Shown in pieces: positions 1 through 64,000 of a stretch of 64,000 nt of DNA. The DNA is from Thermoplasmata archaeon. GTDB lineage: Archaea > Thermoplasmatota > Thermoplasmata > Lutacidiplasmatales > UBA184. Position numbers and translations under genes: made by a program. The notes beneath the pieces were generated by a model. That model saw only the letters and a list, made by a program, of their open reading frames with translations. It searched no databases and was not told the DNA's origin. Within the stretch, counting starts at the first letter, position 1. Every line of letters starts with the position of its first letter. The stretch covers positions 24,531 to 88,530 of the forward strand of contig JBAQJJ010000030.1 of the NCBI GenBank assembly GCA_049300255.1, given 5' to 3'.

Positions 1-92
1 ATTGGGACCCCGATCCATCGCATCCACTATCTTACTACCCGAATCTGTTCCTCTACCCGGCCTACAGTGGGCGATACACGTGTGTCGGCCGA

Positions 93-2972
93 ATGTTCCT
101 CTCGACCGAGGACCGACCGCGCCTTGGCATGAAAACGCTCGTGCTCGACACGGCGCAGTTGCTCGAAGGCGGATCCTTCGGTCCACAGGTGCTGCGCTGG
201 CATGCCTCAATGGGCGGACCCCGACCCGAGAATGTGCGGATGGCGCCCGATCCAGACCCGAATCTCATACCGACCGTCGGCGAGGGATTCCTGTTTCATC
301 GAGGCTCGACCGATCCGGTCCTTGCGGTCGTTGGCTCGGATCAGTGGGAGGCCACGACGCAGGCGATCCTCGAGTTGGTGCGACTACTTCCGACTTCTCT
401 GGTCGCCCTCGGTGCCGTGCTGATCTTCCCGTACTTCCTACCCCAACCGAAGACTAACCTGCACGAACTGACGGAGGCGATACCGTTGGCCATCGCCGTA
501 ATGCGGGTACCGAAGGGGGAAGCCCAAGGCGATCGGCACGAGAAGCGGATCAACAGTTGGGACTCGGCGCCCGTCACGCTGCGCGACCTCACCAAGGGGA
601 TGCCGGCGCCCAAGGGACGCGAGACCACTCCGATGGTCCTCCAGTACGTTCGCGACCATCAAGAGGATAAACTCGCCCAGATCGCGCAACGCGTGGACCT
701 CGTCGAGGCACCGCGTCTGGTCGAACATCTGTCTGATCCCGACCGCCAGTCGGGGAAGGATCGACGCAAACAGATGTGGCGGATCGGTACGGCCATGGAA
801 AGCGCGGCCCTGCTGCTTCAGCGGCCTCGGGGCCGCCAGATCCCAATGAGCACGGAGACCGCGCGACGCGCCAACGAGTACTTACGCGTTCGAGCGGACG
901 ATATACCGGCGGAGCTACGCGCTGATCGCTCGGTGGCGCCGCCCCCTGCCACGACGGCACCGGTGTCGGGGCAGCTGCCTCCGTGGTTGCAGCGCGCCGG
1001 CGAGCCAACGGCCCCCGGGAGGGCCGATCGGGTCGAGGTGATCCCCGTCCCCATCGCCGATGATCCTTCGTTGTATCCGTCCGAACCCACCCCGTCAGTC
1101 CGGGCGGTCCCTCCCGTACCGACGCCCACCGAGAGCGAGCGACGTCCGGCCGCCGGAACCGTAGCTCCGGTGGATATTGCCTCCCTGCGTAAGGAGATCG
1201 AGCGCGACCTCGTGCGCTACGTGGACGAGCGTACGTCCGCCTTCCGCGAACAGCTCGCGACCAGTGGGGCCCTCGCTTCCGAAGGACGCGTCTCCTCGGC
1301 GGTAGACGAGCGGCTGAAAGCCTTCTCGGCCGACGTTGAGCGACAGATCCAGCGGGCCTTGGCCGATGTCGATACGCGCTACACGCAGCGCTTGCAAGCC
1401 GCGTTGAATTCCACCACGACCACCCAGGCGACTCAGGCCGAATCCCTCCGGACGTCGCTCGAGCGACGCCTCGCCGACACCGTGGAACGCGAGAATGCCA
1501 TCGTGCTGAAGATCCAGGAAGAGATCGGTCATCGCCTCGCTGCCCTCGACGAACGCATGACCACGTTTGGAACCTCGGTCGAACGGGAAGTCGATCGTCA
1601 AATGCACGGCGCCTTCGATCCGCGGATCCAGGAGGTCAGCGACTCGCTCAAGGCGGCGGTCAAGACGTCGGGAGACCTGATGGGCGCGCAACTGCGGAAC
1701 GATGTGGCCCGGTCGATCGAGGATCTCAAGGGGCAGTCCGCTCACACGGAGCAAGAGCTGCGGACCACACTGTCCGCCCAATTCGATCTCGAGATTCGCG
1801 CGATGGCTGAGCGCGAAACCGCGTTGCGCGAACAGGTCGAGGCTCGCGTCCGCGAGATTCTCACTCAGCGACTCTCCGAGAGCGATCAGAAACGGACCAA
1901 GGAACTTCGGGAAGCGGAATCCCGAACGGCGGTCTTGCTCGATGGACGCACCAGGGATCTACAGGATCGAGTCACCGCGTCGATCACGGGGCTTCACGAG
2001 CAGATCTCTGCGCAGCAGGAGGAGCAAGCCACGCTCTTGCAGGCCCAGCTTACGAGCGAGCACGAGACTCGATTGTCAGAGGTGGGGGCAGGGCAATCGC
2101 AAGCGATCGCCGACCTCCAGGTCCGGCTTCAATCCTACTTCGAACAGAAGACGCGCGAAAATCAGGAGCTGGAGCGGGAGAAGTACCTCGAGCTGCTCGC
2201 CCGACTGAAGACGGAGGTCGACCAATCCCTCGCGAAGACGATCGATTCGGGTCGGTTCGAATCGGTATTGCGGGACCGGAACGCGCGCGGATTGGAAGGG
2301 GAGCGCCTCGAGACCCAGAAGGTCATCGAGCAGCGGCTTAGCGACGTAGAAATTCGGTGGCGCACTCAGACCGAGCAAGACGCCGCCCGACTCGAACGGA
2401 TGGAATCCAAGGTCGAGCGCAACGATTCGGACGCGCTTCGCCTCGAAGGCACCGTGCATTCGGAGATCGAGGAGCTCGATCGGCGCACGGAGTTACTGTC
2501 GGAACGACTGCTCCCGCTCGTCCGGCGCGCGTGGCTGAAGATCGGCGAGCTCGAAAAGGCGGTCGGCTCGCCTCAGGATACTGAAGCCGGTTTGCGGGAC
2601 CTTCGTCGCGAGTACGCGCGCGAGCTCCGCCGTATCGAGGGCCAGTTCCTCGAACAGACCGGAGAATTGCGCGATCGGCTCGAGACCGCGATCGCTAGCC
2701 AGGGTCGGGTATGGTTGACGCTGGTCCAGCAGTTGAGCCAATTGACGGGGGTCAGTCGGCCGGACGACTCCGGAGTCGGGCGCGTGAATCGGTCTTCGGA
2801 CGACCTCGACCGCGAGCTGGCCGGGTTGCCCGATTCGATCTATCCTCCGCGTGGGAGGAGTGGACGAGGTCCGACCCTAACGGCCGACGTATCCGAGCCG
2901 CTCCCGGAGGGTACGGAAGCGTCGGAACCGGACGCGGATGCCACGGCCCGTCGGCGCGCGCGCCGCAATTAG
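93..2972 (+). CDS. large coiled-coil protein of unknown function
   Basis: 959-aa ORF in the track, with an alternative ATG at 129 (MKTLVLD...). It has a globular N-terminal part, a Pro/Thr-rich linker and a very long E/R/Q/L-rich helical stretch with almost no Pro or Gly. No catalytic motif recognised. Confidence 0.55.
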   Translation: MFLSTEDRPRLGMKTLVLDTAQLLEGGSFGPQVLRWHASMGGPRPENVRMAPDPDPNLIPTVGEGFLFHRGSTDPVLAVVGSDQWEATTQAILELVRLLPTSLVALGAVLIFPYFLPQPKTNLHELTEAIPLAIAVMRVPKGEAQGDRHEKRINSWDSAPVTLRDLTKGMPAPKGRETTPMVLQYVRDHQEDKLAQIAQRVDLVEAPRLVEHLSDPDRQSGKDRRKQMWRIGTAMESAALLLQRPRGRQIPMSTETARRANEYLRVRADDIPAELRADRSVAPPPATTAPVSGQLPPWLQRAGEPTAPGRADRVEVIPVPIADDPSLYPSEPTPSVRAVPPVPTPTESERRPAAGTVAPVDIASLRKEIERDLVRYVDERTSAFREQLATSGALASEGRVSSAVDERLKAFSADVERQIQRALADVDTRYTQRLQAALNSTTTTQATQAESLRTSLERRLADTVERENAIVLKIQEEIGHRLAALDERMTTFGTSVEREVDRQMHGAFDPRIQEVSDSLKAAVKTSGDLMGAQLRNDVARSIEDLKGQSAHTEQELRTTLSAQFDLEIRAMAERETALREQVEARVREILTQRLSESDQKRTKELREAESRTAVLLDGRTRDLQDRVTASITGLHEQISAQQEEQATLLQAQLTSEHETRLSEVGAGQSQAIADLQVRLQSYFEQKTRENQELEREKYLELLARLKTEVDQSLAKTIDSGRFESVLRDRNARGLEGERLETQKVIEQRLSDVEIRWRTQTEQDAARLERMESKVERNDSDALRLEGTVHSEIEELDRRTELLSERLLPLVRRAWLKIGELEKAVGSPQDTEAGLRDLRREYARELRRIEGQFLEQTGELRDRLETAIASQGRVWLTLVQQLSQLTGVSRPDDSGVGRVNRSSDDLDRELAGLPDSIYPPRGRSGRGPTLTADVSEPLPEGTEASEPDADATARRRARRN

Positions 2973-3041
2973 GGGCGCATTTCGGCCCCTCTCGGAGGGC
3001 GGAACAGCCATATCCGTTTCGCAAATTCACATCGTGCACCG

Positions 3042-3227
3042 ATGGACGCCGACCACCACCATTGCAAAGTCTGCGGGAGGGTCTGCGCACCCGATCAAGA
3101 TACCTGCAGCAAGGCCTGCCGCGCGAAACGCGACGCGGCGTTGCGCTCGAAGAAAAACCTGACGTACTTTCTGTATGCAATGATCGCCTTTTTGGTGCTG
3201 TTGGGAGCCGTGAGCTTCCTCCACTGA
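3042..3227 (+). CDS. small zinc-ribbon protein with C-terminal transmembrane helix (DUF2116-like)
   Basis: 61 aa. CKVCG...CSKAC four-Cys ribbon followed by the hydrophobic tail YFLYAMIAFLVLLGAVSFL. Confidence 0.6.
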   Translation: MDADHHHCKVCGRVCAPDQDTCSKACRAKRDAALRSKKNLTYFLYAMIAFLVLLGAVSFLH

Positions 3228-3237
3228 CCGAGGACGC

Positions 3238-3792
3238 GTGGCGCATCGGTATCGAGTCGCGGTCCTCGGCGGAACCTTCGACCAGTTCCACGCTGGCCAT
3301 CAGTCGTTGCTCCGACGGGCGTTTGCGACCGCCGACACGGTCGGGATAGGACTGACGACGGCGTCATATCTCAAGAGATTCCCGAAACCTCTTGCGCGAC
3401 GGATCCAGCCGTATGCCGAGCGGAAACGGGTCCTCGCGCATTGGCTGCGGACCCACTACGGGAGGCATCGATGGTGGATCGCCCCCCTCGGAGAGCCGTT
3501 CGGACGCTCCGTCGGTCCGGGCGTTGATGTTCTGGTGGTCTCTTCCGATACGCGCGCGGGGGGCCGGGCCGTCAACCGAGAACGACGACGTCGGAGCCTG
3601 CCGCGGTTGCCCATCGAGGTCGTTCCATTGGTGCTGGCGAGGGATCACCGTCCGATCGCTTCGCGTCGGATCCGGGCCGGGGAAATCGACCCCCACGGGA
3701 GACGAATTGCGTCGGCGATGAGCCGATTACGGGCCCGGCCGCCCCGGCGGGGCCGCCGCCTGCGCTCGTCGCGAAAGGTTCTTCCGAGGTAG
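3238..3792 (+). CDS. coaD: archaeal-type phosphopantetheine adenylyltransferase (cytidylyltransferase family)
   Basis: N-terminal GGTFDQFHAGH nucleotidyltransferase signature, then the IGLTT...KRFPKP pattern typical of archaeal PPAT. The C-terminal Arg-rich tail is unusual. Confidence 0.6.
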   Translation: MAHRYRVAVLGGTFDQFHAGHQSLLRRAFATADTVGIGLTTASYLKRFPKPLARRIQPYAERKRVLAHWLRTHYGRHRWWIAPLGEPFGRSVGPGVDVLVVSSDTRAGGRAVNRERRRRSLPRLPIEVVPLVLARDHRPIASRRIRAGEIDPHGRRIASAMSRLRARPPRRGRRLRSSRKVLPR

Positions 3793-3811
3793 CGGGTCTC
3801 CCCCCTCACGA

Positions 3812-4033
3812 ATGGAGACCTACCTCCGCGTGACCTTTGACAGTGAAGGCGCCCGCCCGTCGGAGATCGCGGACCGGCTGCGCAGCTTCGGCTTCCAGCC
3901 GACCCAAGGGAACTATGACTTCGTCTACGATTGGAACGGCGCCGCTACCCGGGAACAGCTGCTCGACCTGTCGGACCAGGTCACGCACCTCTTGCGAGGG
4001 TACCGCGTCCTGTTTGAGATCGAGACCGTCTGA
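3812..4033 (+). CDS. small conserved hypothetical protein (paralog of 41597-41845)
   Basis: 73-aa ORF. It shares 32 of 64 positions, ungapped and aligned by hand, with the ORF at 41597-41845, including DSEGA and YDFVYDW. Confidence 0.55.
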   Translation: METYLRVTFDSEGARPSEIADRLRSFGFQPTQGNYDFVYDWNGAATREQLLDLSDQVTHLLRGYRVLFEIETV

Positions 4034-4053
4034 GACACCCCATTCCCCACCAA

Positions 4054-4063
4054 ACTTTTTATT
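4054..4063 (+). promoter_or_regulatory. TATA-like box (ACTTTTTATT) upstream of the 4088 gene; its T-run could also terminate the 3812 gene
   Basis: AT-rich element in GC-rich DNA, centred about 29 nt upstream of the GTG at 4088. Confidence 0.35.
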
Positions 4064-4087
4064 CCGTTCGTAGGTGGGAAGGACACC

Positions 4088-4414
4088 GTGCAGCGGTACC
4101 CGGTCCGGACCAGCCATCGCGGGAATCTAGACCTCACGAGCCTGACACGTTGCATGGAAAGTCTGTTCGAGGGCGTCTCGAGCGACGGCAAGACCATTAC
4201 GGGCCACTTCGGCGCGATCGCATCCATCAAGGTCTGGTCCGAAGGGCGCGAGCTCGCCGTGGACGTTCGCACGGATCCCAAGGTCGCGGTCGAGGTCGCG
4301 CAAGCGACCGTGCAACGGTACAATCGGTTCCTCGAAGAGACCACCGGATATTCCGCCAAGGAACGCGCGCGCCGACTCCGAAAATCCGCGACGGGGGCGG
4401 CCCCCGGAGCGTAA
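4088..4414 (+). CDS. hypothetical protein
   Basis: 108-aa ORF with a GTG start; alternative ATG at 4154. It ends 4 nt before the S2P protease gene. No motif recognised. Confidence 0.45.
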   Translation: MQRYPVRTSHRGNLDLTSLTRCMESLFEGVSSDGKTITGHFGAIASIKVWSEGRELAVDVRTDPKVAVEVAQATVQRYNRFLEETTGYSAKERARRLRKSATGAAPGA

Positions 4415-4417
4415 GGC

Positions 4418-6004
4418 GTGTCGATCCCAGGTGGCGCCCCGCTACCGCCAACAGGTTCTGGAAACACCGAAATCGATCGGATCCGATCGATCGTTGCGGC
4501 CTACTTTCCGGTCTACGAGACCCGGGTAACCCCGCAGTCCCTGCTGCTCGTCGTCCACGTCGACCCGCCGACGCTCGAAGCGAAGTTTGACCAGTTGCGG
4601 CAGGAGCTTACGCGGCGCGACTACATCGGAGCGATCCGCTACGACAAAGGAGAGTACTTCCTGGAGATCGCCCGCCGCCCTCCGATCCGACCATACGGTT
4701 TTTGGGTCAATCTCGCCCTCCTGGTGGCGACCTTCGTTACAACGGTATTCGCGGGGGCGTTCATTTGGCTCGCCTACGTGGGTCAGACAACGCTTACGCT
4801 CGCTGATTTTGCGAATGGCGCCCTCTACTTCGCCGCCCCCGTCATGACCATCTTGGGGCTCCACGAACTCGCGCATTACGTGATGGCGCGTCGCCACCAT
4901 GTCGCGGCTTCGCTCCCGTACTTTGTCCCGGTCCCGCCCCCGTACCTGATCTTCGGGACGTTTGGTGCGTTCATCAGCATTCGCGAACCGATTCCCGACA
5001 AGAAAACGCTGCTCGACATCGGTGCTTCGGGCCCTATCGCCGGATTCGCTGTGTCGATCCCGATCGCCATTGCCGGCATGTTCCTCTCGGCCCATTCGAG
5101 CCCGCCCGCCCTTTCCGCCTGCGGCCCCGTCATCCTGGGCGTACCGTATGGGAACCTGCTCTTTGGCACCTCGCTCTTCTGGGATTTCTTGGCCCTTTTC
5201 ATCCCGGGGGCCAACCAGAATCTCCACCCGCTCGCAATCGCCGGTTGGGTGGGCATTCTCGTGACGGCGATCAATCTCCTGCCCGCCGGCCAGTTGGACG
5301 GGGGGCACGTATTCCGCGCGCTCTTCGGCGACCGCGCCCGCTACGTGAGCTACGCCGCGGTCCTCCTCCTGTTCGGTCTCGGGTTGATCTTCTTCTACAC
5401 CGGCTGGTTCATCTTCGCCATCCTCATCCTGCTGCTCGGCGTGCGTCACCCTCCGCCCCTCAATGATATCAGCAGACTCGATGTGAAACGCTACGCCGTT
5501 GGGGGTTTGGCCCTCGCGATTCTTATCACAGGGTTTGTTGTGGTCCCGATCTCGACCCCGCTCGGGAGTATCGGCATTCCTTCCGCGGGCTCGGTGCACG
5601 TTCCCATCCCGGCCGGGTATCAAATGGCCGACAATCTGACGTTAAATTTCACGAATCAGGATCCGGTGCCGCACGGCTTTCTCTTTTCGACCTCGATCTC
5701 CTCCGTTACCACTACGGTGAACAACCAAACCATGCCGCTCAACGGTACTGCTTTAGCTCGGTTCATTGCTAATTCGAGTTGGATCTTCTACCTGCCCAGT
5801 GGCGTCGTCACTACCGCCGCGAACGCCGGAAACGTAACGATCCCCAGCGACCTCTATTCCGCGGTCGATGGGGGCGCGCATGGCCGACTCATCGCGACGT
5901 ATCTGAACCGTCAGCAAGGAGCCGTCACAATCACGATCACCGTATCGGTGATTTGTCCCCCCAGCGGAGCCACGCCGGTGAGCGCCACGTTCACGGCGTC
6001 GTAG
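4418..6004 (+). CDS. site-2 protease family (M50) intramembrane metalloprotease with extra C-terminal extracytoplasmic domain
   Basis: HELAHY zinc motif inside a TM helix and the NLLPAGQLDGGH second motif. Multiple TM segments. The C-terminal ~140 aa are rich in N-X-S/T. Confidence 0.8.
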   Translation: MSIPGGAPLPPTGSGNTEIDRIRSIVAAYFPVYETRVTPQSLLLVVHVDPPTLEAKFDQLRQELTRRDYIGAIRYDKGEYFLEIARRPPIRPYGFWVNLALLVATFVTTVFAGAFIWLAYVGQTTLTLADFANGALYFAAPVMTILGLHELAHYVMARRHHVAASLPYFVPVPPPYLIFGTFGAFISIREPIPDKKTLLDIGASGPIAGFAVSIPIAIAGMFLSAHSSPPALSACGPVILGVPYGNLLFGTSLFWDFLALFIPGANQNLHPLAIAGWVGILVTAINLLPAGQLDGGHVFRALFGDRARYVSYAAVLLLFGLGLIFFYTGWFIFAILILLLGVRHPPPLNDISRLDVKRYAVGGLALAILITGFVVVPISTPLGSIGIPSAGSVHVPIPAGYQMADNLTLNFTNQDPVPHGFLFSTSISSVTTTVNNQTMPLNGTALARFIANSSWIFYLPSGVVTTAANAGNVTIPSDLYSAVDGGAHGRLIATYLNRQQGAVTITITVSVICPPSGATPVSATFTAS

Positions 6005-7022
6005 GGGCAGGCGTCTTCTCATACACGCGAAATTCTCGGGTCAGACTGCGGTGCACTCGGTCGGATACCGTCATGACGCGGGTCCATGGGAGAGGGATCG
6101 ACTCTTCCCCGCCCGCCGCGATGATCACAATCCGGCCGTTGGGACGAATATGGCTTGCCCAAACCGGCAACGTGCGCGCCAACAGATCCGACACCGGCTC
6201 GCGGCCCGTTCCTGAGGCACGCCCGTAGGGGGGATCGGTGACCAGGGCGTCCCAATAGGCTCCCTCGATCGCTTTCCCGACGGCGGCCGAGTCTCCTACG
6301 GTCATCGACTCTGGAACGAGTCCGACGTGGGCGAAATTCTGGAGCGCTCCGCGCACCATATCCGCGTCTCGATCGATGCCCGTGACGCGGGCTCCCACCA
6401 AGGCAGCTTCGATCAGCAACGATCCCGTTCCTACGAAGGGGTCGACCACTCGATCCCCCGGGCGCACTCGGGCGAGGTTGACGGCCGCTCGCGCCAATCG
6501 AGGGTCGAGGGTCACCGGTCGCTGGAACGGGTACTGCGGTGTTCTCCGGGCGCGAAATCCGGTTCGGTTCACCGAACCTACTTCCTCGAGGGCCTCGGGA
6601 GCCGCGCCACCGGACGAAGCGATCCAGAACCGTCGCTCCGGCTGCCGTAAGTCGATGCGGCCTCCGCCCCGCTTGTACGCTCCCACCCATCGCGGCAGCC
6701 TCGGGTCGGTGTGCTCCGAGTCCGGCGAATCGAGTTCTCGAAACGATGCGGAACCGCCGCGGCTCCCTTGTTCGGCGAACCAAGTCTCAATCGAGCCGTC
6801 GGGGTCTCCGACTTCCACGAGACAGCGACGGGCAAGTGCAAGTCGGTCGGCAAGCGCATTGACTTCGCGGCGCGAGGGCAATTGAACGAGAACTCGATCC
6901 GGCCGAGTGGATCCCTCTGCCGCCGAATTCCCAGCGCCGCCGAGCGCCTCGGCCGCCGCGATCGCTTCCGCCCGTCCGAGTCCAGGATTGCGACCGGAAA
7001 GCTCCACCCATACCGGGATCAT
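5991..7022 (-). CDS. THUMP-domain tRNA (guanine-N2) methyltransferase (Trm11 / Trm-G10 family)
   Basis: SAM-binding VVDPFVGTGS motif and DPPYG catalytic motif. The N-terminal half fits a THUMP-type RNA-binding region. Confidence 0.7.
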   Translation of the reverse strand: MIPVWVELSGRNPGLGRAEAIAAAEALGGAGNSAAEGSTRPDRVLVQLPSRREVNALADRLALARRCLVEVGDPDGSIETWFAEQGSRGGSASFRELDSPDSEHTDPRLPRWVGAYKRGGGRIDLRQPERRFWIASSGGAAPEALEEVGSVNRTGFRARRTPQYPFQRPVTLDPRLARAAVNLARVRPGDRVVDPFVGTGSLLIEAALVGARVTGIDRDADMVRGALQNFAHVGLVPESMTVGDSAAVGKAIEGAYWDALVTDPPYGRASGTGREPVSDLLARTLPVWASHIRPNGRIVIIAAGGEESIPLPWTRVMTVSDRVHRSLTREFRVYEKTPAPTTP

Positions 7023-7513
7023 GTACTAGTACTCCCGAACCACTCCGTCATCCGTCGACGAATCTCCGCCGTGTGGGATCCTTCCCAGTAGAGATGGCCG
7101 CATTCCCCGCAGCGGTAGATTGTAACCCCAGATGTTCGGATCGCGTCCGGAACGTCGGACAGGCTCAGATCGGTCGGAGCCGCGGGCCGCAACTGGCCGT
7201 TACAGCGCGTACACCGCTCGAATCGGACCTGCGTGCGAAGCGCGGGGAACGCGCGTTGCACGGTCTTGAGCTGTTCGGCGAGCTCAGGGCTCGCGATGAG
7301 AATCGCGTCCGGGACGCGGGCCGCGAGGGCGCGATCCCGGGTGACTAGGATCCGACCCTCGTGTTGGGTGCGCTCGGCGATGGCGTGGTCGTCCGCCCCC
7401 CGAACGTAGACGGTATCATAGCCGAGGAACCGAAGATAGCGTGCGAGCCGCCCGACCATTTCGTCCGCCAGCCAACGGGGATCGTCTGCCGGTTTCTCAG
7501 ATTTCGAGAGCAT
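7019..7513 (-). CDS. Mut7-C RNase domain protein (PIN-like domain plus zinc ribbon)
   Basis: LADEMVGRLARYLRFLGYD N-terminal signature. C-terminal CTRCNG...YRCGECGHLYWEGSH zinc ribbon. Confidence 0.75.
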   Translation of the reverse strand: MLSKSEKPADDPRWLADEMVGRLARYLRFLGYDTVYVRGADDHAIAERTQHEGRILVTRDRALAARVPDAILIASPELAEQLKTVQRAFPALRTQVRFERCTRCNGQLRPAAPTDLSLSDVPDAIRTSGVTIYRCGECGHLYWEGSHTAEIRRRMTEWFGSTST

Positions 7514-7536
7514 TTATCCAGGGAACCCCGGGGTCG

Positions 7537-7544
7537 TTTATATC
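7537..7544. promoter_or_regulatory. shared TATA-like element (TTTATATC) in a divergent intergenic region
   Basis: Centred about 27 nt upstream of the ATG at 7513 (minus strand) and about 37 nt upstream of the GTG at 7578. A GGAGG lies 8 nt before 7578. Confidence 0.35.
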
Positions 7545-7577
7545 GAAGGAGCACTCCTCTACAACGGAGGTTCTACC

Positions 7578-8957
7578 GTGCGCTGGTTCGGTACGAATGG
7601 GATCCGGGAGGTCGTGGGCCAAAAGTTGACGACCTCGCTCGTAACGCAGATTTCGAACGCGATTGCGCACGTTTGTCCCATCGGCGACCCAATCGCCGTC
7701 GGCTGGGACGGACGCACCTCGTCGCCGGGATTCGCCCATATCGTATCGGGTTCGCTCGCGATCGGGGGCCATCGCGTCATCGAACTCGGCCTGCTCCCTA
7801 CACCAGCGATCCAGTACAGTGTTCCCCGCGTGGGAGCCCAGTTGGGTGTGATCGTCACCGCGTCCCATAACCCCCCGGAATTCAACGGCATCAAGTGCAT
7901 CGCCCGCGACGGCCTCGAGGTCTCGCGAGAGATGGAGGAATCCATCGAATCCGGGATCGAACAGCAGGTCGTTCCCACCACGGCGTTCGATCAGATCGGG
8001 TCTATTGGGGTAGATTCTCTCGGAAGCGAGCGGTACATTTCCGGTATCCTCCAGCAAGTAGATCGAACGGCGATCCGCGAGCGAAAGTTTTCGGTGGTGC
8101 TGGATTGTGGGAATGGCGCTTCCGTCCCCACCTCACCGACTCTGTTTCGAAGGCTCGGTTGTCGGGTCGTGAGCCTGAACGGTCACGTCGATGGGACCTT
8201 TCCGGGCCATCTCTCCGAGCCGACGGAGACCAACCTGGCCGATCTGTGTCGGGTCGTCCCTGCGGTGGGGGCGGATTTTGGCGTCGCTCACGACGGGGAC
8301 GCCGATCGAGCGGTCTTTGTCGATGCCGCGGGACGCTACATCCCCGGGGAGAAGATCTTGACCCTCTTCGCCAAAGACACTGTCGAACGCCACAAGGGTG
8401 GGGTCGTAGTGACCCCGGTCTCGGCGTCCCAGGCGGTCGAGGAGGTCGTCCGGGCCGCCGGCGGAGAAGTCGAGTACACCCGCGTGGGATCCCCCACGGT
8501 CACCCATGCGATGCAGCGCCGCCATGCGATCTTTGGCGGCGAGGAAAACGGGGGGCTTGTGTTCCCCGAGTTCCAGCTGGCGCGCGATGGGGCGATGTCG
8601 GCTGCGGCCATGTTTGACCTTCTTGTACGGCGAGGGACCGGACTCGCCGAGGCGCTGCGGGGCTTGCCCGAATACACCCTCCTCAAGGAGAAGATCGCCT
8701 GCCCCGTCGACCAACGAACTCGCGCGATGGAGCATTTGAGCGAAGCGGTGTTGAAGGAAGGGGGTCGCGTCGTGACCCTCGATGGGGTCAAGATCCTCCT
8801 CCCTGACGGTTGGATTCTCCTCCGGCCTTCGGGAACCGAGGCGTACATTCGGGTGTTTGCGGAGGCGAAGGCTCCCGCACGCGCCCGTGAGCTCGCAGAC
8901 CTCGGGATCGCTCGGGTCCGTGACACTCTGCAAGAATTAGGTGTCGCGTCCTCTTAG
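7578..8957 (+). CDS. phosphoglucosamine mutase / phosphomannomutase family (alpha-D-phosphohexomutase)
   Basis: Active-site TASHNPPEFNGIK, metal loop HDGDADR and GEENGG sugar-binding loop. Confidence 0.8.
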   Translation: MRWFGTNGIREVVGQKLTTSLVTQISNAIAHVCPIGDPIAVGWDGRTSSPGFAHIVSGSLAIGGHRVIELGLLPTPAIQYSVPRVGAQLGVIVTASHNPPEFNGIKCIARDGLEVSREMEESIESGIEQQVVPTTAFDQIGSIGVDSLGSERYISGILQQVDRTAIRERKFSVVLDCGNGASVPTSPTLFRRLGCRVVSLNGHVDGTFPGHLSEPTETNLADLCRVVPAVGADFGVAHDGDADRAVFVDAAGRYIPGEKILTLFAKDTVERHKGGVVVTPVSASQAVEEVVRAAGGEVEYTRVGSPTVTHAMQRRHAIFGGEENGGLVFPEFQLARDGAMSAAAMFDLLVRRGTGLAEALRGLPEYTLLKEKIACPVDQRTRAMEHLSEAVLKEGGRVVTLDGVKILLPDGWILLRPSGTEAYIRVFAEAKAPARARELADLGIARVRDTLQELGVASS

Positions 8958-9009
8958 GGCATTGAGACCGCAACGTCCGAGGGACCTCCCCGGCCGGCAC
9001 GTACCCAGG

Positions 9010-9486
9010 TCACCCGACGTGGGGCGCACTCCTGTCCAACTTGGTCGGAACCGCTGAAAGCAGGACAAAGTACGAGTAGACGGCCGCAAGGAAAGCCACG
9101 GCCATTCCGTAGGAGTAGGCGTCGTCGGAGAACCCAGTGTACAGAAACACAAAGCCGAATAGGAGCGCAACGAGGATTGAAACCAGCCCGATCGCCGATG
9201 CGCGCACGATCCGGCGGCTCGGCGTTTCCAAGGCGTACGACAAGACCCCTAGTCCGAGGAAGAGGAGGAGCAACGCATTCACGAGGTGCGCTGTGAGGAT
9301 CGGATGTGATCCGTCTACGGCGGCTCGGAGAATGCCGGACTCGGTGGAAGGGAAGCTCGTATCGAAAAGATTGACCCAGATCCCCAGCAGGAATTGGACA
9401 AAGAGATCCGCCAGCACGAACAACGTCCCTTGGCGTACGCGCCGAAAGGCTAACTCGCCCGCGGATGCACCCTCGTCGCCCGCCAT
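9010..9486 (-). CDS. hypothetical integral membrane protein (about 4 TM helices)
   Basis: 158-aa ORF with four long hydrophobic segments. No motif recognised. Confidence 0.45.
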   Translation of the reverse strand: MAGDEGASAGELAFRRVRQGTLFVLADLFVQFLLGIWVNLFDTSFPSTESGILRAAVDGSHPILTAHLVNALLLLFLGLGVLSYALETPSRRIVRASAIGLVSILVALLFGFVFLYTGFSDDAYSYGMAVAFLAAVYSYFVLLSAVPTKLDRSAPHVG

Positions 9487-9561
9487 CGCAAGGTCCTCTG
9501 GGCCAGCGGGGTCCCCGTCCTTGTAACGATGACGCCTCGGAAGCGAAGGACCGACCGGCGC

Positions 9562-9996
9562 TTACCGCACCAAGGGGCCGACGATGAAGAGTCCGATGAG
9601 GAGCATCCCCAGAACGGCCAGGGTGATGCGCGTCATCGTTCGCTCTCCGTTCGCCCGGAATATGAACGCCCCGGCCAGGACGCGCGCGACCGGAGTCGCG
9701 ATCAGGAACAGCACCCCGAGGGTCAGGTAGGCCTCCACCTGGAGATGGAACAGGCCCGACGCGAGTCCTGAGGCACTGAGGTATAGCCGCACCGGGTTCT
9801 GGTTGATCACCTGCGACCAGCCTTCGGTCGGGTTACCTATGACATAAACCACGGCGAAGAGGGCGAGAGTCGTGAGAGCGAGCAGTAGACCGGTTCGCAG
9901 AAGCCGAGTCGTGGTACGAAAGACTTCGGGCGGGAGCTCGTGAGGCCGCTCCACATCGGGCGTCGCCGTCGCTGCGACTGGGGGTGGCGCGCTCAT
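9562..9996 (-). CDS. DUF1634-like membrane protein (usual partner of TauE/SafE permeases)
   Basis: The start is chosen at the ATG that forms an ATGA overlap with the stop of the upstream permease gene (9993-9996). Three to four TM segments. Confidence 0.55.
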   Translation of the reverse strand: MSAPPPVAATATPDVERPHELPPEVFRTTTRLLRTGLLLALTTLALFAVVYVIGNPTEGWSQVINQNPVRLYLSASGLASGLFHLQVEAYLTLGVLFLIATPVARVLAGAFIFRANGERTMTRITLAVLGMLLIGLFIVGPLVR

Positions 9997-10958
9997 GGGA
10001 GACCGATCCCGCGGAGAATGAGCTCCGCCGCGAGCCCAGCGACCACGATGACGAAGATCCAACGGACCGTCTGATTCCGAAGTCCGGGGAGCACGCGACT
10101 CCCGGCGTAGGCACCGATCGCGGTACCGATAGCGACGGGCGCGGCGATCAGTGGATTGATGTACCCTGCCGCAAGCAGCACGCTCGCTCCGGCGGCGATC
10201 GTAACACCAATCATGAAATTGCTCGTGGCCGTGGCGACTTTCATTGGAAGGTGAAGCGCGCCCTCGAGGGCTTGCACTTTGAACACACCGCCCCCGATAC
10301 CAAACATGCCACTGACGAACCCAGCACCGAACATGATGCCCAACGCGCGGTCGGTGTTCGTCGCCGTGTAATGTACCGGGCCGTCGTTAGGATCGTTGTA
10401 CGAACCGGAAAGTCCTAGCTGGCGCGAGCGTGCATCGGGCACATCCGCCGCGCGGACGCGTCGATTCCCTCTGAGGGCCGTCAGAGGGACCATGAGCAGC
10501 AGCACCACCCCTAGGGCCACCATGAGGGCCGCGGCAAGATTCAAGTGGGCGATAAAGACGGTAAACGTCGCGCCGAGGAGGGCTCCCGGTACGGTTGCGA
10601 TCTCTAGGAACATGCCGATGCGCAGATCGCTGAGACGATCGCGCACGTACGCCGCGCCCGTCGTCGTGGAAGTCGCGAGTACGGTCACCGCCCCGGCGCC
10701 GATCGCATCCACGAATGGGACGGAGAAGAAAATGACGAGCACCGGAATGACAACAACGGCGCCTCCGAGCCCCGTTAGGGATCCGACGAGGCCGGCGGCG
10801 ATTGCCGCTACGGCGAGAAGGAGGAGGAGGATCCCGAGGTCCACATGGGGACCACACTCAATCCCCCTAAAGTTACTGCGATGCAGACGGCCGTCCTGCC
10901 GTCGAACTCCTTCCTGTTCGAGCCAACGGCTACGAGCCTTCGGAGAAGGAAACTTCAA
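9993..10958 (-). CDS. TSUP family anion permease (TauE/SafE sulfite exporter-like)
   Basis: Polytopic and Gly-rich, with internally repeated GLxGxGGxxxxxP-type segments. An alternative GTG start at 10844 sits just before the first TM helix. Confidence 0.7.
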   Translation of the reverse strand: MKFPSPKARSRWLEQEGVRRQDGRLHRSNFRGIECGPHVDLGILLLLLAVAAIAAGLVGSLTGLGGAVVVIPVLVIFFSVPFVDAIGAGAVTVLATSTTTGAAYVRDRLSDLRIGMFLEIATVPGALLGATFTVFIAHLNLAAALMVALGVVLLLMVPLTALRGNRRVRAADVPDARSRQLGLSGSYNDPNDGPVHYTATNTDRALGIMFGAGFVSGMFGIGGGVFKVQALEGALHLPMKVATATSNFMIGVTIAAGASVLLAAGYINPLIAAPVAIGTAIGAYAGSRVLPGLRNQTVRWIFVIVVAGLAAELILRGIGLP

Positions 10959-10999
10959 AGGGATTCGCTCGCTCCTTTGATGGGGTTAGACCAGCCGCC

Positions 11000-13411
11000 A
11001 TGCAGGTACGGGGCAATCGAGAGGCGTTTGGCCAACCCGGCATGGAACCTCGGTGGTCTCACAGCAACAAGGACGGAGTGGGAACCGCCTACTCGGCCGA
11101 CAGTCGGCTCTGGTTCACTCTGTGGAAAGGGACCGTCACGGAGGTCTACTTCCCGACGATCGACCAGCCGCAACTTCGGGATCTCGAGTTCTTGGTTACG
11201 GATGGGGTCTCCTTCTTTCACGAGGAAAAGCGACAGCTCGAGTCGCACACGGAACGGCACTTCGATAATGCCCTCGGCTATCGCGTGACGAGCGTCGATC
11301 CGCAGGCGGGTTTCACGCTCGACAAGGAAGTCATCTCCGATCCTCATCTTCCGTGCCTCCTGATCCACGTCCGCCTGACGACCCTACGTTCGCCTGCCCA
11401 ACCGAAGTTACGCTTGTTCGCTCTCGCGGCCCCCCACCTCGAGGTCGGGGGATGGGGCAACACGGCCCGCGTGCAGGAAGTGCTCGGCCGCGACGTGTTG
11501 ACGGCGCAGAAAGGGGGAACTGCGCTCGCAATGGCCGCCACGATCCCCTTCGTACGAGCAAGCGTCGGCTTCGTGGGAAAGAGCGACGGGTGGACCGATC
11601 TAGCGGAAAATTACCAGCTCGATTGGGAGTTTGATACAGCCACGGACGGGAACGTCGCGCTGATCGGGGAGATCCCGGTTCACGACCGGCAGGAGTTCAC
11701 CCTGGGGTTGGCGTTGGGTCGGACCCTCGCGTCGGCGATCACGACGCTCTTCCAATCGCTGGGTACCCCTTTCGAGGAGCATCGAAAGCGCTTCGTAGAG
11801 CAGTGGGACCGCGTGGCCCGGAGTCGACGCCCGATCGAAGGCGCCACGGGAGATGGGGGTCGGCTGTACCATGCGAGTCAGAGTCTGATGCTCGCCCACG
11901 AAGACAAGGTCTTTCCGGGCGCGTTCATCGCTTCGCTATCGATCCCTTGGGGCTCGACCAAGGGCGATAACGACCGCGGAGGCTACCACCTCGTATGGAC
12001 GCGGGATATGGTCAACACCGCGAGTGCGCTCCTCGCGACCGGTAGCACTGAGGCGCCTTTGCGGGCCTTGATCTACCTGGCCACCCAGCAGCAAGCCGAT
12101 GGAGGATTCCCGCAGAATTTCTGGGTAGATGGACGAGCCTATTGGCGTGGGATTCAGCTCGACGAAGTGGCGTATCCAATTCTTCTCGCCGCCCGTCTCC
12201 ATCGGGCGAGGGCGCTGCAACAATTCGACCCGTACCCGCTGGTGTGCAACGCCGCTCGGTTCTTGATGGAGCAGGGTCCTGCGACAGGGCAGGACCGATG
12301 GGAGGAGATCAGCGGCTACTCCCCCTCGACGCTCGCCGTCTGCATCGCCGCCCTGACCTGCGCGGCGGGAATGGCGCGACAGCGCGGCGACGCCGCGACA
12401 GCCCAATTCGTGCAAGAACACGCGGACTTCCTGGAATGCCACATCGAGCCTTGGACGGTCACGACCACGGGAACGCTGGTACCCGGCATTCGACGGCACT
12501 ACGTACGTATTCGCCCGGTGGCGGTCCACAATCCTACGCCGGACGAATCGGCCGATATGGGCACGATCGAACTCCCCAATCTCGAACCCGGGACACCCAA
12601 TGTCTTCCCAGCCAACGAAATCGTCGACGGCGGCTTCCTAGAACTGGTACGTTACGGCGTGAGGAGGCCGGACGACCCGATCGTTCTCGATTCCCTGCTC
12701 GTTGTCGACAAGATCCTCAAGGTCGAGACCCCACGTGGCCCCGTGTGGCGACGATACAACCACGACGGGTACGGGCAACGCGACGACGGAAGCGGCTACC
12801 TCGATTGGGGTCGAGGTCGGGCGTGGCCCCTGCTCACCGGAGAACGAGGTCATTACGAATTGGCAGCGGGAGGCGACGCCAAACCGTATCTCCTCGCGAT
12901 GGAGCGATTCGCCACCTCGACCGGTCTCTTGCCGGAGCAGGTCTGGGATGACGTGTCGCGGCAGGAAATGCACTTAGAACTCGGGATGGCCACCGAAGCG
13001 GCCCTCCCGCTCGTCTGGGCCCATGCCGAGTACGTCAAGCTAGCACGGTCGATCGCGGACGGAAAGGTCGTCGATTTGATACCCGAGGTCGGCAATCGCT
13101 ACACGGCGCGCACGCGTCGGCTGACTCCTCGGGAGGTCTGGAAATTCAATCGACAGCCGGCGATCCTGCCCCAGGGCTGGCCCTTGCGTATCCAAGCAGG
13201 TGCCCCGTTCACCCTCCACTGGTCTGAGGATGAGTGGCACTCCAGTCATGATCTCGCATCGACTCCCACGAGCTTAGGCCTGCACTATGCCGATCTGCCC
13301 GCGCTCGAGGGAGCGCCGAGCACCTACACGTTCACGTTCTTCTGGCCGGACTCACAGCGATGGGAAGGCCGTGACTTCTTGATCCGGAGCGGCGAGCTTC
13401 GGTCGATCTGA
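11000..13411 (+). CDS. glycoside hydrolase family 15 glucoamylase / glucodextranase-like enzyme
   Basis: N-terminal AFGQPGMEPRWSHSNKDGVGTA, then GYHLVWTRDM and DRWEEISGYSPSTLA catalytic-domain signatures. An extra ~130-aa C-terminal domain is present. Confidence 0.85.
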   Translation: MQVRGNREAFGQPGMEPRWSHSNKDGVGTAYSADSRLWFTLWKGTVTEVYFPTIDQPQLRDLEFLVTDGVSFFHEEKRQLESHTERHFDNALGYRVTSVDPQAGFTLDKEVISDPHLPCLLIHVRLTTLRSPAQPKLRLFALAAPHLEVGGWGNTARVQEVLGRDVLTAQKGGTALAMAATIPFVRASVGFVGKSDGWTDLAENYQLDWEFDTATDGNVALIGEIPVHDRQEFTLGLALGRTLASAITTLFQSLGTPFEEHRKRFVEQWDRVARSRRPIEGATGDGGRLYHASQSLMLAHEDKVFPGAFIASLSIPWGSTKGDNDRGGYHLVWTRDMVNTASALLATGSTEAPLRALIYLATQQQADGGFPQNFWVDGRAYWRGIQLDEVAYPILLAARLHRARALQQFDPYPLVCNAARFLMEQGPATGQDRWEEISGYSPSTLAVCIAALTCAAGMARQRGDAATAQFVQEHADFLECHIEPWTVTTTGTLVPGIRRHYVRIRPVAVHNPTPDESADMGTIELPNLEPGTPNVFPANEIVDGGFLELVRYGVRRPDDPIVLDSLLVVDKILKVETPRGPVWRRYNHDGYGQRDDGSGYLDWGRGRAWPLLTGERGHYELAAGGDAKPYLLAMERFATSTGLLPEQVWDDVSRQEMHLELGMATEAALPLVWAHAEYVKLARSIADGKVVDLIPEVGNRYTARTRRLTPREVWKFNRQPAILPQGWPLRIQAGAPFTLHWSEDEWHSSHDLASTPTSLGLHYADLPALEGAPSTYTFTFFWPDSQRWEGRDFLIRSGELRSI

Positions 13412-13443
13412 ACGGAGAGGGGAACGGATTCCGTCCACGCAGC

Positions 13444-14025
13444 TTATCCGGGCCCTCCCCATAGACCGATGTTCGCAGCAAACGCGTAGGTCCCGGGCTG
13501 CGGGGGAAGTTGGATACTGAGGTCCCACGAGTAACACTCCAAACAAAAGTGATTCCAATCGGCGAGGACGTTGACCACGAGGAAGTGGGGAGTCAGGCTC
13601 ACGTAGATTCCGCCGACCTCGGCTTCGACCGGACCGGTCTGAGTCAGATTGACGAGAACCCAACACGAAATGACCGAACCCGAGGGGTACGTTCCATTGA
13701 CGCTGGGACAAAATCCGGGTCCGACGGCTAGGGGGGAAACGAGCGGGGGCGAGACGCCCTCCGACTGATTATACCCGACCCAGTCGGCGGACCAGTCCGT
13801 CGAGAGCACCATCACACGACCGATCGGTCCAGAGGGGCTCGCGAGGACAAAGACTCCGAATCCCCCGAGGAACACAAGCGCGGCGATCCCTACCGCGAGG
13901 GCCACGGCCGTCATTTGCGACGATGCGGGGGATGACTTCGACGGCGGCGAAGCGTTCGATCCGAGCGGGGCGGCAGGGTGGGTGCCGTCGGGGGCGTTTG
14001 GTCCGGGCACATGTAATTCAGCCAC
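13444..14025 (-). CDS. hypothetical membrane-anchored extracytoplasmic protein
   Basis: Ser/Pro-rich N-terminus, one TM helix (AVALAVGIAALVFLGGFGVFVL), then a Cys-containing domain with N-X-S/T sites. Confidence 0.4.
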   Translation of the reverse strand: MAELHVPGPNAPDGTHPAAPLGSNASPPSKSSPASSQMTAVALAVGIAALVFLGGFGVFVLASPSGPIGRVMVLSTDWSADWVGYNQSEGVSPPLVSPLAVGPGFCPSVNGTYPSGSVISCWVLVNLTQTGPVEAEVGGIYVSLTPHFLVVNVLADWNHFCLECYSWDLSIQLPPQPGTYAFAANIGLWGGPG

Positions 14026-14270
14026 ACACGAGGCTTCAACTTTGTCTCGCCCGTCGAGGCCGGACTTCGACTCCTATAAACCTCCGATAGGCGTCGGATA
14101 CACCGACGACCGCATCCCCAGATCCCGAACGTGGGACGGCATATCTGGGGTGAAAGACCCGACTGGAGATTGGTACCGCGGGCGTCGGAAGGCCCGGGGG
14201 CGCCACGAGCGCCCGGCGGCTGGTCGCGGCTGATCGGCGGGCGCCGCCCAATTAGGAGGGGAATCGCCGC

Positions 14271-15542
14271 CTAGGTGTCGGGCGGGCGCGGTACGACCAG
14301 TTGCCCCCCCTTCCAAACCCGGAGAATTTTTTCGGGTTCGGCGAGGACCGCGATCCGTTTGAGCGGATCCTCCCGCACGACGAGGAGATCCGCGGCGTAC
14401 CCCACGCGCAACTGACCCGAGAGCGGCGCTTGGGGGCCGAGCGTGCGCGGGCCATTCGCCGTCGCGGTCTCGATCGCTTCGCGGGGCGTCATTCCTAGAT
14501 CGTCGACCAGGAGGGGGAACTCCTGACCATTGCCACCCCAGTACGTCGGCGCTGCGTCGCTCGAGCCGAGAGTGTCGGTCCCAAAGGCCATGGCCACCTT
14601 CTTCCGGACGGCGAGCCGCATCGCCTGCCGGTGTTGGTCGATCAATCTGCGACATTTCTCCAACATGAATTCCGGAATCCCCGAATCCTTCCCTGACGCC
14701 ACCAGACGCTTTACCATCCAACGAGTCGGGACCAGGATCGCCCCTTTTTCAAGCATCAGGTCCGCCGATTCCTCGTCAAGATAAGTCCCATGTTCGATGG
14801 TCTTGACTCCCGCATGGAGCGCCGCCATGATCCCGGGCTTGCCATGGCAATGGGCTGCCACGATCCGATCGGCGCGACCCGCCTCCTCTACAATCGTCCG
14901 AATTTCGTGATCCGAGAACTGCTGGTGCTCGGGACTATCTCGGTCGCTCAACACGCCGCCGGACGCACAGATCTTGATGATCGGCGCACCGAGGCGAAGG
15001 ATCTTTCGGACCGCCGCCAGGCAGGCGGGAATCCCGTCACGAGGCCCCGGTAGCTCTCGTTGATTCCGCCAGATATGGACGAACTCGAGGGGAAAGGCAT
15101 GCTCGTCGCCGTGGCCCCCCGTCGGGCTCAACATTGTCCCGGCTCCATAGATGTGGGGCCCGACGACCGATCCGTCGTCGACGGCACGACCGAGGTACAC
15201 TCCGAAACCCCCGAGCTCGCGTACGGACGTGAACCCCGCGCGGAGGACCTTCTCCGCATCCCGCGCCGCACGCACGATGCCTACCCACGAAGAGGTGTAG
15301 ATTTGTTCCTCGAGCCCGAAATTCCGGATCCCTACGAAATGTCCGTGCGTCTCCCAAAGTCCTGGCAACACGGCTGGCACGCTCTCCGTGGTGTCCGACG
15401 GGGCCGCGGGGGGCGCATTTTCGATCGGTCCGGCGTAGGTAATGGTGGCTCCATCAAACACGACGCAACCCCGGGAGATCGGATCCCCGGTTCCCGGAAT
15501 CAAGATGTCGGCCTCGAGCCGGGTTGCCACATTGTCCGGCAC
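14271..15542 (-). CDS. metal-dependent amidohydrolase superfamily protein
   Basis: ETHGHF (HxH) metal motif near the N-terminus, later AAHCHG and the TIEHG..FGTD pattern. Confidence 0.75.
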   Translation of the reverse strand: MPDNVATRLEADILIPGTGDPISRGCVVFDGATITYAGPIENAPPAAPSDTTESVPAVLPGLWETHGHFVGIRNFGLEEQIYTSSWVGIVRAARDAEKVLRAGFTSVRELGGFGVYLGRAVDDGSVVGPHIYGAGTMLSPTGGHGDEHAFPLEFVHIWRNQRELPGPRDGIPACLAAVRKILRLGAPIIKICASGGVLSDRDSPEHQQFSDHEIRTIVEEAGRADRIVAAHCHGKPGIMAALHAGVKTIEHGTYLDEESADLMLEKGAILVPTRWMVKRLVASGKDSGIPEFMLEKCRRLIDQHRQAMRLAVRKKVAMAFGTDTLGSSDAAPTYWGGNGQEFPLLVDDLGMTPREAIETATANGPRTLGPQAPLSGQLRVGYAADLLVVREDPLKRIAVLAEPEKILRVWKGGQLVVPRPPDT

Positions 15543-15714
15543 CTATTCCTTCGTGTTATAGCTTCCTCATCGGCCGCCCCAATTGAGTCAGGGAGAGAGG
15601 TCCCCACGTCTGAGGAACTGGTTCTTCCTGACCACTCGTGCGGATACGGGTCCCGCGGATTCCATTAACGTCGCAGTCGCGCTCGGGGGTTCGCCGCAGC
15701 CGACCGACGCGTGC

Positions 15715-16431
15715 TCAAGGACGCAAGGATCCCGCTCGCACGAATTGCGCGACCGGATCGAGCGTCTGGATGGGTGTATACAAGATCCCCCGTCGATCGC
15801 AGGCGATCGCAAGAGGGGATCGATCGATTGCGAAGACCGTGTCCGCGATCGACGCCGGAGCGATGTCGGCAGGCCCGTCTCCCAAGTACGTGACCGTTCG
15901 TCCCCGAGCTTGGTAGGCCGCTACCAGCGACTGTTTGAAGTTCTTACCCGAAGTTAGCCGAATCTCCTTGCTTCCGACCAGAGGCGCTTTGCGGGGCATC
16001 GACACTCGGAATCGTCGGGCGGTAAATTTGGTCTCCGGACAATAGAGTCGCGGCATCGAGAGCCCCTGACGCCGAAAAGTCTGCCGAATGCAGAAATCAA
16101 TCCCGGCACTCGCCACGACGAACTCCGTGCTCACGCGGCGACACTCATCGAGGAGAGCCGCCATCCCGGGACGAAACTCGGAAAGGGGTGAGAGAAAGTC
16201 CAGAATCTCCGCGCGCGACGAGGCGCGGATCAAGGCAGTTTGCCTCCGTACGCACTCGTTCAAGGTGATCTGCCCGTCCTCGAATAATTCATCGAAGCGC
16301 TCCCAACCGGGCGCGCCGAATCGTTCCATGGTCAACGTTCCGAGGTCGTTCGTGGTAAGCGTTCCGTCGAAGTCCGACACAATGATCGGCCTCGCGCCGC
16401 CTGACTTCCCTGGCACAGCTGCCGGGGACAT
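15715..16431 (-). CDS. HAD-superfamily phosphatase (subfamily IB, MtnX/PSP-like)
   Basis: IIVSDFDGTLT motif I just after the ATG at 16431, and YLGDGPADI motif IV. The track ORF extends to 16500. Confidence 0.6.
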   Translation of the reverse strand: MSPAAVPGKSGGARPIIVSDFDGTLTTNDLGTLTMERFGAPGWERFDELFEDGQITLNECVRRQTALIRASSRAEILDFLSPLSEFRPGMAALLDECRRVSTEFVVASAGIDFCIRQTFRRQGLSMPRLYCPETKFTARRFRVSMPRKAPLVGSKEIRLTSGKNFKQSLVAAYQARGRTVTYLGDGPADIAPASIADTVFAIDRSPLAIACDRRGILYTPIQTLDPVAQFVRAGSLRP

Positions 16432-16533
16432 CGACCTCCTTGTAACAAGGTTTCCACTTGAAAACCGGGAGAACGATCGGACTTCAGATCTCATCTCCAC
16501 AACCTCAAAGAAGGCGCGGGAGATTCGACCGCA

Positions 16534-16905
16534 ATGACCGTGAAGACAGGGCGCGAAGTTCGCGAGCCACGCGGGCGCACGCAGTCGATTCGGGAGGAGC
16601 TCGAGGGGAGACTTTCATCCATCCCAGGATTGACCCGTCGCGCGGCGCGACGGGGTCATGGGAACGCCTACTTCGCCGCCGAACGGGAGATCGTTCACTT
16701 TCATGGGGACCATCGTATGGATGTTCGTTTGACGAGGAAAGCGATCCTCGCGAGGGCGTCCGAGCGGCCGTTCGACGAACGAGTGCGAACTCGAGGTCCC
16801 GCGGCAGACTGGGTGGCAGTTCGCGTGGCAGTAGCACGGGACCTGCACCTAGCTTTGTCCCTCGTCGAGTTGGCAGTCCGCGCCAACACAAAGCCTGCGG
16901 AGTGA
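16534..16905 (+). CDS. hypothetical protein, possibly luciferase-like (DUF5519) family
   Basis: 123 aa. The EIVHFHGDHRMDVRL segment resembles that family as I recall it. Weak call. Confidence 0.4.
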   Translation: MTVKTGREVREPRGRTQSIREELEGRLSSIPGLTRRAARRGHGNAYFAAEREIVHFHGDHRMDVRLTRKAILARASERPFDERVRTRGPAADWVAVRVAVARDLHLALSLVELAVRANTKPAE

Positions 16906-17190
16906 CGAGCTTCAGAGCGTTCGGTTTGGACCTCCGATACCCGCCTTCCGGATCAGCCTTGAGGGGACGGAACGTCGGATGAAGTGCTCGCAGATCCTTC
17001 GCCTACCAATCGAGCGCAGGACACGGCGCCAGATCCTGACGCACGGGCTACTTCATGGCGGCCGGTTCCTTCCTTTCCTGATCAAGGTCCGTAGAGTGCC
17101 CTTCACGTGCGAGCTCGATGCGTCTGAGCCGGCATCGAAGCACTCGACTTTGGGAGCCTCTTTACGCCGGCTTCAATTCCTCCGGTGCTG

Positions 17191-17335
17191 CGGGATTAGG
17201 GGGAGTCGTCGCCCCGGGGGTTCGAGTATCAACAATTTCCAACAGTTTGAGCATGCGGCCAGAATCGAGGGGGGACCCTCCTCTCACAACCCCCTCGTTA
17301 GAAATCGGTCTAAGTAATCGGAGCAACGCCCGAGA
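17191..17335 (-). repeat. degenerate direct repeat, copy 3 of the tRNA-Arg locus (most diverged)
   Basis: Aligns by eye with 18916-19056 over about 140 nt, with roughly three quarters of positions identical. Shared blocks include GGGGGTTCG, GTATCAAC, ATTTCCA and CCCTCGTTAGAAATCGG. Confidence 0.6.
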
Positions 17336-18224
17336 TCGCAGAACCCGCCCCCTTTCCAACGGGCAGTCCCAGGGGACTCGTCGACTTTCCTCGGGCCTTC
17401 ACGGACCACATCAGCGGGATCAGGCCCTCGCCCTCCCTGAGGCGCCAATACCCGTCACGGTCCTGGGTCATGAAAGAGTATCGGCGCCAGTAGCTGAACG
17501 GGTACTCCCGCACCCTCTCAATTCTGAGCCCACTCTTGATCAAAGCAGAAAGGACCCTGGACACCGGATGGATCCAAGAGTAGGTCACCCGGTTTTTCAT
17601 CTTCGTGCTGACTGCGTACGTCCCGTCATACTCTTCTCGGAGCGCTTGAGAACTGAAGTAGGGAATCTTGGGCTCGAGACGGGTCACGGTCGCATCGTTT
17701 GGAAAGACCTCCGCAATCGGATGGTCTTCGAGAAAGTAGAACCGCCCCCCCGGCTTCAGGAACCGCGCGACCACTTCGGCCCATCGATCGACATCGGGGA
17801 GCCAACAGATTGCTCCCTTCGCTGTGTAGACAATATCGAACCGCTCGTCGAGGACGCCGGGGAGGTCGTACAAGTTCGATGGAAGGAATCGAGCTTCGAT
17901 GCCGACCTGCCGCGCGAGTCGTCGGGCCGCTCGAATCGCAGGGGGAGAAAAGTCTACGCCGGTTACCTGGGCTCCTAGGCGCGCCCAGGACAACGTATCG
18001 AGTCCGAAATGGCACTGGAGGTGAAGTAGGGATTTTCCCCGCACGGATCCTAATTCCTTCACCTCTAGCGCTTGGAGTGTGGATTTACCTCGGAGAAAAG
18101 ACGGGACGTCGTAGGAAGCGGAAGCAACGTGCAATGGAACGCTCTCGTCCCACTTGCGGCGATTGACATTCATCCGGCGACGATCGTTCTGCCTCACGAG
18201 CTCGGCAGACAGTCCCGGCCTCAT
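17310..18224 (-). CDS. class I SAM-dependent methyltransferase
   Basis: LLHLQCHFGLDTL motif I and the VTGVDFSPPAI acidic loop. Start taken at the internal ATG 18224, because the longer track ORF adds a low-quality N-terminus. Confidence 0.7.
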   Translation of the reverse strand: MRPGLSAELVRQNDRRRMNVNRRKWDESVPLHVASASYDVPSFLRGKSTLQALEVKELGSVRGKSLLHLQCHFGLDTLSWARLGAQVTGVDFSPPAIRAARRLARQVGIEARFLPSNLYDLPGVLDERFDIVYTAKGAICWLPDVDRWAEVVARFLKPGGRFYFLEDHPIAEVFPNDATVTRLEPKIPYFSSQALREEYDGTYAVSTKMKNRVTYSWIHPVSRVLSALIKSGLRIERVREYPFSYWRRYSFMTQDRDGYWRLREGEGLIPLMWSVKARGKSTSPLGLPVGKGAGSAISGVAPIT

Positions 18225-18524
18225 AACGATCAGCGGACGGTGTTGATCACCACGGGCGCAGAACTTCGCCGATCCGGTCGGTGCGGATAGTCCAGCAGGG
18301 GAGGGACCTCCGTGCGCTTCGCCGGTCCAACTTCCGCATTGGACGAGGGACAGGTTTGTTTCCCACGGGGGGTCGGGAACAGGACCGCAGTAGTCTTCAG
18401 CGTGAGGTCTAAGTTCCAAAGGGGTAAGTTCGTGACAGAACGCGCTGCTGGGCGATCGGCGCGCCCCATCGAGACACAAGACGCATAACTTAACATTGCT
18501 TTGAGAGTCGAAAAGGGGTAGCTC

Positions 18525-18908
18525 ATGTCAGGCATTAGTGGGATCGAGACCGTCACTGTTGCCGTCAGAGATCAAGAGAAGGCGCTTCGCTGGTTCATAG
18601 ACAAGCTCGGGTTCGAAAAGCGGTTAGATAAGTCGGGCCCAGGCTTCCGCTGGCTCACCGTCGCGCCCAAGGGGCAGAAAGGAGTGGAGGTCCTTCTGGC
18701 TTCGTGGTTTCCGGAAATCGTCGGAAAGAACGCAACGTGGGTGCTTACAACTCCGGATTGTCGACGGACGTACGAGGACCTGAAGGGCCGCGGTGTGACA
18801 TTCCGTGAGCTCCCGGAAGAACGCAGTTCACGCGTCGAGGCAGTCTTCCAGGATTTGTACGGGAATGCGTATGAGTTGGTAGAGCACAAGACACGGAACC
18901 CTCGTTGA
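18525..18908 (+). CDS. VOC family protein (glyoxalase / bleomycin-resistance / dioxygenase fold)
   Basis: 127 aa. It has the typical paired beta-alpha-beta-beta-beta pattern: IETVTVAVRD..ALRWFIDKLGF ... QDLYGNAYELVE. Confidence 0.75.
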   Translation: MSGISGIETVTVAVRDQEKALRWFIDKLGFEKRLDKSGPGFRWLTVAPKGQKGVEVLLASWFPEIVGKNATWVLTTPDCRRTYEDLKGRGVTFRELPEERSSRVEAVFQDLYGNAYELVEHKTRNPR

Positions 18909-18913
18909 ATCGA

Positions 18914-19056
18914 TCGGGCGTGGGGGGACTCGTCCCCCCGGGGGTTCGCGTATCAACGATTTCCAGCGGTTTCCGCGATCGGCCACACCCGAGAAGGAAC
19001 CCCCCCTCACACAAGACCCTCGTTAGAAATCGGCCGACGTAATCGGAGCCGCATCC
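18914..19056 (-). repeat. degenerate direct repeat, copy 2 of the tRNA-Arg locus
   Basis: TCGGGCGTGGGGGGA (18914-18928) is identical to 20830-20844. GGCCACAC (18981-18988) matches 20894-20901. The flank resembles the tRNA upstream TATA region. Confidence 0.65.
18915..18991 (-). pseudogene. tRNA-Arg-derived tRNA-like remnant (no canonical cloverleaf)
   Basis: 77 nt. The ends can still form a 7-bp acceptor-like stem (GGGTGTG / CACGCCC, one G-T pair), next to a GGGGG-N7-CCCCC hairpin. The D and anticodon arms are not recoverable. Confidence 0.45.
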
Positions 19057-19080
19057 ACGAGCACTGACCCCCGCTCGTGA

Positions 19081-20556
19081 CTAGGGTGAGAGGGGAGGGC
19101 TTCCGCCAACCGACGGAGGCTTCGCGGGATTCCGGGGAGACTTTGCCCGACGGCGGAGTAGAACAAGTGCCAGTACGGCACCGACGAGCACCACTGCCAC
19201 AATCGCACCGAGAAGCACATATCCTTCGGCAGCGGGGACGCCCAAGAATGTCGCCGTTCCCGAGGTGGCAGTGAAGGAAACCGAGCGATGGATCGCGGTC
19301 CCGTTCACGGTAATCGACCCGCCGCTCAGGTTGGCAGCGTAACCCGCCACTGGACCTAGGCTGAATGAATATGTGCCGTTCGGTTCGGTGAATGCAATCG
19401 TGGCCGTCGTGGATGGGTGGGGCGTTCCGTTCAACGTAACCGTCCAGTTCGTCCCCGAAGGCAGCCCGGTCTCCGAGAACGTGATGGCCGACGAAGGGGG
19501 CGATGGGCATGGTCCACCCATCGCGGTGACATTCGCAGATCCGAAGTTCGACACGTAGATTTGGCAGGTCTGACTGTCGTAGGCAACTCCGTAGGGGTAG
19601 AGGCCTGCCGATACGGTGGCTACTACTGTATCTGTGGTTCCCCGAACGATGGTCACGCTACCGTTTCCTTGCCCGCCCGCGGTCCCGGCCCCGGAGTCTG
19701 CCACGAACAAGTCCCCCGTCGCGCTGTCGTAGGCAACGTCCAAAGGATTGCTGCCCACGGAGATAAAGCCCCGAACCGCGTAGGTCGATGCGTTAAGGAC
19801 AGTGAGACTCGATGAGTACTGGTCCGCGACGAAGAGCTCGTTCGACTGTGGATCGTACGCCACACCCGACGGGTTAGAGCCCACCGTCACGTTCTTCACA
19901 ATCGAGGAGTTGACTGGGTCGACGATCTGCACTTCGCCGATGTTCCAGTCGGAGACGACAAGATTACCGGTGGCTCCGTCGATAGCGATTCCATCGGGTC
20001 CGCTGCCGACGGGGATGGTCCCGTCGACGAGGTTGGAAGTCGGGTTGATAACGCTCAACGTGTCGGCACCGTCATTCGTGACGTAGACGGAATTGGTGGA
20101 AGAATCGAACACCAGACCGTGTGGCTCACTTCCAACCGGCACGGTTGATATCACAATTCCCGTCTCAACGTCAATTATCGAAACGTTGTCGGAGCCGAAG
20201 TTCCCGACAAAGAGCTCGTCGTTCATCGGATCTGCTACTGCGTGGCGGGGATTGGTACCCACGGGAATCGAGCGAGACACAGAGTGTGTCGAGCCGTTAA
20301 TCACAGAAATGTTGTCGGAGAGCACGTTCTCGACGTAAAGGTCGCCGGTGCCGCTGTCATAGGCCACACCCCAAGGACCACTTCCGACCGAGATATTTCC
20401 AGCCGTGCGATCCCCCGAGGTCGGTTGTGCCAAGTCGGTAGTTCCGGAACGAATCTGAGAGGCCCAGACCCCGCTCGTGGCCCCATATACCACAGCGCCC
20501 ACAACGATCAGCACAACGAGGGGGCCGACTGTTCGAGGTCGCCTACTAGGAGCCAT
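19081..20556 (-). CDS. YVTN-type beta-propeller repeat surface protein with C-terminal membrane anchor
   Basis: N-terminal signal/TM, then seven repeats of the type LYVxNxxSDNVSVID. An N-X-S/T-rich domain follows, then TM helix LLGAIVAVVLVGAVLALVLL. Start set at ATG 20556, because the longer track ORF abuts the tRNA gene (its start at 20829 lies 2 nt from the tRNA 3' end at 20831). Confidence 0.75.
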   Translation of the reverse strand: MAPSRRPRTVGPLVVLIVVGAVVYGATSGVWASQIRSGTTDLAQPTSGDRTAGNISVGSGPWGVAYDSGTGDLYVENVLSDNISVINGSTHSVSRSIPVGTNPRHAVADPMNDELFVGNFGSDNVSIIDVETGIVISTVPVGSEPHGLVFDSSTNSVYVTNDGADTLSVINPTSNLVDGTIPVGSGPDGIAIDGATGNLVVSDWNIGEVQIVDPVNSSIVKNVTVGSNPSGVAYDPQSNELFVADQYSSSLTVLNASTYAVRGFISVGSNPLDVAYDSATGDLFVADSGAGTAGGQGNGSVTIVRGTTDTVVATVSAGLYPYGVAYDSQTCQIYVSNFGSANVTAMGGPCPSPPSSAITFSETGLPSGTNWTVTLNGTPHPSTTATIAFTEPNGTYSFSLGPVAGYAANLSGGSITVNGTAIHRSVSFTATSGTATFLGVPAAEGYVLLGAIVAVVLVGAVLALVLLRRRAKSPRNPAKPPSVGGSPPLSP

Positions 20557-20830
20557 TTTGAGGCAAAAGCAGTGCCAGGAATGACCATCTCTTGTCCGCA
20601 CAAATACTTTGTATCGCCCGCCTCGAGGGCGCCGAATGCGGCTAATCGATTTCCAGGGACCTAGTTGGGGCCTAGCCCGGCCGGCCTTACAGAAGGGATT
20701 TATTTCTGGACCGCAGGGCGAACACCAGTTTAGCTCCCCCAAACTTAAACGTCGACGCGTCGGTGACTGTCCGCGAAAAATCGACGAAAATGTCCAGGCG
20801 GAATAAACCCTCCGAGGATTCAAATCCACT

Positions 20831-20905
20831 CGGGCGTGGGGGGATTTGAACCCCCGACCAACGGGTTAGGAACCCGCTGCCCTATCCAGGCTAGGCCACA
20901 CGCCC
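20831..20905 (-). tRNA. tRNA-Arg, anticodon CCT
   Basis: Folded by hand into a cloverleaf. Acceptor GGGCGTG/CACGCCC, anticodon stem GCGGG/CCCGT with loop TTCCTAA, T arm GGGGG-TTCAAAT-CCCCC, discriminator G. CCA is not encoded. Confidence 0.9.
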
Positions 20906-20926
20906 CGAGGGGAGTGGCGTCGGGGA

Positions 20927-20938
20927 CCTTAAGAAAAC
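20927..20938 (-). promoter_or_regulatory. TATA-like box upstream of tRNA-Arg (minus-strand GTTTTCTTAAGG)
   Basis: AT-rich element 22-33 nt upstream of the tRNA 5' end. Confidence 0.4.
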
Positions 20939-20972
20939 TTCGATGCCGCTCGTCGAATCCGGCAGCGGTTCT

Positions 20973-22031
20973 TCACCCTTTGCGAGCGAAGAGACGGTCG
21001 TACCGGTGGTCGACATGGTTCACGAGATTGGGGGCCAGCTCTTGCACGATCTCGATCCCTTCGAGATTCGCCTGCAGCGTCGCGAGCACCGGACGTCGGG
21101 GCTCCGGAGTTGAGTCGGACGGCGGAGCGGGAGCGCTGCTCCCCAGTGCCGCGATCAAGAATCTTTCTGCACTCGCCACGTACAAAAACGGAAAGACCCG
21201 ACAGTCGCGGGTGAGGGTGGCAAACAGCTCCTCCGGATGAGTCCCGGGTTTCGGTCGTCCGAGGATCAGATTCACTTGATCCGCGGAGCGGCCCTTGAAG
21301 GCCGGGAGTCGGGAGGGCTCGAGAAATACGCGATGGAGCACCCACCCCCGCGTCAGCAGCTTCTGTTGAGAGAACGGAAGTCCGAGTGGTCCCATCAGAT
21401 GGCCGGGACGACCCTGCTCCTGCCCTACGAAGGGGCGGTGCAAGAGTTCGGCGACGGCCCACGACATCGAGGTGTTCAACGTCCCTGGGGCCGGCCGATC
21501 GTCGTTCTCGCCGTCCGGTCCGGGGCCTCCCAACCCGTGCGGATACGCGAGGGTGCCCGGCATGCCGGCGAGATGGGACCAAAGTCCCTCGAAGTCAAAG
21601 TAGACGGGAATGGAGGGCTGATCTAGCCGCACCGTGATCGATTCATGCCAGGTCCCGAGCTTGAGCTCATCGAACCGATTGGAAATGCGACTCGCCTCCT
21701 CCGGGGTGGGGAGGAAAAAGACGCCGAGGGCGACTTGAGATCCGGCCCAAAGGACGACATTCCCCGGTTCGCGCTGCCACTCCGCTACGAGCTCGGTGAC
21801 ACGATCGACGAAGGGCCGGGCCACGACGAACATGGCGTACGGCAGACCGAACCGTGAGGGATCGGGCACATACCGGTCACGGAGCCATCCTTCTTCGTAG
21901 GCCCGGCGCCGGGCGGCGTGATAGGTCGACCGTGGAATGTCGATCCGTCGTAGGCGCTCCCGTTCCCGGTCGGGTAAAGCCGAGAGCAGCACGGCAATGA
22001 CCCGCGCCTCTGATTCCGTAAGCGCGCGCAC
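20973..22031 (-). CDS. hypothetical protein with two tandem HTH-plus-RAM-like modules (divergent Lrp/AsnC-like regulator?)
   Basis: Both halves show a helix-rich segment followed by GW[LV]..R[YV]..P..[FL] and then a beta-alpha-beta-like segment. Compare EEGWLRDRYVPDPSRFGLPYAMFVVARP with TRGWVLHRVFLEPSRLPAF...NLILGRP. Confidence 0.4.
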   Translation of the reverse strand: MRALTESEARVIAVLLSALPDRERERLRRIDIPRSTYHAARRRAYEEGWLRDRYVPDPSRFGLPYAMFVVARPFVDRVTELVAEWQREPGNVVLWAGSQVALGVFFLPTPEEASRISNRFDELKLGTWHESITVRLDQPSIPVYFDFEGLWSHLAGMPGTLAYPHGLGGPGPDGENDDRPAPGTLNTSMSWAVAELLHRPFVGQEQGRPGHLMGPLGLPFSQQKLLTRGWVLHRVFLEPSRLPAFKGRSADQVNLILGRPKPGTHPEELFATLTRDCRVFPFLYVASAERFLIAALGSSAPAPPSDSTPEPRRPVLATLQANLEGIEIVQELAPNLVNHVDHRYDRLFARKG

Positions 22032-22166
22032 GCAGTCATGCTCCTAATTGCTACGCCCTAGCACGGGGTACAGGGCCCAATGGGGATGGATAAACATGAG
22101 GTTAAAACCCACTCGTCGTCTTGTTCGTCTGGAACTCTCCAATCGAGAATCGGTTCGGAGTCAACG

Positions 22167-23609
22167 ATGCGCGACAAGATTGTGGGACCTACCCAACTAC
22201 TCGTCATGATGGTTGCGGCCCTATTGGTCGTCACCCTGGTCCCGCTTGTCGGGACCGCTGCCGGCGCCTCGATGACCCCGGCGTTTGCGGTAGGCCCCAA
22301 TGCTTGGGCCTACGGAGGTGTGAAGATGATCAATGTCGCGACCCCCACCGCAAATGGGTCGGCGGCCGGATCCGCTTACTACGGCCAGTCTACGGTATTG
22401 AGTCAGAGTGCCGGAGCGAATGGGTCGATCTCCATCGGAGCGCAGCACACCTCGGGAGCCGGAGTCGACGTCACTTACTGTTCGCCCAGCTGCGGCGCGG
22501 CCGTGTATTATGAGGTGATTTGGGACTATCACGTCTGGGAAAATATTACGGCCTTCGCCAACTTCACGAATGACGCACCCATTTCCACGTCTTCGGGCAA
22601 TGCGACCGGACTCGGTCTTCTGAACTCGCACTCGCAATTCGCGGCCAACTTGACGGAATTCCTGGAGGTCGAGCTTCACACTGCAAAGATCACGACTACG
22701 TACTCCCGAAACCTTGCAGTGCAGGTCGCGGGCAGTGCCTCCCTCAACTTCCTCCCGTCGCGCCCCTTGGGCCTCATCCCTGGCAACGTGGCCTCCCTCG
22801 GTACGTGGAGCGACTCCGCTCCGTATTCCGCCGGGTGGGTCTGGTCCGCGTCGTACTACAACCACACCGTCTCGGCAATCGGCAATCATGTAAACCAAAC
22901 GAGCTTCTCTGGAAACGGCTCGATCCCGAACGGGACGATGAATCTCTCGGGAGCCAACGATGGCACGACGATCACGCTCGCCGGCAAGAGTCTGCTGGTG
23001 CTCTCGATCGCTATCTCCGGAGCCCCCTTCGACCTGCGGGACGGCTTCATCCTGATCCCGTCAAGCAGCGACCTTTTCGGCAGCGCGCGGCACGCTTGGT
23101 CGGACTCGCAGTCGGGCTTGACCACAACTCAGCTCGGCAATGTCGACTATTACGCCGGCTCCTCCAATCACATCGGCATCCTAGCCACGCGGCAAGTGTA
23201 CTCCTCGTCTCCCATAGCGGCCAATGCCAACTCGTCGATTAACGGAAGCTTCACTGAGGCCGAACCTCCCGGGCTCCCGAACCTACAGCAAGTAGGGGTG
23301 CAGGGACAACCAGAATCCGTCAATCAGGCGACGCAGAATCAGCAGTGCCTCACGGCCGATTCCTGTTCTCCAAGCGCGGGACCCACGAGCCCCCTGCGGG
23401 AACTCATAGTGGTGGGCGCCGTGATCGGCCTCGTCGTGGTGGGGCTCGCCCTCGTAGTCCAACGCCGGCGCCAGCTCCCCGCGCCCGTCTATCCGAATGC
23501 CCAACTCTACCCCGTGGGATCTCCACTCGCCCCGAATGTGTCCGCCCCGAGGTCCGCGACCGAGTCCCCGAAAGATTCGGACCCCGACCCGCTCGGAAAT
23601 CTCTGGTAA
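22167..23609 (+). CDS. secreted N-X-S/T-rich surface protein with C-terminal TM anchor
   Basis: Signal/TM LLVMMVAALLVVTLVPLVGTAAGA after the ATG at 22167, many NxS/T sequons and C-terminal TM VVGAVIGLVVVGLALVV plus a short tail. Confidence 0.55.
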   Translation: MRDKIVGPTQLLVMMVAALLVVTLVPLVGTAAGASMTPAFAVGPNAWAYGGVKMINVATPTANGSAAGSAYYGQSTVLSQSAGANGSISIGAQHTSGAGVDVTYCSPSCGAAVYYEVIWDYHVWENITAFANFTNDAPISTSSGNATGLGLLNSHSQFAANLTEFLEVELHTAKITTTYSRNLAVQVAGSASLNFLPSRPLGLIPGNVASLGTWSDSAPYSAGWVWSASYYNHTVSAIGNHVNQTSFSGNGSIPNGTMNLSGANDGTTITLAGKSLLVLSIAISGAPFDLRDGFILIPSSSDLFGSARHAWSDSQSGLTTTQLGNVDYYAGSSNHIGILATRQVYSSSPIAANANSSINGSFTEAEPPGLPNLQQVGVQGQPESVNQATQNQQCLTADSCSPSAGPTSPLRELIVVGAVIGLVVVGLALVVQRRRQLPAPVYPNAQLYPVGSPLAPNVSAPRSATESPKDSDPDPLGNLW

Positions 23610-23658
23610 TCGCTGAACGGGCCCCTGGGCCCCGTCTGAGCCGTACGTTCAGCCGACG

Positions 23659-24948
23659 TTACGAGGCCGGTCGAAGCGGTCGGGCACGCGTCGCGAGAGG
23701 GTAGCGCAGAATGGCCGCAACGCCTCCAAAAGCTTTCGCGAGCATTTCGCCTTCTTCGCTCTCAGTCGAAATCATGCGCACGGTGGCGCCCGATTGGAGG
23801 GCGCGGCGGAACAGCTGCTCGACGTAGTCCTCGGATTCGGTCGCCGACAGCGTGGGGGCACCGCATTTGGGACACGGCGCATCCAGCACCTTTCCGACCT
23901 CCTCGTCCGACAACGTTCGTTCGAAGGCGTAGCCGCAGGATGCGCACTTGAACGCGACGCGTTTCTTTCGAAGCCCTTCCGAGATGAGCAGCGTGTCGAC
24001 TGCCCCGCCCTCTAACGCGGTCTGCACGTCCTTCTCTCCATACGCCGCCAGTCCGACCTCGGCGCGACGGATCTCGTTCAGCAATCGTTGAACGATCCGC
24101 TTCTCCTCGGTCAGCTCGAGTCCGTGGAGCGTTTGGGTCGCTTTCTCGACCATCTCCTTGAGGCCGTATTCATCCGTGTAACCGACGTCGAAGAGGGGCA
24201 GTACGACCTTCTGCTGAAGTTCGTAGTGGAGGTAGTTCTCCTTGTAGAAGTACTCCTTCGTGGCGCCCGGTCCCCCAATGAGGATCCCCTTCAATTGGTC
24301 CTTCTTCGGCAGAAACAGCTCGTTCGCCATTTCCCCGCATCGAACGAAGAAGTCGTGGGCGGCGTGTTCGATCAACCGTTCGAATCGATGGGCCGACTGC
24401 CCCCCGCGTCCGTGCTTGCTCGGAACGAGCGACTGTTTGTTGCGCAACGCTTCGACACGCTTGCCACGGAGGAAGCCGAGGGTGACCTCGGCGCGGTCCA
24501 TCACGATCAGGCCCCAGAGCTCTGGCTCATGGACCATTGAGATGAGCGGTTCGAGGAAGAACGTGGAATCGCAGCGATACAGGTACGTGTTGAGCGGTTC
24601 GGGAGGCTCAACGATGAACGTGACCGGCTCGGACTTGTCGGCCCCGATTGCCTTGCTCCCAACGAAGAACGCCACGCCGTTCGAGGGCGGCTCTTTGTAC
24701 GCGCGTACGCGGCCCATGATCGACTCAATCGCCCACATGACGTTCTTGCGCGTCGTGCGGCTCTTGATGTTCGAGCTCTGCGCGTACTCATTACGGAGAT
24801 ATGCCATCACGTCCGAGACTTGCTTCTTCGGCGGGACGTAGAGCGAGATCAGCTCTGTTGCACGGCCACGGGCCGCGGCGATCTCATCCAGCTTGCGCTT
24901 GAACGAGTACCGCGCGAGCTGGGCATCCACGTTCGGTTCCGGGCTCAC
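23659..24948 (-). CDS. prf1: peptide chain release factor aRF1
   Basis: NIKS codon-recognition motif (SSNIKSR) and GGQ motif (HGRGGQSA). The C-domain carries a CxxC...CxxC insert. Confidence 0.9.
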   Translation of the reverse strand: MSPEPNVDAQLARYSFKRKLDEIAAARGRATELISLYVPPKKQVSDVMAYLRNEYAQSSNIKSRTTRKNVMWAIESIMGRVRAYKEPPSNGVAFFVGSKAIGADKSEPVTFIVEPPEPLNTYLYRCDSTFFLEPLISMVHEPELWGLIVMDRAEVTLGFLRGKRVEALRNKQSLVPSKHGRGGQSAHRFERLIEHAAHDFFVRCGEMANELFLPKKDQLKGILIGGPGATKEYFYKENYLHYELQQKVVLPLFDVGYTDEYGLKEMVEKATQTLHGLELTEEKRIVQRLLNEIRRAEVGLAAYGEKDVQTALEGGAVDTLLISEGLRKKRVAFKCASCGYAFERTLSDEEVGKVLDAPCPKCGAPTLSATESEDYVEQLFRRALQSGATVRMISTESEEGEMLAKAFGGVAAILRYPLATRARPLRPAS

Positions 24949-25049
24949 TGGCGCCTCCGGACCTCGGGCTGCGGTGCGAATTCAGGAGACGAGAAGGAAG
25001 ACTGGTCGGGAGCCCAATGGGACTCGGGCCCATGCCCGGGGCGGGGGAG

Positions 25050-25367
25050 TCAGAGCAGTTTGCGAACGTGCTCGTCGATGACTTCTTCGGGGTAAGCGCC
25101 GACGATCCGGTCCACGAGCTTGCCTTCCTTGTAGAATAGGAGCGTGGGGATGCTCATGATCCCCAGGGCGCCAGCCTGCTCGCTGTTGTCGTCCGAGTTC
25201 AGTTTTCCGAAAGCGACCTTCCCCTGGTACTTCCCGGAAAGCCGATCCACGATAGGGGATACCATCCGGCAGGGTCCGCACCACGGGGCCCAAATATCGA
25301 CCACCGCGGCGGAGTTTTCTTGCGCGAATTTGTTGAACTGAGCCCCGTTGAGCTCTTGAACCGACAT
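25050..25367 (-). CDS. trxA: thioredoxin
   Basis: 105 aa with the WAPWCGPC active site. Confidence 0.9.
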   Translation of the reverse strand: MSVQELNGAQFNKFAQENSAAVVDIWAPWCGPCRMVSPIVDRLSGKYQGKVAFGKLNSDDNSEQAGALGIMSIPTLLFYKEGKLVDRIVGAYPEEVIDEHVRKLL

Positions 25368-25510
25368 CGACGTTCCTCATTCATTTTATCGGTCGCTCCT
25401 ATTAAAGTGTTCGCGAACGTCGACTTCCCTTGCCGCACTGACCCGGCCAAAAACACGTATTTTGGTAAGGGATTAGTAGGAGGCGGCCCCTAGGGTTTCT
25501 GTTCCTCTCC

Positions 25511-26314
25511 ATGCGATCGGACTCGTCTTCCGCCGCCGAGACTTCGTCGCCTCCGCTGCCGGGCGCGTCCGTTCCCCGGCCGCTCCGGTCAACCCGATCT
25601 CCTACGTTAATGAGCGCCGCCGCCCAGAAGGCGATTCGGCAGCGCATGCTCCTGTTCCGATCGACCGCCCTCGCCCGGATCACTGAGCTGACCGGGGCGA
25701 CTTCGGAGGAGCTCAAGCGATATCGCCACGAACTCCTCGCCAGCACTCTTCCCGACCTCTTACTGCAACGCGGGGCAGGACTTCCCTTCACGCGAGAGCT
25801 GCCGCAGGGGGCGCTCTTGTATCTGATTGTGCGAGCCCAGCGCCCGGAGCGGATCGTCGAAACGGGAGTTCGTCCAGGCTACTCGACGGCCTGGCTGCTC
25901 GCCGGTCTCGAAGCCAACGGATCCGGGGAGCTCGTATCACTGGGGCCGGGTTCGCCCCAGGGACGTGCGGCCGGAGTCCACCAAGTGAGCGTCGGTCAGT
26001 TCGTCCCTCCAGGATTGCGGAGTCGATGGACGCTCGTTCTTGGCAATTCCGAGGAACGACTCCAGGAGCTCCTGAACGGGAGCCAGAGAATTGACGTGTT
26101 TCTGTACGACAATGGACCGAATGTCGTGCGAGCCCGCTTCGAACTCCGCTCGGCGTGGGCCGCGCTCTCCGAGCACGGGATCCTGATGGCCCACCACATT
26201 GAAGCGAACCCCGCGTGGAGCGAATTCTGTCGCGCCCAAGGGGTCCCCGATCAGCTTCTCGACCCCGGGCCGCCTCCGATGGGCGCAGTGGCGATGCAGC
26301 CGCCTCGGCGCTAG
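25511..26314 (+). CDS. class I SAM-dependent methyltransferase-like protein (O-methyltransferase / CmcI-like fold)
   Basis: IVETGVRPGYSTAWLL motif I-like segment and the DVFLYDNGP pattern. The start is uncertain (alternative ATG at 25610). Confidence 0.5.
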   Translation: MRSDSSSAAETSSPPLPGASVPRPLRSTRSPTLMSAAAQKAIRQRMLLFRSTALARITELTGATSEELKRYRHELLASTLPDLLLQRGAGLPFTRELPQGALLYLIVRAQRPERIVETGVRPGYSTAWLLAGLEANGSGELVSLGPGSPQGRAAGVHQVSVGQFVPPGLRSRWTLVLGNSEERLQELLNGSQRIDVFLYDNGPNVVRARFELRSAWAALSEHGILMAHHIEANPAWSEFCRAQGVPDQLLDPGPPPMGAVAMQPPRR

Positions 26315-26324
26315 GCGGCAGTGC

Positions 26325-26858
26325 CTAGCGCTCCAGTTCCTCAACGAGATGCTGAACCGCGGGCAGGATGAGCTTCTCCAGAGCCGTACGGACGGCCCGC
26401 TCGGATCCCGGTAGAGCAAAGACGGGCTTGTTCCGGATCAAATACAGACCGGCTCGACTCATCAGGGCCAGGGGGCCGACCTCCGCGTAGCTGAGTGCCC
26501 GATATAGCTCGCCAAAGCCGTCTAACCGCTTGCCTCCCATCGCTTCGAGGGCATTCACGCTCAGGTCGCGGGAGCTGACGCCCGTGCCGCCCACCGTTAG
26601 AGCGCACTCGAGAGGAAGCTCCGCCAGATAGGGCTCGAGCTTCTCGCGGACGTCCGCCACGCTATTCGCCACTAGAGCGTAATGCAAGACTTTGTGTCCC
26701 CCCTGTTCGATCAGGGTTCGCGCCAGGTGACCGGACGGGTCATCGTCCTCGGTGTGCGTGTCCGAGACCGAGAGGATGGCGAACCCGATCGAGCGCTGAC
26801 CCCCCAGATGGTGACGGCCCGACGTCGCCGGCGGAGAGTGCGCTCCTCCTTCGGTCAT
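26325..26858 (-). CDS. moaB: molybdenum cofactor biosynthesis protein MoaB/MogA family
   Basis: ILSVSDT...TVGGTGVSSRD...ALPGS pattern. 4-nt overlap with moaC. Confidence 0.8.
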   Translation of the reverse strand: MTEGGAHSPPATSGRHHLGGQRSIGFAILSVSDTHTEDDDPSGHLARTLIEQGGHKVLHYALVANSVADVREKLEPYLAELPLECALTVGGTGVSSRDLSVNALEAMGGKRLDGFGELYRALSYAEVGPLALMSRAGLYLIRNKPVFALPGSERAVRTALEKLILPAVQHLVEELER

Positions 26859-27337
26859 TCGCGGGCTACCTTACGCTTCTCTTTCACAACGACGCGAACC
26901 GGACCCAGGCGCGTCGTGGGGTAGAGCCCGCGCGCATTCTTCTCCAGGTATTTCACCATGTCCCACACGGTGAGCAGGGCGACGCTCGCGCCGACCAGCG
27001 ATTCCATCTCTACGCCGGTACGCCCAACGGTTTCCGCCTCGGCCCGAACATGGATCCCCGTGCGACGCACCGCGAGCTCTATCCGACTCCCCGTGAGGGG
27101 GATCGTGTGACAGAACGGAATGAGATCGGCGGTCCGCTTCATCGCCTGAAGGCCCGCGACCTCCGCGACGGAGATTGGGTCGCCCTTGGCCACGTTGTGC
27201 CGCCGAATCTGGACCAGCGTGGCAGGTCGAAGACGCAGATCCCCCTCCGCCAAGGCCCGGCGATAGACCATGGGCTTGCGGTGCGTACGACGTTGTTGGG
27301 CCATGAGTTCAGCCCTTCCGATCACGGGCGAGCGCAA
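26855..27337 (-). CDS. moaC: cyclic pyranopterin monophosphate synthase accessory protein MoaC
   Basis: KGDPISVAEVAGLQA...LIPFCHTIPL...TGVEMESL signatures. Confidence 0.85.
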   Translation of the reverse strand: MRSPVIGRAELMAQQRRTHRKPMVYRRALAEGDLRLRPATLVQIRRHNVAKGDPISVAEVAGLQAMKRTADLIPFCHTIPLTGSRIELAVRRTGIHVRAEAETVGRTGVEMESLVGASVALLTVWDMVKYLEKNARGLYPTTRLGPVRVVVKEKRKVARE

Positions 27338-28292
27338 GATGCGCGAGCACGGATTCCAGTTGGACCCGTTCCGAGGCGCCCTGCGCCAATCGGAAATCGA
27401 CGTCCGCGAGGTATTCCACGAGCCGGATCTTGTCGCGAGGCGGGATGAGCGAATCGGAAAGGTCCGGCAGGTAGCTGTGAATCGCGCGCAGAATGTCCTC
27501 GCCGGTCGCGCCGCGTTCGGTAAAGATCTGGTAGAGTCGATCCCGGGCCGCTAGGAATTCGCCGGCGAGAGCCGCCGTGAGCATCTGCTCCACTTCGGAG
27601 CGAAGGGGAACGGTGGACACCTGGCGCACGGTCTCTTCCGTCACGGAATCGGTGTACGTTGCGGCCAGCTGGAGTAGGTTGATCGCGCGGCGAAGATCGC
27701 CCCCGCTCGCGGCGATGATAGCGGCGTACGCGCCGGCGGAGACCTTCTTCCCCTCGGCCTTGGTGATCCGTTCGAGTTGCACGTGCATCTGGTCGGACGA
27801 ATAGGGCCGAAATCGAAAGACGGCGCAGCGCGATTGGATCGGATCGATAATCCGGGACGAGTAATTGCACGACAGGATGAAACGACAGGCCCCGGAGTAG
27901 CGCTCCATAAGCCGTCGCAAGGAGGCCTGGGCTTCGGCGGTCAGATTGTCCGCCTCGTCCAGAAAGAGGAGCTTGAATCCTACTCCACCGATCGGAGAGG
28001 TGCGCGCATAGCTTTTGATCGTCGTGCGAACCGTGTCGATGCCGCGTTCGTCTGAGGCATTCAGCTCCAAGAAGCTCTGGCGCCACTCGGCGCCGTAGAG
28101 ATCCCGCGCGAGCGCGAGGGCAGCGGTAGTCTTCCCGGTCCCGGGCGGCCCGGCGAACAATAAGTGCGGGAGGGATCTCTTTTCGGCGTAGGCGCGGAGT
28201 AATGGTACGATTCCCTCCTGGCCGATCATATCCTTGAGGGACGACGGTCGATACTTCTCGACCCAAACGGCCTCGCCCGTGGCGTTCGTCAT
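27309..28292 (-). CDS. rfcS: replication factor C small subunit
   Basis: WVEKYRP clamp-loader box, Walker A GPPGTGKTT, DEAD box LDEADNLT and the SCNYSSRIIDPIQSRC sensor region. Confidence 0.9.
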   Translation of the reverse strand: MTNATGEAVWVEKYRPSSLKDMIGQEGIVPLLRAYAEKRSLPHLLFAGPPGTGKTTAALALARDLYGAEWRQSFLELNASDERGIDTVRTTIKSYARTSPIGGVGFKLLFLDEADNLTAEAQASLRRLMERYSGACRFILSCNYSSRIIDPIQSRCAVFRFRPYSSDQMHVQLERITKAEGKKVSAGAYAAIIAASGGDLRRAINLLQLAATYTDSVTEETVRQVSTVPLRSEVEQMLTAALAGEFLAARDRLYQIFTERGATGEDILRAIHSYLPDLSDSLIPPRDKIRLVEYLADVDFRLAQGASERVQLESVLAHLALARDRKG

Positions 28293-28448
28293 GGATGTTG
28301 CGAGTGGTCGCGGTCGAAGGTAATTAGCGTTGTGACTGCTCGCGACCCCCGTGCCTGGAAGTCGCGGCCGCGGCCGCCCACTCCATTTGCCACCAAGCTC
28401 GTCGATCGATGGGATGGCGGGGGGAGATGCAGCATCCCGCAGATCCGA

Positions 28449-28955
28449 TCAAACCAGTTCATCCGGAGCAGTCGCTTCGGTGGCCTGCACAGTCCCAGGC
28501 TTCTCAAGACCCGCGGTTCCATCGGCAGCTTCGGCGCGCACGTGGATCCGTAACGCGTCCGAGAGGATCTTGCCGTATTGTCCCAAGGCCTGCCGATTTC
28601 CCCCGTGGTCGTCTCGGCGGATGATGCCAAGGAGAGCACTTAGCTCCCCCAGGGACGTTAGAAAACGTGCGTGATCGTCCGCTAGCTCTCGCCGCCGTAA
28701 GGAGTTCGGCGTCGAGTCCCCTTGCTCTATCTCCCGAGTACCCCGCGATGTCTCGATGTGTCGTTCGACCGACCGGTGAAGAGTTCGGACGCCGTTTGCT
28801 ACTTCTTCGATAGAGTATGGCTCGAGAAGGACGAGGCGACAGCTCAACCGATCGAACGATTCGATAATCCGACTCAATTCGGCGTCCGATGCGCGCGCGA
28901 TGGTACCTGAGCTCATGCTGGACCCGGGTTCCGTAGTCTCACGTAACGCTCGCAA
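28449..28955 (-). CDS. hypothetical helical protein
   Basis: 168-aa ORF; alternative ATG at 28916. No motif recognised. Confidence 0.4.
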   Translation of the reverse strand: MRALRETTEPGSSMSSGTIARASDAELSRIIESFDRLSCRLVLLEPYSIEEVANGVRTLHRSVERHIETSRGTREIEQGDSTPNSLRRRELADDHARFLTSLGELSALLGIIRRDDHGGNRQALGQYGKILSDALRIHVRAEAADGTAGLEKPGTVQATEATAPDELV

Positions 28956-29553
28956 AGGCCGGTTGGTGGAGTTCGTGGTGGACCAGATACTCTCCCGTAT
29001 TCATCACTCGTCGTGAGTGTCTTCCGTGCGCTGGGGGAATCACCCCCCCGGACTTTCGTGGACACATGTGCGTCGGCCGATTATCCGCTCCGTTGGACCG
29101 AGTCAGTCAAATGCGACCAAACATCCTCGACGATCTCCGGGCCTCCCGAGCGGGCTCGGGATCTCCTCATACGGCACGGACGCAAGCGACTTCAAATCCG
29201 TCGGACCCGATTCTCGTTTCGGATCGCTCCAGATTCGGATTCTGGGAGCGATTGGCTCGGCGCGCTCGATAAGAGAGATTGCATGGGAACCACCGGGCCT
29301 TCGGAGGAACCTGGCTACGATGAAAATTCCAATGTCAACGAACGTTGGGGGTTCCGGACCGCCGCCGTTTTCGATCCGGCCCGCTTTTCACCTTCCGAGA
29401 ACGGGGTGACGGAATCCGTCCGTGTCGTTCCGAGCCGTAGCGCGGCGAGCCCCAAAGGGCGAACGTGTCCCGCGACGAGCCGTCGGTCCTGGGACGACCG
29501 CATCAACTGCGAAAATCGAAGGGGGTGCCATCTCGAAAGGGTTCCTGGATAGG

Positions 29554-30576
29554 TCAGCTCGCATGAGGCCCGAGCCCCGGGGGCCCGGCAACTCCCTCGG
29601 GCACGGTGCCTTGGCTGCGACGCGTCAGGAGCTTGCGCCGAAGTCGATACAGGAACAGGACCGCAACCCCGGCGACAAAGAGGATCCCCGGAACGAGAAT
29701 GAATTCGAGAAGTACATCCCAGACGATGAGATCGGCTAACGCGCCCACAGCGAAGATGAATTGAGACCATTCGACATCGATGCTGCCCGTCCGAGATCGA
29801 ACGAACCAGAGAATTCCGACCGCGACGCCCACCAAGAGACCGATCAAGACCGCCGGGGGAATCCGATGGGTCCCGACCGTGTCCACGAAGAGCCACACAA
29901 TGAATGTGGCCGCGCCCGCGAAGCCGAACCAGAAGAGAGCGGCACGCCGAGGGCCTGGCGCGGAGGAAAGGAGATTCGCGGAGACCCGATGCGCGAGCAG
30001 CACCAGGATCGTGATCGCTCCCAACTCAACCAGGAGGGCTACGGATCCGGGTCGATACGGCACTACCGCAAATCCGATCGCGACCGTCGTTCCATAGACC
30101 AGCGCAAGAAGCTCGAGGGCACCGCGATCGAACCACCGGCGGGATTTCGATTCCGGATAGAGTAGCCCGACCAGAAGGATCGGCAACGCAATGCTATACA
30201 AGGCGTGGAAGAGGGTGAGACCGACCGCCCAGACCGAATTGATCCCGAAGAACGCGCCGTACCCGGCCAGCGCGCCGGCCGCCGTGGCGCTCGAGCCCGT
30301 GAAAGTATGGAATCCGACGCCCTCCTCGAGAATGCCGTAGGCCGCCCCGAGGAGAAGGATCGTCGGCCAGCCTTCCTTCCAAATCACCGTGATCTCGCGG
30401 ATCAGGAGAACGCCCGCGCCGTACAATCCCAAGAGGCCCAGGATTCCAATGGCAAGCCCCAAGGGATCGTAGACGAGTTCGTCGATGGGCGTCGAACCCG
30501 TCATGAACTCCGCGATTCCGGGAGAAAGAATAATCAGCGCCAAGAGAGGGCGACGCGAGGGGAGTCTGTAGCGCAT
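29554..30576 (-). CDS. hypothetical polytopic membrane protein
   Basis: Start placed at ATG 30576 (MRYRLPSRRPLLALIIL...). About 9-10 hydrophobic helices. Confidence 0.5.
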   Translation of the reverse strand: MRYRLPSRRPLLALIILSPGIAEFMTGSTPIDELVYDPLGLAIGILGLLGLYGAGVLLIREITVIWKEGWPTILLLGAAYGILEEGVGFHTFTGSSATAAGALAGYGAFFGINSVWAVGLTLFHALYSIALPILLVGLLYPESKSRRWFDRGALELLALVYGTTVAIGFAVVPYRPGSVALLVELGAITILVLLAHRVSANLLSSAPGPRRAALFWFGFAGAATFIVWLFVDTVGTHRIPPAVLIGLLVGVAVGILWFVRSRTGSIDVEWSQFIFAVGALADLIVWDVLLEFILVPGILFVAGVAVLFLYRLRRKLLTRRSQGTVPEGVAGPPGLGPHAS

Positions 30577-30631
30577 GCTCTGAGTATCGCGGGCTCGGGA
30601 TACTTGAGCGCCTCGGTCGGAGGTCCGCCAA

Positions 30632-31471
30632 GTGGTCAATATAAGCGTCCCCGACATCGACGGGTCGCGGGCGAAGCACGTGCGCGAGATCCTGGCCCAT
30701 ATTCAATTTCGAGGGACGATCCGCGATCGTTCGGTCGAGCCCTATGCCCGGCTCTTGAAGGGACTGCGTACGCGACGGCGGGTGCGAGGGGTACTCTTGG
30801 ACATCTCCAGCGGAGGCGGGGAAGGAATCGCCTCCACGGACTTTTATCTAGCCGTCAAACGACTGAACGAGTACAAACCGGTTTACGCCTCGATCGGAGG
30901 GATCGGCGCATCGGGCGCTTATATGGCGGCACTCGGAGCTCGGAAGATCTTCGCGTATCCAGACTCGACCGTCGGCTCGATTGGCGTGATCTTCCCGCAC
31001 CTAGCGGTCCAAGACCTGCTCCGAAAGATCGGGATCTCCGTGGACCTGGTTCACGCGGGACGGCACAAGGATGCATACCAAGGATACCGTCCACTGACCG
31101 AGGAGGAGCGATCGAAGATGCTCGCCGTGGTCGGAGAACATTACGAATCGTTCGTCCAGCTCGTTGCACGAGAACGTCGTCGTCCGATCGAGGAGATGCG
31201 CGCGCTCGCGACGGGGGAAATCTGGTCGGGTACGCAGGCGCTCAAGCTCGGCCTGGTGGACACGCTCGGCGATCGCGAACTCGCCCTGGAGGAGCTCGCC
31301 AAGGTGACTGGCGTTCCCTCGCGCAAGACGCTGCGGATCGCCCCTCCGCGCCCCTTTATCGAACGCCTTATGTCGGGTGGCACATCCGCGCTGACCGCCG
31401 ATCTCTCCTCGCGGCTGCAGGAGATGGTGGAAGACGTCGTCCTTGACATGGGCGGTTATCGCCGTTTCTAA
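30632..31471 (+). CDS. sppA: signal peptide peptidase SppA (S49 family, 36K type)
   Basis: ClpP/crotonase-like SSGGGEG and GASGAYMAA (catalytic Ser region) plus the HAGRHKD Lys region. Confidence 0.8.
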   Translation: MVNISVPDIDGSRAKHVREILAHIQFRGTIRDRSVEPYARLLKGLRTRRRVRGVLLDISSGGGEGIASTDFYLAVKRLNEYKPVYASIGGIGASGAYMAALGARKIFAYPDSTVGSIGVIFPHLAVQDLLRKIGISVDLVHAGRHKDAYQGYRPLTEEERSKMLAVVGEHYESFVQLVARERRRPIEEMRALATGEIWSGTQALKLGLVDTLGDRELALEELAKVTGVPSRKTLRIAPPRPFIERLMSGGTSALTADLSSRLQEMVEDVVLDMGGYRRF

Positions 31472-31575
31472 GACCGGGCACCGGCTCGGCGTCGGCAGCG
31501 TCCTGGTTACCCTCGGTGCGTGCCTACCACGGCGCGGCGTTTCGTTGATTGGGACTAGACCCCTGACCCGAGACC

Positions 31576-31584
31576 GATAAATAC
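31576..31584 (+). promoter_or_regulatory. TATA-like box (GATAAATAC) for the Sec61-beta gene
   Basis: Centred 28 nt upstream of the ATG at 31608, consistent with a leaderless mRNA. Confidence 0.4.
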
Positions 31585-31607
31585 GATGGTCGTGCTAAGG
31601 AATTTCG

Positions 31608-31769
31608 ATGCCCGAAAGCCGCCGCGCAGGATTCAGCTCCGCCGCTGGTCTCATCCAATACTACGACATGGAGGAGAGCCGGTCGCTCAAGATCAACCCG
31701 TACTTTGTGATCGCTATGGGTATCGGCGCCGCGTTCTTCGTCGAGATCCTCAGTTGGCGTCTCGTGTAA
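31608..31769 (+). CDS. preprotein translocase subunit Sec61-beta (archaeal SecG)
   Basis: 53-aa ORF not in the track (below its length cutoff). Hand translation MPESRRAGFSSAAGLIQYYDMEES...PYFVIAMGIGAAFFVEILSW shows the family's SSAGL-x-x-Y-x-D signature and a C-terminal TM anchor. Confidence 0.7.
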   Translation: MPESRRAGFSSAAGLIQYYDMEESRSLKINPYFVIAMGIGAAFFVEILSWRLV

Positions 31770-31784
31770 CGGACGCTCGTCCGA

Positions 31785-32750
31785 CTACGCGATCCCGTCA
31801 GCCATGACCGGCGCAAGGCCCGGGAGATAGCGACCTTCGTTCGTCTCCCCGAGCAAATAAACCTTAGATTCCGGCGATTCGTCCAGCATTTGATAGCCGG
31901 TCCGTCGGGCCAGCTCCCGGGCGAATCCTCCGATCTCCTCGTGTGTGGGAACGTGGTCGCGCCCTAGACGTTGACGCGACTTTCCCATGTACACGTAGCC
32001 TTTCGGCTCGATGAAATTGGGGCGCGCGATCAGGTCGAGATCGGCATACTCTCCGACCCATCCGAGATTCCAGCCCCGCACGAGCGTGTGGCGAACCACG
32101 CGACGGGTCGGGAGGCCTCGCAAGATTTCGAGAGATTCTCGCAACCGTTCCCAGGCGTCGTCCTGGGCGGGCAAAGTGAGCTTCCGAAAGACTTCCGCAT
32201 TCGGCGCCGTGACCGAAACGTACAATTGGGTCGGCAGCGGATCGAGCGCGCGTAACCCGTCGGGGTTCGTACCGTTGGTGACCAGGAACGTCGTAATGTT
32301 CCGTTGGTGGCACAGTTCGAGGAATCGATTCATTTTGGGATAGAGCGTCGGTTCGCCCGTCAACGAGATCGCGATGTGGCGCGGCGTCTGGGACTCCTCC
32401 CAGCGCTCGGGAGACACCGTGGGCTCGCCCTTGAACCCCGATAGGATCCGACGTTGGGCGTCGATCGACCGGTCCAACAGCACCTCCGGGTCGTCGTACT
32501 CGGTCATGACGGCATCATTCTCCCACCCTTGATTGCGCCAACAGAATCGGCAATGAAGATTGCACGAATCGATCGCTGGGGACATCTGTAAACAACGATG
32601 GCTCTCAATCCCGTAGAACCGACCCTTGTAGCAGTCGCGTTCGTGGACGAGGGACTGTCGGGTCCAGTAACAGAGTTTGACAGCGCTATGTTTCCCTGTT
32701 AACTGGTACCCTTGGCCGACCAGTTCGGTGGACAAGTCCTGATCGCCCAT
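31785..32750 (-). CDS. taw1: tRNA 4-demethylwyosine synthase Taw1 (radical SAM, TYW1 homolog)
   Basis: KHSAVKLCYWT...CYKGRFYGIESHRCLQMSP and the radical-SAM cluster CNLHCRFC. Start set at ATG 32750, because the longer track ORF would overlap the divergent MFS gene. Confidence 0.8.
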   Translation of the reverse strand: MGDQDLSTELVGQGYQLTGKHSAVKLCYWTRQSLVHERDCYKGRFYGIESHRCLQMSPAIDSCNLHCRFCWRNQGWENDAVMTEYDDPEVLLDRSIDAQRRILSGFKGEPTVSPERWEESQTPRHIAISLTGEPTLYPKMNRFLELCHQRNITTFLVTNGTNPDGLRALDPLPTQLYVSVTAPNAEVFRKLTLPAQDDAWERLRESLEILRGLPTRRVVRHTLVRGWNLGWVGEYADLDLIARPNFIEPKGYVYMGKSRQRLGRDHVPTHEEIGGFARELARRTGYQMLDESPESKVYLLGETNEGRYLPGLAPVMADGIA

Positions 32751-32852
32751 ACGGAGCGCAACGACGGGGACCCGCCCCATAAGGCTTTGCGAGCGCGGGT
32801 TTCGCTGCGGCCGTTCGGAGAAGACCGCAGGAGGCCAGCCCCCTAATGCCGT

Positions 32853-34124
32853 ATGATTCCTAGTTCGCGCGACGTCCGCCATCTCGATCGAAACCTTCAG
32901 GCTATCGGCGTCGGCGCGGTCGTTCGCGCGTTCGGGCTCTCGATGGTCGGCCCTTTCCTCGCGCTGTACCTTCGTAACGTTCTAGACCTCGGCTACGCTG
33001 AGATTGGGGCGCTGATCGTACTCATCGGCGTGCCGCCTCTCCTCGTGAGCAGCGTGGGGGGACTGGTCACAGATAGATTCGGCCGGCGCTCCGTCATGAT
33101 CTTGGCGCTGGGGACGGAGGCAGCGTCGATGTTCTTCGGCGCAGGAATGATCGCCTTGCGCAACCTGACCGGCGTAATCGTGGCGTTCGAGCTGCTCGCG
33201 ATCTTTGGGACCCTGGGAGGTCCTCCGCTCTCGGCGTACGTCGCCGATTTCTATCGCGGCTCCGAGCGCACACAAGCGTTCACCTGGATCCGAGTCGGCT
33301 GGAACGTGGGATTCTCGGCCGGAGTCGTCGTCGGGGCAGGCTTGATCGGTTTCGCCGGATTCTTGCCCCTCCTGGTGGCGAGTGGCTCGGCCCTGGCGGT
33401 CGGCACCAGCATTATGGGCTATCTGTTGGCCCCATCGCCGTACGACCTCGCACAGCGGAATGCTTCCCCTCCGACCGCGGCATCGGCACTTCCCGCGGCT
33501 CCCCCCTCCGCGCGGACGAGTATAGGCCTCTTGGCACGGGACCGGCTCTTCCTCACGATGTGCCTCGCGATGGCACTGGAGACCTTTGTCGCCTCGCAGT
33601 GGAATGTCACTCTACCATTGTTCGTCAACGGGCCCCTCCACGTGCCGTACGCGCTCCTCGGGGCGGGACTCTCGCTGAATGGCGTCGTTGTCGTGTTCGG
33701 CCAGATCCCCGTCACGCGATCGGTACTCGGACGTCGGCACACTTCAATCGCGATCCTCGGGCTTCTGTTCTACGCAGGCGCATTCGTGTTACTGGGGTTC
33801 GCGGGCGAATTCCTGGTTTTCCCGGTCGTCGCGTTCTTCGTCGCGGTGTTCTTGTTGACCATCGGCGAGAACTTCACTTCGATCCCGCAGACAACCCTCC
33901 CATCGAATATGGCGCCGGCCTCGGAGATCGGCGCGTATAACGGAGCGTTTGGAACGTTAACCGGTGTGGGTGGGCTCGTGGCGACGTTGTTCGGGGGGAT
34001 CGCGCTCGCCGCCATCAGCAACCCACTTGAGTTATGGGCCGTCTTGATCGCCCCCACGCTGCCGGGAGTCTTGCTCCTTCGCTGGGTGGGAAATCGGATT
34101 CCGCCCCGGGAAAATCGGGCGTAG
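32853..34124 (+). CDS. MFS transporter
   Basis: About 12 TM helices and a GGLVTDRFGRR loop 2-3 signature. Confidence 0.75.
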   Translation: MIPSSRDVRHLDRNLQAIGVGAVVRAFGLSMVGPFLALYLRNVLDLGYAEIGALIVLIGVPPLLVSSVGGLVTDRFGRRSVMILALGTEAASMFFGAGMIALRNLTGVIVAFELLAIFGTLGGPPLSAYVADFYRGSERTQAFTWIRVGWNVGFSAGVVVGAGLIGFAGFLPLLVASGSALAVGTSIMGYLLAPSPYDLAQRNASPPTAASALPAAPPSARTSIGLLARDRLFLTMCLAMALETFVASQWNVTLPLFVNGPLHVPYALLGAGLSLNGVVVVFGQIPVTRSVLGRRHTSIAILGLLFYAGAFVLLGFAGEFLVFPVVAFFVAVFLLTIGENFTSIPQTTLPSNMAPASEIGAYNGAFGTLTGVGGLVATLFGGIALAAISNPLELWAVLIAPTLPGVLLLRWVGNRIPPRENRA

Positions 34125-34133
34125 TTCACTCTT

Positions 34134-36266
34134 TCACGCCGCCGTAGCCCGAGCGGGCAAGGGAGCGGGGATTCCGGACCGCGGGGGTTCCGGCCGATCG
34201 ATTCGGATCCACCGAAGGGACAGCGAGTTCGCCAAGACGGTGGTCGAACTGATCGCCATCGCCAACGCTCCCGAGATCGGGAGGATCTGATAGACTCCAA
34301 AGCCGAAGAGTGGGACGAGAAGGCCGGCGGCGATCGGCAGCAGCACCGCGTTGTAGGCGATCGCCCAGGTCAAATTCTGGCGGACTTTCGCCACGGTCCG
34401 TCGCGCGGTACGGAGCGCCAACGGTACGCCAGCGAAATCCGGCCGGACGAGCAGGACCTGTCCTGCCTCGCGGGTCACGTCGCTTCCGGTACCGATCGCA
34501 ATCCCGACCTCGGCAGCGGCGAGCGCGGCCGCATCGTTGATACCGTCTCCTACGAACGCCACGTGATGCCCCTCGGCTTGATATCGGGCGACCAGACGGG
34601 TCTTTTCGACTGGATCCACGCGCGCGTGTACTGAACTGATTCCCAGCTCCTTCGCGATTTGCTGCGCCGCCTCGGGCCCATCCCCTGTCACCATCACGAC
34701 GCCAATCCCGTCTCGTGCCAACTCCGCGATCGCCTCGCGGGCGCCGGCCAGGACTGGCGTGTGAAACCCGAGGACGCCGGCAACTTTCCCGTCGATCGTC
34801 AGAAGGGACCCAGTCTCCCCGCGCAAGCGGATCCGCGTCAGCTCGTCGTTGACGTAAGTCACCTCGCCAACCGCGAGTTGGGTCCCATCCGGTTGGAGCA
34901 CTCCAACCCGCCGCCCGTTCCAGAGCGCCCAGATTCCCCGGCCAGGGTCCACTCGAATATCGGTGACGGTTACCTCGTGCGAATGACGCTCCTTAGCGGC
35001 GTCGACCACCGCTCGAGCAAGCGGATGATCCGAACCTCGTTCCACGGCGGCAGCGAGCGCGACCACCTCCTCGACAGAAAACGGGGGCAGGGATTTGACT
35101 GACGTCAACGCCGGAGTCGTTTGCGTCAACGTTCCAGTCTTGTCGGTCAGCACGAGATCGACGTGGGCGCAACGCTCGATCGAGTCGGCGCCTTTGAAGA
35201 GCACTCCTCCCTGGGCCGCTCGTCCCGTTCCCACCAGAATCGCTGCGGGTGTCGCGAGCCCGAAGGCGCACGGACACGCCGTGATGACGACGGAGACGAA
35301 AACCAGCAGTCCGATCTCCGGCGTAGCTGCCCCAAACAGCACCCATAACGTGGCGGCAATCGGTCCGAGCGCCAGAACGAACGGGACGAACGCGGCGGCG
35401 AGACGATCGGCGAACCGTTGCAGCGGCACGCGACTTGTCTCCGCTTCGGTCAATAGTTGCCCGATCCGGGTTAGGAACGTACTTTCCCCTACGCCAAGGG
35501 CTTCCACGTCGACCAATCCCTCGAGATTAATGGCACCGGCGAGCACGGAATCGCCCGGCTGCTTCGGGACGGGGAAGGGCTCGCCGGTGAGGATCGCTTC
35601 GTCCACCGACGTCCGACCCACACGGATCTGTGCATCGGCCGGGAATCTCTCGCCCGGCCGGATCCGGGCGATGTCACCAGGGCGAAGATCGACCAGCGGG
35701 ATCGTGCGTTCGGAGTCCTTTCGCAACACCCGGACCGTGGCAGGGAGCAGATCGTTCAAGCGCTGAAGAGCAGAGGAAGCTCGAGCTCGGGTCCACTCTT
35801 CGAGATAGTGGCCGGAGAGAATCAGGGCGATGATCAGCGAGGAAGCATCGAAGTAGTAGGCGGCCGGCAACCGACCGGGTGCGAACAGGGCGGCCCAGCT
35901 GTACAAGAACGCCGCGGTGGTCCCGACGGCGATGAGGAGATCCATGTTCCCCATTCGATTGGTGATGGCGTCCCGCGCGCCCCGGTAGAACGATCGGCCC
36001 GAAAAGAATTGAACGACTGCCGCCAAGCCACCGGCGAAGAACGGCCAATCGGCCGGGTGCCAAATGTAGGTCAAAGCGAGTACGGCGACGGCAAGAGGCC
36101 AAGCCACCAGGAGGTTCCGGCGAAGCCGCCGGCGCTCCACCTCAGGAGCTGCGAACTGCAGCAGGCAGCCTTCGGAGCAAAAATAGTACGTTCTATTTTC
36201 GCGCTGCAGGCGGAGCGACGCAAGCCCCTCGTCGACATACATGCCACAAATCGGGTCGGTCGCCAT
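34134..36266 (-). CDS. copA: copper-translocating P1B-type ATPase with N-terminal YHS/TRASH domain
   Basis: DPICGMYVDE...YYFCSEGC N-terminal YHS/TRASH motif, CPC in TM6, DKTGTLT phosphorylation site and the GDGINDAAAL hinge. Confidence 0.9.
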   Translation of the reverse strand: MATDPICGMYVDEGLASLRLQRENRTYYFCSEGCLLQFAAPEVERRRLRRNLLVAWPLAVAVLALTYIWHPADWPFFAGGLAAVVQFFSGRSFYRGARDAITNRMGNMDLLIAVGTTAAFLYSWAALFAPGRLPAAYYFDASSLIIALILSGHYLEEWTRARASSALQRLNDLLPATVRVLRKDSERTIPLVDLRPGDIARIRPGERFPADAQIRVGRTSVDEAILTGEPFPVPKQPGDSVLAGAINLEGLVDVEALGVGESTFLTRIGQLLTEAETSRVPLQRFADRLAAAFVPFVLALGPIAATLWVLFGAATPEIGLLVFVSVVITACPCAFGLATPAAILVGTGRAAQGGVLFKGADSIERCAHVDLVLTDKTGTLTQTTPALTSVKSLPPFSVEEVVALAAAVERGSDHPLARAVVDAAKERHSHEVTVTDIRVDPGRGIWALWNGRRVGVLQPDGTQLAVGEVTYVNDELTRIRLRGETGSLLTIDGKVAGVLGFHTPVLAGAREAIAELARDGIGVVMVTGDGPEAAQQIAKELGISSVHARVDPVEKTRLVARYQAEGHHVAFVGDGINDAAALAAAEVGIAIGTGSDVTREAGQVLLVRPDFAGVPLALRTARRTVAKVRQNLTWAIAYNAVLLPIAAGLLVPLFGFGVYQILPISGALAMAISSTTVLANSLSLRWIRIDRPEPPRSGIPAPLPARATAA

Positions 36267-36336
36267 TTACGAATTCGTGGAGCGGGGCGGTGGAAACTTT
36301 CTCGTGCGCGTGTCCTTTACGTCGGCGGGCGTGACC

Positions 36337-36477
36337 TCACGGTGGGCGATGGGTGCGGGCGTATTGCGCCGCGCACGCGGTGCTGCAAAAGTAAACTTCG
36401 ACTCCTCCGAACGTGCCATGCGACGCCGCGGTTTCGCTTTCAATGTACATCCCGCACACAGGATCCTTCGCCCTCAC
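36337..36477 (-). CDS. small YHS/TRASH-domain metal-binding protein (putative copper chaperone)
   Basis: 46-codon ORF not in the track. Hand translation from the GTG at 36477: VRAKDPVCGMYIESETAASHGTFGGVEVYFCSTACAAQYARTHRPP. An in-frame stop lies two codons upstream. Confidence 0.65.
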   Translation of the reverse strand: MRAKDPVCGMYIESETAASHGTFGGVEVYFCSTACAAQYARTHRPP

Positions 36478-36545
36478 GGCTCACCGCCGATTCGAACGCG
36501 GGCCGTCTTAAAGCGTCTCGGTGCGTGGTGGCGAGTGCGATAGGA

Positions 36546-36648
36546 CGACCGAATTCCGAATCGTGCTGTTCGTGGGACGATCGATTCGGGCGGGACACGG
36601 GAGCGGTGCGAGGGGCACAACATCTATTGCTTCGACCGATTCCGGTCG
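36546..36648. promoter_or_regulatory. three copies of a CGA[CT]CGA(A)TTC[CG]G motif in the divergent cop/rhodanese intergenic region
   Basis: CGACCGAATTCCG at 36546-36558, CGATCGATTCGGG at 36578-36590 and CGACCGATTCCGGTCG at 36633-36648. The last is a 6-bp-arm palindrome 4 nt before the ATG at 36652. Confidence 0.25.
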
Positions 36649-36651
36649 TCA

Positions 36652-36975
36652 ATGGTCATCCAGCTTACTCCGGAAGCGGTGGCCGAACGCCTTCGCAGCC
36701 GCCCGAACGACATCCTACTGCTCGATGTTCGCGAACTCGACGAACGGGAAACGGCCGTCATTCTTCCTTCGCTGCACATTCCTATGAATGACGTGGCCGA
36801 TCGCAAGGGCGAGATCCCCACGGACCGCGAGATTGTCGTCTACTGTCACGGAGGCACCCGTTCGGCGATGGTCGCGGGCTATCTCGAGGGGGAGGGGTTT
36901 CGCCGCGTGGCCAATCTCCAGGGCGGCATCGACGCCTGGTCGCGAAAGGTCGATCCGAGCGTTCCCCAGTACTAG
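36652..36975 (+). CDS. rhodanese-domain sulfurtransferase
   Basis: 107 aa with the active-site loop VYCHGGTRS. Confidence 0.8.
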   Translation: MVIQLTPEAVAERLRSRPNDILLLDVRELDERETAVILPSLHIPMNDVADRKGEIPTDREIVVYCHGGTRSAMVAGYLEGEGFRRVANLQGGIDAWSRKVDPSVPQY

Positions 36976-37143
36976 CGATCCGCGCCGAGATCGCTCGCGC
37001 GTCCGCCGAGTGATCTTCCCTATCCTACGTCGAGGGACTTCCGCTTCAATCTCGTACATCCAAGAAGCCGTGCCATTTCTCGGCCTTCGGGTTGGATGAC
37101 GAAATTACTCGGATCTGCGGTCCGTGCAGGGCTACGAGGGGGG

Positions 37144-37482
37144 TTAGCGTCCGCGACGTCCGCTCGACCGTTCGGGAGGGAAATTCAGCGCCTCGACGTA
37201 GGCGCGCATCTTCCAATACGTGTCGAGAAATTCCTGCCCCCGCGCGGTGATATCGTAAACGATCCGGCCCTTCTGATCGTCGCGCTTGACTAGGCCGAGC
37301 GCGAGGAGACGGTCGACCGACGCGCGCAACCGGTCGACCGGCATGCCCGCGCCGTAGGAGATGCGCGTGATCCGCGCTTGGCCGTGATATCGCTTGATCA
37401 CCTCGAGGATCGTGGCGTAGAGATCCGTCTGCTCGCGGCGCCGCGGGCCGGGCGGAGGGGATCCAGCGGCCCGTACCTCCAT
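37144..37482 (-). CDS. winged helix-turn-helix DNA-binding protein
   Basis: LYATILEVIKRY...ITRISYGAGMPVDRLRASVDRLLALGLVKRDD...YDITARGQEFL is a typical archaeal wHTH layout. It starts 18 nt downstream of the 37501-38724 gene. Confidence 0.55.
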   Translation of the reverse strand: MEVRAAGSPPPGPRRREQTDLYATILEVIKRYHGQARITRISYGAGMPVDRLRASVDRLLALGLVKRDDQKGRIVYDITARGQEFLDTYWKMRAYVEALNFPPERSSGRRGR

Positions 37483-37500
37483 CGGCGAGACTCGAGCGCG

Positions 37501-38724
37501 CTACAGAGGAAACGCCGGAAGCGTAGCCACCTTCTGCGGCTGGGTTTGCATCGTCACATCGCGCCCCACGACGAGAGTCGAGAGATACTGGACCTCCTTG
37601 ACGGTGGCGTGGTCGCCGAGTTCTACCGACTCGGCGTAGATCCGGCGCGCCGATGCTTTTTCGTCGAGCAAAACCCTCCGGCCGTAAAGGTCCTCGACCT
37701 GCCCCGACCGGCCAATCTCAATCGTGTCGGCGACCAAAGGACCGTACGCTCGGCCCTTCCGGTTGATTTGGATGCGGTGCGCCTTGAAGCCATCGTGACT
37801 TTCCAAGGCGCCTCCGATCTCTGCCTCTCCGACGATTTCGCCGCGGAGCACCCGGAGTCTGCCGCCGATCTCAACGCGATCGGCCCGGAGGAACCCCGTC
37901 GTCTCGGCCATTCCGCCCACCTCGAGCTCGCCCGACAAGACGAGATTGCCCCGAACCGCGAACTTGCCCCCGATCTTGACCGCTTTACCGGTCCCGTTCC
38001 CGTCGATGTTCCCGACGCCGCCGATCTCGAGCGTCTCAAAGGTCAGATCCTTGCGCGCATGGAAGATCCCACCGACCTCAATGTCGCCTCCGATTCCTAC
38101 CCCCCCGATCGCCGCCATGCCACCGACTTCGATGGAGCCGAACTTGAGGTCGCCCGTGGCTTCGAACTTCCCGCCGACCTCGATCGAGCGGCGCACTTCA
38201 CCGCCCTCTAGATGGATCTTGCCCCCCGCTTCGATCGTTTCGATGCTGACGAGTCCGACCTCGACACTCCCGCCCGCTTCGACGGATTCTGCCGTCAGAA
38301 GACCCCGAACGATCATCTGACCGCCGAGTTCAATGGTGCGGGCCGTCAAGGACGACTCGGCGTGGAGGGTCCCACCGACTTCGAGTGTGTCGGCCGTTGC
38401 TTCGCCTCCGAGGATCAGCGATCGATCGACGTCGACGTCGTGGCCCTGAAACTTGCCCCGAACCTCGACAACTGCTTTCTCGCCTAAGAGGCGCCGCAAC
38501 ACGATGAGTGTCCCGAGTACGCGTACGGTTCCATCTTCGGCTTCGAAGTCACCAGCCTCCATGTCGCCTCGGACTTCTACGTCACCGTGGAAGCGGGCGG
38601 TACCCGTTACGACGATTGGGGTCGACCCTTCCGGCTCAATGCGGGAGTCGCGTTCGGCTCGAAGGTCGCCCTCAATCCGTCCCACCCGGGTTTGGCCCCC
38701 GCGGGGGACGTGGACATCGCTCAT
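37501..38724 (-). CDS. bactofilin-like (polymer-forming, DUF583-type) beta-helix repeat protein
   Basis: 407 aa with about 15 short repeats centred on [IVL]-E-[VIALG]-G-G turns (LEVGG, IELGG, VEAGG, IEAGG, IEVGG x2, LEIGG, VKIGG, VEIGG, AEIGG...). Confidence 0.55.
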   Translation of the reverse strand: MSDVHVPRGGQTRVGRIEGDLRAERDSRIEPEGSTPIVVTGTARFHGDVEVRGDMEAGDFEAEDGTVRVLGTLIVLRRLLGEKAVVEVRGKFQGHDVDVDRSLILGGEATADTLEVGGTLHAESSLTARTIELGGQMIVRGLLTAESVEAGGSVEVGLVSIETIEAGGKIHLEGGEVRRSIEVGGKFEATGDLKFGSIEVGGMAAIGGVGIGGDIEVGGIFHARKDLTFETLEIGGVGNIDGNGTGKAVKIGGKFAVRGNLVLSGELEVGGMAETTGFLRADRVEIGGRLRVLRGEIVGEAEIGGALESHDGFKAHRIQINRKGRAYGPLVADTIEIGRSGQVEDLYGRRVLLDEKASARRIYAESVELGDHATVKEVQYLSTLVVGRDVTMQTQPQKVATLPAFPL

Positions 38725-38821
38725 CGCTCGGAGGATGGGGGGGCCCCTTCTAAAGGCCTAGGTCACCCCCGGTGAGTACTAGCCGTACCCCCCCCGTAAT
38801 CCATAATCTCGGCCGGTGTAG

Positions 38822-39571
38822 TTGAAACGCATGCCGGATTCCTTAGCGGCCCTCCGCGAGGAGGTGATTTCCTGTCGGCGATGTCCTCGCTTGGTTCGAT
38901 ATCGCGAACGGATTGCTTCCGACCGGAAGCGGGAATTCCGGAGTGAAACGTACTGGGGCCGGCCGGTCCCGGGGTTCGGAGACCCCAACGCCCGCCTAGT
39001 CGTCGTGGGACTCGCGCCGGCGGCCCACGGAGCGAATCGCACCGGCCGGGTGTTTACCGGCGACCGGTCCGCGAACTTCTTGGTCCGCGCCTTCTATGCG
39101 ACGGGATTCAGCAATCAGCCGAGTTCGACGCACCGGGGGGACGGGCTCCGGTATACGGATCTCTATCTCACCGCAGCCGTGCGCTGTGCCCCCCCCGATA
39201 ACCGCCCGGCGAACGAGGAACGCGACAACTGCCTGCCGTATCTCGATCGGGAGTTGCATCTGCTTTCCCAAGCACGAGCGATTCTCGCGCTCGGTGGCTT
39301 TGCTTGGGACGTTCTCCGCACGTCGGCCGAGCGCGTGTACGGGGGCCCGGTGGCACGGGTCGAATTTGCGCACGGGGCCTGCATCCCGCTTGGTCCGGGA
39401 CGGCCTCTTCTTTGGGCCTCCTATCATCCCAGCCCACAGAATACGAATACCGGCAAACTTACCTTTCCAATGTTGTCCGACCTCCTGACTCGGATCCGGT
39501 GTAGCTGGGAGCCGTCGGCGGCGGGGAACCGCGACCTCCACCATCAGTCACGCCCCGGGAGCGACAGGTGA
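38822..39571 (+). CDS. uracil-DNA glycosylase superfamily, family 4/5 (UdgB-like, Fe-S)
   Basis: N-terminal CRRCPRL Fe-S cysteines. Motif A reads GLAPAAHGANRTGRVFTGD (GLAPA rather than GEAPG, pointing to family 5). YHPSPQN motif B. Confidence 0.7.
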   Translation: MKRMPDSLAALREEVISCRRCPRLVRYRERIASDRKREFRSETYWGRPVPGFGDPNARLVVVGLAPAAHGANRTGRVFTGDRSANFLVRAFYATGFSNQPSSTHRGDGLRYTDLYLTAAVRCAPPDNRPANEERDNCLPYLDRELHLLSQARAILALGGFAWDVLRTSAERVYGGPVARVEFAHGACIPLGPGRPLLWASYHPSPQNTNTGKLTFPMLSDLLTRIRCSWEPSAAGNRDLHHQSRPGSDR

Positions 39572-41541
39572 CCGGATTTGAGTTACTCGAGCGCGATGGG
39601 TTCGCTCGAATCGGACGATTCACTACCCCTCACGGAGTTGTCGACACTCCCGCCCTTCTTCCGGTAGTCCACCCAGATCCGGCTCGCCAGCCGATTCCGC
39701 CCCGCGAGATGCGGGAGAAGTTCGGAGTTCGAGCCGTGATCACGTCGGCGTACATCACGTGGCGGACTCCTCCGCTCCGTGCGGCCGCGGAAGCGAACGG
39801 GATCCACGGAGCGATCCAGTTCGATGGATCGGTGATGACTGACTCGGGCGCCTTTCAGCAACATGCCTACGGCCGCGTCGAGGTGGGCCCGGAGGAGATT
39901 CTGGATTTTCAGAATCGCATCGGCTCGGACATCGCCACCGTGCTCGATATCTTCGGTGAGCCCACCGAGGACCACGCCCAGGCGGCGATGGGGGTGCGTA
40001 CCACCACGGAACGTGCGGAGCAGGCAAGGGCAATGCGAACGGGACTTCTGGCGGTACCTGTTCAAGGCGGCACGTTCGCCGATCTGCGAGCCGAGTCCGC
40101 TCGTTCGGCCAGTGAGCGGGGGGACGTCCTCGCCGTTGGGGGAGTCGTCCCGCTCTTGGAGCGGTACCGGTTCGCGGAACTCGCCGAAGTCTTGCTCGCT
40201 ACTCGGCCGTACCTGGGACCGGAGCGGCTCGTGCATCTGTTCGGCACGGGTCATCCTATGACGTTTGCGTTCGCCGCGCTTTTCGGTGTGGATCTCTTCG
40301 ATTCCTCGGCCTATCACAAATTCGCGCGTCGCGGCGACCTGTTGTTCCCCGAGGGAACGATCGCTCTCGAAGGTATCAAGGAGCCGATCTGTCAATGTCG
40401 ACTTTGCGCGGAGCGGCCGCTGAACGAGGTGGGCTCGCTTCCGACGGAGCTGCGCGAGGCGTGGATCGCTCGCCACAATCTTTTGACCTCGGTCGAAGAG
40501 GTAGCACGCGTTCGTCAGGCGATCCGGGAGGGCAGCCTATGGGAACTGGTCGAGCGACGCGCGGCCGCGCATCCGGCCCTCCGCGTCGGCCTCAACGCGG
40601 TCCTAGATCACGCCGACGCGTTCCTTCCGGTAGAACCTGAAAGCCGTCGGGCGTTTCGCGAGACGGGTCCGGCGAGCCTGCATCGGCCTGCGGTTCTGCG
40701 ATTCCGCCAGAAGGTGGAGGCGTGGCGCCATCAATCTCCTCTCTCCCGACGGATCTCTCGGATCCCGCTACGTCCGGACTATCTGGCGAATGTTCCTCCA
40801 CTTACAAGCTCGGGCAGGTCAATCGGCTGGGAATGCGAAACGGAGCTCGGGCCTGTTCCGCTGGAGTTCTTGGAGATGTATCCGGTCGGCCCCTATCTCG
40901 GTGTGCGAGAGTTCGAAGCACGCGACCGGATTCCGACTCCAACGGAGCTACGGCGCGCGCTAGAGGCGGAACATTCGGACCTGGCCGTCGCGCAGGACTG
41001 GAGTTCGGCATGGGACCGGCGTCAGATGCGAGGGCTCTTGGCATGGGTATACGGGCTCGAGCTGGCGGACGCGCTTCTCCATCAAGATCTCCAAGCAGTT
41101 CGGTCCCGTCGAACGGGCCGGCTTCGGGGCATCATGTTGGAGCGCGAACCCATCTTCGTCCTTGGAAACGATAGCATTCCCCGGCCGACCTGGGCGGGAG
41201 CGCGACTGGTGCAACCGCTAGTAGTCGCGCCGAACTTCCGTGTCGTCGTCAGTGATGATGGCGCACCATTTGTCGCCAGCGGACGCACGCTCTTTGCTCG
41301 ATTCGTGCAAGCCGCAGACCCGAGCCTCGTGCCGGGGTCGAGTGCGCTTTTGGTCGATCCCCACGACTCGCTGCTTGCCGTCGGTCGCCTTCTGATGGCC
41401 CCGCATGAGATGGGACAGTTCCAGCGCGGGATTGTCGCCTATGTAACGAGTCACGCGCGCCAATCGCTCGCCGTCCTCGAAGAGGAAGGAGATCCGGCGT
41501 TACGGATTCCTTCGGAGGAACGGGATCCCCACCTCCCTTGA
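39568..41541 (+). CDS. tgtA: archaeosine tRNA-guanine(15) transglycosylase with C-terminal PUA region
   Basis: TDSGAFQ, the zinc site CQCRLC and a 657-aa length with C-terminal extension domains. GTGA overlap with the preceding gene. Confidence 0.85.
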   Translation: MTGFELLERDGFARIGRFTTPHGVVDTPALLPVVHPDPARQPIPPREMREKFGVRAVITSAYITWRTPPLRAAAEANGIHGAIQFDGSVMTDSGAFQQHAYGRVEVGPEEILDFQNRIGSDIATVLDIFGEPTEDHAQAAMGVRTTTERAEQARAMRTGLLAVPVQGGTFADLRAESARSASERGDVLAVGGVVPLLERYRFAELAEVLLATRPYLGPERLVHLFGTGHPMTFAFAALFGVDLFDSSAYHKFARRGDLLFPEGTIALEGIKEPICQCRLCAERPLNEVGSLPTELREAWIARHNLLTSVEEVARVRQAIREGSLWELVERRAAAHPALRVGLNAVLDHADAFLPVEPESRRAFRETGPASLHRPAVLRFRQKVEAWRHQSPLSRRISRIPLRPDYLANVPPLTSSGRSIGWECETELGPVPLEFLEMYPVGPYLGVREFEARDRIPTPTELRRALEAEHSDLAVAQDWSSAWDRRQMRGLLAWVYGLELADALLHQDLQAVRSRRTGRLRGIMLEREPIFVLGNDSIPRPTWAGARLVQPLVVAPNFRVVVSDDGAPFVASGRTLFARFVQAADPSLVPGSSALLVDPHDSLLAVGRLLMAPHEMGQFQRGIVAYVTSHARQSLAVLEEEGDPALRIPSEERDPHLP

Positions 41542-41596
41542 ATTTTGGAAGCGTGGACTTTATGCGGACCGAGACCGTGTGAGGTTTCGTTCTGCG

Positions 41597-41845
41597 ATGG
41601 CCGAGAATGGAGTACGCACGCACACCTTCCTCCTGCTTCAGCTCGATAGCGAGGGGGCGCCGTTTTCCGAGGTCGCGGACCTTCTCGAGGATATGGGATT
41701 TCGCCCCCAGAACCAGGGCTATGATTTTGTGTACGACTGGGGCCGCGCCGCCTCAGTACGCGAGTCGCTCGAGTTCGGGGATCGGATTCAAGAAGCCCTG
41801 CGCGGAAAGCGCGTGTGCTTCCGCATCGAGTCGACGGACGAGTGA
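41597..41845 (+). CDS. small conserved hypothetical protein (paralog of 3812-4033)
   Basis: Start taken at ATG 41597. Shares DSEGA..SE[IV]AD.L...GF.P...YDFVYDW...LRG.RV.F.IE with the 3812 ORF. Confidence 0.5.
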   Translation: MAENGVRTHTFLLLQLDSEGAPFSEVADLLEDMGFRPQNQGYDFVYDWGRAASVRESLEFGDRIQEALRGKRVCFRIESTDE

Positions 41846-41914
41846 CAGGCTTACCGGCAACTGTCGCAACTCCTATCCCACCCGCCAAGTTCAGAGCGCA
41901 GGGGTGGAAGAGGC

Positions 41915-42901
41915 GTGGTCGTTCTCGGAATCGAATCGACGGCGCACACGGCGTCGGTCGGAATCGTTTCGGACACCGCGGAGATCCTCGGACTCGCGTC
42001 GGACATGTACCGTCCGGCCTCTGGAGGAATCCATCCTCGCGAAGCGGCGAATCACCATGTGGAACTCCTACCCAATCTCGTGCGCAGCGCCCTCGAAGGC
42101 GCGCATCTCAAGCCGCGGGAGATCGACGCCGTGGCGTTTGCCCAGGGTCCGGGGCTAGGCCCGTGCCTGCGGGCCGGGGCCACCGTTGCTCGAATGCTCT
42201 CCCTAGCGTGGGCCAAGCCGCTCGTCCCCGTAAATCACTGCGTAGCCCACATCGAGATTGCTCGCGTACTAAGCGGGCTCGACGATCCATTGCTGCTCTA
42301 CGCCAGTGGGGGCAACACCCAAGTGATCGCCTACGGAGGCGGCCGTTATCGGGTGCTCGGCGAGACCTTGGACGTCGGCATCGGAAATTTCCTCGATAAA
42401 CTTTGGATCGCGTTGGGAGGGACGTTTCCGGGGGGACCGGCCTTGGAGCGCGAAGCTCTCGCCGGGAGCGAACTGTGGCCGCTTCCCTACTCCGTCCACG
42501 GAATGGATGTCGCTTTTTCGGGGCTGCTCACTGCGACACTCGCGCTCGCCGCCAAGGGGGTCGCTCGGCCGGATCTCGCCTACTCGGTCGAGGTCACGGC
42601 CTATAGCATGCTCACTGAGATCACCGAACGGGCCCTTGCGCATCGTCGACGCTCCGACGTGGTGCTCGGCGGAGGAGTCGCTTGCAACGAGCGGCTTCGC
42701 ACGATGGTACGGACCATGGTAACGGATCGCGGCGGAACGATGTTCGCCCCACCGCGGTCGCTCTGCGTGGACAATGGTGCGATGATCGCTTGGACGGGCC
42801 ACCTGGCGTTCCGTTCGGGCGGTTCTTCGACCGTCGAAGCGTCTGCGGTCCAACCTCGGCAGCGCACGGACCTTGTCGCCACTCCATGGCGCGTGAGCTG
42901 A
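41915..42901 (+). CDS. kae1: tRNA N6-adenosine threonylcarbamoyltransferase Kae1 (no Bud32 fusion)
   Basis: VLGIESTAHT N-terminus, HH metal motif (AANHHVE), GGGVACNERLR and CVDNGAMIA. Confidence 0.9.
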   Translation: MVVLGIESTAHTASVGIVSDTAEILGLASDMYRPASGGIHPREAANHHVELLPNLVRSALEGAHLKPREIDAVAFAQGPGLGPCLRAGATVARMLSLAWAKPLVPVNHCVAHIEIARVLSGLDDPLLLYASGGNTQVIAYGGGRYRVLGETLDVGIGNFLDKLWIALGGTFPGGPALEREALAGSELWPLPYSVHGMDVAFSGLLTATLALAAKGVARPDLAYSVEVTAYSMLTEITERALAHRRRSDVVLGGGVACNERLRTMVRTMVTDRGGTMFAPPRSLCVDNGAMIAWTGHLAFRSGGSSTVEASAVQPRQRTDLVATPWRVS

Positions 42902-42962
42902 CCCGCTCCGTCGTTTCATTGCTCCCGGACCGTTAAGAAGAGTCAGCCGCTCCGTCGCCTTC

Positions 42963-44210
42963 GTGGAGTCAGTCGAGGTCCTGGTCGTGGGCGGGGGACC
43001 CGCCGGCTCGACGGTCGCTTACGAGTTGGCGCGCGCGGGCCACGAAGTACTGGTCATCGAAGAACACGCGCGGATCGGCTACCCGGTCCAATGCGCGGGT
43101 CTCGTCTCGCAACGCGTTCTCGATCTGGCCGGCAGCACGCGATTCGTGCTCCGTCCTGTTCACGGGGCTACGGTCCTCAGTCCGTCCCTGCAGTCCCTCA
43201 GTTTTCGAGCGCGCGATCCGCGCGCTTTCGTGATCAATCGGGCCGGTCTCGACATCTATCTTGCCGAACGAGCGAGACAAGCAGGCGCTCGGATCGAACC
43301 GCGCTGGAAATTCGAGCGTCGGGAGAGTTCCGGCTCCGATAGTGTTGAGGTCCGCCTGACGGGACCGGATGGAAACTCCCGGAGCCTCCGTGCCACCCTC
43401 GTTATCGGCGCCGACGGAGTCGCCAGCGCCGTCGCGCGAGCGTTCCGGTTGCGTCGGCCGGTCGAGATCCTCCCGGCGTTCGAAGCCGAGTTCGACGCGA
43501 GCGCGGGTGACCCCGATCAGGTCGAGGTCTATCTAGGGAACCAGATCTCGCCCGGACTGTTCGGTTGGTGGATTCCCAACGGCGCGGGGGGCGCCCGCGT
43601 CGGGGTGGCGAGCCGGGCGGATGGTACCCCGGCCCGATCGTACTATGACCGGCTCGTGCAACAGGTCGACCGACTTCACGGGACCGCGCTGCCGGCCCCA
43701 ACCGGTTTCCTAGTCTCAGGGATCCCCATCGGGACCGTTCCTCGAACGCATGACGATCGAGTCCTCCTGGTCGGCGATGCCGCAGCCCAGGTAAAGCCCC
43801 TGTCGGGCGGAGGGATCTTTACGGGAATGCGCTGCGCGCAGATCGCGGCCGAGGTAGCGCACTCGGCCCTCCGGCAGCGGAACGTTTCTCGGTCTGGATT
43901 GGCGTCGTACGAGGCTCGCTGGCGCGCCGAGTTTGGAGAAGAGTTCTCCAAGGCACTCTACCTGCGTCGACTTTTCCTGCGACTGAGCGATCGCGACCTC
44001 GAAGCGGTGTTGGACGCCCTGCGTTCGTCTGCCCTAGAAAGTACGATCGTTGCTTTCGGCGACATCGACTTCCCGACGCACGTCGCGCGCAGCGTCCTGC
44101 GTCAGTCGCCGTCGTTAATGCGACTCTTTCCGAAGGCGCTCGGCGCGTTGCGCACTTCCGGCGAATTACGCGCGCCGGACTTGGACCCCGGTCCCTTGCG
44201 AAACGCGTAG
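42963..44210 (+). CDS. geranylgeranyl reductase family flavoprotein
   Basis: VLVVGGGPAGS FAD dinucleotide motif, GADG and the LVGDAAAQVKPLSGGGI motif. Confidence 0.8.
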   Translation: MESVEVLVVGGGPAGSTVAYELARAGHEVLVIEEHARIGYPVQCAGLVSQRVLDLAGSTRFVLRPVHGATVLSPSLQSLSFRARDPRAFVINRAGLDIYLAERARQAGARIEPRWKFERRESSGSDSVEVRLTGPDGNSRSLRATLVIGADGVASAVARAFRLRRPVEILPAFEAEFDASAGDPDQVEVYLGNQISPGLFGWWIPNGAGGARVGVASRADGTPARSYYDRLVQQVDRLHGTALPAPTGFLVSGIPIGTVPRTHDDRVLLVGDAAAQVKPLSGGGIFTGMRCAQIAAEVAHSALRQRNVSRSGLASYEARWRAEFGEEFSKALYLRRLFLRLSDRDLEAVLDALRSSALESTIVAFGDIDFPTHVARSVLRQSPSLMRLFPKALGALRTSGELRAPDLDPGPLRNA

Positions 44211-44914
44211 TATCCCCCCAATCCCGCCAGCACCACCGCGATCGCGAAGATCACGTAGAGCGGTAGGACGAATTCGTTGGCCCGCACGAGAATGGCCGAT
44301 TCCGGGAGAACTCCCGAGACTCCGAGCGCGGTCAGGTTCAACGTCGCGCCCCCCCCCGGCGCTGTGGTCGCGTTCGCCCAAGCGGCGTTCGAGAAGAACC
44401 CGCGCGATTCGAGCAGATAGGGGGTGCCGTTCTCGATAAGGAAGAGCGAAATGCGAAACGCGAAATCCCCTTGCGGTGCCCCCGAGGGGGCTTGGATCGC
44501 GATCATATCCGTGACACGCGCGTTCGCGGCAAAGGGCGACGGGAGCGCGAGGGATAGGCTGGATTCCCCGTTCGAAAACGTGGGAGTCTCGCCGCCACCC
44601 GGCAGCGGGGCGGTCGCGTTCCCGGGATAGGCGTTGAAGGCGTAGATCGAGACGTTCACGACGCCGAACGTCACAGCGGCGGTCAGCGCGTTCTCGACAA
44701 CGAAGGAAATCGTCCCGCTCGTGCTCGGGGCCAGCGTCGGCGCGTTGATCTGTTGGACGAATTGGGCGCCGATGTCGATCGGAAGTGGCGGATATGAAGC
44801 TCGGGCCGCCGGCAGCGCCGCACCGGCGCTGACAACGAGCATTAGGACGAGGCTCAGGACTACCGTGCGGCTTCGCCGGATCGTTCGATCACGGAGCGGG
44901 ACCCGCACTCGCAT
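44102..44914 (-). CDS. hypothetical secreted protein with C-terminal TM anchor
   Basis: Start taken at ATG 44914. Signal/TM VVLSLVLMLVVSAGAALPAARA, NxS/T sites and C-terminal TM LPLYVIFAIAVVLAGLGGYYAF. Confidence 0.45.
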   Translation of the reverse strand: MRVRVPLRDRTIRRSRTVVLSLVLMLVVSAGAALPAARASYPPLPIDIGAQFVQQINAPTLAPSTSGTISFVVENALTAAVTFGVVNVSIYAFNAYPGNATAPLPGGGETPTFSNGESSLSLALPSPFAANARVTDMIAIQAPSGAPQGDFAFRISLFLIENGTPYLLESRGFFSNAAWANATTAPGGGATLNLTALGVSGVLPESAILVRANEFVLPLYVIFAIAVVLAGLGGYYAFRKGPGSKSGARNSPEVRNAPSAFGKSRINDGD

Positions 44915-45800
44915 CCTCCGGATAGTCGCCCGATTCGGCCATGACCACCAACCGTCGGATTCGTTCGGCGACCTCGCGCTGTCCCGCTCGACCTCCGGCC
45001 CCGAGGAGGCTCGGCACGGCACGAGATGCGGGTAGCGAGGCGGCGCGACTCGCCTTGTACAGCGCGCGCGCCAGCGCGAGCGGGCGACGGGTCACATCGA
45101 CGGCAAGGCGATCGGCTTGAAATTCTTCGTGGCGCGTGAGCGAGCGGGCCAGATAGGCGAGCACGGGGTCCCAGCGCATCATCCGCGCCAGCGTCCGGAA
45201 AAAGGTCAGATACCGGCTGTCGAGCCCCTCGATGTGGGCCAGCTCGTGCGCGATGACGGCTTCCAATTCGACGGGGCTCAAGGCGCGAAGCAGGCCACGG
45301 GATACCAGAATGATCTCTCGGCGCTCGAAGAGATGCGCGCGCGTTGGCTCCAACAAGGTGAAGGAGAACGCTTCGAGGCGACGCGATTCGATAACCAGGA
45401 GACTGATTGGCTCGACGGGCGGAGGCAGACCGCGCGGCCAAGCGATGGGACGCGAGCGATACAGGAGGAGGAATCCGCGTCCGACCACCTGATTGAGCAC
45501 GAACGCCGTCGCAAAGACCGCGAAGGCGCCGAGCGCGCCGACGATCCAGATTCCCGAGTATCGAGGCTCAAAAAAGACGGAGGGATTCTGGAGGAGACCG
45601 AGAATGGCGATCCAGTTTCCGTTCGCCAGCACCCAGACGAGAAGTGTCGTCGCCAGCAACGCCCACAGGGCTAGGAAGGCGGCGGCGAGCCTCAGGACGA
45701 TCGTGGGACGCGCGCTGCGACTGGCGTACAGGAGTCCAGTACCGGTCGCGGCCCAAACGGCGACCGGCATGTACCATAACAGCACGAGCGGCCCGATCAT
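44889..45800 (-). CDS. M48/M56 family membrane metalloprotease (BlaR1-like sensor protease, no penicillin-binding domain)
   Basis: Four N-terminal TM helices, HELAHIEGLD zinc motif and a downstream EFQAD glutamate motif. Confidence 0.7.
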   Translation of the reverse strand: MIGPLVLLWYMPVAVWAATGTGLLYASRSARPTIVLRLAAAFLALWALLATTLLVWVLANGNWIAILGLLQNPSVFFEPRYSGIWIVGALGAFAVFATAFVLNQVVGRGFLLLYRSRPIAWPRGLPPPVEPISLLVIESRRLEAFSFTLLEPTRAHLFERREIILVSRGLLRALSPVELEAVIAHELAHIEGLDSRYLTFFRTLARMMRWDPVLAYLARSLTRHEEFQADRLAVDVTRRPLALARALYKASRAASLPASRAVPSLLGAGGRAGQREVAERIRRLVVMAESGDYPEDASAGPAP

Positions 45801-45818
45801 GGAGAGTCGGTCCCCGGA

Positions 45819-46226
45819 CTACAATCCGAGCCGCCGTCGCAATTCTCGTTCTTCCGCTGGGTTCAACTTCGCGATCTCCTCGTTAAGGTGGACGACCCCT
45901 GCGGGGCCGAACATGGTGACCACGCCTTTAAGGAGATTGATGAGATACTTGTGCTCGAAATCGACGGCTCGGTACACGTACCGTTCGCCTCCCTGACACA
46001 CTTCTCGCCGCCGTCGCACGAGCCCTTTGCTCCAGAGGCGGCTGAGAATGGTCGCAACCGTCGTGTAGGCGAGCTTCGTACCGCGGGCCGCGAGCCGCTC
46101 GCGAACGGCTCGCGCCGGTGCCTCTTCCAGTTCCCGGAGCGAAAGGAGAATGTCCGACTCCAACGCACCAGGTAATCGATCCGGGGCCATCGCCAAGGAA
46201 AAGAGACGAGGCGCCGCCTTAACCAT
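45819..46226 (-). CDS. BlaI/MecI/CopY family winged-helix repressor
   Basis: LESDILLSLRELEEAPARAVRERL...AYTTVATILSRLWSKGLVRRRR pattern. Located directly upstream of the M56-like protease gene. Confidence 0.7.
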   Translation of the reverse strand: MVKAAPRLFSLAMAPDRLPGALESDILLSLRELEEAPARAVRERLAARGTKLAYTTVATILSRLWSKGLVRRRREVCQGGERYVYRAVDFEHKYLINLLKGVVTMFGPAGVVHLNEEIAKLNPAEERELRRRLGL

Positions 46227-46291
46227 GATGGCCGGAATAGAAAGGACGAGTACGAACTACTCTAACCGTCACGCGTGTCGGTCGAGCAAAC

Positions 46292-46298
46292 GTATATT
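46292..46298 (+). promoter_or_regulatory. TATA-like box (GTATATT) for the cystathionine beta-synthase gene
   Basis: Centred 28 nt upstream of the ATG at 46323, which supports that start and a leaderless transcript. Confidence 0.4.
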
Positions 46299-46322
46299 CC
46301 GTGTCCTTCATCCCGCTTCCGC

Positions 46323-47723
46323 ATGGGTGATCCCGCTCAGTCTCCACGCTCGATTCTCGACCTGATCGGGAACACCCCCACGGTCCCACTCGAACGGATT
46401 GCGCGAGGGCTTCCCTACCGACTCGTCGCGAAGCTCGAGTTCCTCAACCCCGGAGGTTCGGTCAAAGACCGGATCGGTACCGCGATGATCGACGACGCCG
46501 AGGCGCGTGGGCTCCTCAAGCCGGGCGGTACGATCATCGAAGCGACCAGCGGCAACACGGGAGTCGGGTTGGCGCTGGTGGCTGCCGTACGAGGCTACCG
46601 AGCCGTTTTCGTGATCCCCGATAAGATGAGCTCCGAGAAGATCCGACTATTGCGGGCGTTTGGCGCGCGCGTCGTGGTGACGCCGAGCCAACTCCCTCCG
46701 GACCACCCGATGAGCCACTATTCGGTCGCGCGGCGTCTGGCGAAGGAGATTCCCGACTCGTATTACCCAAACCAGTACGAAAATCAACTGAACCCGGTGG
46801 CCCACTACCGGACCACGGCGCCGGAGATCGATCGCGCGGGTGGACCAGACCTCGCTGCGATCGTTGGGACGGTCGGCACCGGCGGCACGATGAGCGGGAT
46901 CGGACGCTACTTCAAGGAACATCGCCCCTCCGTCCGGATCGTGGCGGTGGACCCCATCGGATCGGTACTATCCCACTACTTCCAAACGAAGGAACTCGCG
47001 CGAGCCAGCCCGTACCAGGTCGAAGGGATCGGGGAAGACATGGTCCCCAAGACGATCCATTTCGAATTCCTCGACGAGTTCGTGCAAGTGAACGACCGGG
47101 AGTCGTTTGAGATGGCGCGCAGGCTAGCCCGAGAGGAGGGACTTTTCGTTGGCGGCTCCTCTGGATCCGCGGTCGCCGGGGCGCTGCGCTGGCTGTCGAA
47201 CCATCCTGTTCCCGAGGGGAAGACCGTCATCGTCATTCTTCCCGATTCGGGGGATCGGTATCTTTCCAAGTTCTACTCCGATGACTGGCTTCGCGAGAAA
47301 GGCTTCGCCGACGCCGACTCGCGGGCCGCGGACCTCTTGCGGTCCAAGGATTTGACTCCCGCGCTCGTCAGCGCGAGCCCCACGACCACCGTTCGAGACG
47401 CCCTGGCGTTGATTCGACACCACGGGATCTCTCAGCTACCGATCCTGGCCGGGCGCGATAACGTGGGCAGCCTGCAAGAAGACGAAATTCTCCGTCGCAT
47501 GCTGGCCGATGAGACCGTCCTGGATCGCACGGTACAGGTGGTACTCCAGCCTCCGTTCCCCGAGGTAGCGAGTGATGCCCCGATCGGCGAAGTGCTGCGG
47601 CAGCTCGCGGAACATCGGGCGATCCTGGTGCGTGATCCAGCCACCGGCGAAGCTCGGGGAGTCCTTACGCGGAATGATGTGCTCGGTTTCCTTGCCGAGC
47701 GAGGGGGCTCGCATGCGCTTTGA
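46323..47723 (+). CDS. cystathionine beta-synthase (PLP fold type II plus C-terminal CBS pair)
   Basis: LNPGGSVKDRIG PLP-lysine motif, the GNTG loop and two C-terminal CBS-domain-like repeats (HGISQLPIL..., AILVRDP...GVLTRNDVL). Confidence 0.8.
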   Translation: MGDPAQSPRSILDLIGNTPTVPLERIARGLPYRLVAKLEFLNPGGSVKDRIGTAMIDDAEARGLLKPGGTIIEATSGNTGVGLALVAAVRGYRAVFVIPDKMSSEKIRLLRAFGARVVVTPSQLPPDHPMSHYSVARRLAKEIPDSYYPNQYENQLNPVAHYRTTAPEIDRAGGPDLAAIVGTVGTGGTMSGIGRYFKEHRPSVRIVAVDPIGSVLSHYFQTKELARASPYQVEGIGEDMVPKTIHFEFLDEFVQVNDRESFEMARRLAREEGLFVGGSSGSAVAGALRWLSNHPVPEGKTVIVILPDSGDRYLSKFYSDDWLREKGFADADSRAADLLRSKDLTPALVSASPTTTVRDALALIRHHGISQLPILAGRDNVGSLQEDEILRRMLADETVLDRTVQVVLQPPFPEVASDAPIGEVLRQLAEHRAILVRDPATGEARGVLTRNDVLGFLAERGGSHAL

Positions 47724-48858
47724 TACCAAACTGATCCACTCCGGCCAATCGGCCGACGTCGCGACGGGGGCAGTGAACGTTCCGATCTACCTCTCGAGCA
47801 CGTTCCAACAGGCGGCGCCGAATCAGAACAAGGGGTACGTGTACAGTCGGACCAGGAACCCCACCCGCACGATGCTGGAGCAGACGTTAGCGGAACTCGA
47901 GTCGGGCCGGACGGGCATCGCATTTGCCTCTGGGATGGCGGCGTTCGCGACCCTGCTCGCCCATTTCCCAGGCAGGAGCCGCGTGATCGCGACCGACGAT
48001 CTGTACGGCGGAACCTGGCGACTCCTCGAGCATCATCGCAAGCAGTACGGCCTCCAAGTCGAGTACGTGGATACTACGCGGCCCGAACTCGTCGAGGCCG
48101 CACTCGAATCCGGACCAACGTCCCTCGTGTTCCTCGAGAGCCCGACCAATCCGTTGATGCATGTGGTGGACCTTCGCGCGATCGCCCGTCTCGCGCATCG
48201 ATATCGCGCGCTCGTCGGGGTCGACAATACGTTCGCGTCCCCGGCGCTCCAACGCCCCTTAGAATTGGGTGCTGACCTAGTGCTCCACTCTACGACAAAG
48301 TACCTAGGCGGGCATTCCGACGTCGTCGGCGGGGCGCTCGTCACGCGCGAGCGGAAGTTGGGGCAGCGGCTCCTTTGGCTGCAGAACGCCGCCGGGGCAG
48401 TGCCGAGCCCGTTTGACTGCTTTCTTGTCCTACGGGGCATTCACACCCTCGGCGTTCGCATGCGGGCGCACGAGCTCAGCGCGCGCGCGGTGGCGAGAAG
48501 TCTCGAAGGGAGCCCCGTGGTTCGCGCGGTCCACTATCCTGGCTTGAAGTCCCATCCGCAGCACGCGCTCGCCTCCCGACAGATGGATGGCTACGGAGGG
48601 ATGGTGAGTTTCGATCTCCGCGGAGGGATGGCTGCGGCTCGGCGATTCCTACGTCGGCTCCGGGTCTTCACGTTGGCCGAGAGCCTGGGCGGCGTGGAGT
48701 CCCTCGTGGATCACCCCGCGACCATGACCCACGCGAGCGTGGCGAAAGAGGTTCGAGAGGCCCGCGGCATCTCGGACGGCCTGATCCGACTGTCCTGCGG
48801 CATCGAAGACCCGCGAGACTTGTCGGCGGACGTGCTCCAGGCGCTTCGGGCGGTGTAG
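47713..48858 (+). CDS. cystathionine gamma-lyase / gamma-synthase family PLP enzyme
   Basis: MRFDTKLIHSG start, YSRTRNPT and HSTTKYLGGHSD (PLP lysine). Overlaps the upstream gene by 11 nt. Confidence 0.85.
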   Translation: MRFDTKLIHSGQSADVATGAVNVPIYLSSTFQQAAPNQNKGYVYSRTRNPTRTMLEQTLAELESGRTGIAFASGMAAFATLLAHFPGRSRVIATDDLYGGTWRLLEHHRKQYGLQVEYVDTTRPELVEAALESGPTSLVFLESPTNPLMHVVDLRAIARLAHRYRALVGVDNTFASPALQRPLELGADLVLHSTTKYLGGHSDVVGGALVTRERKLGQRLLWLQNAAGAVPSPFDCFLVLRGIHTLGVRMRAHELSARAVARSLEGSPVVRAVHYPGLKSHPQHALASRQMDGYGGMVSFDLRGGMAAARRFLRRLRVFTLAESLGGVESLVDHPATMTHASVAKEVREARGISDGLIRLSCGIEDPRDLSADVLQALRAV

Positions 48859-48861
48859 GTC

Positions 48862-50301
48862 GTGCGTCGCCCGACGATCTACGACTCGCTCACGCGCGAG
48901 AGCCGCCTATTTGCTCCGATCGTCCCACCGAAAGTGAACCTCTTTGTCTGCGGCCTGACCCCATATGCCGAAGCCCACATCGGACACGCCAAGACGGCGG
49001 TGACGTTCGACGTCGTGGCGCGCACCCTCACGCGCTGGGGGTACCGCGTGTTCCACGTTCAGAACGTCACGAATCTCGATGACAAGGTCATCGCTCGGGC
49101 CGCTGAGCTTGGCTCCGACCCGCTCGTGGTCTCGGAACGGAACGCGATCTCCTGGCAGTTGGCGATGCAGCGACTCGGGGTCCGGACAGTCAATTATTAC
49201 CCCTATGCCACCGACTTCATCCCGGAGATCATTCGCCAGACCGAGTCCTTGATCGCGAAAGGAGCCGCGTATGCCGTGGAGGGTTCCGTCTACTTCGAAG
49301 TGGCCAAGTTTCCGGAGTACGGGAAGCTCTCGGGTCAGCGCGTCGAGGCCCTCCGACCCGGTGCCCGGGTCGAGGTCGATCGACGCAAACGGGCGCCGGA
49401 AGACTTTGTGATCTGGAAGGCTGCAACTCCGGGCGAGCCGTCGTGGGAGAGCCCGTGGGGGCCGGGCCGGCCCGGATGGCATATCGAGGATACGGCGATC
49501 ACGCTGCGTCTGCTGGGCGAGCGGTATGACGTCCACGGAGGGGGACTCGACCTGATCTTCCCGCATCACGAGGCCGAGATCGCACTCGCCGAGAGCACGA
49601 CCGGCAAGTCCCCGCTCGTGAATTTCTGGATGCACGTGGGTCTTTTGAACATGGGAGGCGAGAAAATGTCGAAATCGCTCGGCAATGTCTATTCGCTTGA
49701 CTCGGCGCTGGACGAGTTCGGCCCGATGGTCATACGATTCTACTACGTCAACGCTCACTATCGGAGTCCCCTTGATTTCGTTCCCGGTAAGAGCCTCGAG
49801 GAGGCTCGAGAGGCCTACGAGCGACTGAACGGTACTCATCAGAAGATCCGGGCCCTCTTACAGGCGGAGGGCATGGAGCGCGGAGGTCAGGAGCTCCCGG
49901 CCGACGTCGCGCAATCGGCCTCCGATGCCCTCGACGCGATGGAGTCGGCGATGGCCGACGATTTCAACACCCGAGAGGCGATGGCACGTCTCTTCGAATG
50001 GGTTACGGCGATCCAGCCGTGGATGCCCCGCATCGAAACCCTATCGGGCACGGCGCTGGGATCCCTCAACATTCCGTTCCGATGGGCCGAAGAGGTGTTG
50101 GGCTTGTTCGAGGACGGCCCGGCGGCGATGACCGAGGGCTGGACGCGGGTCGTGGAGGTCGCGATCGCCGCCCGAGCGCGGGCGCGCGCTCGTGGTGATT
50201 TTGCCGAGGCCGACCGGATCCGCGACGAACTGGCCCAAGCCGGAGTTCGCATCGAGGATCATGACGGCGGGACCCGGTGGACGGTCGCCCGGGAGTCGTG
50301 A
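48862..50301 (+). CDS. cysS: cysteine--tRNA ligase
   Basis: HIGHAKT (HIGH) and KMSKS motifs. WHIEDTA zinc/cysteine-binding region. Confidence 0.9.
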   Translation: MRRPTIYDSLTRESRLFAPIVPPKVNLFVCGLTPYAEAHIGHAKTAVTFDVVARTLTRWGYRVFHVQNVTNLDDKVIARAAELGSDPLVVSERNAISWQLAMQRLGVRTVNYYPYATDFIPEIIRQTESLIAKGAAYAVEGSVYFEVAKFPEYGKLSGQRVEALRPGARVEVDRRKRAPEDFVIWKAATPGEPSWESPWGPGRPGWHIEDTAITLRLLGERYDVHGGGLDLIFPHHEAEIALAESTTGKSPLVNFWMHVGLLNMGGEKMSKSLGNVYSLDSALDEFGPMVIRFYYVNAHYRSPLDFVPGKSLEEAREAYERLNGTHQKIRALLQAEGMERGGQELPADVAQSASDALDAMESAMADDFNTREAMARLFEWVTAIQPWMPRIETLSGTALGSLNIPFRWAEEVLGLFEDGPAAMTEGWTRVVEVAIAARARARARGDFAEADRIRDELAQAGVRIEDHDGGTRWTVARES

Positions 50302-50303
50302 GC

Positions 50304-51344
50304 ATGCTCGGATTCGGATTCCAAGAGCACGGGTCGGCGGAAGGGCTCGGCTACGTCGATATCGCGGAGCCGGTAGCGGGACCTGGTCTAGTACGGATTC
50401 GCATTCATGCGGCAGGATTCAACCGGCTCGACCGATTCACGCTCGCCGGTATCCCTGGCGTTCCGGTGGACCGACCCCATGTGCTGGGCTCTGATGGAGC
50501 GGGGGAGGTCGATTCATTCGGAGACGACGTGACCGATCTGACTGTAGGCACCCAAGTACTGGTCAATCCGGGCCTCTCGGATGGCACGTGTGACGCTTGT
50601 CTCGCGGGCGAAGAGTCGTTCTGCCGAAATTTTCGGATCCTCGGAGAACATACTCAAGGGTCGGCGACGCGCTTCATCGTCGTACCGCGGCGCAACGTCT
50701 ACCCCCTCCCACGGTCGCTGAACTATGCCGAAGGGGCGGCCGTTCCGTTGGTCTTCCAGACCGCTTGGCGGGCGCTGAAGACCGTCGCGCAACTCCGGCC
50801 TGGCGAACGGGTCGCGATCATTGGAGCGGGAGGAGGGGTCACCACCGCCGCCGTTCAGATCGCCAAGCGGCTGGGCGGAAACGTGGCCGTGGCTTCCCGG
50901 ACAGAAGCCAAAGCCGAACGAACCCGGTCGCTCGGGGCCGACGACATCCTGGTCTTTGGAGAAGACCGGCCGCTGGACAAGGTGCTCTGGGATTGGAGCG
51001 GGAAACGGGGGGTAGATGTCATCTTTGACTCCGTCGGCGCCCCCACCGTACCCCGATCGCTCCGTGCTCTGGCCCGAGGCGGTCGGGTCGTCGTGATCGG
51101 GGCCACCGCGGGACCATTGGCCGAGATCGACCTGCGGACCCTCTTCTGGCGCCAGTCGTCGCTCCGGGGGAGCACCATGGCCAATCGATCCGACTTCGAC
51201 GAAGTGCTGGCCCTCCTGGCGCGGGGCGATCTCAAGCCGGTCCTCGACTCAATATTTCCGTTCGAGCAAGGGGCCGGTGCCTTCTCCCGGCTCGACGCAC
51301 CGGACCTGTTTGGCAAGGTCATTTTACGGGGCCCCACGCCGTAA
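50304..51344 (+). CDS. zinc-type alcohol dehydrogenase / quinone oxidoreductase (MDR superfamily)
   Basis: GSDGAGEV, CxxC-type structural region (CDACLAGEESFC) and the GAGGGVT Rossmann motif. Confidence 0.75.
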   Translation: MLGFGFQEHGSAEGLGYVDIAEPVAGPGLVRIRIHAAGFNRLDRFTLAGIPGVPVDRPHVLGSDGAGEVDSFGDDVTDLTVGTQVLVNPGLSDGTCDACLAGEESFCRNFRILGEHTQGSATRFIVVPRRNVYPLPRSLNYAEGAAVPLVFQTAWRALKTVAQLRPGERVAIIGAGGGVTTAAVQIAKRLGGNVAVASRTEAKAERTRSLGADDILVFGEDRPLDKVLWDWSGKRGVDVIFDSVGAPTVPRSLRALARGGRVVVIGATAGPLAEIDLRTLFWRQSSLRGSTMANRSDFDEVLALLARGDLKPVLDSIFPFEQGAGAFSRLDAPDLFGKVILRGPTP

Positions 51345-51400
51345 TCCTCGCCGAGCGCGGCGTCCTCCGTTCGTCCTGCGCGCCCCCGCTACCAATTGAT

Positions 51401-51407
51401 TTTTATA
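51401..51407 (+). promoter_or_regulatory. TATA-like box (TTTTATA) for the large surface protein gene
   Basis: About 26-29 nt upstream of the candidate TTG (51427) and GTG (51433) starts. Confidence 0.4.
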
Positions 51408-51426
51408 CGGGGACCCCGCCTTTATT

Positions 51427-54426
51427 TTGTCCGTGGACCGTTCAATTCGTTCTCCTCTCGGTCGACGAGGGGCGCTCTTTTCTCACTCTGGTACCGTTTT
51501 GGGAATCCTGGCGATCGCCCTCGTAGGAATGTTCCTTTTGGGGGGCCTGCCCTCGTTTTCCGTCCCGACTGCCGCGAACGCTGTAACCCCGGCGGTCGGT
51601 ACCGCGCACCCCCCCCTCATCACGCATGGCGACCTGGTAGTGTTGGCCGGTCAGACCGTCACCATTCAGCCAACCTCGAGCTCCCAGCCTTACTTCCAAG
51701 CGGGCAATATCACGGTCGAGAGCGGCGGTACCCTAATCGTGCAGAACACCACGCTGTCGGTCGTTCAATTCGTCTCGGATGTGGGCACTCCGATTCAGCG
51801 CCTCAGTCACATCTACCACTTCGTCGATCAGGGAACCGTTACGTTCAATAATTCGATCCTGACGACGGACACCAACATTCTCAACGACTACCCCAAACTC
51901 AACGTTACCGTCAACGGCGGCGTCATGACCCTCTTCCAGAGCTCGTTTGAGTTTCCAGGCTGGCTGAACGTGGAGGGGAAAAGCGCGGTCTTCACCGCCA
52001 ACCAGAGCAGGATCACCAATAACTCGGCCGTCAACCTATTGGGCGCGGAAGCCGCGATTGCCGGGGATGTCGACTTTGCTCCCGCCGTCACCGTGACCGG
52101 AGGGGCGCAGTTCAACCTGCTCCAAAGCTATTACAACAACACGTACGCGGACAATCTGACCGCGAACGGCGTTCCGGGCCCGACAATCGGATTCGCCCCC
52201 CCCAGCGGCCAGGTCGCGACCATCACCGGGGCGGGCTACACTATCGAACAGTTCAACCTGGATACCGATTCGGAGTCACTCGTTCGAGATTGGTTGAACC
52301 CGACCGCCCCGGTCATCGGCGGCTCGATCACGGTTATCTACAATACGACCGCGAACCACGTCACTTCGGTCCCCACGCTGACCGTGAACGGGAACTCGTT
52401 CCCATTCGACTACGGCTTCAACTTCACGGAGGGATACGGCCTCGTCGTCACGATCCCGCTGATCTCGACGGCGGTCGATTATCTCGACACCCAGGGAGTA
52501 TTGAACTTCCTCAACTACACGGGCAGCTTCGGCACAGGAGCATCGGTCCTGAACCTCAGCTTCGGACCGACCACGGGTCCAGTCAACATCTCCATGACCA
52601 CCTTGACCCTCGACCCCGCCCTGAACTTCAACCTGAACGTAAGCGGAGCGGGCACCACGTTCACCTCCGCGGATAGTGCGATCGACTTGACGTGGGCCCT
52701 CCCGCCCGCGAGCCCGGATCAGCTCACCACCCCCTATCCATGGTACTCGAACAAGGTCTGGCTCTCGGGTGGCGCGGACGGCTACTTCGGGAACCTCTCA
52801 ACCTTCGTCTCCTACTCCGGCTCATACGACCAAACCGCCGTAGTGCAGACCCAGGGAACCAGCAATGCGACGTTCTACCGCTGGGCCGCTCTCCCAATCA
52901 CGGGTAAGAACAAGGTACCGATCCCTCAGGCCCAGACCTTGGCGTTCTACGCCTACGGGTCTACCCAAGCGAACAATGCGACCGCCGCCTGGGCCAATCA
53001 GCTCTCGGTCGCGAGCCCTACTCTTTGGAACTACGTGAGTTGGTGGGATAGCTCACACGGGATCAAGAGCTACGGGGCCTCCGACGCTCGCGGCGTCTCG
53101 TACCGGCTACTCGCCTCGTCGCAACTCAACGCTTCGGACCTTCCGGGAGGTAACTTCCTCGGAGCCTACCATGTTGCGGTCAGCACTCCGGGCGGTGGCG
53201 CAGGCTCGACCCGCTGGTTCAACTGGTCGGTGACTCCCTTCCCCTATGGTCTGACCTACCCTGCTTCGATCGACTATGCCCCCACGACGAACTTCCCGCT
53301 CTACACCCAAACGATCACGCTCTATGACGTCCAGTTCGGGATGGCGGGCACGATCAACATCGACACGACCTACGTCGTCTCCGGAAAGGTCTCGTTCAAT
53401 GGGACCGAGCCGGTGCTCGTCAACGTCACCGCCACTCCCTCCGGCGGCGGCAGTCCGATCCTGATCGCCCAGAACGGCGACGTGACCAACGGCTCCTTCG
53501 ACTTCGACTACTTCCCGCTCCAGCAGATCCTTGGGCCCGGAACGTACACCCTGACCATCACGGGCTACTTCAACGGAGCCACTTCTCCGACGATCACGGC
53601 GCCGAGTACCGTTACCGTAGCGGGAACGGCCTCGTCGACCCCCGGTCTCCTGTTCCAGAAAGTGCTGGGACTTCCGCTCTGGCTGTGGCTCGCGATCATC
53701 GTCGCGGTCGTGGTGGTCCTGTTGGTGCTCTTCCTCGTCGTCATCCCGCGCCAAGCGCGCGGCAAGCTCGTGGAATGCGGGGAGTGCGGGGAGCTGATCC
53801 CTGCCGATGCGCTCGTATGTCCGAAGTGCGGCGCGGAGTTTGAATCCGACCTCGTGCGTTGCAGTCGATGCAGCGCGACGATCCCAGCGAATTCGGAGTA
53901 CTGCCCAGAATGCAGTGCCCAGTTGCTCGGTAAGCCCGGCGCCGAAGCCGCGGACCCCGAGCGCCAGGGCTACGCGGACTTTGTCGAGCGCTTCCGTGGT
54001 GACGCCAAGCGCGAGCTCGGCGAAAACTACAGCGAGGGCGCGTTCTGGGACTGGTGGAAGCGCCAGCCGACCTACGTTCCGTATAGCCAGTGGCGAATGC
54101 AGCAAGGCCAGGGCGCTTCGCGCGCCGGCATGACCGCTCCTCCCGCTGCGAACGCCGAAGTCTCGGTGGCAACCCCCCCTCCCCAGCAGCCCCCCAAGGG
54201 CGGTGCAGGCGGCGCCATGGCCGCGGGCAGTGCACCCACTGGCGCCGCGCCCCCTCTCTCCAGCCCCCCTGCGGGTCGCGCTCCGAGTACGACGCCGACG
54301 ACCGCCGCGGCACCCCCGACTACCGCCGCTCCAACGGGAGGTGGGCTCAAACCGTGCCCGAACTGCGGCAAGGAAGTCCCGCCCGAGTATCTGGTCTGTC
54401 CGTTCTGCGGCGCCGTCACACAATAG
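51427..54426 (+). CDS. large N-X-S/T-rich surface protein with single TM helix and cytoplasmic zinc-ribbon tail
   Basis: Signal/TM near the N-terminus, then a ~700-aa extracytoplasmic part with more than 20 NxS/T sequons and TM LWLWLAIIVAVVVVLLVLFLVVI. The tail has CGECG..CPKCG, CSRCS..CPECS, a Pro/Ala/Thr-rich linker and a final CPNCG..CPFCG. Confidence 0.6.
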   Translation: MSVDRSIRSPLGRRGALFSHSGTVLGILAIALVGMFLLGGLPSFSVPTAANAVTPAVGTAHPPLITHGDLVVLAGQTVTIQPTSSSQPYFQAGNITVESGGTLIVQNTTLSVVQFVSDVGTPIQRLSHIYHFVDQGTVTFNNSILTTDTNILNDYPKLNVTVNGGVMTLFQSSFEFPGWLNVEGKSAVFTANQSRITNNSAVNLLGAEAAIAGDVDFAPAVTVTGGAQFNLLQSYYNNTYADNLTANGVPGPTIGFAPPSGQVATITGAGYTIEQFNLDTDSESLVRDWLNPTAPVIGGSITVIYNTTANHVTSVPTLTVNGNSFPFDYGFNFTEGYGLVVTIPLISTAVDYLDTQGVLNFLNYTGSFGTGASVLNLSFGPTTGPVNISMTTLTLDPALNFNLNVSGAGTTFTSADSAIDLTWALPPASPDQLTTPYPWYSNKVWLSGGADGYFGNLSTFVSYSGSYDQTAVVQTQGTSNATFYRWAALPITGKNKVPIPQAQTLAFYAYGSTQANNATAAWANQLSVASPTLWNYVSWWDSSHGIKSYGASDARGVSYRLLASSQLNASDLPGGNFLGAYHVAVSTPGGGAGSTRWFNWSVTPFPYGLTYPASIDYAPTTNFPLYTQTITLYDVQFGMAGTINIDTTYVVSGKVSFNGTEPVLVNVTATPSGGGSPILIAQNGDVTNGSFDFDYFPLQQILGPGTYTLTITGYFNGATSPTITAPSTVTVAGTASSTPGLLFQKVLGLPLWLWLAIIVAVVVVLLVLFLVVIPRQARGKLVECGECGELIPADALVCPKCGAEFESDLVRCSRCSATIPANSEYCPECSAQLLGKPGAEAADPERQGYADFVERFRGDAKRELGENYSEGAFWDWWKRQPTYVPYSQWRMQQGQGASRAGMTAPPAANAEVSVATPPPQQPPKGGAGGAMAAGSAPTGAAPPLSSPPAGRAPSTTPTTAAAPPTTAAPTGGGLKPCPNCGKEVPPEYLVCPFCGAVTQ

Positions 54427-54505
54427 TGGGATCGACGCGCCCGTCGCACGCCACGAACTATTGGTGGGTCGTTCGATGAGCCAACGGTTTTAACTCGACC
54501 TCCGC

Positions 54506-55756
54506 ATGGGGCGGACGACCTCGATGCCCGGCGACGTGGAAAGTGGCCGTCTGAAGATCGGATGGGCCCGAAGCCACATGCCGATCCTCGAAGGGATCCG
54601 GCGCCGATTCAAGTCGGAGAAGCCGTTCCAGGGACTGACGGTCTCCTGCGTTCTACATGTCGAGGCGAAGACCACCGCCCTCGCCCTTGCGCTGCAAGCG
54701 GGCGGGGCGGACGTCCGCCTGGCCGCGGGGAATCCGCTCTCTACGGACGACGACGCCGTGGTGGCCGTTCGCGAGCTGGGCGTCGAAACCCACGCGGTCA
54801 AGGGCGAATCGGTGGCCGATTTCAAGGCCGGCGTTCACGCGATGCTGGACGCCGATCCGGATGTGATCATCGACGACGGCGCGGACTTGGTCGCCCTCGT
54901 GCTCCAAACCCGCAAGGGTCGCGGCAAGATCCGAGGTTCGACCGAAGAAACGACCGCAGGGGTCAATCGGTTGCGCGCGATGGAGCGTGCCGGAGTGCTC
55001 CCTTTCCCTGCGATCGTCGTAAATGATGCCCCGATGAAGCACTTGTTCGACAATCGGTACGGCACGGGGCAGTCGACGTTGGATGGGATCATGACGGCGA
55101 CGAATCTGCTCATCGCGGGGCGCGTCGGCGTGGTCGCGGGCTATGGGTGGGCCGGTAAGGGGGTGGCGATCCGCTTGCGGGGGATGGGTGCCGAGGTGAT
55201 TGTCACGGAGGTCGATCCGGTGCGCGCCATCGAGGCGCGGCTGGATGGGTTCGCCGTCGAGCCCATGCTCGAGGCTGCGAAGCGCGCCGACCTGATCGTT
55301 ACCGTGACGGGCAACACGCAGGTCGTGCGGGCGGAGCATTTTAAGGTCATGAAGAACGGCTGCTTGCTCTCCAATGCCGGACACTTCGATGTCGAGATCT
55401 CGAAGTCGGATCTGGCCGGACTTGCCGTCAGCCACGCGGTGGTGCGCCCGAGCGTGGAGGAGTTCGTGTTCGCCGATGGGCGTCGCGTCTATCTTCTCGG
55501 AGATGGACGTTTGATCAATCTCGCCACGGGCCAAGGACATCCCGTCGAGATCATGGACCTCAGCTTCGCGCTCCAGGCCCTCTCCGCCGAGTACCTCGTA
55601 CATCACGGACGCGAGCTGGCCGTTCAGGTCCACCCGGTGCCCCCCGAGATCGATGCGGCCGTGGCGCGCGCGGCGCTGGCATCGCTGGGGGTAGGGCTGG
55701 ACGAGCTCACTGCGACCCAGCGCGCGTATCAGGATAGTTGGATGGAGGGAACGTGA
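54506..55756 (+). CDS. ahcY: adenosylhomocysteinase
   Basis: Archaeal-length (416 aa) SAHH. Motifs HVEAKT, EETTAGV, NDAPMKHLFDNRYG and the GYGWAGKG NAD motif. Confidence 0.9.
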   Translation: MGRTTSMPGDVESGRLKIGWARSHMPILEGIRRRFKSEKPFQGLTVSCVLHVEAKTTALALALQAGGADVRLAAGNPLSTDDDAVVAVRELGVETHAVKGESVADFKAGVHAMLDADPDVIIDDGADLVALVLQTRKGRGKIRGSTEETTAGVNRLRAMERAGVLPFPAIVVNDAPMKHLFDNRYGTGQSTLDGIMTATNLLIAGRVGVVAGYGWAGKGVAIRLRGMGAEVIVTEVDPVRAIEARLDGFAVEPMLEAAKRADLIVTVTGNTQVVRAEHFKVMKNGCLLSNAGHFDVEISKSDLAGLAVSHAVVRPSVEEFVFADGRRVYLLGDGRLINLATGQGHPVEIMDLSFALQALSAEYLVHHGRELAVQVHPVPPEIDAAVARAALASLGVGLDELTATQRAYQDSWMEGT

Positions 55757-56157
55757 CGGAAACCAAGATCCCGGAGGACCGGTACTACACAACGAGCCAC
55801 GAATGGGTGAAAAGTGAGGAGGGCGTGATCCTGGTGGGCATCACTGACCACGCACAATCGGAGCTAACCGACATCGTGTTCGTCGATTTGCCCTCGGTCG
55901 GAAAATCCGTCGCCGCCGGAGCTACCGTGCTCGTCCTGGAGTCGGTGAAGACGGTCGCCGATGTCTATGCGCCGCGGGACGGCACCGTCTCGGCGGTCAA
56001 TGCCGAGCTCAAACTGCACCCCGAGTGGATCAATCAGGATCCGTACGGCAAGGGCTGGCTGTTCAAGCTCGCGCTCGCGAGCGCGCTCGACCCGACGACC
56101 CTATTGGATGCGGGCAAGTATCGAGCCCACCTCGCGGCGGACCACGCGTCTCCCTGA
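55738..56157 (+). CDS. gcvH: glycine cleavage system H-type lipoyl carrier protein
   Basis: YYTTSHEWV and LESVKTVADVYAP (lipoyl-lysine motif). An alternative GTG start at 55753 is preceded by GGAGGG. Confidence 0.8.
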   Translation: MDGGNVTETKIPEDRYYTTSHEWVKSEEGVILVGITDHAQSELTDIVFVDLPSVGKSVAAGATVLVLESVKTVADVYAPRDGTVSAVNAELKLHPEWINQDPYGKGWLFKLALASALDPTTLLDAGKYRAHLAADHASP

Positions 56158-56187
56158 AGCCACGCGGCTCACAAAGATTCCAACGCC

Positions 56188-58095
56188 TTACTTGCCCGCG
56201 AATTTCGGAGGGCGTCGCTCAAGGAACGCTTGCATGCCCTCGGTTCGGTCCGCGGTTCCGAAGGTGTGGCCCGCCGATTCCCCCTCGAGGTGCAGGGCGG
56301 TGGCGAGCGGGGCGTCGAGCCCCTGGTCGATTACCCGCTTGATCCACTGGACCCCCAGCGGCGCCCGACTTGCGATGGTCTGCGCGAGGCGCTCGGTCTC
56401 TTCCCGTGCCGTAGCTGCCGGATAGATCCGCTCGACGAATCCAAGGCGATGCGCCTCTTCCGCCGAGACGGGGATCCCTGAGTAGACGAGTAACTTCGTT
56501 TTGGCGGGACCGATCCGCCGGGTCAGACGACTCGCGCCCCCCATCCCCGGGTGGATCCCTACCGTGACCTCGGGGAGACCAAGTTGAGCGCCTTCGGCCG
56601 CCACGATCAGGTCGGCGGCCAACGCGATCTCGAGCCCCCCTCCGAGGGCAAAGCCCTCTACGAGCGCCAGGACGGGGCGGGGAAATTCGGCGATCACCCG
56701 AGCGACGCGCTGCCCGAGAAATCCGAAAGCAAGCCCCTCCGCGAGGTCCTTTCGGGCCATCTCACGGATATCCGCTCCGGCCGCAAAGACCGGAGCCGAG
56801 CCCGCGAGCACGACACAGCGGAGTTCCGCGTCGTGGAGGAGCGAGTGAAACGTTGCTTCAATCTGCTCGAGCAGCTCGGAGTTGAGAGAGTTCAGCACCT
56901 CCGGCCGGTCCAGCAACACCCACGCCACCGGGCCGTGCCGGTCCACGCGAACGAGGTTCAACGGCCATCGCTCTTCCTTCCGTGTGACGCGGTCTCGGAG
57001 TTCTTGCGAGATGGGAAAGGAGGGGCCCCAGGCTCGCGCGTACGCCTCGACCTGCGCGAGACCCTCGGAGAGGCCAATCCCCGAAAGTAGCGCGAACGGT
57101 CCGCGTCGCCATTTGAGCCCCACGACGGCGCCGCGATCAATGGCCTCGGGGCTGGCAACTCCTTCCTCCGCCAGCCGGGTCGCGATACCGATCACCAACC
57201 CTAAGAATCGATCCCGGACGGCGGCCTTCCGATCGGGTTCGAGCTCGGCGCTCTTCCAGCCCCAAGGCTGGCCGGAGCGGAACTGCGATTCCAGCAGCGG
57301 GGCGACTGTGTAGGGTCCGCCGAAGGCGGTCGCGAGGGTCGTCTCGGAGTGGAGAGCGATGGGTATCCCGGTCACGTTCATCAGCTCGAACGGGCCGAGC
57401 GAGGTCTCGAATAGCTCGCGCCCGACCTCTTCGATCGTCCGCAGGTTCGCCACGCTTTCGCCCGCCATTCGAGCCGCTTCGTTTAGGTATGGGACGAAGA
57501 ATCGGTTGACCGCGAATCCGGGGCTATCCCGGACTTGAATGGGAATCTTGCGGAGCGCGTATCCGAACTGCTCTAGCACGCGGACCACGCTGGGATCAGT
57601 CTGGTCGCCGGCAATCACTTCGAGCAGTTTGTTGAGCGCCGCCGGCCAAAAAAAATGAAGACCCGCGAAGCGCGAGGGACGCGGAAAATTCTGCTGTAGT
57701 TTCGTGACCGAAAGAGAAGAAGTGTTGGTCGCGACGATCGCATCCGGACCGGCGACGCGAGCGACTTCGGTAAACAGGGCCGTCTTCACCGCCTCGTCCT
57801 CGAAGACCGCCTCGATCACGAGCGCCGCGCCGTCCACGGCGGCTGCGAGCTCCGTGGTGAAGGCAATCCGGCCCAGGATCTCGTCGCGACGGCTCGTGGT
57901 CAGTTTCTTCCGCTCGATACCACCCTGGAGGGTCTTTTCGATCGAACTTTGGCCTCGGGCGAGAATCGCGGCGTCAAGGTCGCGGACCCGAACCGAGAAC
58001 CCGGCCTGGGCGCAGGCTTGGGCGATCCCGCTCCCCATGTTCCCTCCCCCGAGAACCGCAACGAACGCGGGGGCACGGAGATTCGAAATCGGCAT
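56188..58095 (-). CDS. fused 3-hydroxyacyl-CoA dehydrogenase / enoyl-CoA hydratase
   Basis: N-terminal GGGNMGSGIA Rossmann motif and HFFWPA signature. C-terminal crotonase fold (FAAGADI, ALGGGLEIALAAD). Confidence 0.85.
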   Translation of the reverse strand: MPISNLRAPAFVAVLGGGNMGSGIAQACAQAGFSVRVRDLDAAILARGQSSIEKTLQGGIERKKLTTSRRDEILGRIAFTTELAAAVDGAALVIEAVFEDEAVKTALFTEVARVAGPDAIVATNTSSLSVTKLQQNFPRPSRFAGLHFFWPAALNKLLEVIAGDQTDPSVVRVLEQFGYALRKIPIQVRDSPGFAVNRFFVPYLNEAARMAGESVANLRTIEEVGRELFETSLGPFELMNVTGIPIALHSETTLATAFGGPYTVAPLLESQFRSGQPWGWKSAELEPDRKAAVRDRFLGLVIGIATRLAEEGVASPEAIDRGAVVGLKWRRGPFALLSGIGLSEGLAQVEAYARAWGPSFPISQELRDRVTRKEERWPLNLVRVDRHGPVAWVLLDRPEVLNSLNSELLEQIEATFHSLLHDAELRCVVLAGSAPVFAAGADIREMARKDLAEGLAFGFLGQRVARVIAEFPRPVLALVEGFALGGGLEIALAADLIVAAEGAQLGLPEVTVGIHPGMGGASRLTRRIGPAKTKLLVYSGIPVSAEEAHRLGFVERIYPAATAREETERLAQTIASRAPLGVQWIKRVIDQGLDAPLATALHLEGESAGHTFGTADRTEGMQAFLERRPPKFAGK

Positions 58096-58447
58096 CTAGG
58101 TTCCACCGGGGAGAGAATACCGCTCGCGTCGCGGGGGAGTCGGGCTCGGATATTAACGGTTCTTCTTCGAAGGCGGAAACGAGCGATGACCAGGGCGTCG
58201 GTATCGATCGGCCGAGTTTTCCCGGGTCAACGCCATGTCGCATTTGCCTCAGAGAAACAACCGAAGTCAATGACTGGTGCCAAACCCCTTACCTCAAGTC
58301 CTCCCTCTCGCACCGGTTTCGTATTCCACGCTCTTCCTCAACCTTGACCCATTCCCTGAGCCTGGCAAAAAGTTCTGACCGCGCTGATAGAAGTAGGCTG
58401 AGCGCGGCGCCGAGCGATTCTTAAGCGTCCCCGAGATTCCGCCATAC

Positions 58448-59290
58448 GTGGGAATCTCCGTTGGCGATGGCGCCGTTCGATCGGCGCAGGAGATGGAACG
58501 ACAGTTTGTTCTCGCCCTCGGAGGATTCGCATTGGAGATCCCGGGCGCGACGTTGGTCACACACGAGCGGATCGCCGTACCTCGATTCAACTTCGCGCAG
58601 GAGGTCGTCGTGGGGCGCGAGCGGATCGCCGCGTTCTTCGAGCGAGCGCTGGATCATTATTTTCAGCGCGCCCTACGGCCCTCGTTTCGCGTTCCACTCC
58701 CCGTTCCTAAGTTTCTCGAATCCGCACTCGAGCAACTGGGATTCCGCCCCTCCGGCTCCCCCCTCACGCTGTTGCTGGCCGCGAATCCCTTGGAGACGGG
58801 GCCGGTCGGCGAGCTAACGATTCGGAGCGCGACGGCCGATGAACTCGATGCCGTGGTGTCCTTTTGGAGCGCGCCGAACGAGCGAGACGAGCTCCGGCGC
58901 GCGATCGATGTCGCCTGGCACCACCCGAATCCCGAGGAGTCGCTCATCCCGTGGCTGGCGTTCCAGGAGGAAGAGCCAGTCAGTGCCTCGCTCGTGTATC
59001 GCTATCGGCGGTCGACCGGCATCTTTGCAGTGTCAACTCGCACCGAGGAGCGTGGAAAGGGCGCGGCAACGGCCCTGGTCGGGGAGATCTTGAGGGCAAG
59101 CGGCCACCCTTCCGAAGCATCGATCGCGATCTGGTCCGAATCGCCCCGACTCGAACATCGGCTCGAGCGGTTGGGGTTTGCCGCCGCGCGACGCTATGCG
59201 GTCTTCACGCTTCCCGCCGACGCCGAGCTCTCGATCCCGCCTCCCGGCCCGCCGACGCCCCCCCGATGGCGGCCCCCGCGCAGGCGGTAG
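58448..59290 (+). CDS. GNAT family N-acetyltransferase (two-lobed)
   Basis: Acetyl-CoA loop RTEERGKGAATALV in the C-terminal half. The start is uncertain (ATG at 58493 also possible). Confidence 0.5.
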   Translation: MGISVGDGAVRSAQEMERQFVLALGGFALEIPGATLVTHERIAVPRFNFAQEVVVGRERIAAFFERALDHYFQRALRPSFRVPLPVPKFLESALEQLGFRPSGSPLTLLLAANPLETGPVGELTIRSATADELDAVVSFWSAPNERDELRRAIDVAWHHPNPEESLIPWLAFQEEEPVSASLVYRYRRSTGIFAVSTRTEERGKGAATALVGEILRASGHPSEASIAIWSESPRLEHRLERLGFAAARRYAVFTLPADAELSIPPPGPPTPPRWRPPRRR

Positions 59291-59309
59291 AAATCAGCGG
59301 CGAGCCGGC

Positions 59310-61670
59310 TCAGTTGCGCCGCAATCCGTCCAACTTCAAGCGTTGCTCGAGCGAGGCGATCGTGCGGATCGTGGGAATCACCGTATCCGCATTGAGCGAG
59401 ATCGAATCGATCCCCTGGCGCACGAGGAACTCTGCGAACTCGGGATACACGCTGGGGCCTTGCCCACAGATCCCCACAGAGGCACCCTCGGCATGCGCCC
59501 CCTCGATCAACATTTCGATCGCGCGCAAAACCGCCGGATCCCGCTCGTCGAAGTAGCCCATGCGCCCGAGCGTCTCGGAATCGCGGTCGGCTCCGAGTAC
59601 GAGCTGGGTCAGGTCGTTCGACCCGATCGAAAAGCCGTCACAGTGATGCGAGAACTCTCGTGCGAGCATCACGGTGGCCGGGACCTCGGCCATTAGATAA
59701 AGCTTGAAGTCCCGTGAGCGTTTCAGTCCCTTTTCCTTGAACATCTCGGCGATCTGCTCGAGTTCCCACGTGTTGCGGACGAAAGGGAGCATGACGTGCG
59801 CGTTCTTGAGCCCCTTTTCCGTTCGGACCTTTTGGATCGCGTCGAGTTCGCAGAGGAATGCGGGCCGGTACATCGGGGAGATGTACCGCGAACATCCGCG
59901 CCAACCGATCATCGGATTTTCCTCCTTCGGCTCGAACTCTTCGCCTCCCGGCATCCCCCGGTACTCGTTCGTCTTGAAATCCGACGTACGAACGATCACC
60001 GGCCTCGGGTAGAACGCTTGGCAGACTTGCGCAATCCCATCGGCCAACCGGTTGACGAGCTGGGCTTCTTTCCCCTGTTTCAGGAGTACCATTGGGTGCT
60101 CCCGAACATGCGCCGTAAAAATAAACTCGATTCGGAGAAGCCCGACTCCTTGCACCGGAAGTCGCGCATACTCGACCGCCTTTTCGGGGACGCCGACATT
60201 AACGAGAATCTTCGTGGCCGTCACGGGCGATGCATGACCCTCGTGCCCGCCGCTGGACGTCCCGCCCGTGCTGCCGATGGGGGGCGTGACCACCTTTGTC
60301 GCTCGTCCCAGGCCGGCGTACACGCTCCCAGTTTTGCCATCCACCGAGACCGCGCTTCCATCGGCGATCACCTTCGTCGCGGTTCGAGTTCCGACGACAC
60401 ACGGCACGCCGAGCTCGCGCGAGACGATCGCGGCGTGGCACGTCATCCCGCCTTCATCGGTGACGATAGCGGCGGCCTGCGCCATCGCCGGAACCATGTC
60501 CGGCGTGGTCATCGTCGTGACGAGCACCTCGCCGGTCTTGAGCTTGTCCATTTCCGCGGCTCGCAAGAGTAGCCGGGCCGTGCCACCCGCAATCCCGGGG
60601 CTCGCCCCGAATCCGCGTAATATCGGCGCCTCCTCCGAGGTCGATGGTGCCTCGGGCGGCGAAGACCGGGGGTTCCGCGCGTCGAGTGGACCGCCCGAGA
60701 CGTCCCCCGAGCCGGCGGGAATCGTAGTCACGGGTCGTGCCTGGACGATGTAGAGGCTTTGCGCGTCGGCGCACCACTCCACGTCCATGGGTCGACGGTA
60801 ATGGGATTCGATGACACGAGCCAACGAGGCCAATCGCTGGATTCGCTCGTCTGAGAGCTTCTGGACGGATCTTTCGGCGGCAGGGACCTCTTCGTGACGG
60901 TTACCTCCGGCCTCGGCACGAACCAGCCGAACCTTCTGCTCGGATATCTGTTTGTGGATAAGGCGCTGGGAAGCACCGTCCACGACGTAATGATCCGGGG
61001 TAATCTCCCCTCCTACGATCGCTTCCCCCAGTCCCCATCCGGCTTCAATGATCATGTGGTTCTCGCCGGTGTTGGGGTCCCGCGTAAAGAGGATCCCACT
61101 GACGACGGAATCGACCATCTTTTGGACCAACACCGCCAGGCGAACTGCGGAATGGTCGAATCCCTTCCGCGACCGGTACACCAATACCCGGGCGGTGAAG
61201 AGCGACCCCCAGCACTTTCGGACCGCCTTCAGAATCTCCTCGGTTCCCGTTACATTGAGATAGGTATCTTGCAACCCGGCAAAGGAAGCGCCTTCCAGAT
61301 CTTCGGCCGTCGCCGAAGACCGAACGGCCGAAAATTTCACCGCGTGCTCGGTCCGGTACGCCTCATACGCGGCCACGATCGATTCTCGCAGGCTCTTGGG
61401 AAACGCGGTCGATTCGAAGGCATGGCGGATCTCTTGCGCGGCCTCTTCGACCGACTCCGGGCGACCGGGGTCGAGCTTCGCGAGGGCCTGGGGAATGACC
61501 GTCTTGAGCGGCGTTGACGCGACGAAGGCTTCGTAGGCCTCGGTCGTGATAACGAAGCCCGGAGGAACGGGCAGCCCCTGCCGGACGACTTCCCCGAGTT
61601 TACCGGCTTTCCCTCCGACGAGCGCGATTTCCGAGTCGGAGACTTCGCTGAGCGCGACGACGAGCGGCAT
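59310..61670 (-). CDS. ppsA: phosphoenolpyruvate synthase (pyruvate, water dikinase)
   Basis: N-terminal ATP-grasp (VGGKAGKLGE), phospho-His domain GGMTCHAAIVSRELGVPCVVG and C-terminal PEP-utilising TIM barrel (GIGSNDLTQL). Confidence 0.9.
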   Translation of the reverse strand: MPLVVALSEVSDSEIALVGGKAGKLGEVVRQGLPVPPGFVITTEAYEAFVASTPLKTVIPQALAKLDPGRPESVEEAAQEIRHAFESTAFPKSLRESIVAAYEAYRTEHAVKFSAVRSSATAEDLEGASFAGLQDTYLNVTGTEEILKAVRKCWGSLFTARVLVYRSRKGFDHSAVRLAVLVQKMVDSVVSGILFTRDPNTGENHMIIEAGWGLGEAIVGGEITPDHYVVDGASQRLIHKQISEQKVRLVRAEAGGNRHEEVPAAERSVQKLSDERIQRLASLARVIESHYRRPMDVEWCADAQSLYIVQARPVTTIPAGSGDVSGGPLDARNPRSSPPEAPSTSEEAPILRGFGASPGIAGGTARLLLRAAEMDKLKTGEVLVTTMTTPDMVPAMAQAAAIVTDEGGMTCHAAIVSRELGVPCVVGTRTATKVIADGSAVSVDGKTGSVYAGLGRATKVVTPPIGSTGGTSSGGHEGHASPVTATKILVNVGVPEKAVEYARLPVQGVGLLRIEFIFTAHVREHPMVLLKQGKEAQLVNRLADGIAQVCQAFYPRPVIVRTSDFKTNEYRGMPGGEEFEPKEENPMIGWRGCSRYISPMYRPAFLCELDAIQKVRTEKGLKNAHVMLPFVRNTWELEQIAEMFKEKGLKRSRDFKLYLMAEVPATVMLAREFSHHCDGFSIGSNDLTQLVLGADRDSETLGRMGYFDERDPAVLRAIEMLIEGAHAEGASVGICGQGPSVYPEFAEFLVRQGIDSISLNADTVIPTIRTIASLEQRLKLDGLRRN

Positions 61671-61679
61671 GGCCCGAGC

Positions 61680-62705
61680 TCACTCCGGCGCGCGTTGCAG
61701 AGTGAAGGCCATGATGTCCGCCCGTGGCGAATAGGGGTGCACTGTATGCACCGTGGCGACGGTCCAATCCCCCGGGGAGTGGGTCTGCTGCACGATCTGC
61801 TCCTTCCGTCGCCCCGCATCCTCGCGGGCGACCAGCTCGTAGTAATAGAGCCGGCCACCGGGTGCGACAGCTTGTGCCACCGAGGGTAGGTACTTAATTC
61901 CTTCGTGGGGGAGGTTGAATATTACGCGCTCGGCGAGTTCGCCTCCCGAAAGAAACTCTTCGAATCGCTCGAGCCGGGGCTCTATTCGTTGCGCGAATGG
62001 GTATCGAGCGCGCGTCGCCTCCAGCAGTTCGATGGCTGCCGGATTCGCATCGACGGCGACGATCTTCCGGGACCGCGCCTCCTTTGCAATCGTGAGAGAG
62101 AATGGACCTACGCCGCAGCACAGGTCGAAGACGCGATCTCCGGCACGGACTTCCGTGGCAACTCGTTCGTGTTCACGCGCCAGGCGTGGGGAAAAATAGG
62201 CCCGATCGACTTCCACCTCGATTTCGATTCCGTTTTCGCGATGCCGGGTCCGCCACGAACCGGAACCGGAGATCGCGACCAAGCGACGTCGCCGCGTTTC
62301 GCCATGCACGCCAAAGTCGGCCCCTACCAACCTGGCGCCTGGCACGAACCGGCGAAGGGCGTCGCCGATCTCGGCGGATCGACTGCGTAACTCCTCCGGG
62401 ACTCGAACAAGCACGATGTCGCCCACTACATCGAACGATCGAGGAAGGAACCGGGCGTCCGCCTCGGTCCACGGAAGGAGGTCCCGATACGATCGCACGG
62501 AGGATTTGACCAACAACTCGAATTCGGCCTCGATCCACTCTCCCCAAGCCGGATCGGGCATGGCCGACGGAAGGACCGGAAAGACGAGATACTGGCCCTC
62601 TCGCCGGATCGCTAGCTCCGTGCGTAGTGCTCCGCTCGCGGCCAGTTGTGCGCGAATTTCCTCTCCGCGAGTACGATCGACCCGCAGTGCCGCACTCCGC
62701 GTCAC
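61680..62705 (-). CDS. trm5: tRNA (guanine37-N1)-methyltransferase Trm5 / Taw22 family (Met-10+ like)
   Basis: VFDLCCGVGPFS SAM motif and the NLPHEG catalytic motif. 4-nt overlap with the upstream apgM gene. Confidence 0.75.
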   Translation of the reverse strand: MTRSAALRVDRTRGEEIRAQLAASGALRTELAIRREGQYLVFPVLPSAMPDPAWGEWIEAEFELLVKSSVRSYRDLLPWTEADARFLPRSFDVVGDIVLVRVPEELRSRSAEIGDALRRFVPGARLVGADFGVHGETRRRRLVAISGSGSWRTRHRENGIEIEVEVDRAYFSPRLAREHERVATEVRAGDRVFDLCCGVGPFSLTIAKEARSRKIVAVDANPAAIELLEATRARYPFAQRIEPRLERFEEFLSGGELAERVIFNLPHEGIKYLPSVAQAVAPGGRLYYYELVAREDAGRRKEQIVQQTHSPGDWTVATVHTVHPYSPRADIMAFTLQRAPE

Positions 62706-63985
62706 GGAGTCTCGATCTGCGAACGACGCAAGAGCCCTAGGAGCTCGTTCCCGCGCCGCGTGCCGAGGCCTCCGTGCGCGGATGCCGCGTCCCCGAATTT
62801 CAGGCGCTCGGATCCGCTCGGAGGAGGGACCCCCGCTCCAACGAGTAATAAGGGCACTGGGTCGTCGGAGTGGCCCTTTCGAACGCAGGGCGTGGCATGG
62901 TCGGCCGTGATCGCAATTCGAGTGCGGCTCCAGTCGAGACCGCTGACAAAGGGACCAAAGAACGAAGCGTCGATCGCTTCCACAATCTCTTGCTTGAGCC
63001 GCGCGTTACCGTCGTGCCCCGGCTCGTCGGGTCCCTTGAGGTGGACGTACACGAATGGGTACTTTTCGAGCGCCTTCCGCGTTGCTTCCGCCCGCTCCCG
63101 GAAGCCCGTCGCTCGATCCGGTCCCATCGGACCTACGTAGAGGTCGGCCAGCCCGAGCAAGCGAGCGATTCCGCGTTCGACCGGCATCTCGGTCACCGCT
63201 GCGCCGTCGATTCCATACTTCTGCGTGAAGAGCTCAGGCACTCCGGGCGTCCGCCGTCCCGCGTTGCGCAGGAGTACGGCGTTCGCAATGAGTTTGCCCG
63301 CCAACGCTCGACGGGCGTTCACGCGATGGCCGGCGAGAATCTTCCCGGCTCGCATGGTGAAGTCGTTGATCCCGCGAGCGGTCCGGACTGCTTCGGGCGA
63401 CGAGTCCAACGGGCGCACAACGAGGAGGTGCGGTTGGGGGGCGGTCCGCGCTTTTCCCATTCCCCCGACCTTTTCGTAAAACGGGTCTGAATTCGATACT
63501 TGGTCCGAAAGCCGGCCACCCTCGCGCGGATGAAGCCAGAGGACCCCCCGATGCCCGACGGTCGCACGTACCTCGGCCCGGATACCTTCCGCCGCCAGGA
63601 GGTCGGCCTCCGTGAGGGAGCGCGCCAGCTCGGAAGCCTCGGCCGTCCCGAGGGATCGGCCCACCCTCGAATCGAGGACGGCTCCCTCGCCATCAACCGT
63701 AGCGAAGTTCAGACGGAGCGCCACATCGCCCGGATCTAAGGATATTCCGACGCCCTCCGCTTCGAGCACGCCGCGACCGGGGGAATCTCGCACAGGGTCG
63801 TACCCGAGGAGCGCTAGCACGCCGGCGTCGGATTCGGGCGCCACCCCGAGACCCACAACCACGACTTCGCCGGACTGCCCGAGCGTGAGCAAATGGTCGA
63901 GATTCGGCGTCCGAGCCGCCACGACCGGAGAGAGTCCTCCGGTGTCTGGATGCGGGAGGTCCCCGAGCCCGTCGAGGATGATCAA
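62702..63985 (-). CDS. apgM: 2,3-bisphosphoglycerate-independent phosphoglycerate mutase, archaeal type
   Basis: MIILDGLGD N-terminus, VHLKGPDEPGHDG and ITADHATP metal-site motifs. Confidence 0.85.
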   Translation of the reverse strand: MIILDGLGDLPHPDTGGLSPVVAARTPNLDHLLTLGQSGEVVVVGLGVAPESDAGVLALLGYDPVRDSPGRGVLEAEGVGISLDPGDVALRLNFATVDGEGAVLDSRVGRSLGTAEASELARSLTEADLLAAEGIRAEVRATVGHRGVLWLHPREGGRLSDQVSNSDPFYEKVGGMGKARTAPQPHLLVVRPLDSSPEAVRTARGINDFTMRAGKILAGHRVNARRALAGKLIANAVLLRNAGRRTPGVPELFTQKYGIDGAAVTEMPVERGIARLLGLADLYVGPMGPDRATGFRERAEATRKALEKYPFVYVHLKGPDEPGHDGNARLKQEIVEAIDASFFGPFVSGLDWSRTRIAITADHATPCVRKGHSDDPVPLLLVGAGVPPPSGSERLKFGDAASAHGGLGTRRGNELLGLLRRSQIETP

Positions 63986-64000
63986 CGCGAGGCGAGTATC

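What the first reader, a model, noticed from the sequence alone, without database searches (positions are those of the whole stretch)
17191..20965. tRNA-Arg(CCT) locus followed by two decayed direct copies of itself that bracket two small cargo cassettes
The intact tRNA-Arg gene sits at 20831-20905 on the minus strand. The 15-mer TCGGGCGTGGGGGGA, which covers its 3' acceptor and T-stem end (20830-20844), recurs exactly at 18914-18928. GGCCACAC from its 5' part (20894-20901) recurs at 18981-18988, at tRNA-like spacing. The flank beyond that resembles the tRNA's upstream TATA region (TTAAGAAAA versus TTAGAAAT). A third, more diverged copy at 17191-17335 aligns with copy 2 over about 140 nt, with roughly three quarters of positions identical by eye. 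All three copies share one orientation. Between them lie a YVTN beta-propeller surface protein gene (cassette A) and a methyltransferase plus VOC/glyoxalase pair (cassette B). Nested repeats of a tRNA locus are what serial site-specific integration or segmental duplication at a tRNA gene leaves behind. No integrase is visible, so these would be remnants. Two 100-nt spot counts gave 58 G+C at 19801-19900 and 67 at 34501-34600, which hints at lower GC inside the cassettes but proves nothing.
Basis: partly seen in the sequence, partly recalled or inferred. Interest (0 to 1): 0.7.

Follow-up and report, generated by a model that had tools for sequence, protein, structure and literature searches.

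The report
Integration scars downstream of tRNA-Arg gene
Downstream of a tRNA-Arg gene in a soil archaeon lie two leftover attachment-site scars from mobile DNA that inserted there repeatedly; this is a well-known way genomic islands form, seen here in a little-studied lineage.

Summary
The repeats are real. Copy 2 (18914-19075) and copy 3 (17190-17350) match at 79% over 135 nt (E=3e-28). Both end in a tRNA-Arg(CCT) 3'-end-like terminus and lie in the tRNA's orientation. They are not decayed copies of the whole tRNA locus. Only the last ~15-28 nt resemble the tRNA, and the upstream "TATA" match fails a shuffle test. The other ~130 nt form a separate conserved arm that also occurs in two sister species.

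Homology with both sister species stops at the last base of the tRNA. Homology with one of them stops again ~10 nt past copy 3. That species has an extra 5.3-kb insert followed by a displaced tRNA 3' end plus the window's own tRNA flank. It also has a different gene (an SDR rather than YVTN) between the same flanks. The interval 17190-20830 has the lowest GC and the most deviant tetranucleotide usage in the window.

Similar direct tRNA-3' scars follow this tRNA in six genomes. Two further relatives carry a divergent tyrosine integrase directly after it.

Verdict: these are attR-type scars from serial site-specific integration. This is a known kind of feature in soil Thermoplasmata, of modest interest. 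Whether the integrase-less cassettes can still move is unresolved.

The parts
20831..20905 (-). Intact tRNA-Arg(CCT). This is the integration target (attL side). Its 3' end is the sharp boundary of conserved synteny.
   Evidence: ARAGORN. Rfam tRNA 65.4 bits. blastn homology with L001 and L041 ends at 20831.
20774..20830 (-). Proximal flank of cassette A (P'-like arm). It contains an inverted copy of the tRNA T arm at 20813-20827.
   Evidence: In L001/L072 the homologous sequence follows a displaced tRNA 3' end 5.3 kb downstream of the tRNA (78% over 82 nt). Inverted repeat I14.
19081..20556 (-). Cassette A cargo: a membrane-anchored NHL/YncE (YVTN-type) beta-propeller protein.
   Evidence: Pfam NHL E=3.5e-17 and YNCE E=4.2e-13. 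The best database homologues are only about 40% identical. L072 has an SDR gene at this position between the same flanks.
18914..19075 (-). Unit copy 2, read as an attR-type scar. It consists of a ~135-nt conserved non-tRNA arm (18941-19075), a T-stem-like hairpin and a 15-nt exact tRNA 3' end (18914-18928).
18898..18913 (-). Arm-type motif (TCGATTCAACGAGGGT) at the proximal end of cassette B. It is a direct repeat of the motif inside both units (19016-19035 and 17291-17309).
   Evidence: Approximate motif search: three hits on the tRNA strand, all in this locus, and one elsewhere on the other strand at <=3 errors. Repeat D13.
18525..18908 (+). Cassette B cargo: VOC/glyoxalase-family protein.
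   Evidence: Pfam Glyoxalase E=8e-9. An orthologue is present in L072 (84% aa identity).
17310..18164 (-). Cassette B cargo: class I SAM-dependent methyltransferase. Its last ~13 codons run into unit copy 3.
   Evidence: Pfam Methyltransf_11/25/12. An orthologue is present in L072 (81% aa identity). The whole of cassette B is 80.7% identical over 1732 nt.
17190..17350 (-). Unit copy 3, an older and more decayed attR-type scar. Homology with the sister species L072 ends about 10 nt past its terminus.
13897..17189 (.). Further variable, non-syntenic DNA distal to copy 3: a luciferase-like domain protein (16534-16905 +), a HAD hydrolase (15715-16500 -) and an amidohydrolase (14271-15542 -). No recognisable att scar lies at its far end.
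   Evidence: This region is absent downstream of the tRNA in all relatives. Synteny with L041 resumes at 13896. Pfam. The att-core profile finds nothing here.
20973..22031 (-). Conserved core gene bounding the locus on the tRNA's 5' side. It is a fused tandem Lrp/AsnC-like protein, not a recombinase.
   Evidence: 578 homologues, syntenic in relatives. AF2 model with pLDDT 72. Foldseek matches to NirDL and Lrp/AsnC regulators.

Best explanation
The 3' end of tRNA-Arg(CCT) is an attachment site for integrative elements in this clade of soil Thermoplasmata. Each integration recombines an element-borne site (attP) with the tRNA, probably within or next to the T-loop. The element supplies a new tRNA 3' end. 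The old 3' end is pushed downstream, now joined to the element's own arm. Repeated events stack up, with the newest next to the tRNA.

Copy 2 and copy 3 are two such attR-type junctions. Each is ~130-135 nt of conserved element arm, followed by a T-stem-like hairpin and a displaced tRNA 3' terminus. They delimit what remains of two inserted elements: cassette A (YVTN protein) and cassette B (VOC + methyltransferase). Cassette B and copy 3 predate the split from the nearest sister species. The recombinase genes have been lost from the window's cassettes, so these are most likely inert scars.

Shown: the repeats, the sharp junctions, cassette differences between species, compositional deviation, and integrase-bearing elements at the same tRNA in relatives.

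Inferred: the crossover position, the attP-arm nature of the 130-nt part, and loss of the integrase rather than supply in trans.
For: 1. Synteny with L001 (84% nt identity) and L041 (74%) ends at window 20831, the last base of the tRNA.

2. L001/L072 has, after its tRNA, 5.3 kb of unrelated DNA. A displaced tRNA 3' end follows, joined to the sequence that directly follows the tRNA in the window. This is the classical footprint of an insertion.

3. Cassette B plus copy 3 is orthologous in L072 (80.7% over 1732 nt). Homology ends ~10 nt past copy 3's terminus, and different genes follow.

4. Between the same flanks the window has YVTN and L072 has an SDR gene.

5. Direct tRNA-3' remnants lie only downstream of this tRNA in six genomes: window 2, L001/L072 3, L041 1, L013 3, L059 1, L027 1. 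Most share the motif G(G/A)TAYTCGAACCCCCGGGG just 5' of the T-arm-like part. Identity to the genome's own tRNA starts in or after the T-loop (14-26 nt).

6. Only the 3' tail of the units resembles the tRNA.

7. Interval 17190-20830 has the lowest GC and the highest tetranucleotide deviation in the window.

8. L019 carries a divergent tyrosine integrase 54 nt after the tRNA (PHROG integrase E=9e-10; Pfam Phage_integrase E=0.13 over the catalytic region). It also has a serine recombinase (Resolvase E=2e-32) and a degraded attR 8.7 kb away. L009 has a 52%-identical integrase at the same place. L001's tRNA-proximal ORF is the C-terminal half of such a serine recombinase (E=6e-25).

9. A 17-nt motif sits in both units and at the proximal end of cassette B, as arm-type sites would.

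10. Published precedent: partial tRNAs and degenerate elements accumulate by serial integration at tRNA genes (bioRxiv 10.1101/2020.12.28.424599). tRNA fragments from MGE integration are pervasive in archaea (PMC9897764).
Against: - No recombinase gene or recognisable fragment lies in the window's cassettes or anywhere in the 64 kb.
- The cassettes are very small (1.7-1.9 kb, one or two ordinary accessory genes), yet both of their ends are kept. Random decay of an ~9-kb element would not obviously produce this.
- The L019-type element does not share the 155-nt arm. The integrase that used this arm is therefore unidentified.
- No free or circular form and no attP were found in IMG/VR, and nothing equivalent turned up in JGI metagenomes.
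- No att scar marks the distal end of the variable region near 13.9 kb.
- The few strain-level contigs available show no presence/absence polymorphism.
Confidence: 0.62

Rival explanations
1. The cassettes are still-functional, non-autonomous mobile units. In this view a family of small elements has the layout [proximal arm]-[variable cargo]-[155-nt arm + tRNA-like core] and lacks its own recombinase. An integrase encoded elsewhere inserts or excises them in trans. Known analogues are cis-mobilisable elements (CIMEs), integron cassettes and integrase-less satellites of tycheposons.
For: - None of about ten cassettes in six genomes carries an intact recombinase, yet the arms are retained.
- The unit has the same sharp 5' boundary in three independent comparisons even though the upstream genes differ.
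- The same two flanks enclose different single genes in the window and in L072.
- Copy 2's 15-nt tail is still identical to the tRNA, whereas its positional counterpart in L072 is not.
- Copies 2 and 3 within one genome are more alike (73-76%) than either is to its positional orthologue (65%).
- The core CGAACCC(C/T)C is invariant in all five units.
Against: - No trans-acting integrase was identified.
- No circular junction, empty site or strain polymorphism was seen.
- The cargo gene has no close relatives elsewhere.
- The orthologous unit pairs have diverged to 65%, below the 81% of the adjacent coding DNA, as unconstrained DNA would.
- Copy 3's tRNA-like tail is badly decayed.
- The equal divergence of both positional pairs (65% and 65%) fits simple vertical inheritance with differential gene loss.
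Confidence: 0.22
2. Copies 2 and 3 are decayed duplicates of the whole tRNA-Arg locus (promoter plus gene), produced by segmental or tandem duplication.
For: - Copy 2's tRNA-like part is 76 nt long, with a potential acceptor stem and T stem.
- GGCCACAC recurs at near-tRNA spacing.
- The 5' body similarity is marginal (p=0.0125 and 0.0345).
- A TATA-like TTTCTAA lies upstream of the tRNA-like part.
Against: - There is no tRNA-model hit at E<=10 and no ARAGORN call.
- The upstream 70 nt show no similarity to the tRNA's upstream region (p=0.82-0.97).
- The 5' body similarity is absent in the L072 and L041 copies.
- The segments between the copies share no homology.
- The junction evidence points to insertion, not duplication.
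Confidence: 0.06
3. The ~155-nt unit is a functional non-coding RNA or cis-regulatory element, such as a tRNA-like sRNA or a terminator/promoter module, that happens to end in a tRNA-like hairpin.
For: The unit is conserved across three species. It contains a TATA-like box and keeps a GGGG-loop-CCCC hairpin.
Against: - Rfam has no match.
- RNAalifold gives an unfavourable covariation term (+1.44) and weak energy.
- Single-sequence folds are no better than shuffles (z=+0.10 and -0.44).
- Copy 3 loses the acceptor pairing without compensation.
- The unit's position relative to neighbouring genes is inconsistent.
Confidence: 0.05
4. The unit is the N-terminal stub of a split, SSV-type ('suicidal') integrase gene whose attP lies inside the gene.
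For: A 65-aa ORF (17162-17359, -) runs through copy 3 into the tRNA-like core in the tRNA's orientation. Similar peptides (LEIVDTRTPG) can be read in the other copies. This arrangement is known in archaea (PMC8371274).
Against: - The ORF has no homologue among 5.8 billion proteins.
- The frame is broken by stops or frameshifts in copy 2 and in the L001 and L041 copies.
- No Int(C) reading frame leaves the tRNA.
- The integrase found in relatives (L019) is intact after integration, so it is of the classical type.
Confidence: 0.03

Closest known systems
tRNA-gene-targeting integrative elements of archaea and bacteria, and the partial tRNA direct repeats (attL/attR) they leave
   Same: - An intact tRNA sits at one junction, with direct repeats of its 3' part downstream.
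- Synteny breaks exactly at the tRNA 3' end.
- Cargo of accessory genes and deviant composition.
- An integrase lies next to the tRNA in intact examples (L019, L009).
   Different: - The window's cassettes have no integrase and are only 1.7-1.9 kb.
- The integrase in relatives is too divergent for Pfam's model to pass threshold.
- The arm (~135 nt) is conserved across three species.
Tycheposon-built genomic islands of Prochlorococcus (bioRxiv 10.1101/2020.12.28.424599)
   Same: - Serial integration at one tRNA pushes older elements further into the island.
- Partial tRNAs and degenerate elements are scattered through the island.
- Cargo consists of adaptive accessory genes.
   Different: - The domain of life and the recombinase lineage differ.
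- No replication-module hallmarks were seen in the window.
- Activity is not demonstrated here.
Cis-mobilisable elements (CIMEs) and accretion at ICE attachment sites; integron cassette arrays.
   Same: Arrays of recombinase-less segments, each bounded by recombination sites, sit next to a fixed primary site.
   Different: - No resident integrase lies next to the array. The neighbouring gene is an Lrp/AsnC-like protein.
- The sites are tRNA-3'-end-like, not attC-like.
- No evidence of current mobility.
SSV/pTN3/pT26-2 'suicidal' integrase partition in archaea (PMC8371274)
   Same: An archaeal host, a tRNA 3'-part target, and trapped elements.
   Different: No Int(N)/Int(C) fragments were found. 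The related intact integrase gene in L019 is not split.

Membership tests
attL/attR scars of tRNA-targeting integrative elements | Direct repeat of the 3' part of the tRNA gene downstream of an intact tRNA, in the same orientation | tested here: met
   Copy 2 has 27 nt at 85%, including a 15-nt exact match. The tail tests give p<0.0005 for copy 2 and p=0.008 for copy 3. All copies are direct and none is inverted.
attL/attR scars of tRNA-targeting integrative elements | Comparative genomics shows the homology break exactly at the att boundary, with insertion or absence in relatives | tested here: met
   Breaks occur at 20831 against L001 and L041 and ~10 nt past copy 3 against L072. There is an extra 5.3-kb insert in L001/L072, followed by a displaced tRNA end plus the window's flank.
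attL/attR scars of tRNA-targeting integrative elements | A site-specific recombinase encoded within the element | tested here: not met
   None was found in the window. The feature is met in relatives at the same tRNA: a tyrosine integrase in L019 and L009, a serine recombinase in L019, and a truncated serine recombinase in L001. The window copies are therefore classed as remnants, not as complete elements.
attL/attR scars of tRNA-targeting integrative elements | Compositional deviation of the inserted DNA | tested here: met
   GC is 0.590 against 0.631 +/- 0.013. It is the most extreme of all same-length windows in both GC and tetranucleotide distance.
attL/attR scars of tRNA-targeting integrative elements | Excision or circularisation, or integration shown experimentally or in reads | not testable with these tools
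   No read-level data were available. No attP-bearing free element was found in IMG/VR, and nothing equivalent turned up in JGI metagenomes.
tRNA gene or tRNA pseudogene (whole-locus duplicate) | Cloverleaf recognisable by a covariance model, with homology over the D and anticodon arms | tested here: not met
   The Rfam tRNA model gives no hit at E<=10. ARAGORN finds only one tRNA. The 5' body similarity is marginal or absent.
SSV-type split ('suicidal') integrase | Int(N) and Int(C) gene fragments abutting the two att copies | tested here: not met
   The ORF through the unit has no homologues. Frames are broken in the other copies, and no ORF leaves the tRNA.
Integron | A resident IntI-type integrase adjacent to the primary site, and attC-type cassette sites | tested here: not met
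   The conserved neighbour of the tRNA has a tandem Lrp/AsnC-like fold. The cassette sites are tRNA-3'-like.
Dispersed repeat / MITE | Many copies at unrelated genomic sites | tested here: not met
   There are no other copies in the 64-kb window or in about 1 Mb of related loci outside the tRNA-Arg downstream region. One distant core-only match was found in JGI metagenomes. The rest of the source genome could not be searched.
Structured non-coding RNA family | Conserved secondary structure with covariation | tested here: not met
   The RNAalifold covariation term is +1.44. Folds are no better than shuffles. Rfam has no match.

The most novel reading that the evidence does not exclude
Soil Thermoplasmata may harbour a family of miniature, recombinase-less gene cassettes. 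Each would have a proximal arm, one or two cargo genes, and a discrete ~155-nt arm ending in a tRNA-Arg 3'-end mimic. A divergent tyrosine integrase encoded elsewhere would insert and exchange them in trans at the tRNA-Arg(CCT) T-arm. The result would be an integron-like or CIME-like cassette array in an archaeon.
Probability: 0.2. Interest if true: 0.6.

Novelty: new member of a known kind. Interest (0 to 1): 0.3.

Why it matters
The result identifies tRNA-Arg(CCT) as a recurrent integration hot spot in an uncultured clade of soil Thermoplasmata. It also explains why accessory genes differ there between sister species.

It yields three usable by-products:
- An attachment-site signature: `TTCGAACCCCCGGGG`, a hairpin, then the tRNA 3' end.
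- A conserved 155-nt arm.
- A divergent tyrosine integrase that Pfam does not recognise at threshold. This could help annotate mobile elements in archaeal metagenome bins.

It is also a caution for annotation. tRNA-like fragments of this kind are junction scars, not tRNA pseudogenes. If the small cassettes proved to be mobilisable in trans, the locus would be an archaeal counterpart of cassette-array systems. That would be more interesting, but it is not shown here.

Tried and rejected
1. Unit as the stub of a split SSV-type integrase. The 65-aa ORF has no homologue and the frames are broken in the other copies.

2. The conserved 352-aa gene next to the tRNA as a resident recombinase (integron-like model). 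It has no Pfam, NCBIfam or PDB sequence match. The AF2 model plus Foldseek show a tandem Lrp/AsnC-like fold.

3. Unit as a structured RNA. Rfam, single folds and RNAalifold were all negative.

4. Unit as a dispersed repeat. There are no copies away from the tRNA-Arg downstream region in the window or in 63+ loci.

5. Viral-contig scan for the unit core. The four hits match only the pattern itself, inside what I read by eye as a phage portal-type coding sequence, so they are chance matches.

6. Metagenome scan. It gave a single distant core-only match, L070.

7. Close homologues of the YVTN cargo, sought to trace cassette spread. None exceeds about 43% identity over most of the protein.

8. Strain-level polymorphism. 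Contigs carrying the identical neighbouring protein have the same arrangement.

9. An older scar at the distal island boundary near 13.9 kb. None was found.

10. Relatives of the L019 integrase in PLSDB plasmids, INPHARED phages and IMG/VR. None was found.

11. Structure prediction of the L019 integrase.

12. A regex prefilter for tyrosine recombinases missed the L019 integrase, which I spotted by reading the ORF.

Full report
**Organism and locus.** The window encodes aRF1 (23659-24948, -), RFC, Kae1 and other archaeal housekeeping genes. Its closest relatives are soil Thermoplasmata metagenome bins. The only tRNA in the 64 kb is tRNA-Arg(CCT) at 20831-20905 (-).

**Checking the observation.**
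- The stated repeats exist.
  - The 15-mer at 20830-20844 recurs at 18914-18928. The match extends to 27 nt at 85% (blastn E=0.003 in the window).
  - GGCCACAC recurs at 18981-18988.
  - Copy 3 matches copy 2 at 79% over 135 nt (E=3e-28). A profile extends both copies to about 160 nt.
- The gene content is as described, and no integrase domain was found in 29 ORFs of the window.
- The GC hint is real. Interval 17190-20830 has GC 0.590, the lowest of all same-length windows (0.631 +/- 0.013). It also has the largest tetranucleotide deviation.
- The claim that the copies are copies of the tRNA locus does not hold.
  - In shuffle tests only the last 28 nt resemble the tRNA (copy 2 p<0.0005, copy 3 p=0.008).
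  - The 5' body is marginal (p=0.0125 and 0.0345) and is not similar in the sister-species copies.
  - The upstream 70 nt, which include the supposed TATA resemblance, show no similarity (p=0.82-0.97).
  - Neither ARAGORN nor the Rfam tRNA model at E<=10 sees copy 2 or copy 3.
  - Copy 3 does not fold like a tRNA.

**Comparative evidence.** I fetched 63 syntenic loci.
- The tRNA and the 352-aa gene upstream of it are conserved across the clade. What follows the tRNA is not. The GH15 core gene resumes at +1.9, +4.0, +5.7 and +7.4 kb in four genomes.
- Homology between the window and its two nearest relatives stops at 20831, the last base of the tRNA. These are L001, with aRF1 96% identical, and L041, with 92%.
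- In L001, and in its longer equivalent L072, the order after the tRNA is as follows:
  1. 5.3 kb of unrelated DNA.
  2. A displaced tRNA 3' end joined to the sequence that directly follows the tRNA in the window (78% over 82 nt).
  3. An SDR gene, where the window has the YVTN gene.
  4. A copy of the 155-nt unit.
  5. After about 180 nt, an orthologue of the whole of cassette B including copy 3 (80.7% over 1732 nt).
  6. Different genes. The homology ends about 10 nt past the tRNA-like terminus of copy 3.
- The termini of the tRNA and of copy 3 are therefore sharp recombination junctions. At copy 2 the boundary is less clean, because L072 has those ~180 extra nt.
- L041 has one unit copy, 3.3 kb after its tRNA, with other cargo (peptidase A4, MBL-fold hydrolase). 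Synteny with the window resumes at window 13896.

**A recurrent pattern.**
- Scanning every locus for partial copies of its own tRNA tail found direct remnants only downstream of the tRNA. L013 has three within 3.3 kb, and L059, L027 and L001 have one each. None is inverted.
- Most remnants share a motif just 5' of the T-arm-like part, G(G/A)TAYTCGAACCCCCGGGG. With the T arm it forms a near-palindrome. Identity to the genome's own tRNA begins in or after the T-loop (14-26 nt).
- A profile of this core hits only tRNA-Arg genes and these remnants in about 1 Mb of loci.
- This layout is what attR junctions look like: an element-derived P arm, the crossover region, then the displaced original tRNA 3' end.
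- A 17-nt motif (CGATTTCTAACGAGGGT) lies inside both window units and again directly after copy 2's core. It therefore sits at both ends of cassette B, as arm-type sites in an attP would.

**Recombinases.**
- The cassettes in six genomes carry accessory genes and no intact recombinase. The genes include YVTN, VOC, methyltransferases, SDR, SnoaL-like, an ArsR-SRPBCC-DUF1801 operon, peptidase A4 and MBL.
- Two further relatives hold what looks like the intact form.
  - In L019 a 459-aa ORF starts 54 nt after the tRNA. PHROGs calls it an integrase (phrog_1, E=9.4e-10). Pfam's Phage_integrase model matches only weakly over the catalytic region (E=0.13).
  - By eye the ORF shows ...AHTGVRP......RPYVLRSY... 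and ...LGHDTGIAGRY....
  - L009 has a 52%-identical homologue in the same place.
  - The L019 element also encodes a serine recombinase (Resolvase E=1.7e-32). It ends 8.7 kb from the tRNA at a degraded tRNA 3' fragment.
- The ORF next to the tRNA in L001/L072 is the C-terminal half of such a serine recombinase (47% identity, E=6e-25). It is truncated about 25 nt from the tRNA. It is a decayed recombinase at the expected position.
- The L019 element does not carry the 155-nt arm. The integrase that used this arm is therefore not identified.

**Rivals tested.**
- *Split SSV-type integrase stub.* A 65-aa ORF runs through copy 3. It has no homologue in 5.8 billion proteins, and the frame is broken in the other copies.
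- *Resident recombinase next to the tRNA (integron-like).* The conserved 352-aa neighbour is a fused tandem Lrp/AsnC-like protein (AF2 pLDDT 72; Foldseek matches to NirDL and Lrp/AsnC regulators).
- *Structured RNA.* There is no covariation (+1.44) and no Rfam match. Folds are no better than shuffles.
- *Dispersed repeat.* There are no copies away from this locus in the data I could search. One distant core-only match turned up in JGI metagenomes, and the viral hits were chance matches.
- *Segmental duplication.* The cassettes share only the unit and the motif.

**Inert scars or live cassettes?**
- Several points favour a family of small elements that keep both arms and swap cargo.
  - The unit has the same sharp 5' boundary in three independent comparisons, although the upstream genes differ.
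  - The same flanks enclose different single genes in two species.
  - Copy 2's 15-nt tail is still perfect.
  - Copies 2 and 3 are more alike (73-76%) than either is to its positional orthologue (65%).
- Other points fit vertical inheritance and differential loss.
  - Both orthologous unit pairs have diverged equally, to 65%. That is below the 81% of the adjacent coding DNA, as unconstrained DNA would be.
  - Copy 3's tail is badly decayed.
  - The cargo gene has no close relatives.
  - The few strain-level contigs show no polymorphism.
  - No circular form or trans-acting integrase was found.
- I put inert remnants at about 0.6 and trans-mobilisable cassettes at about 0.2.

**Comparison with what is known.**
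- Partial tRNA genes created by integration are pervasive in archaea (PMC9897764).
- Islands built by serial integration at one tRNA are described for Prochlorococcus tycheposons (bioRxiv 10.1101/2020.12.28.424599). There, newer elements push older ones inward and leave partial tRNAs and degenerate elements.
- Archaeal integrase classes are reviewed in PMC8371274.
- The present locus fits this known kind. What is new is the host lineage, the particular att signature and arm, and a divergent integrase family in relatives.

**Verdict.** The repeats are real. The description of the repeats as decayed copies of the tRNA locus is not. This is a new member of a known kind, with interest about 0.3.

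Noticed in passing
L019 14121-15500 (+) (= L075 11212-12591); homologue at L009 11589-12491: A 459-aa tyrosine integrase lies directly after tRNA-Arg(CCT). It is too divergent for Pfam (Phage_integrase E=0.13) but is recognised by PHROG phrog_1 (E=9e-10). No relatives were found in PLSDB, INPHARED or IMG/VR. It may represent an undescribed archaeal integrase lineage.
   Followed up: partly
window 20973-22031 (-): A conserved 352-aa protein always sits upstream of tRNA-Arg(CCT) in this clade (578 homologues, no Pfam or NCBIfam model). It is predicted to be a fused tandem Lrp/AsnC-like protein resembling the siroheme decarboxylase NirDL/AhbAB. Its function is unknown.
   Followed up: partly
window 20813-20827 vs 20842-20856; L001 14102-14130; L070 4541-4600: T-arm-like half-sites (GGGGGTTCGAAT and its complement ATTCGAACCCCC) recur on both sides of the att cores, including an inverted T-arm copy right after the window's tRNA. 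They are possibly recombinase-binding sites.
   Followed up: partly
L001 14126-14570 (= L072 11225-11669): A truncated serine recombinase (C-terminal half only, 47% identical to the intact L019 gene) lies about 25 nt from the tRNA 3' end. The N-terminal catalytic domain is missing exactly at the junction.
   Followed up: partly
L013 15188-18491: Three direct tRNA-3' scars lie within 3.3 kb. They delimit very small cassettes: a SnoaL-like protein; a DUF1801-SRPBCC-ArsR operon (named by eye, not scanned); and a membrane protein. This is the densest array seen.
   Followed up: partly
L010 15345-16256; L033 14408-15520: Other mobile elements occupy the same hot spot downstream of the tRNA: an IS481-family transposase (Pfam rve E=4e-20) in L010 and an IS110-like ORF (by eye only) in L033.
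   Followed up: no
L070 (JGI Ga0187771_10022521) 74-2887 and 4541-4581: A similar att-like remnant in an unrelated, lower-GC contig sits about 1.7 kb downstream of a 937-aa ORF that looks like a STAND NTPase with helical repeats (read by eye, not scanned). This may be defence cargo at a related integration site.
   Followed up: no
window 17310-17350: The methyltransferase ORF of cassette B reads about 13 codons into unit copy 3 before its stop. In the sister species the called gene ends where the unit begins.
   Followed up: no
window 22080-23609 (+) and 13444-14025 (-): Two predicted secreted or membrane-anchored proteins near the locus have no family assignment. The interval 22001-23000 also has low GC (0.596).
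   Followed up: no
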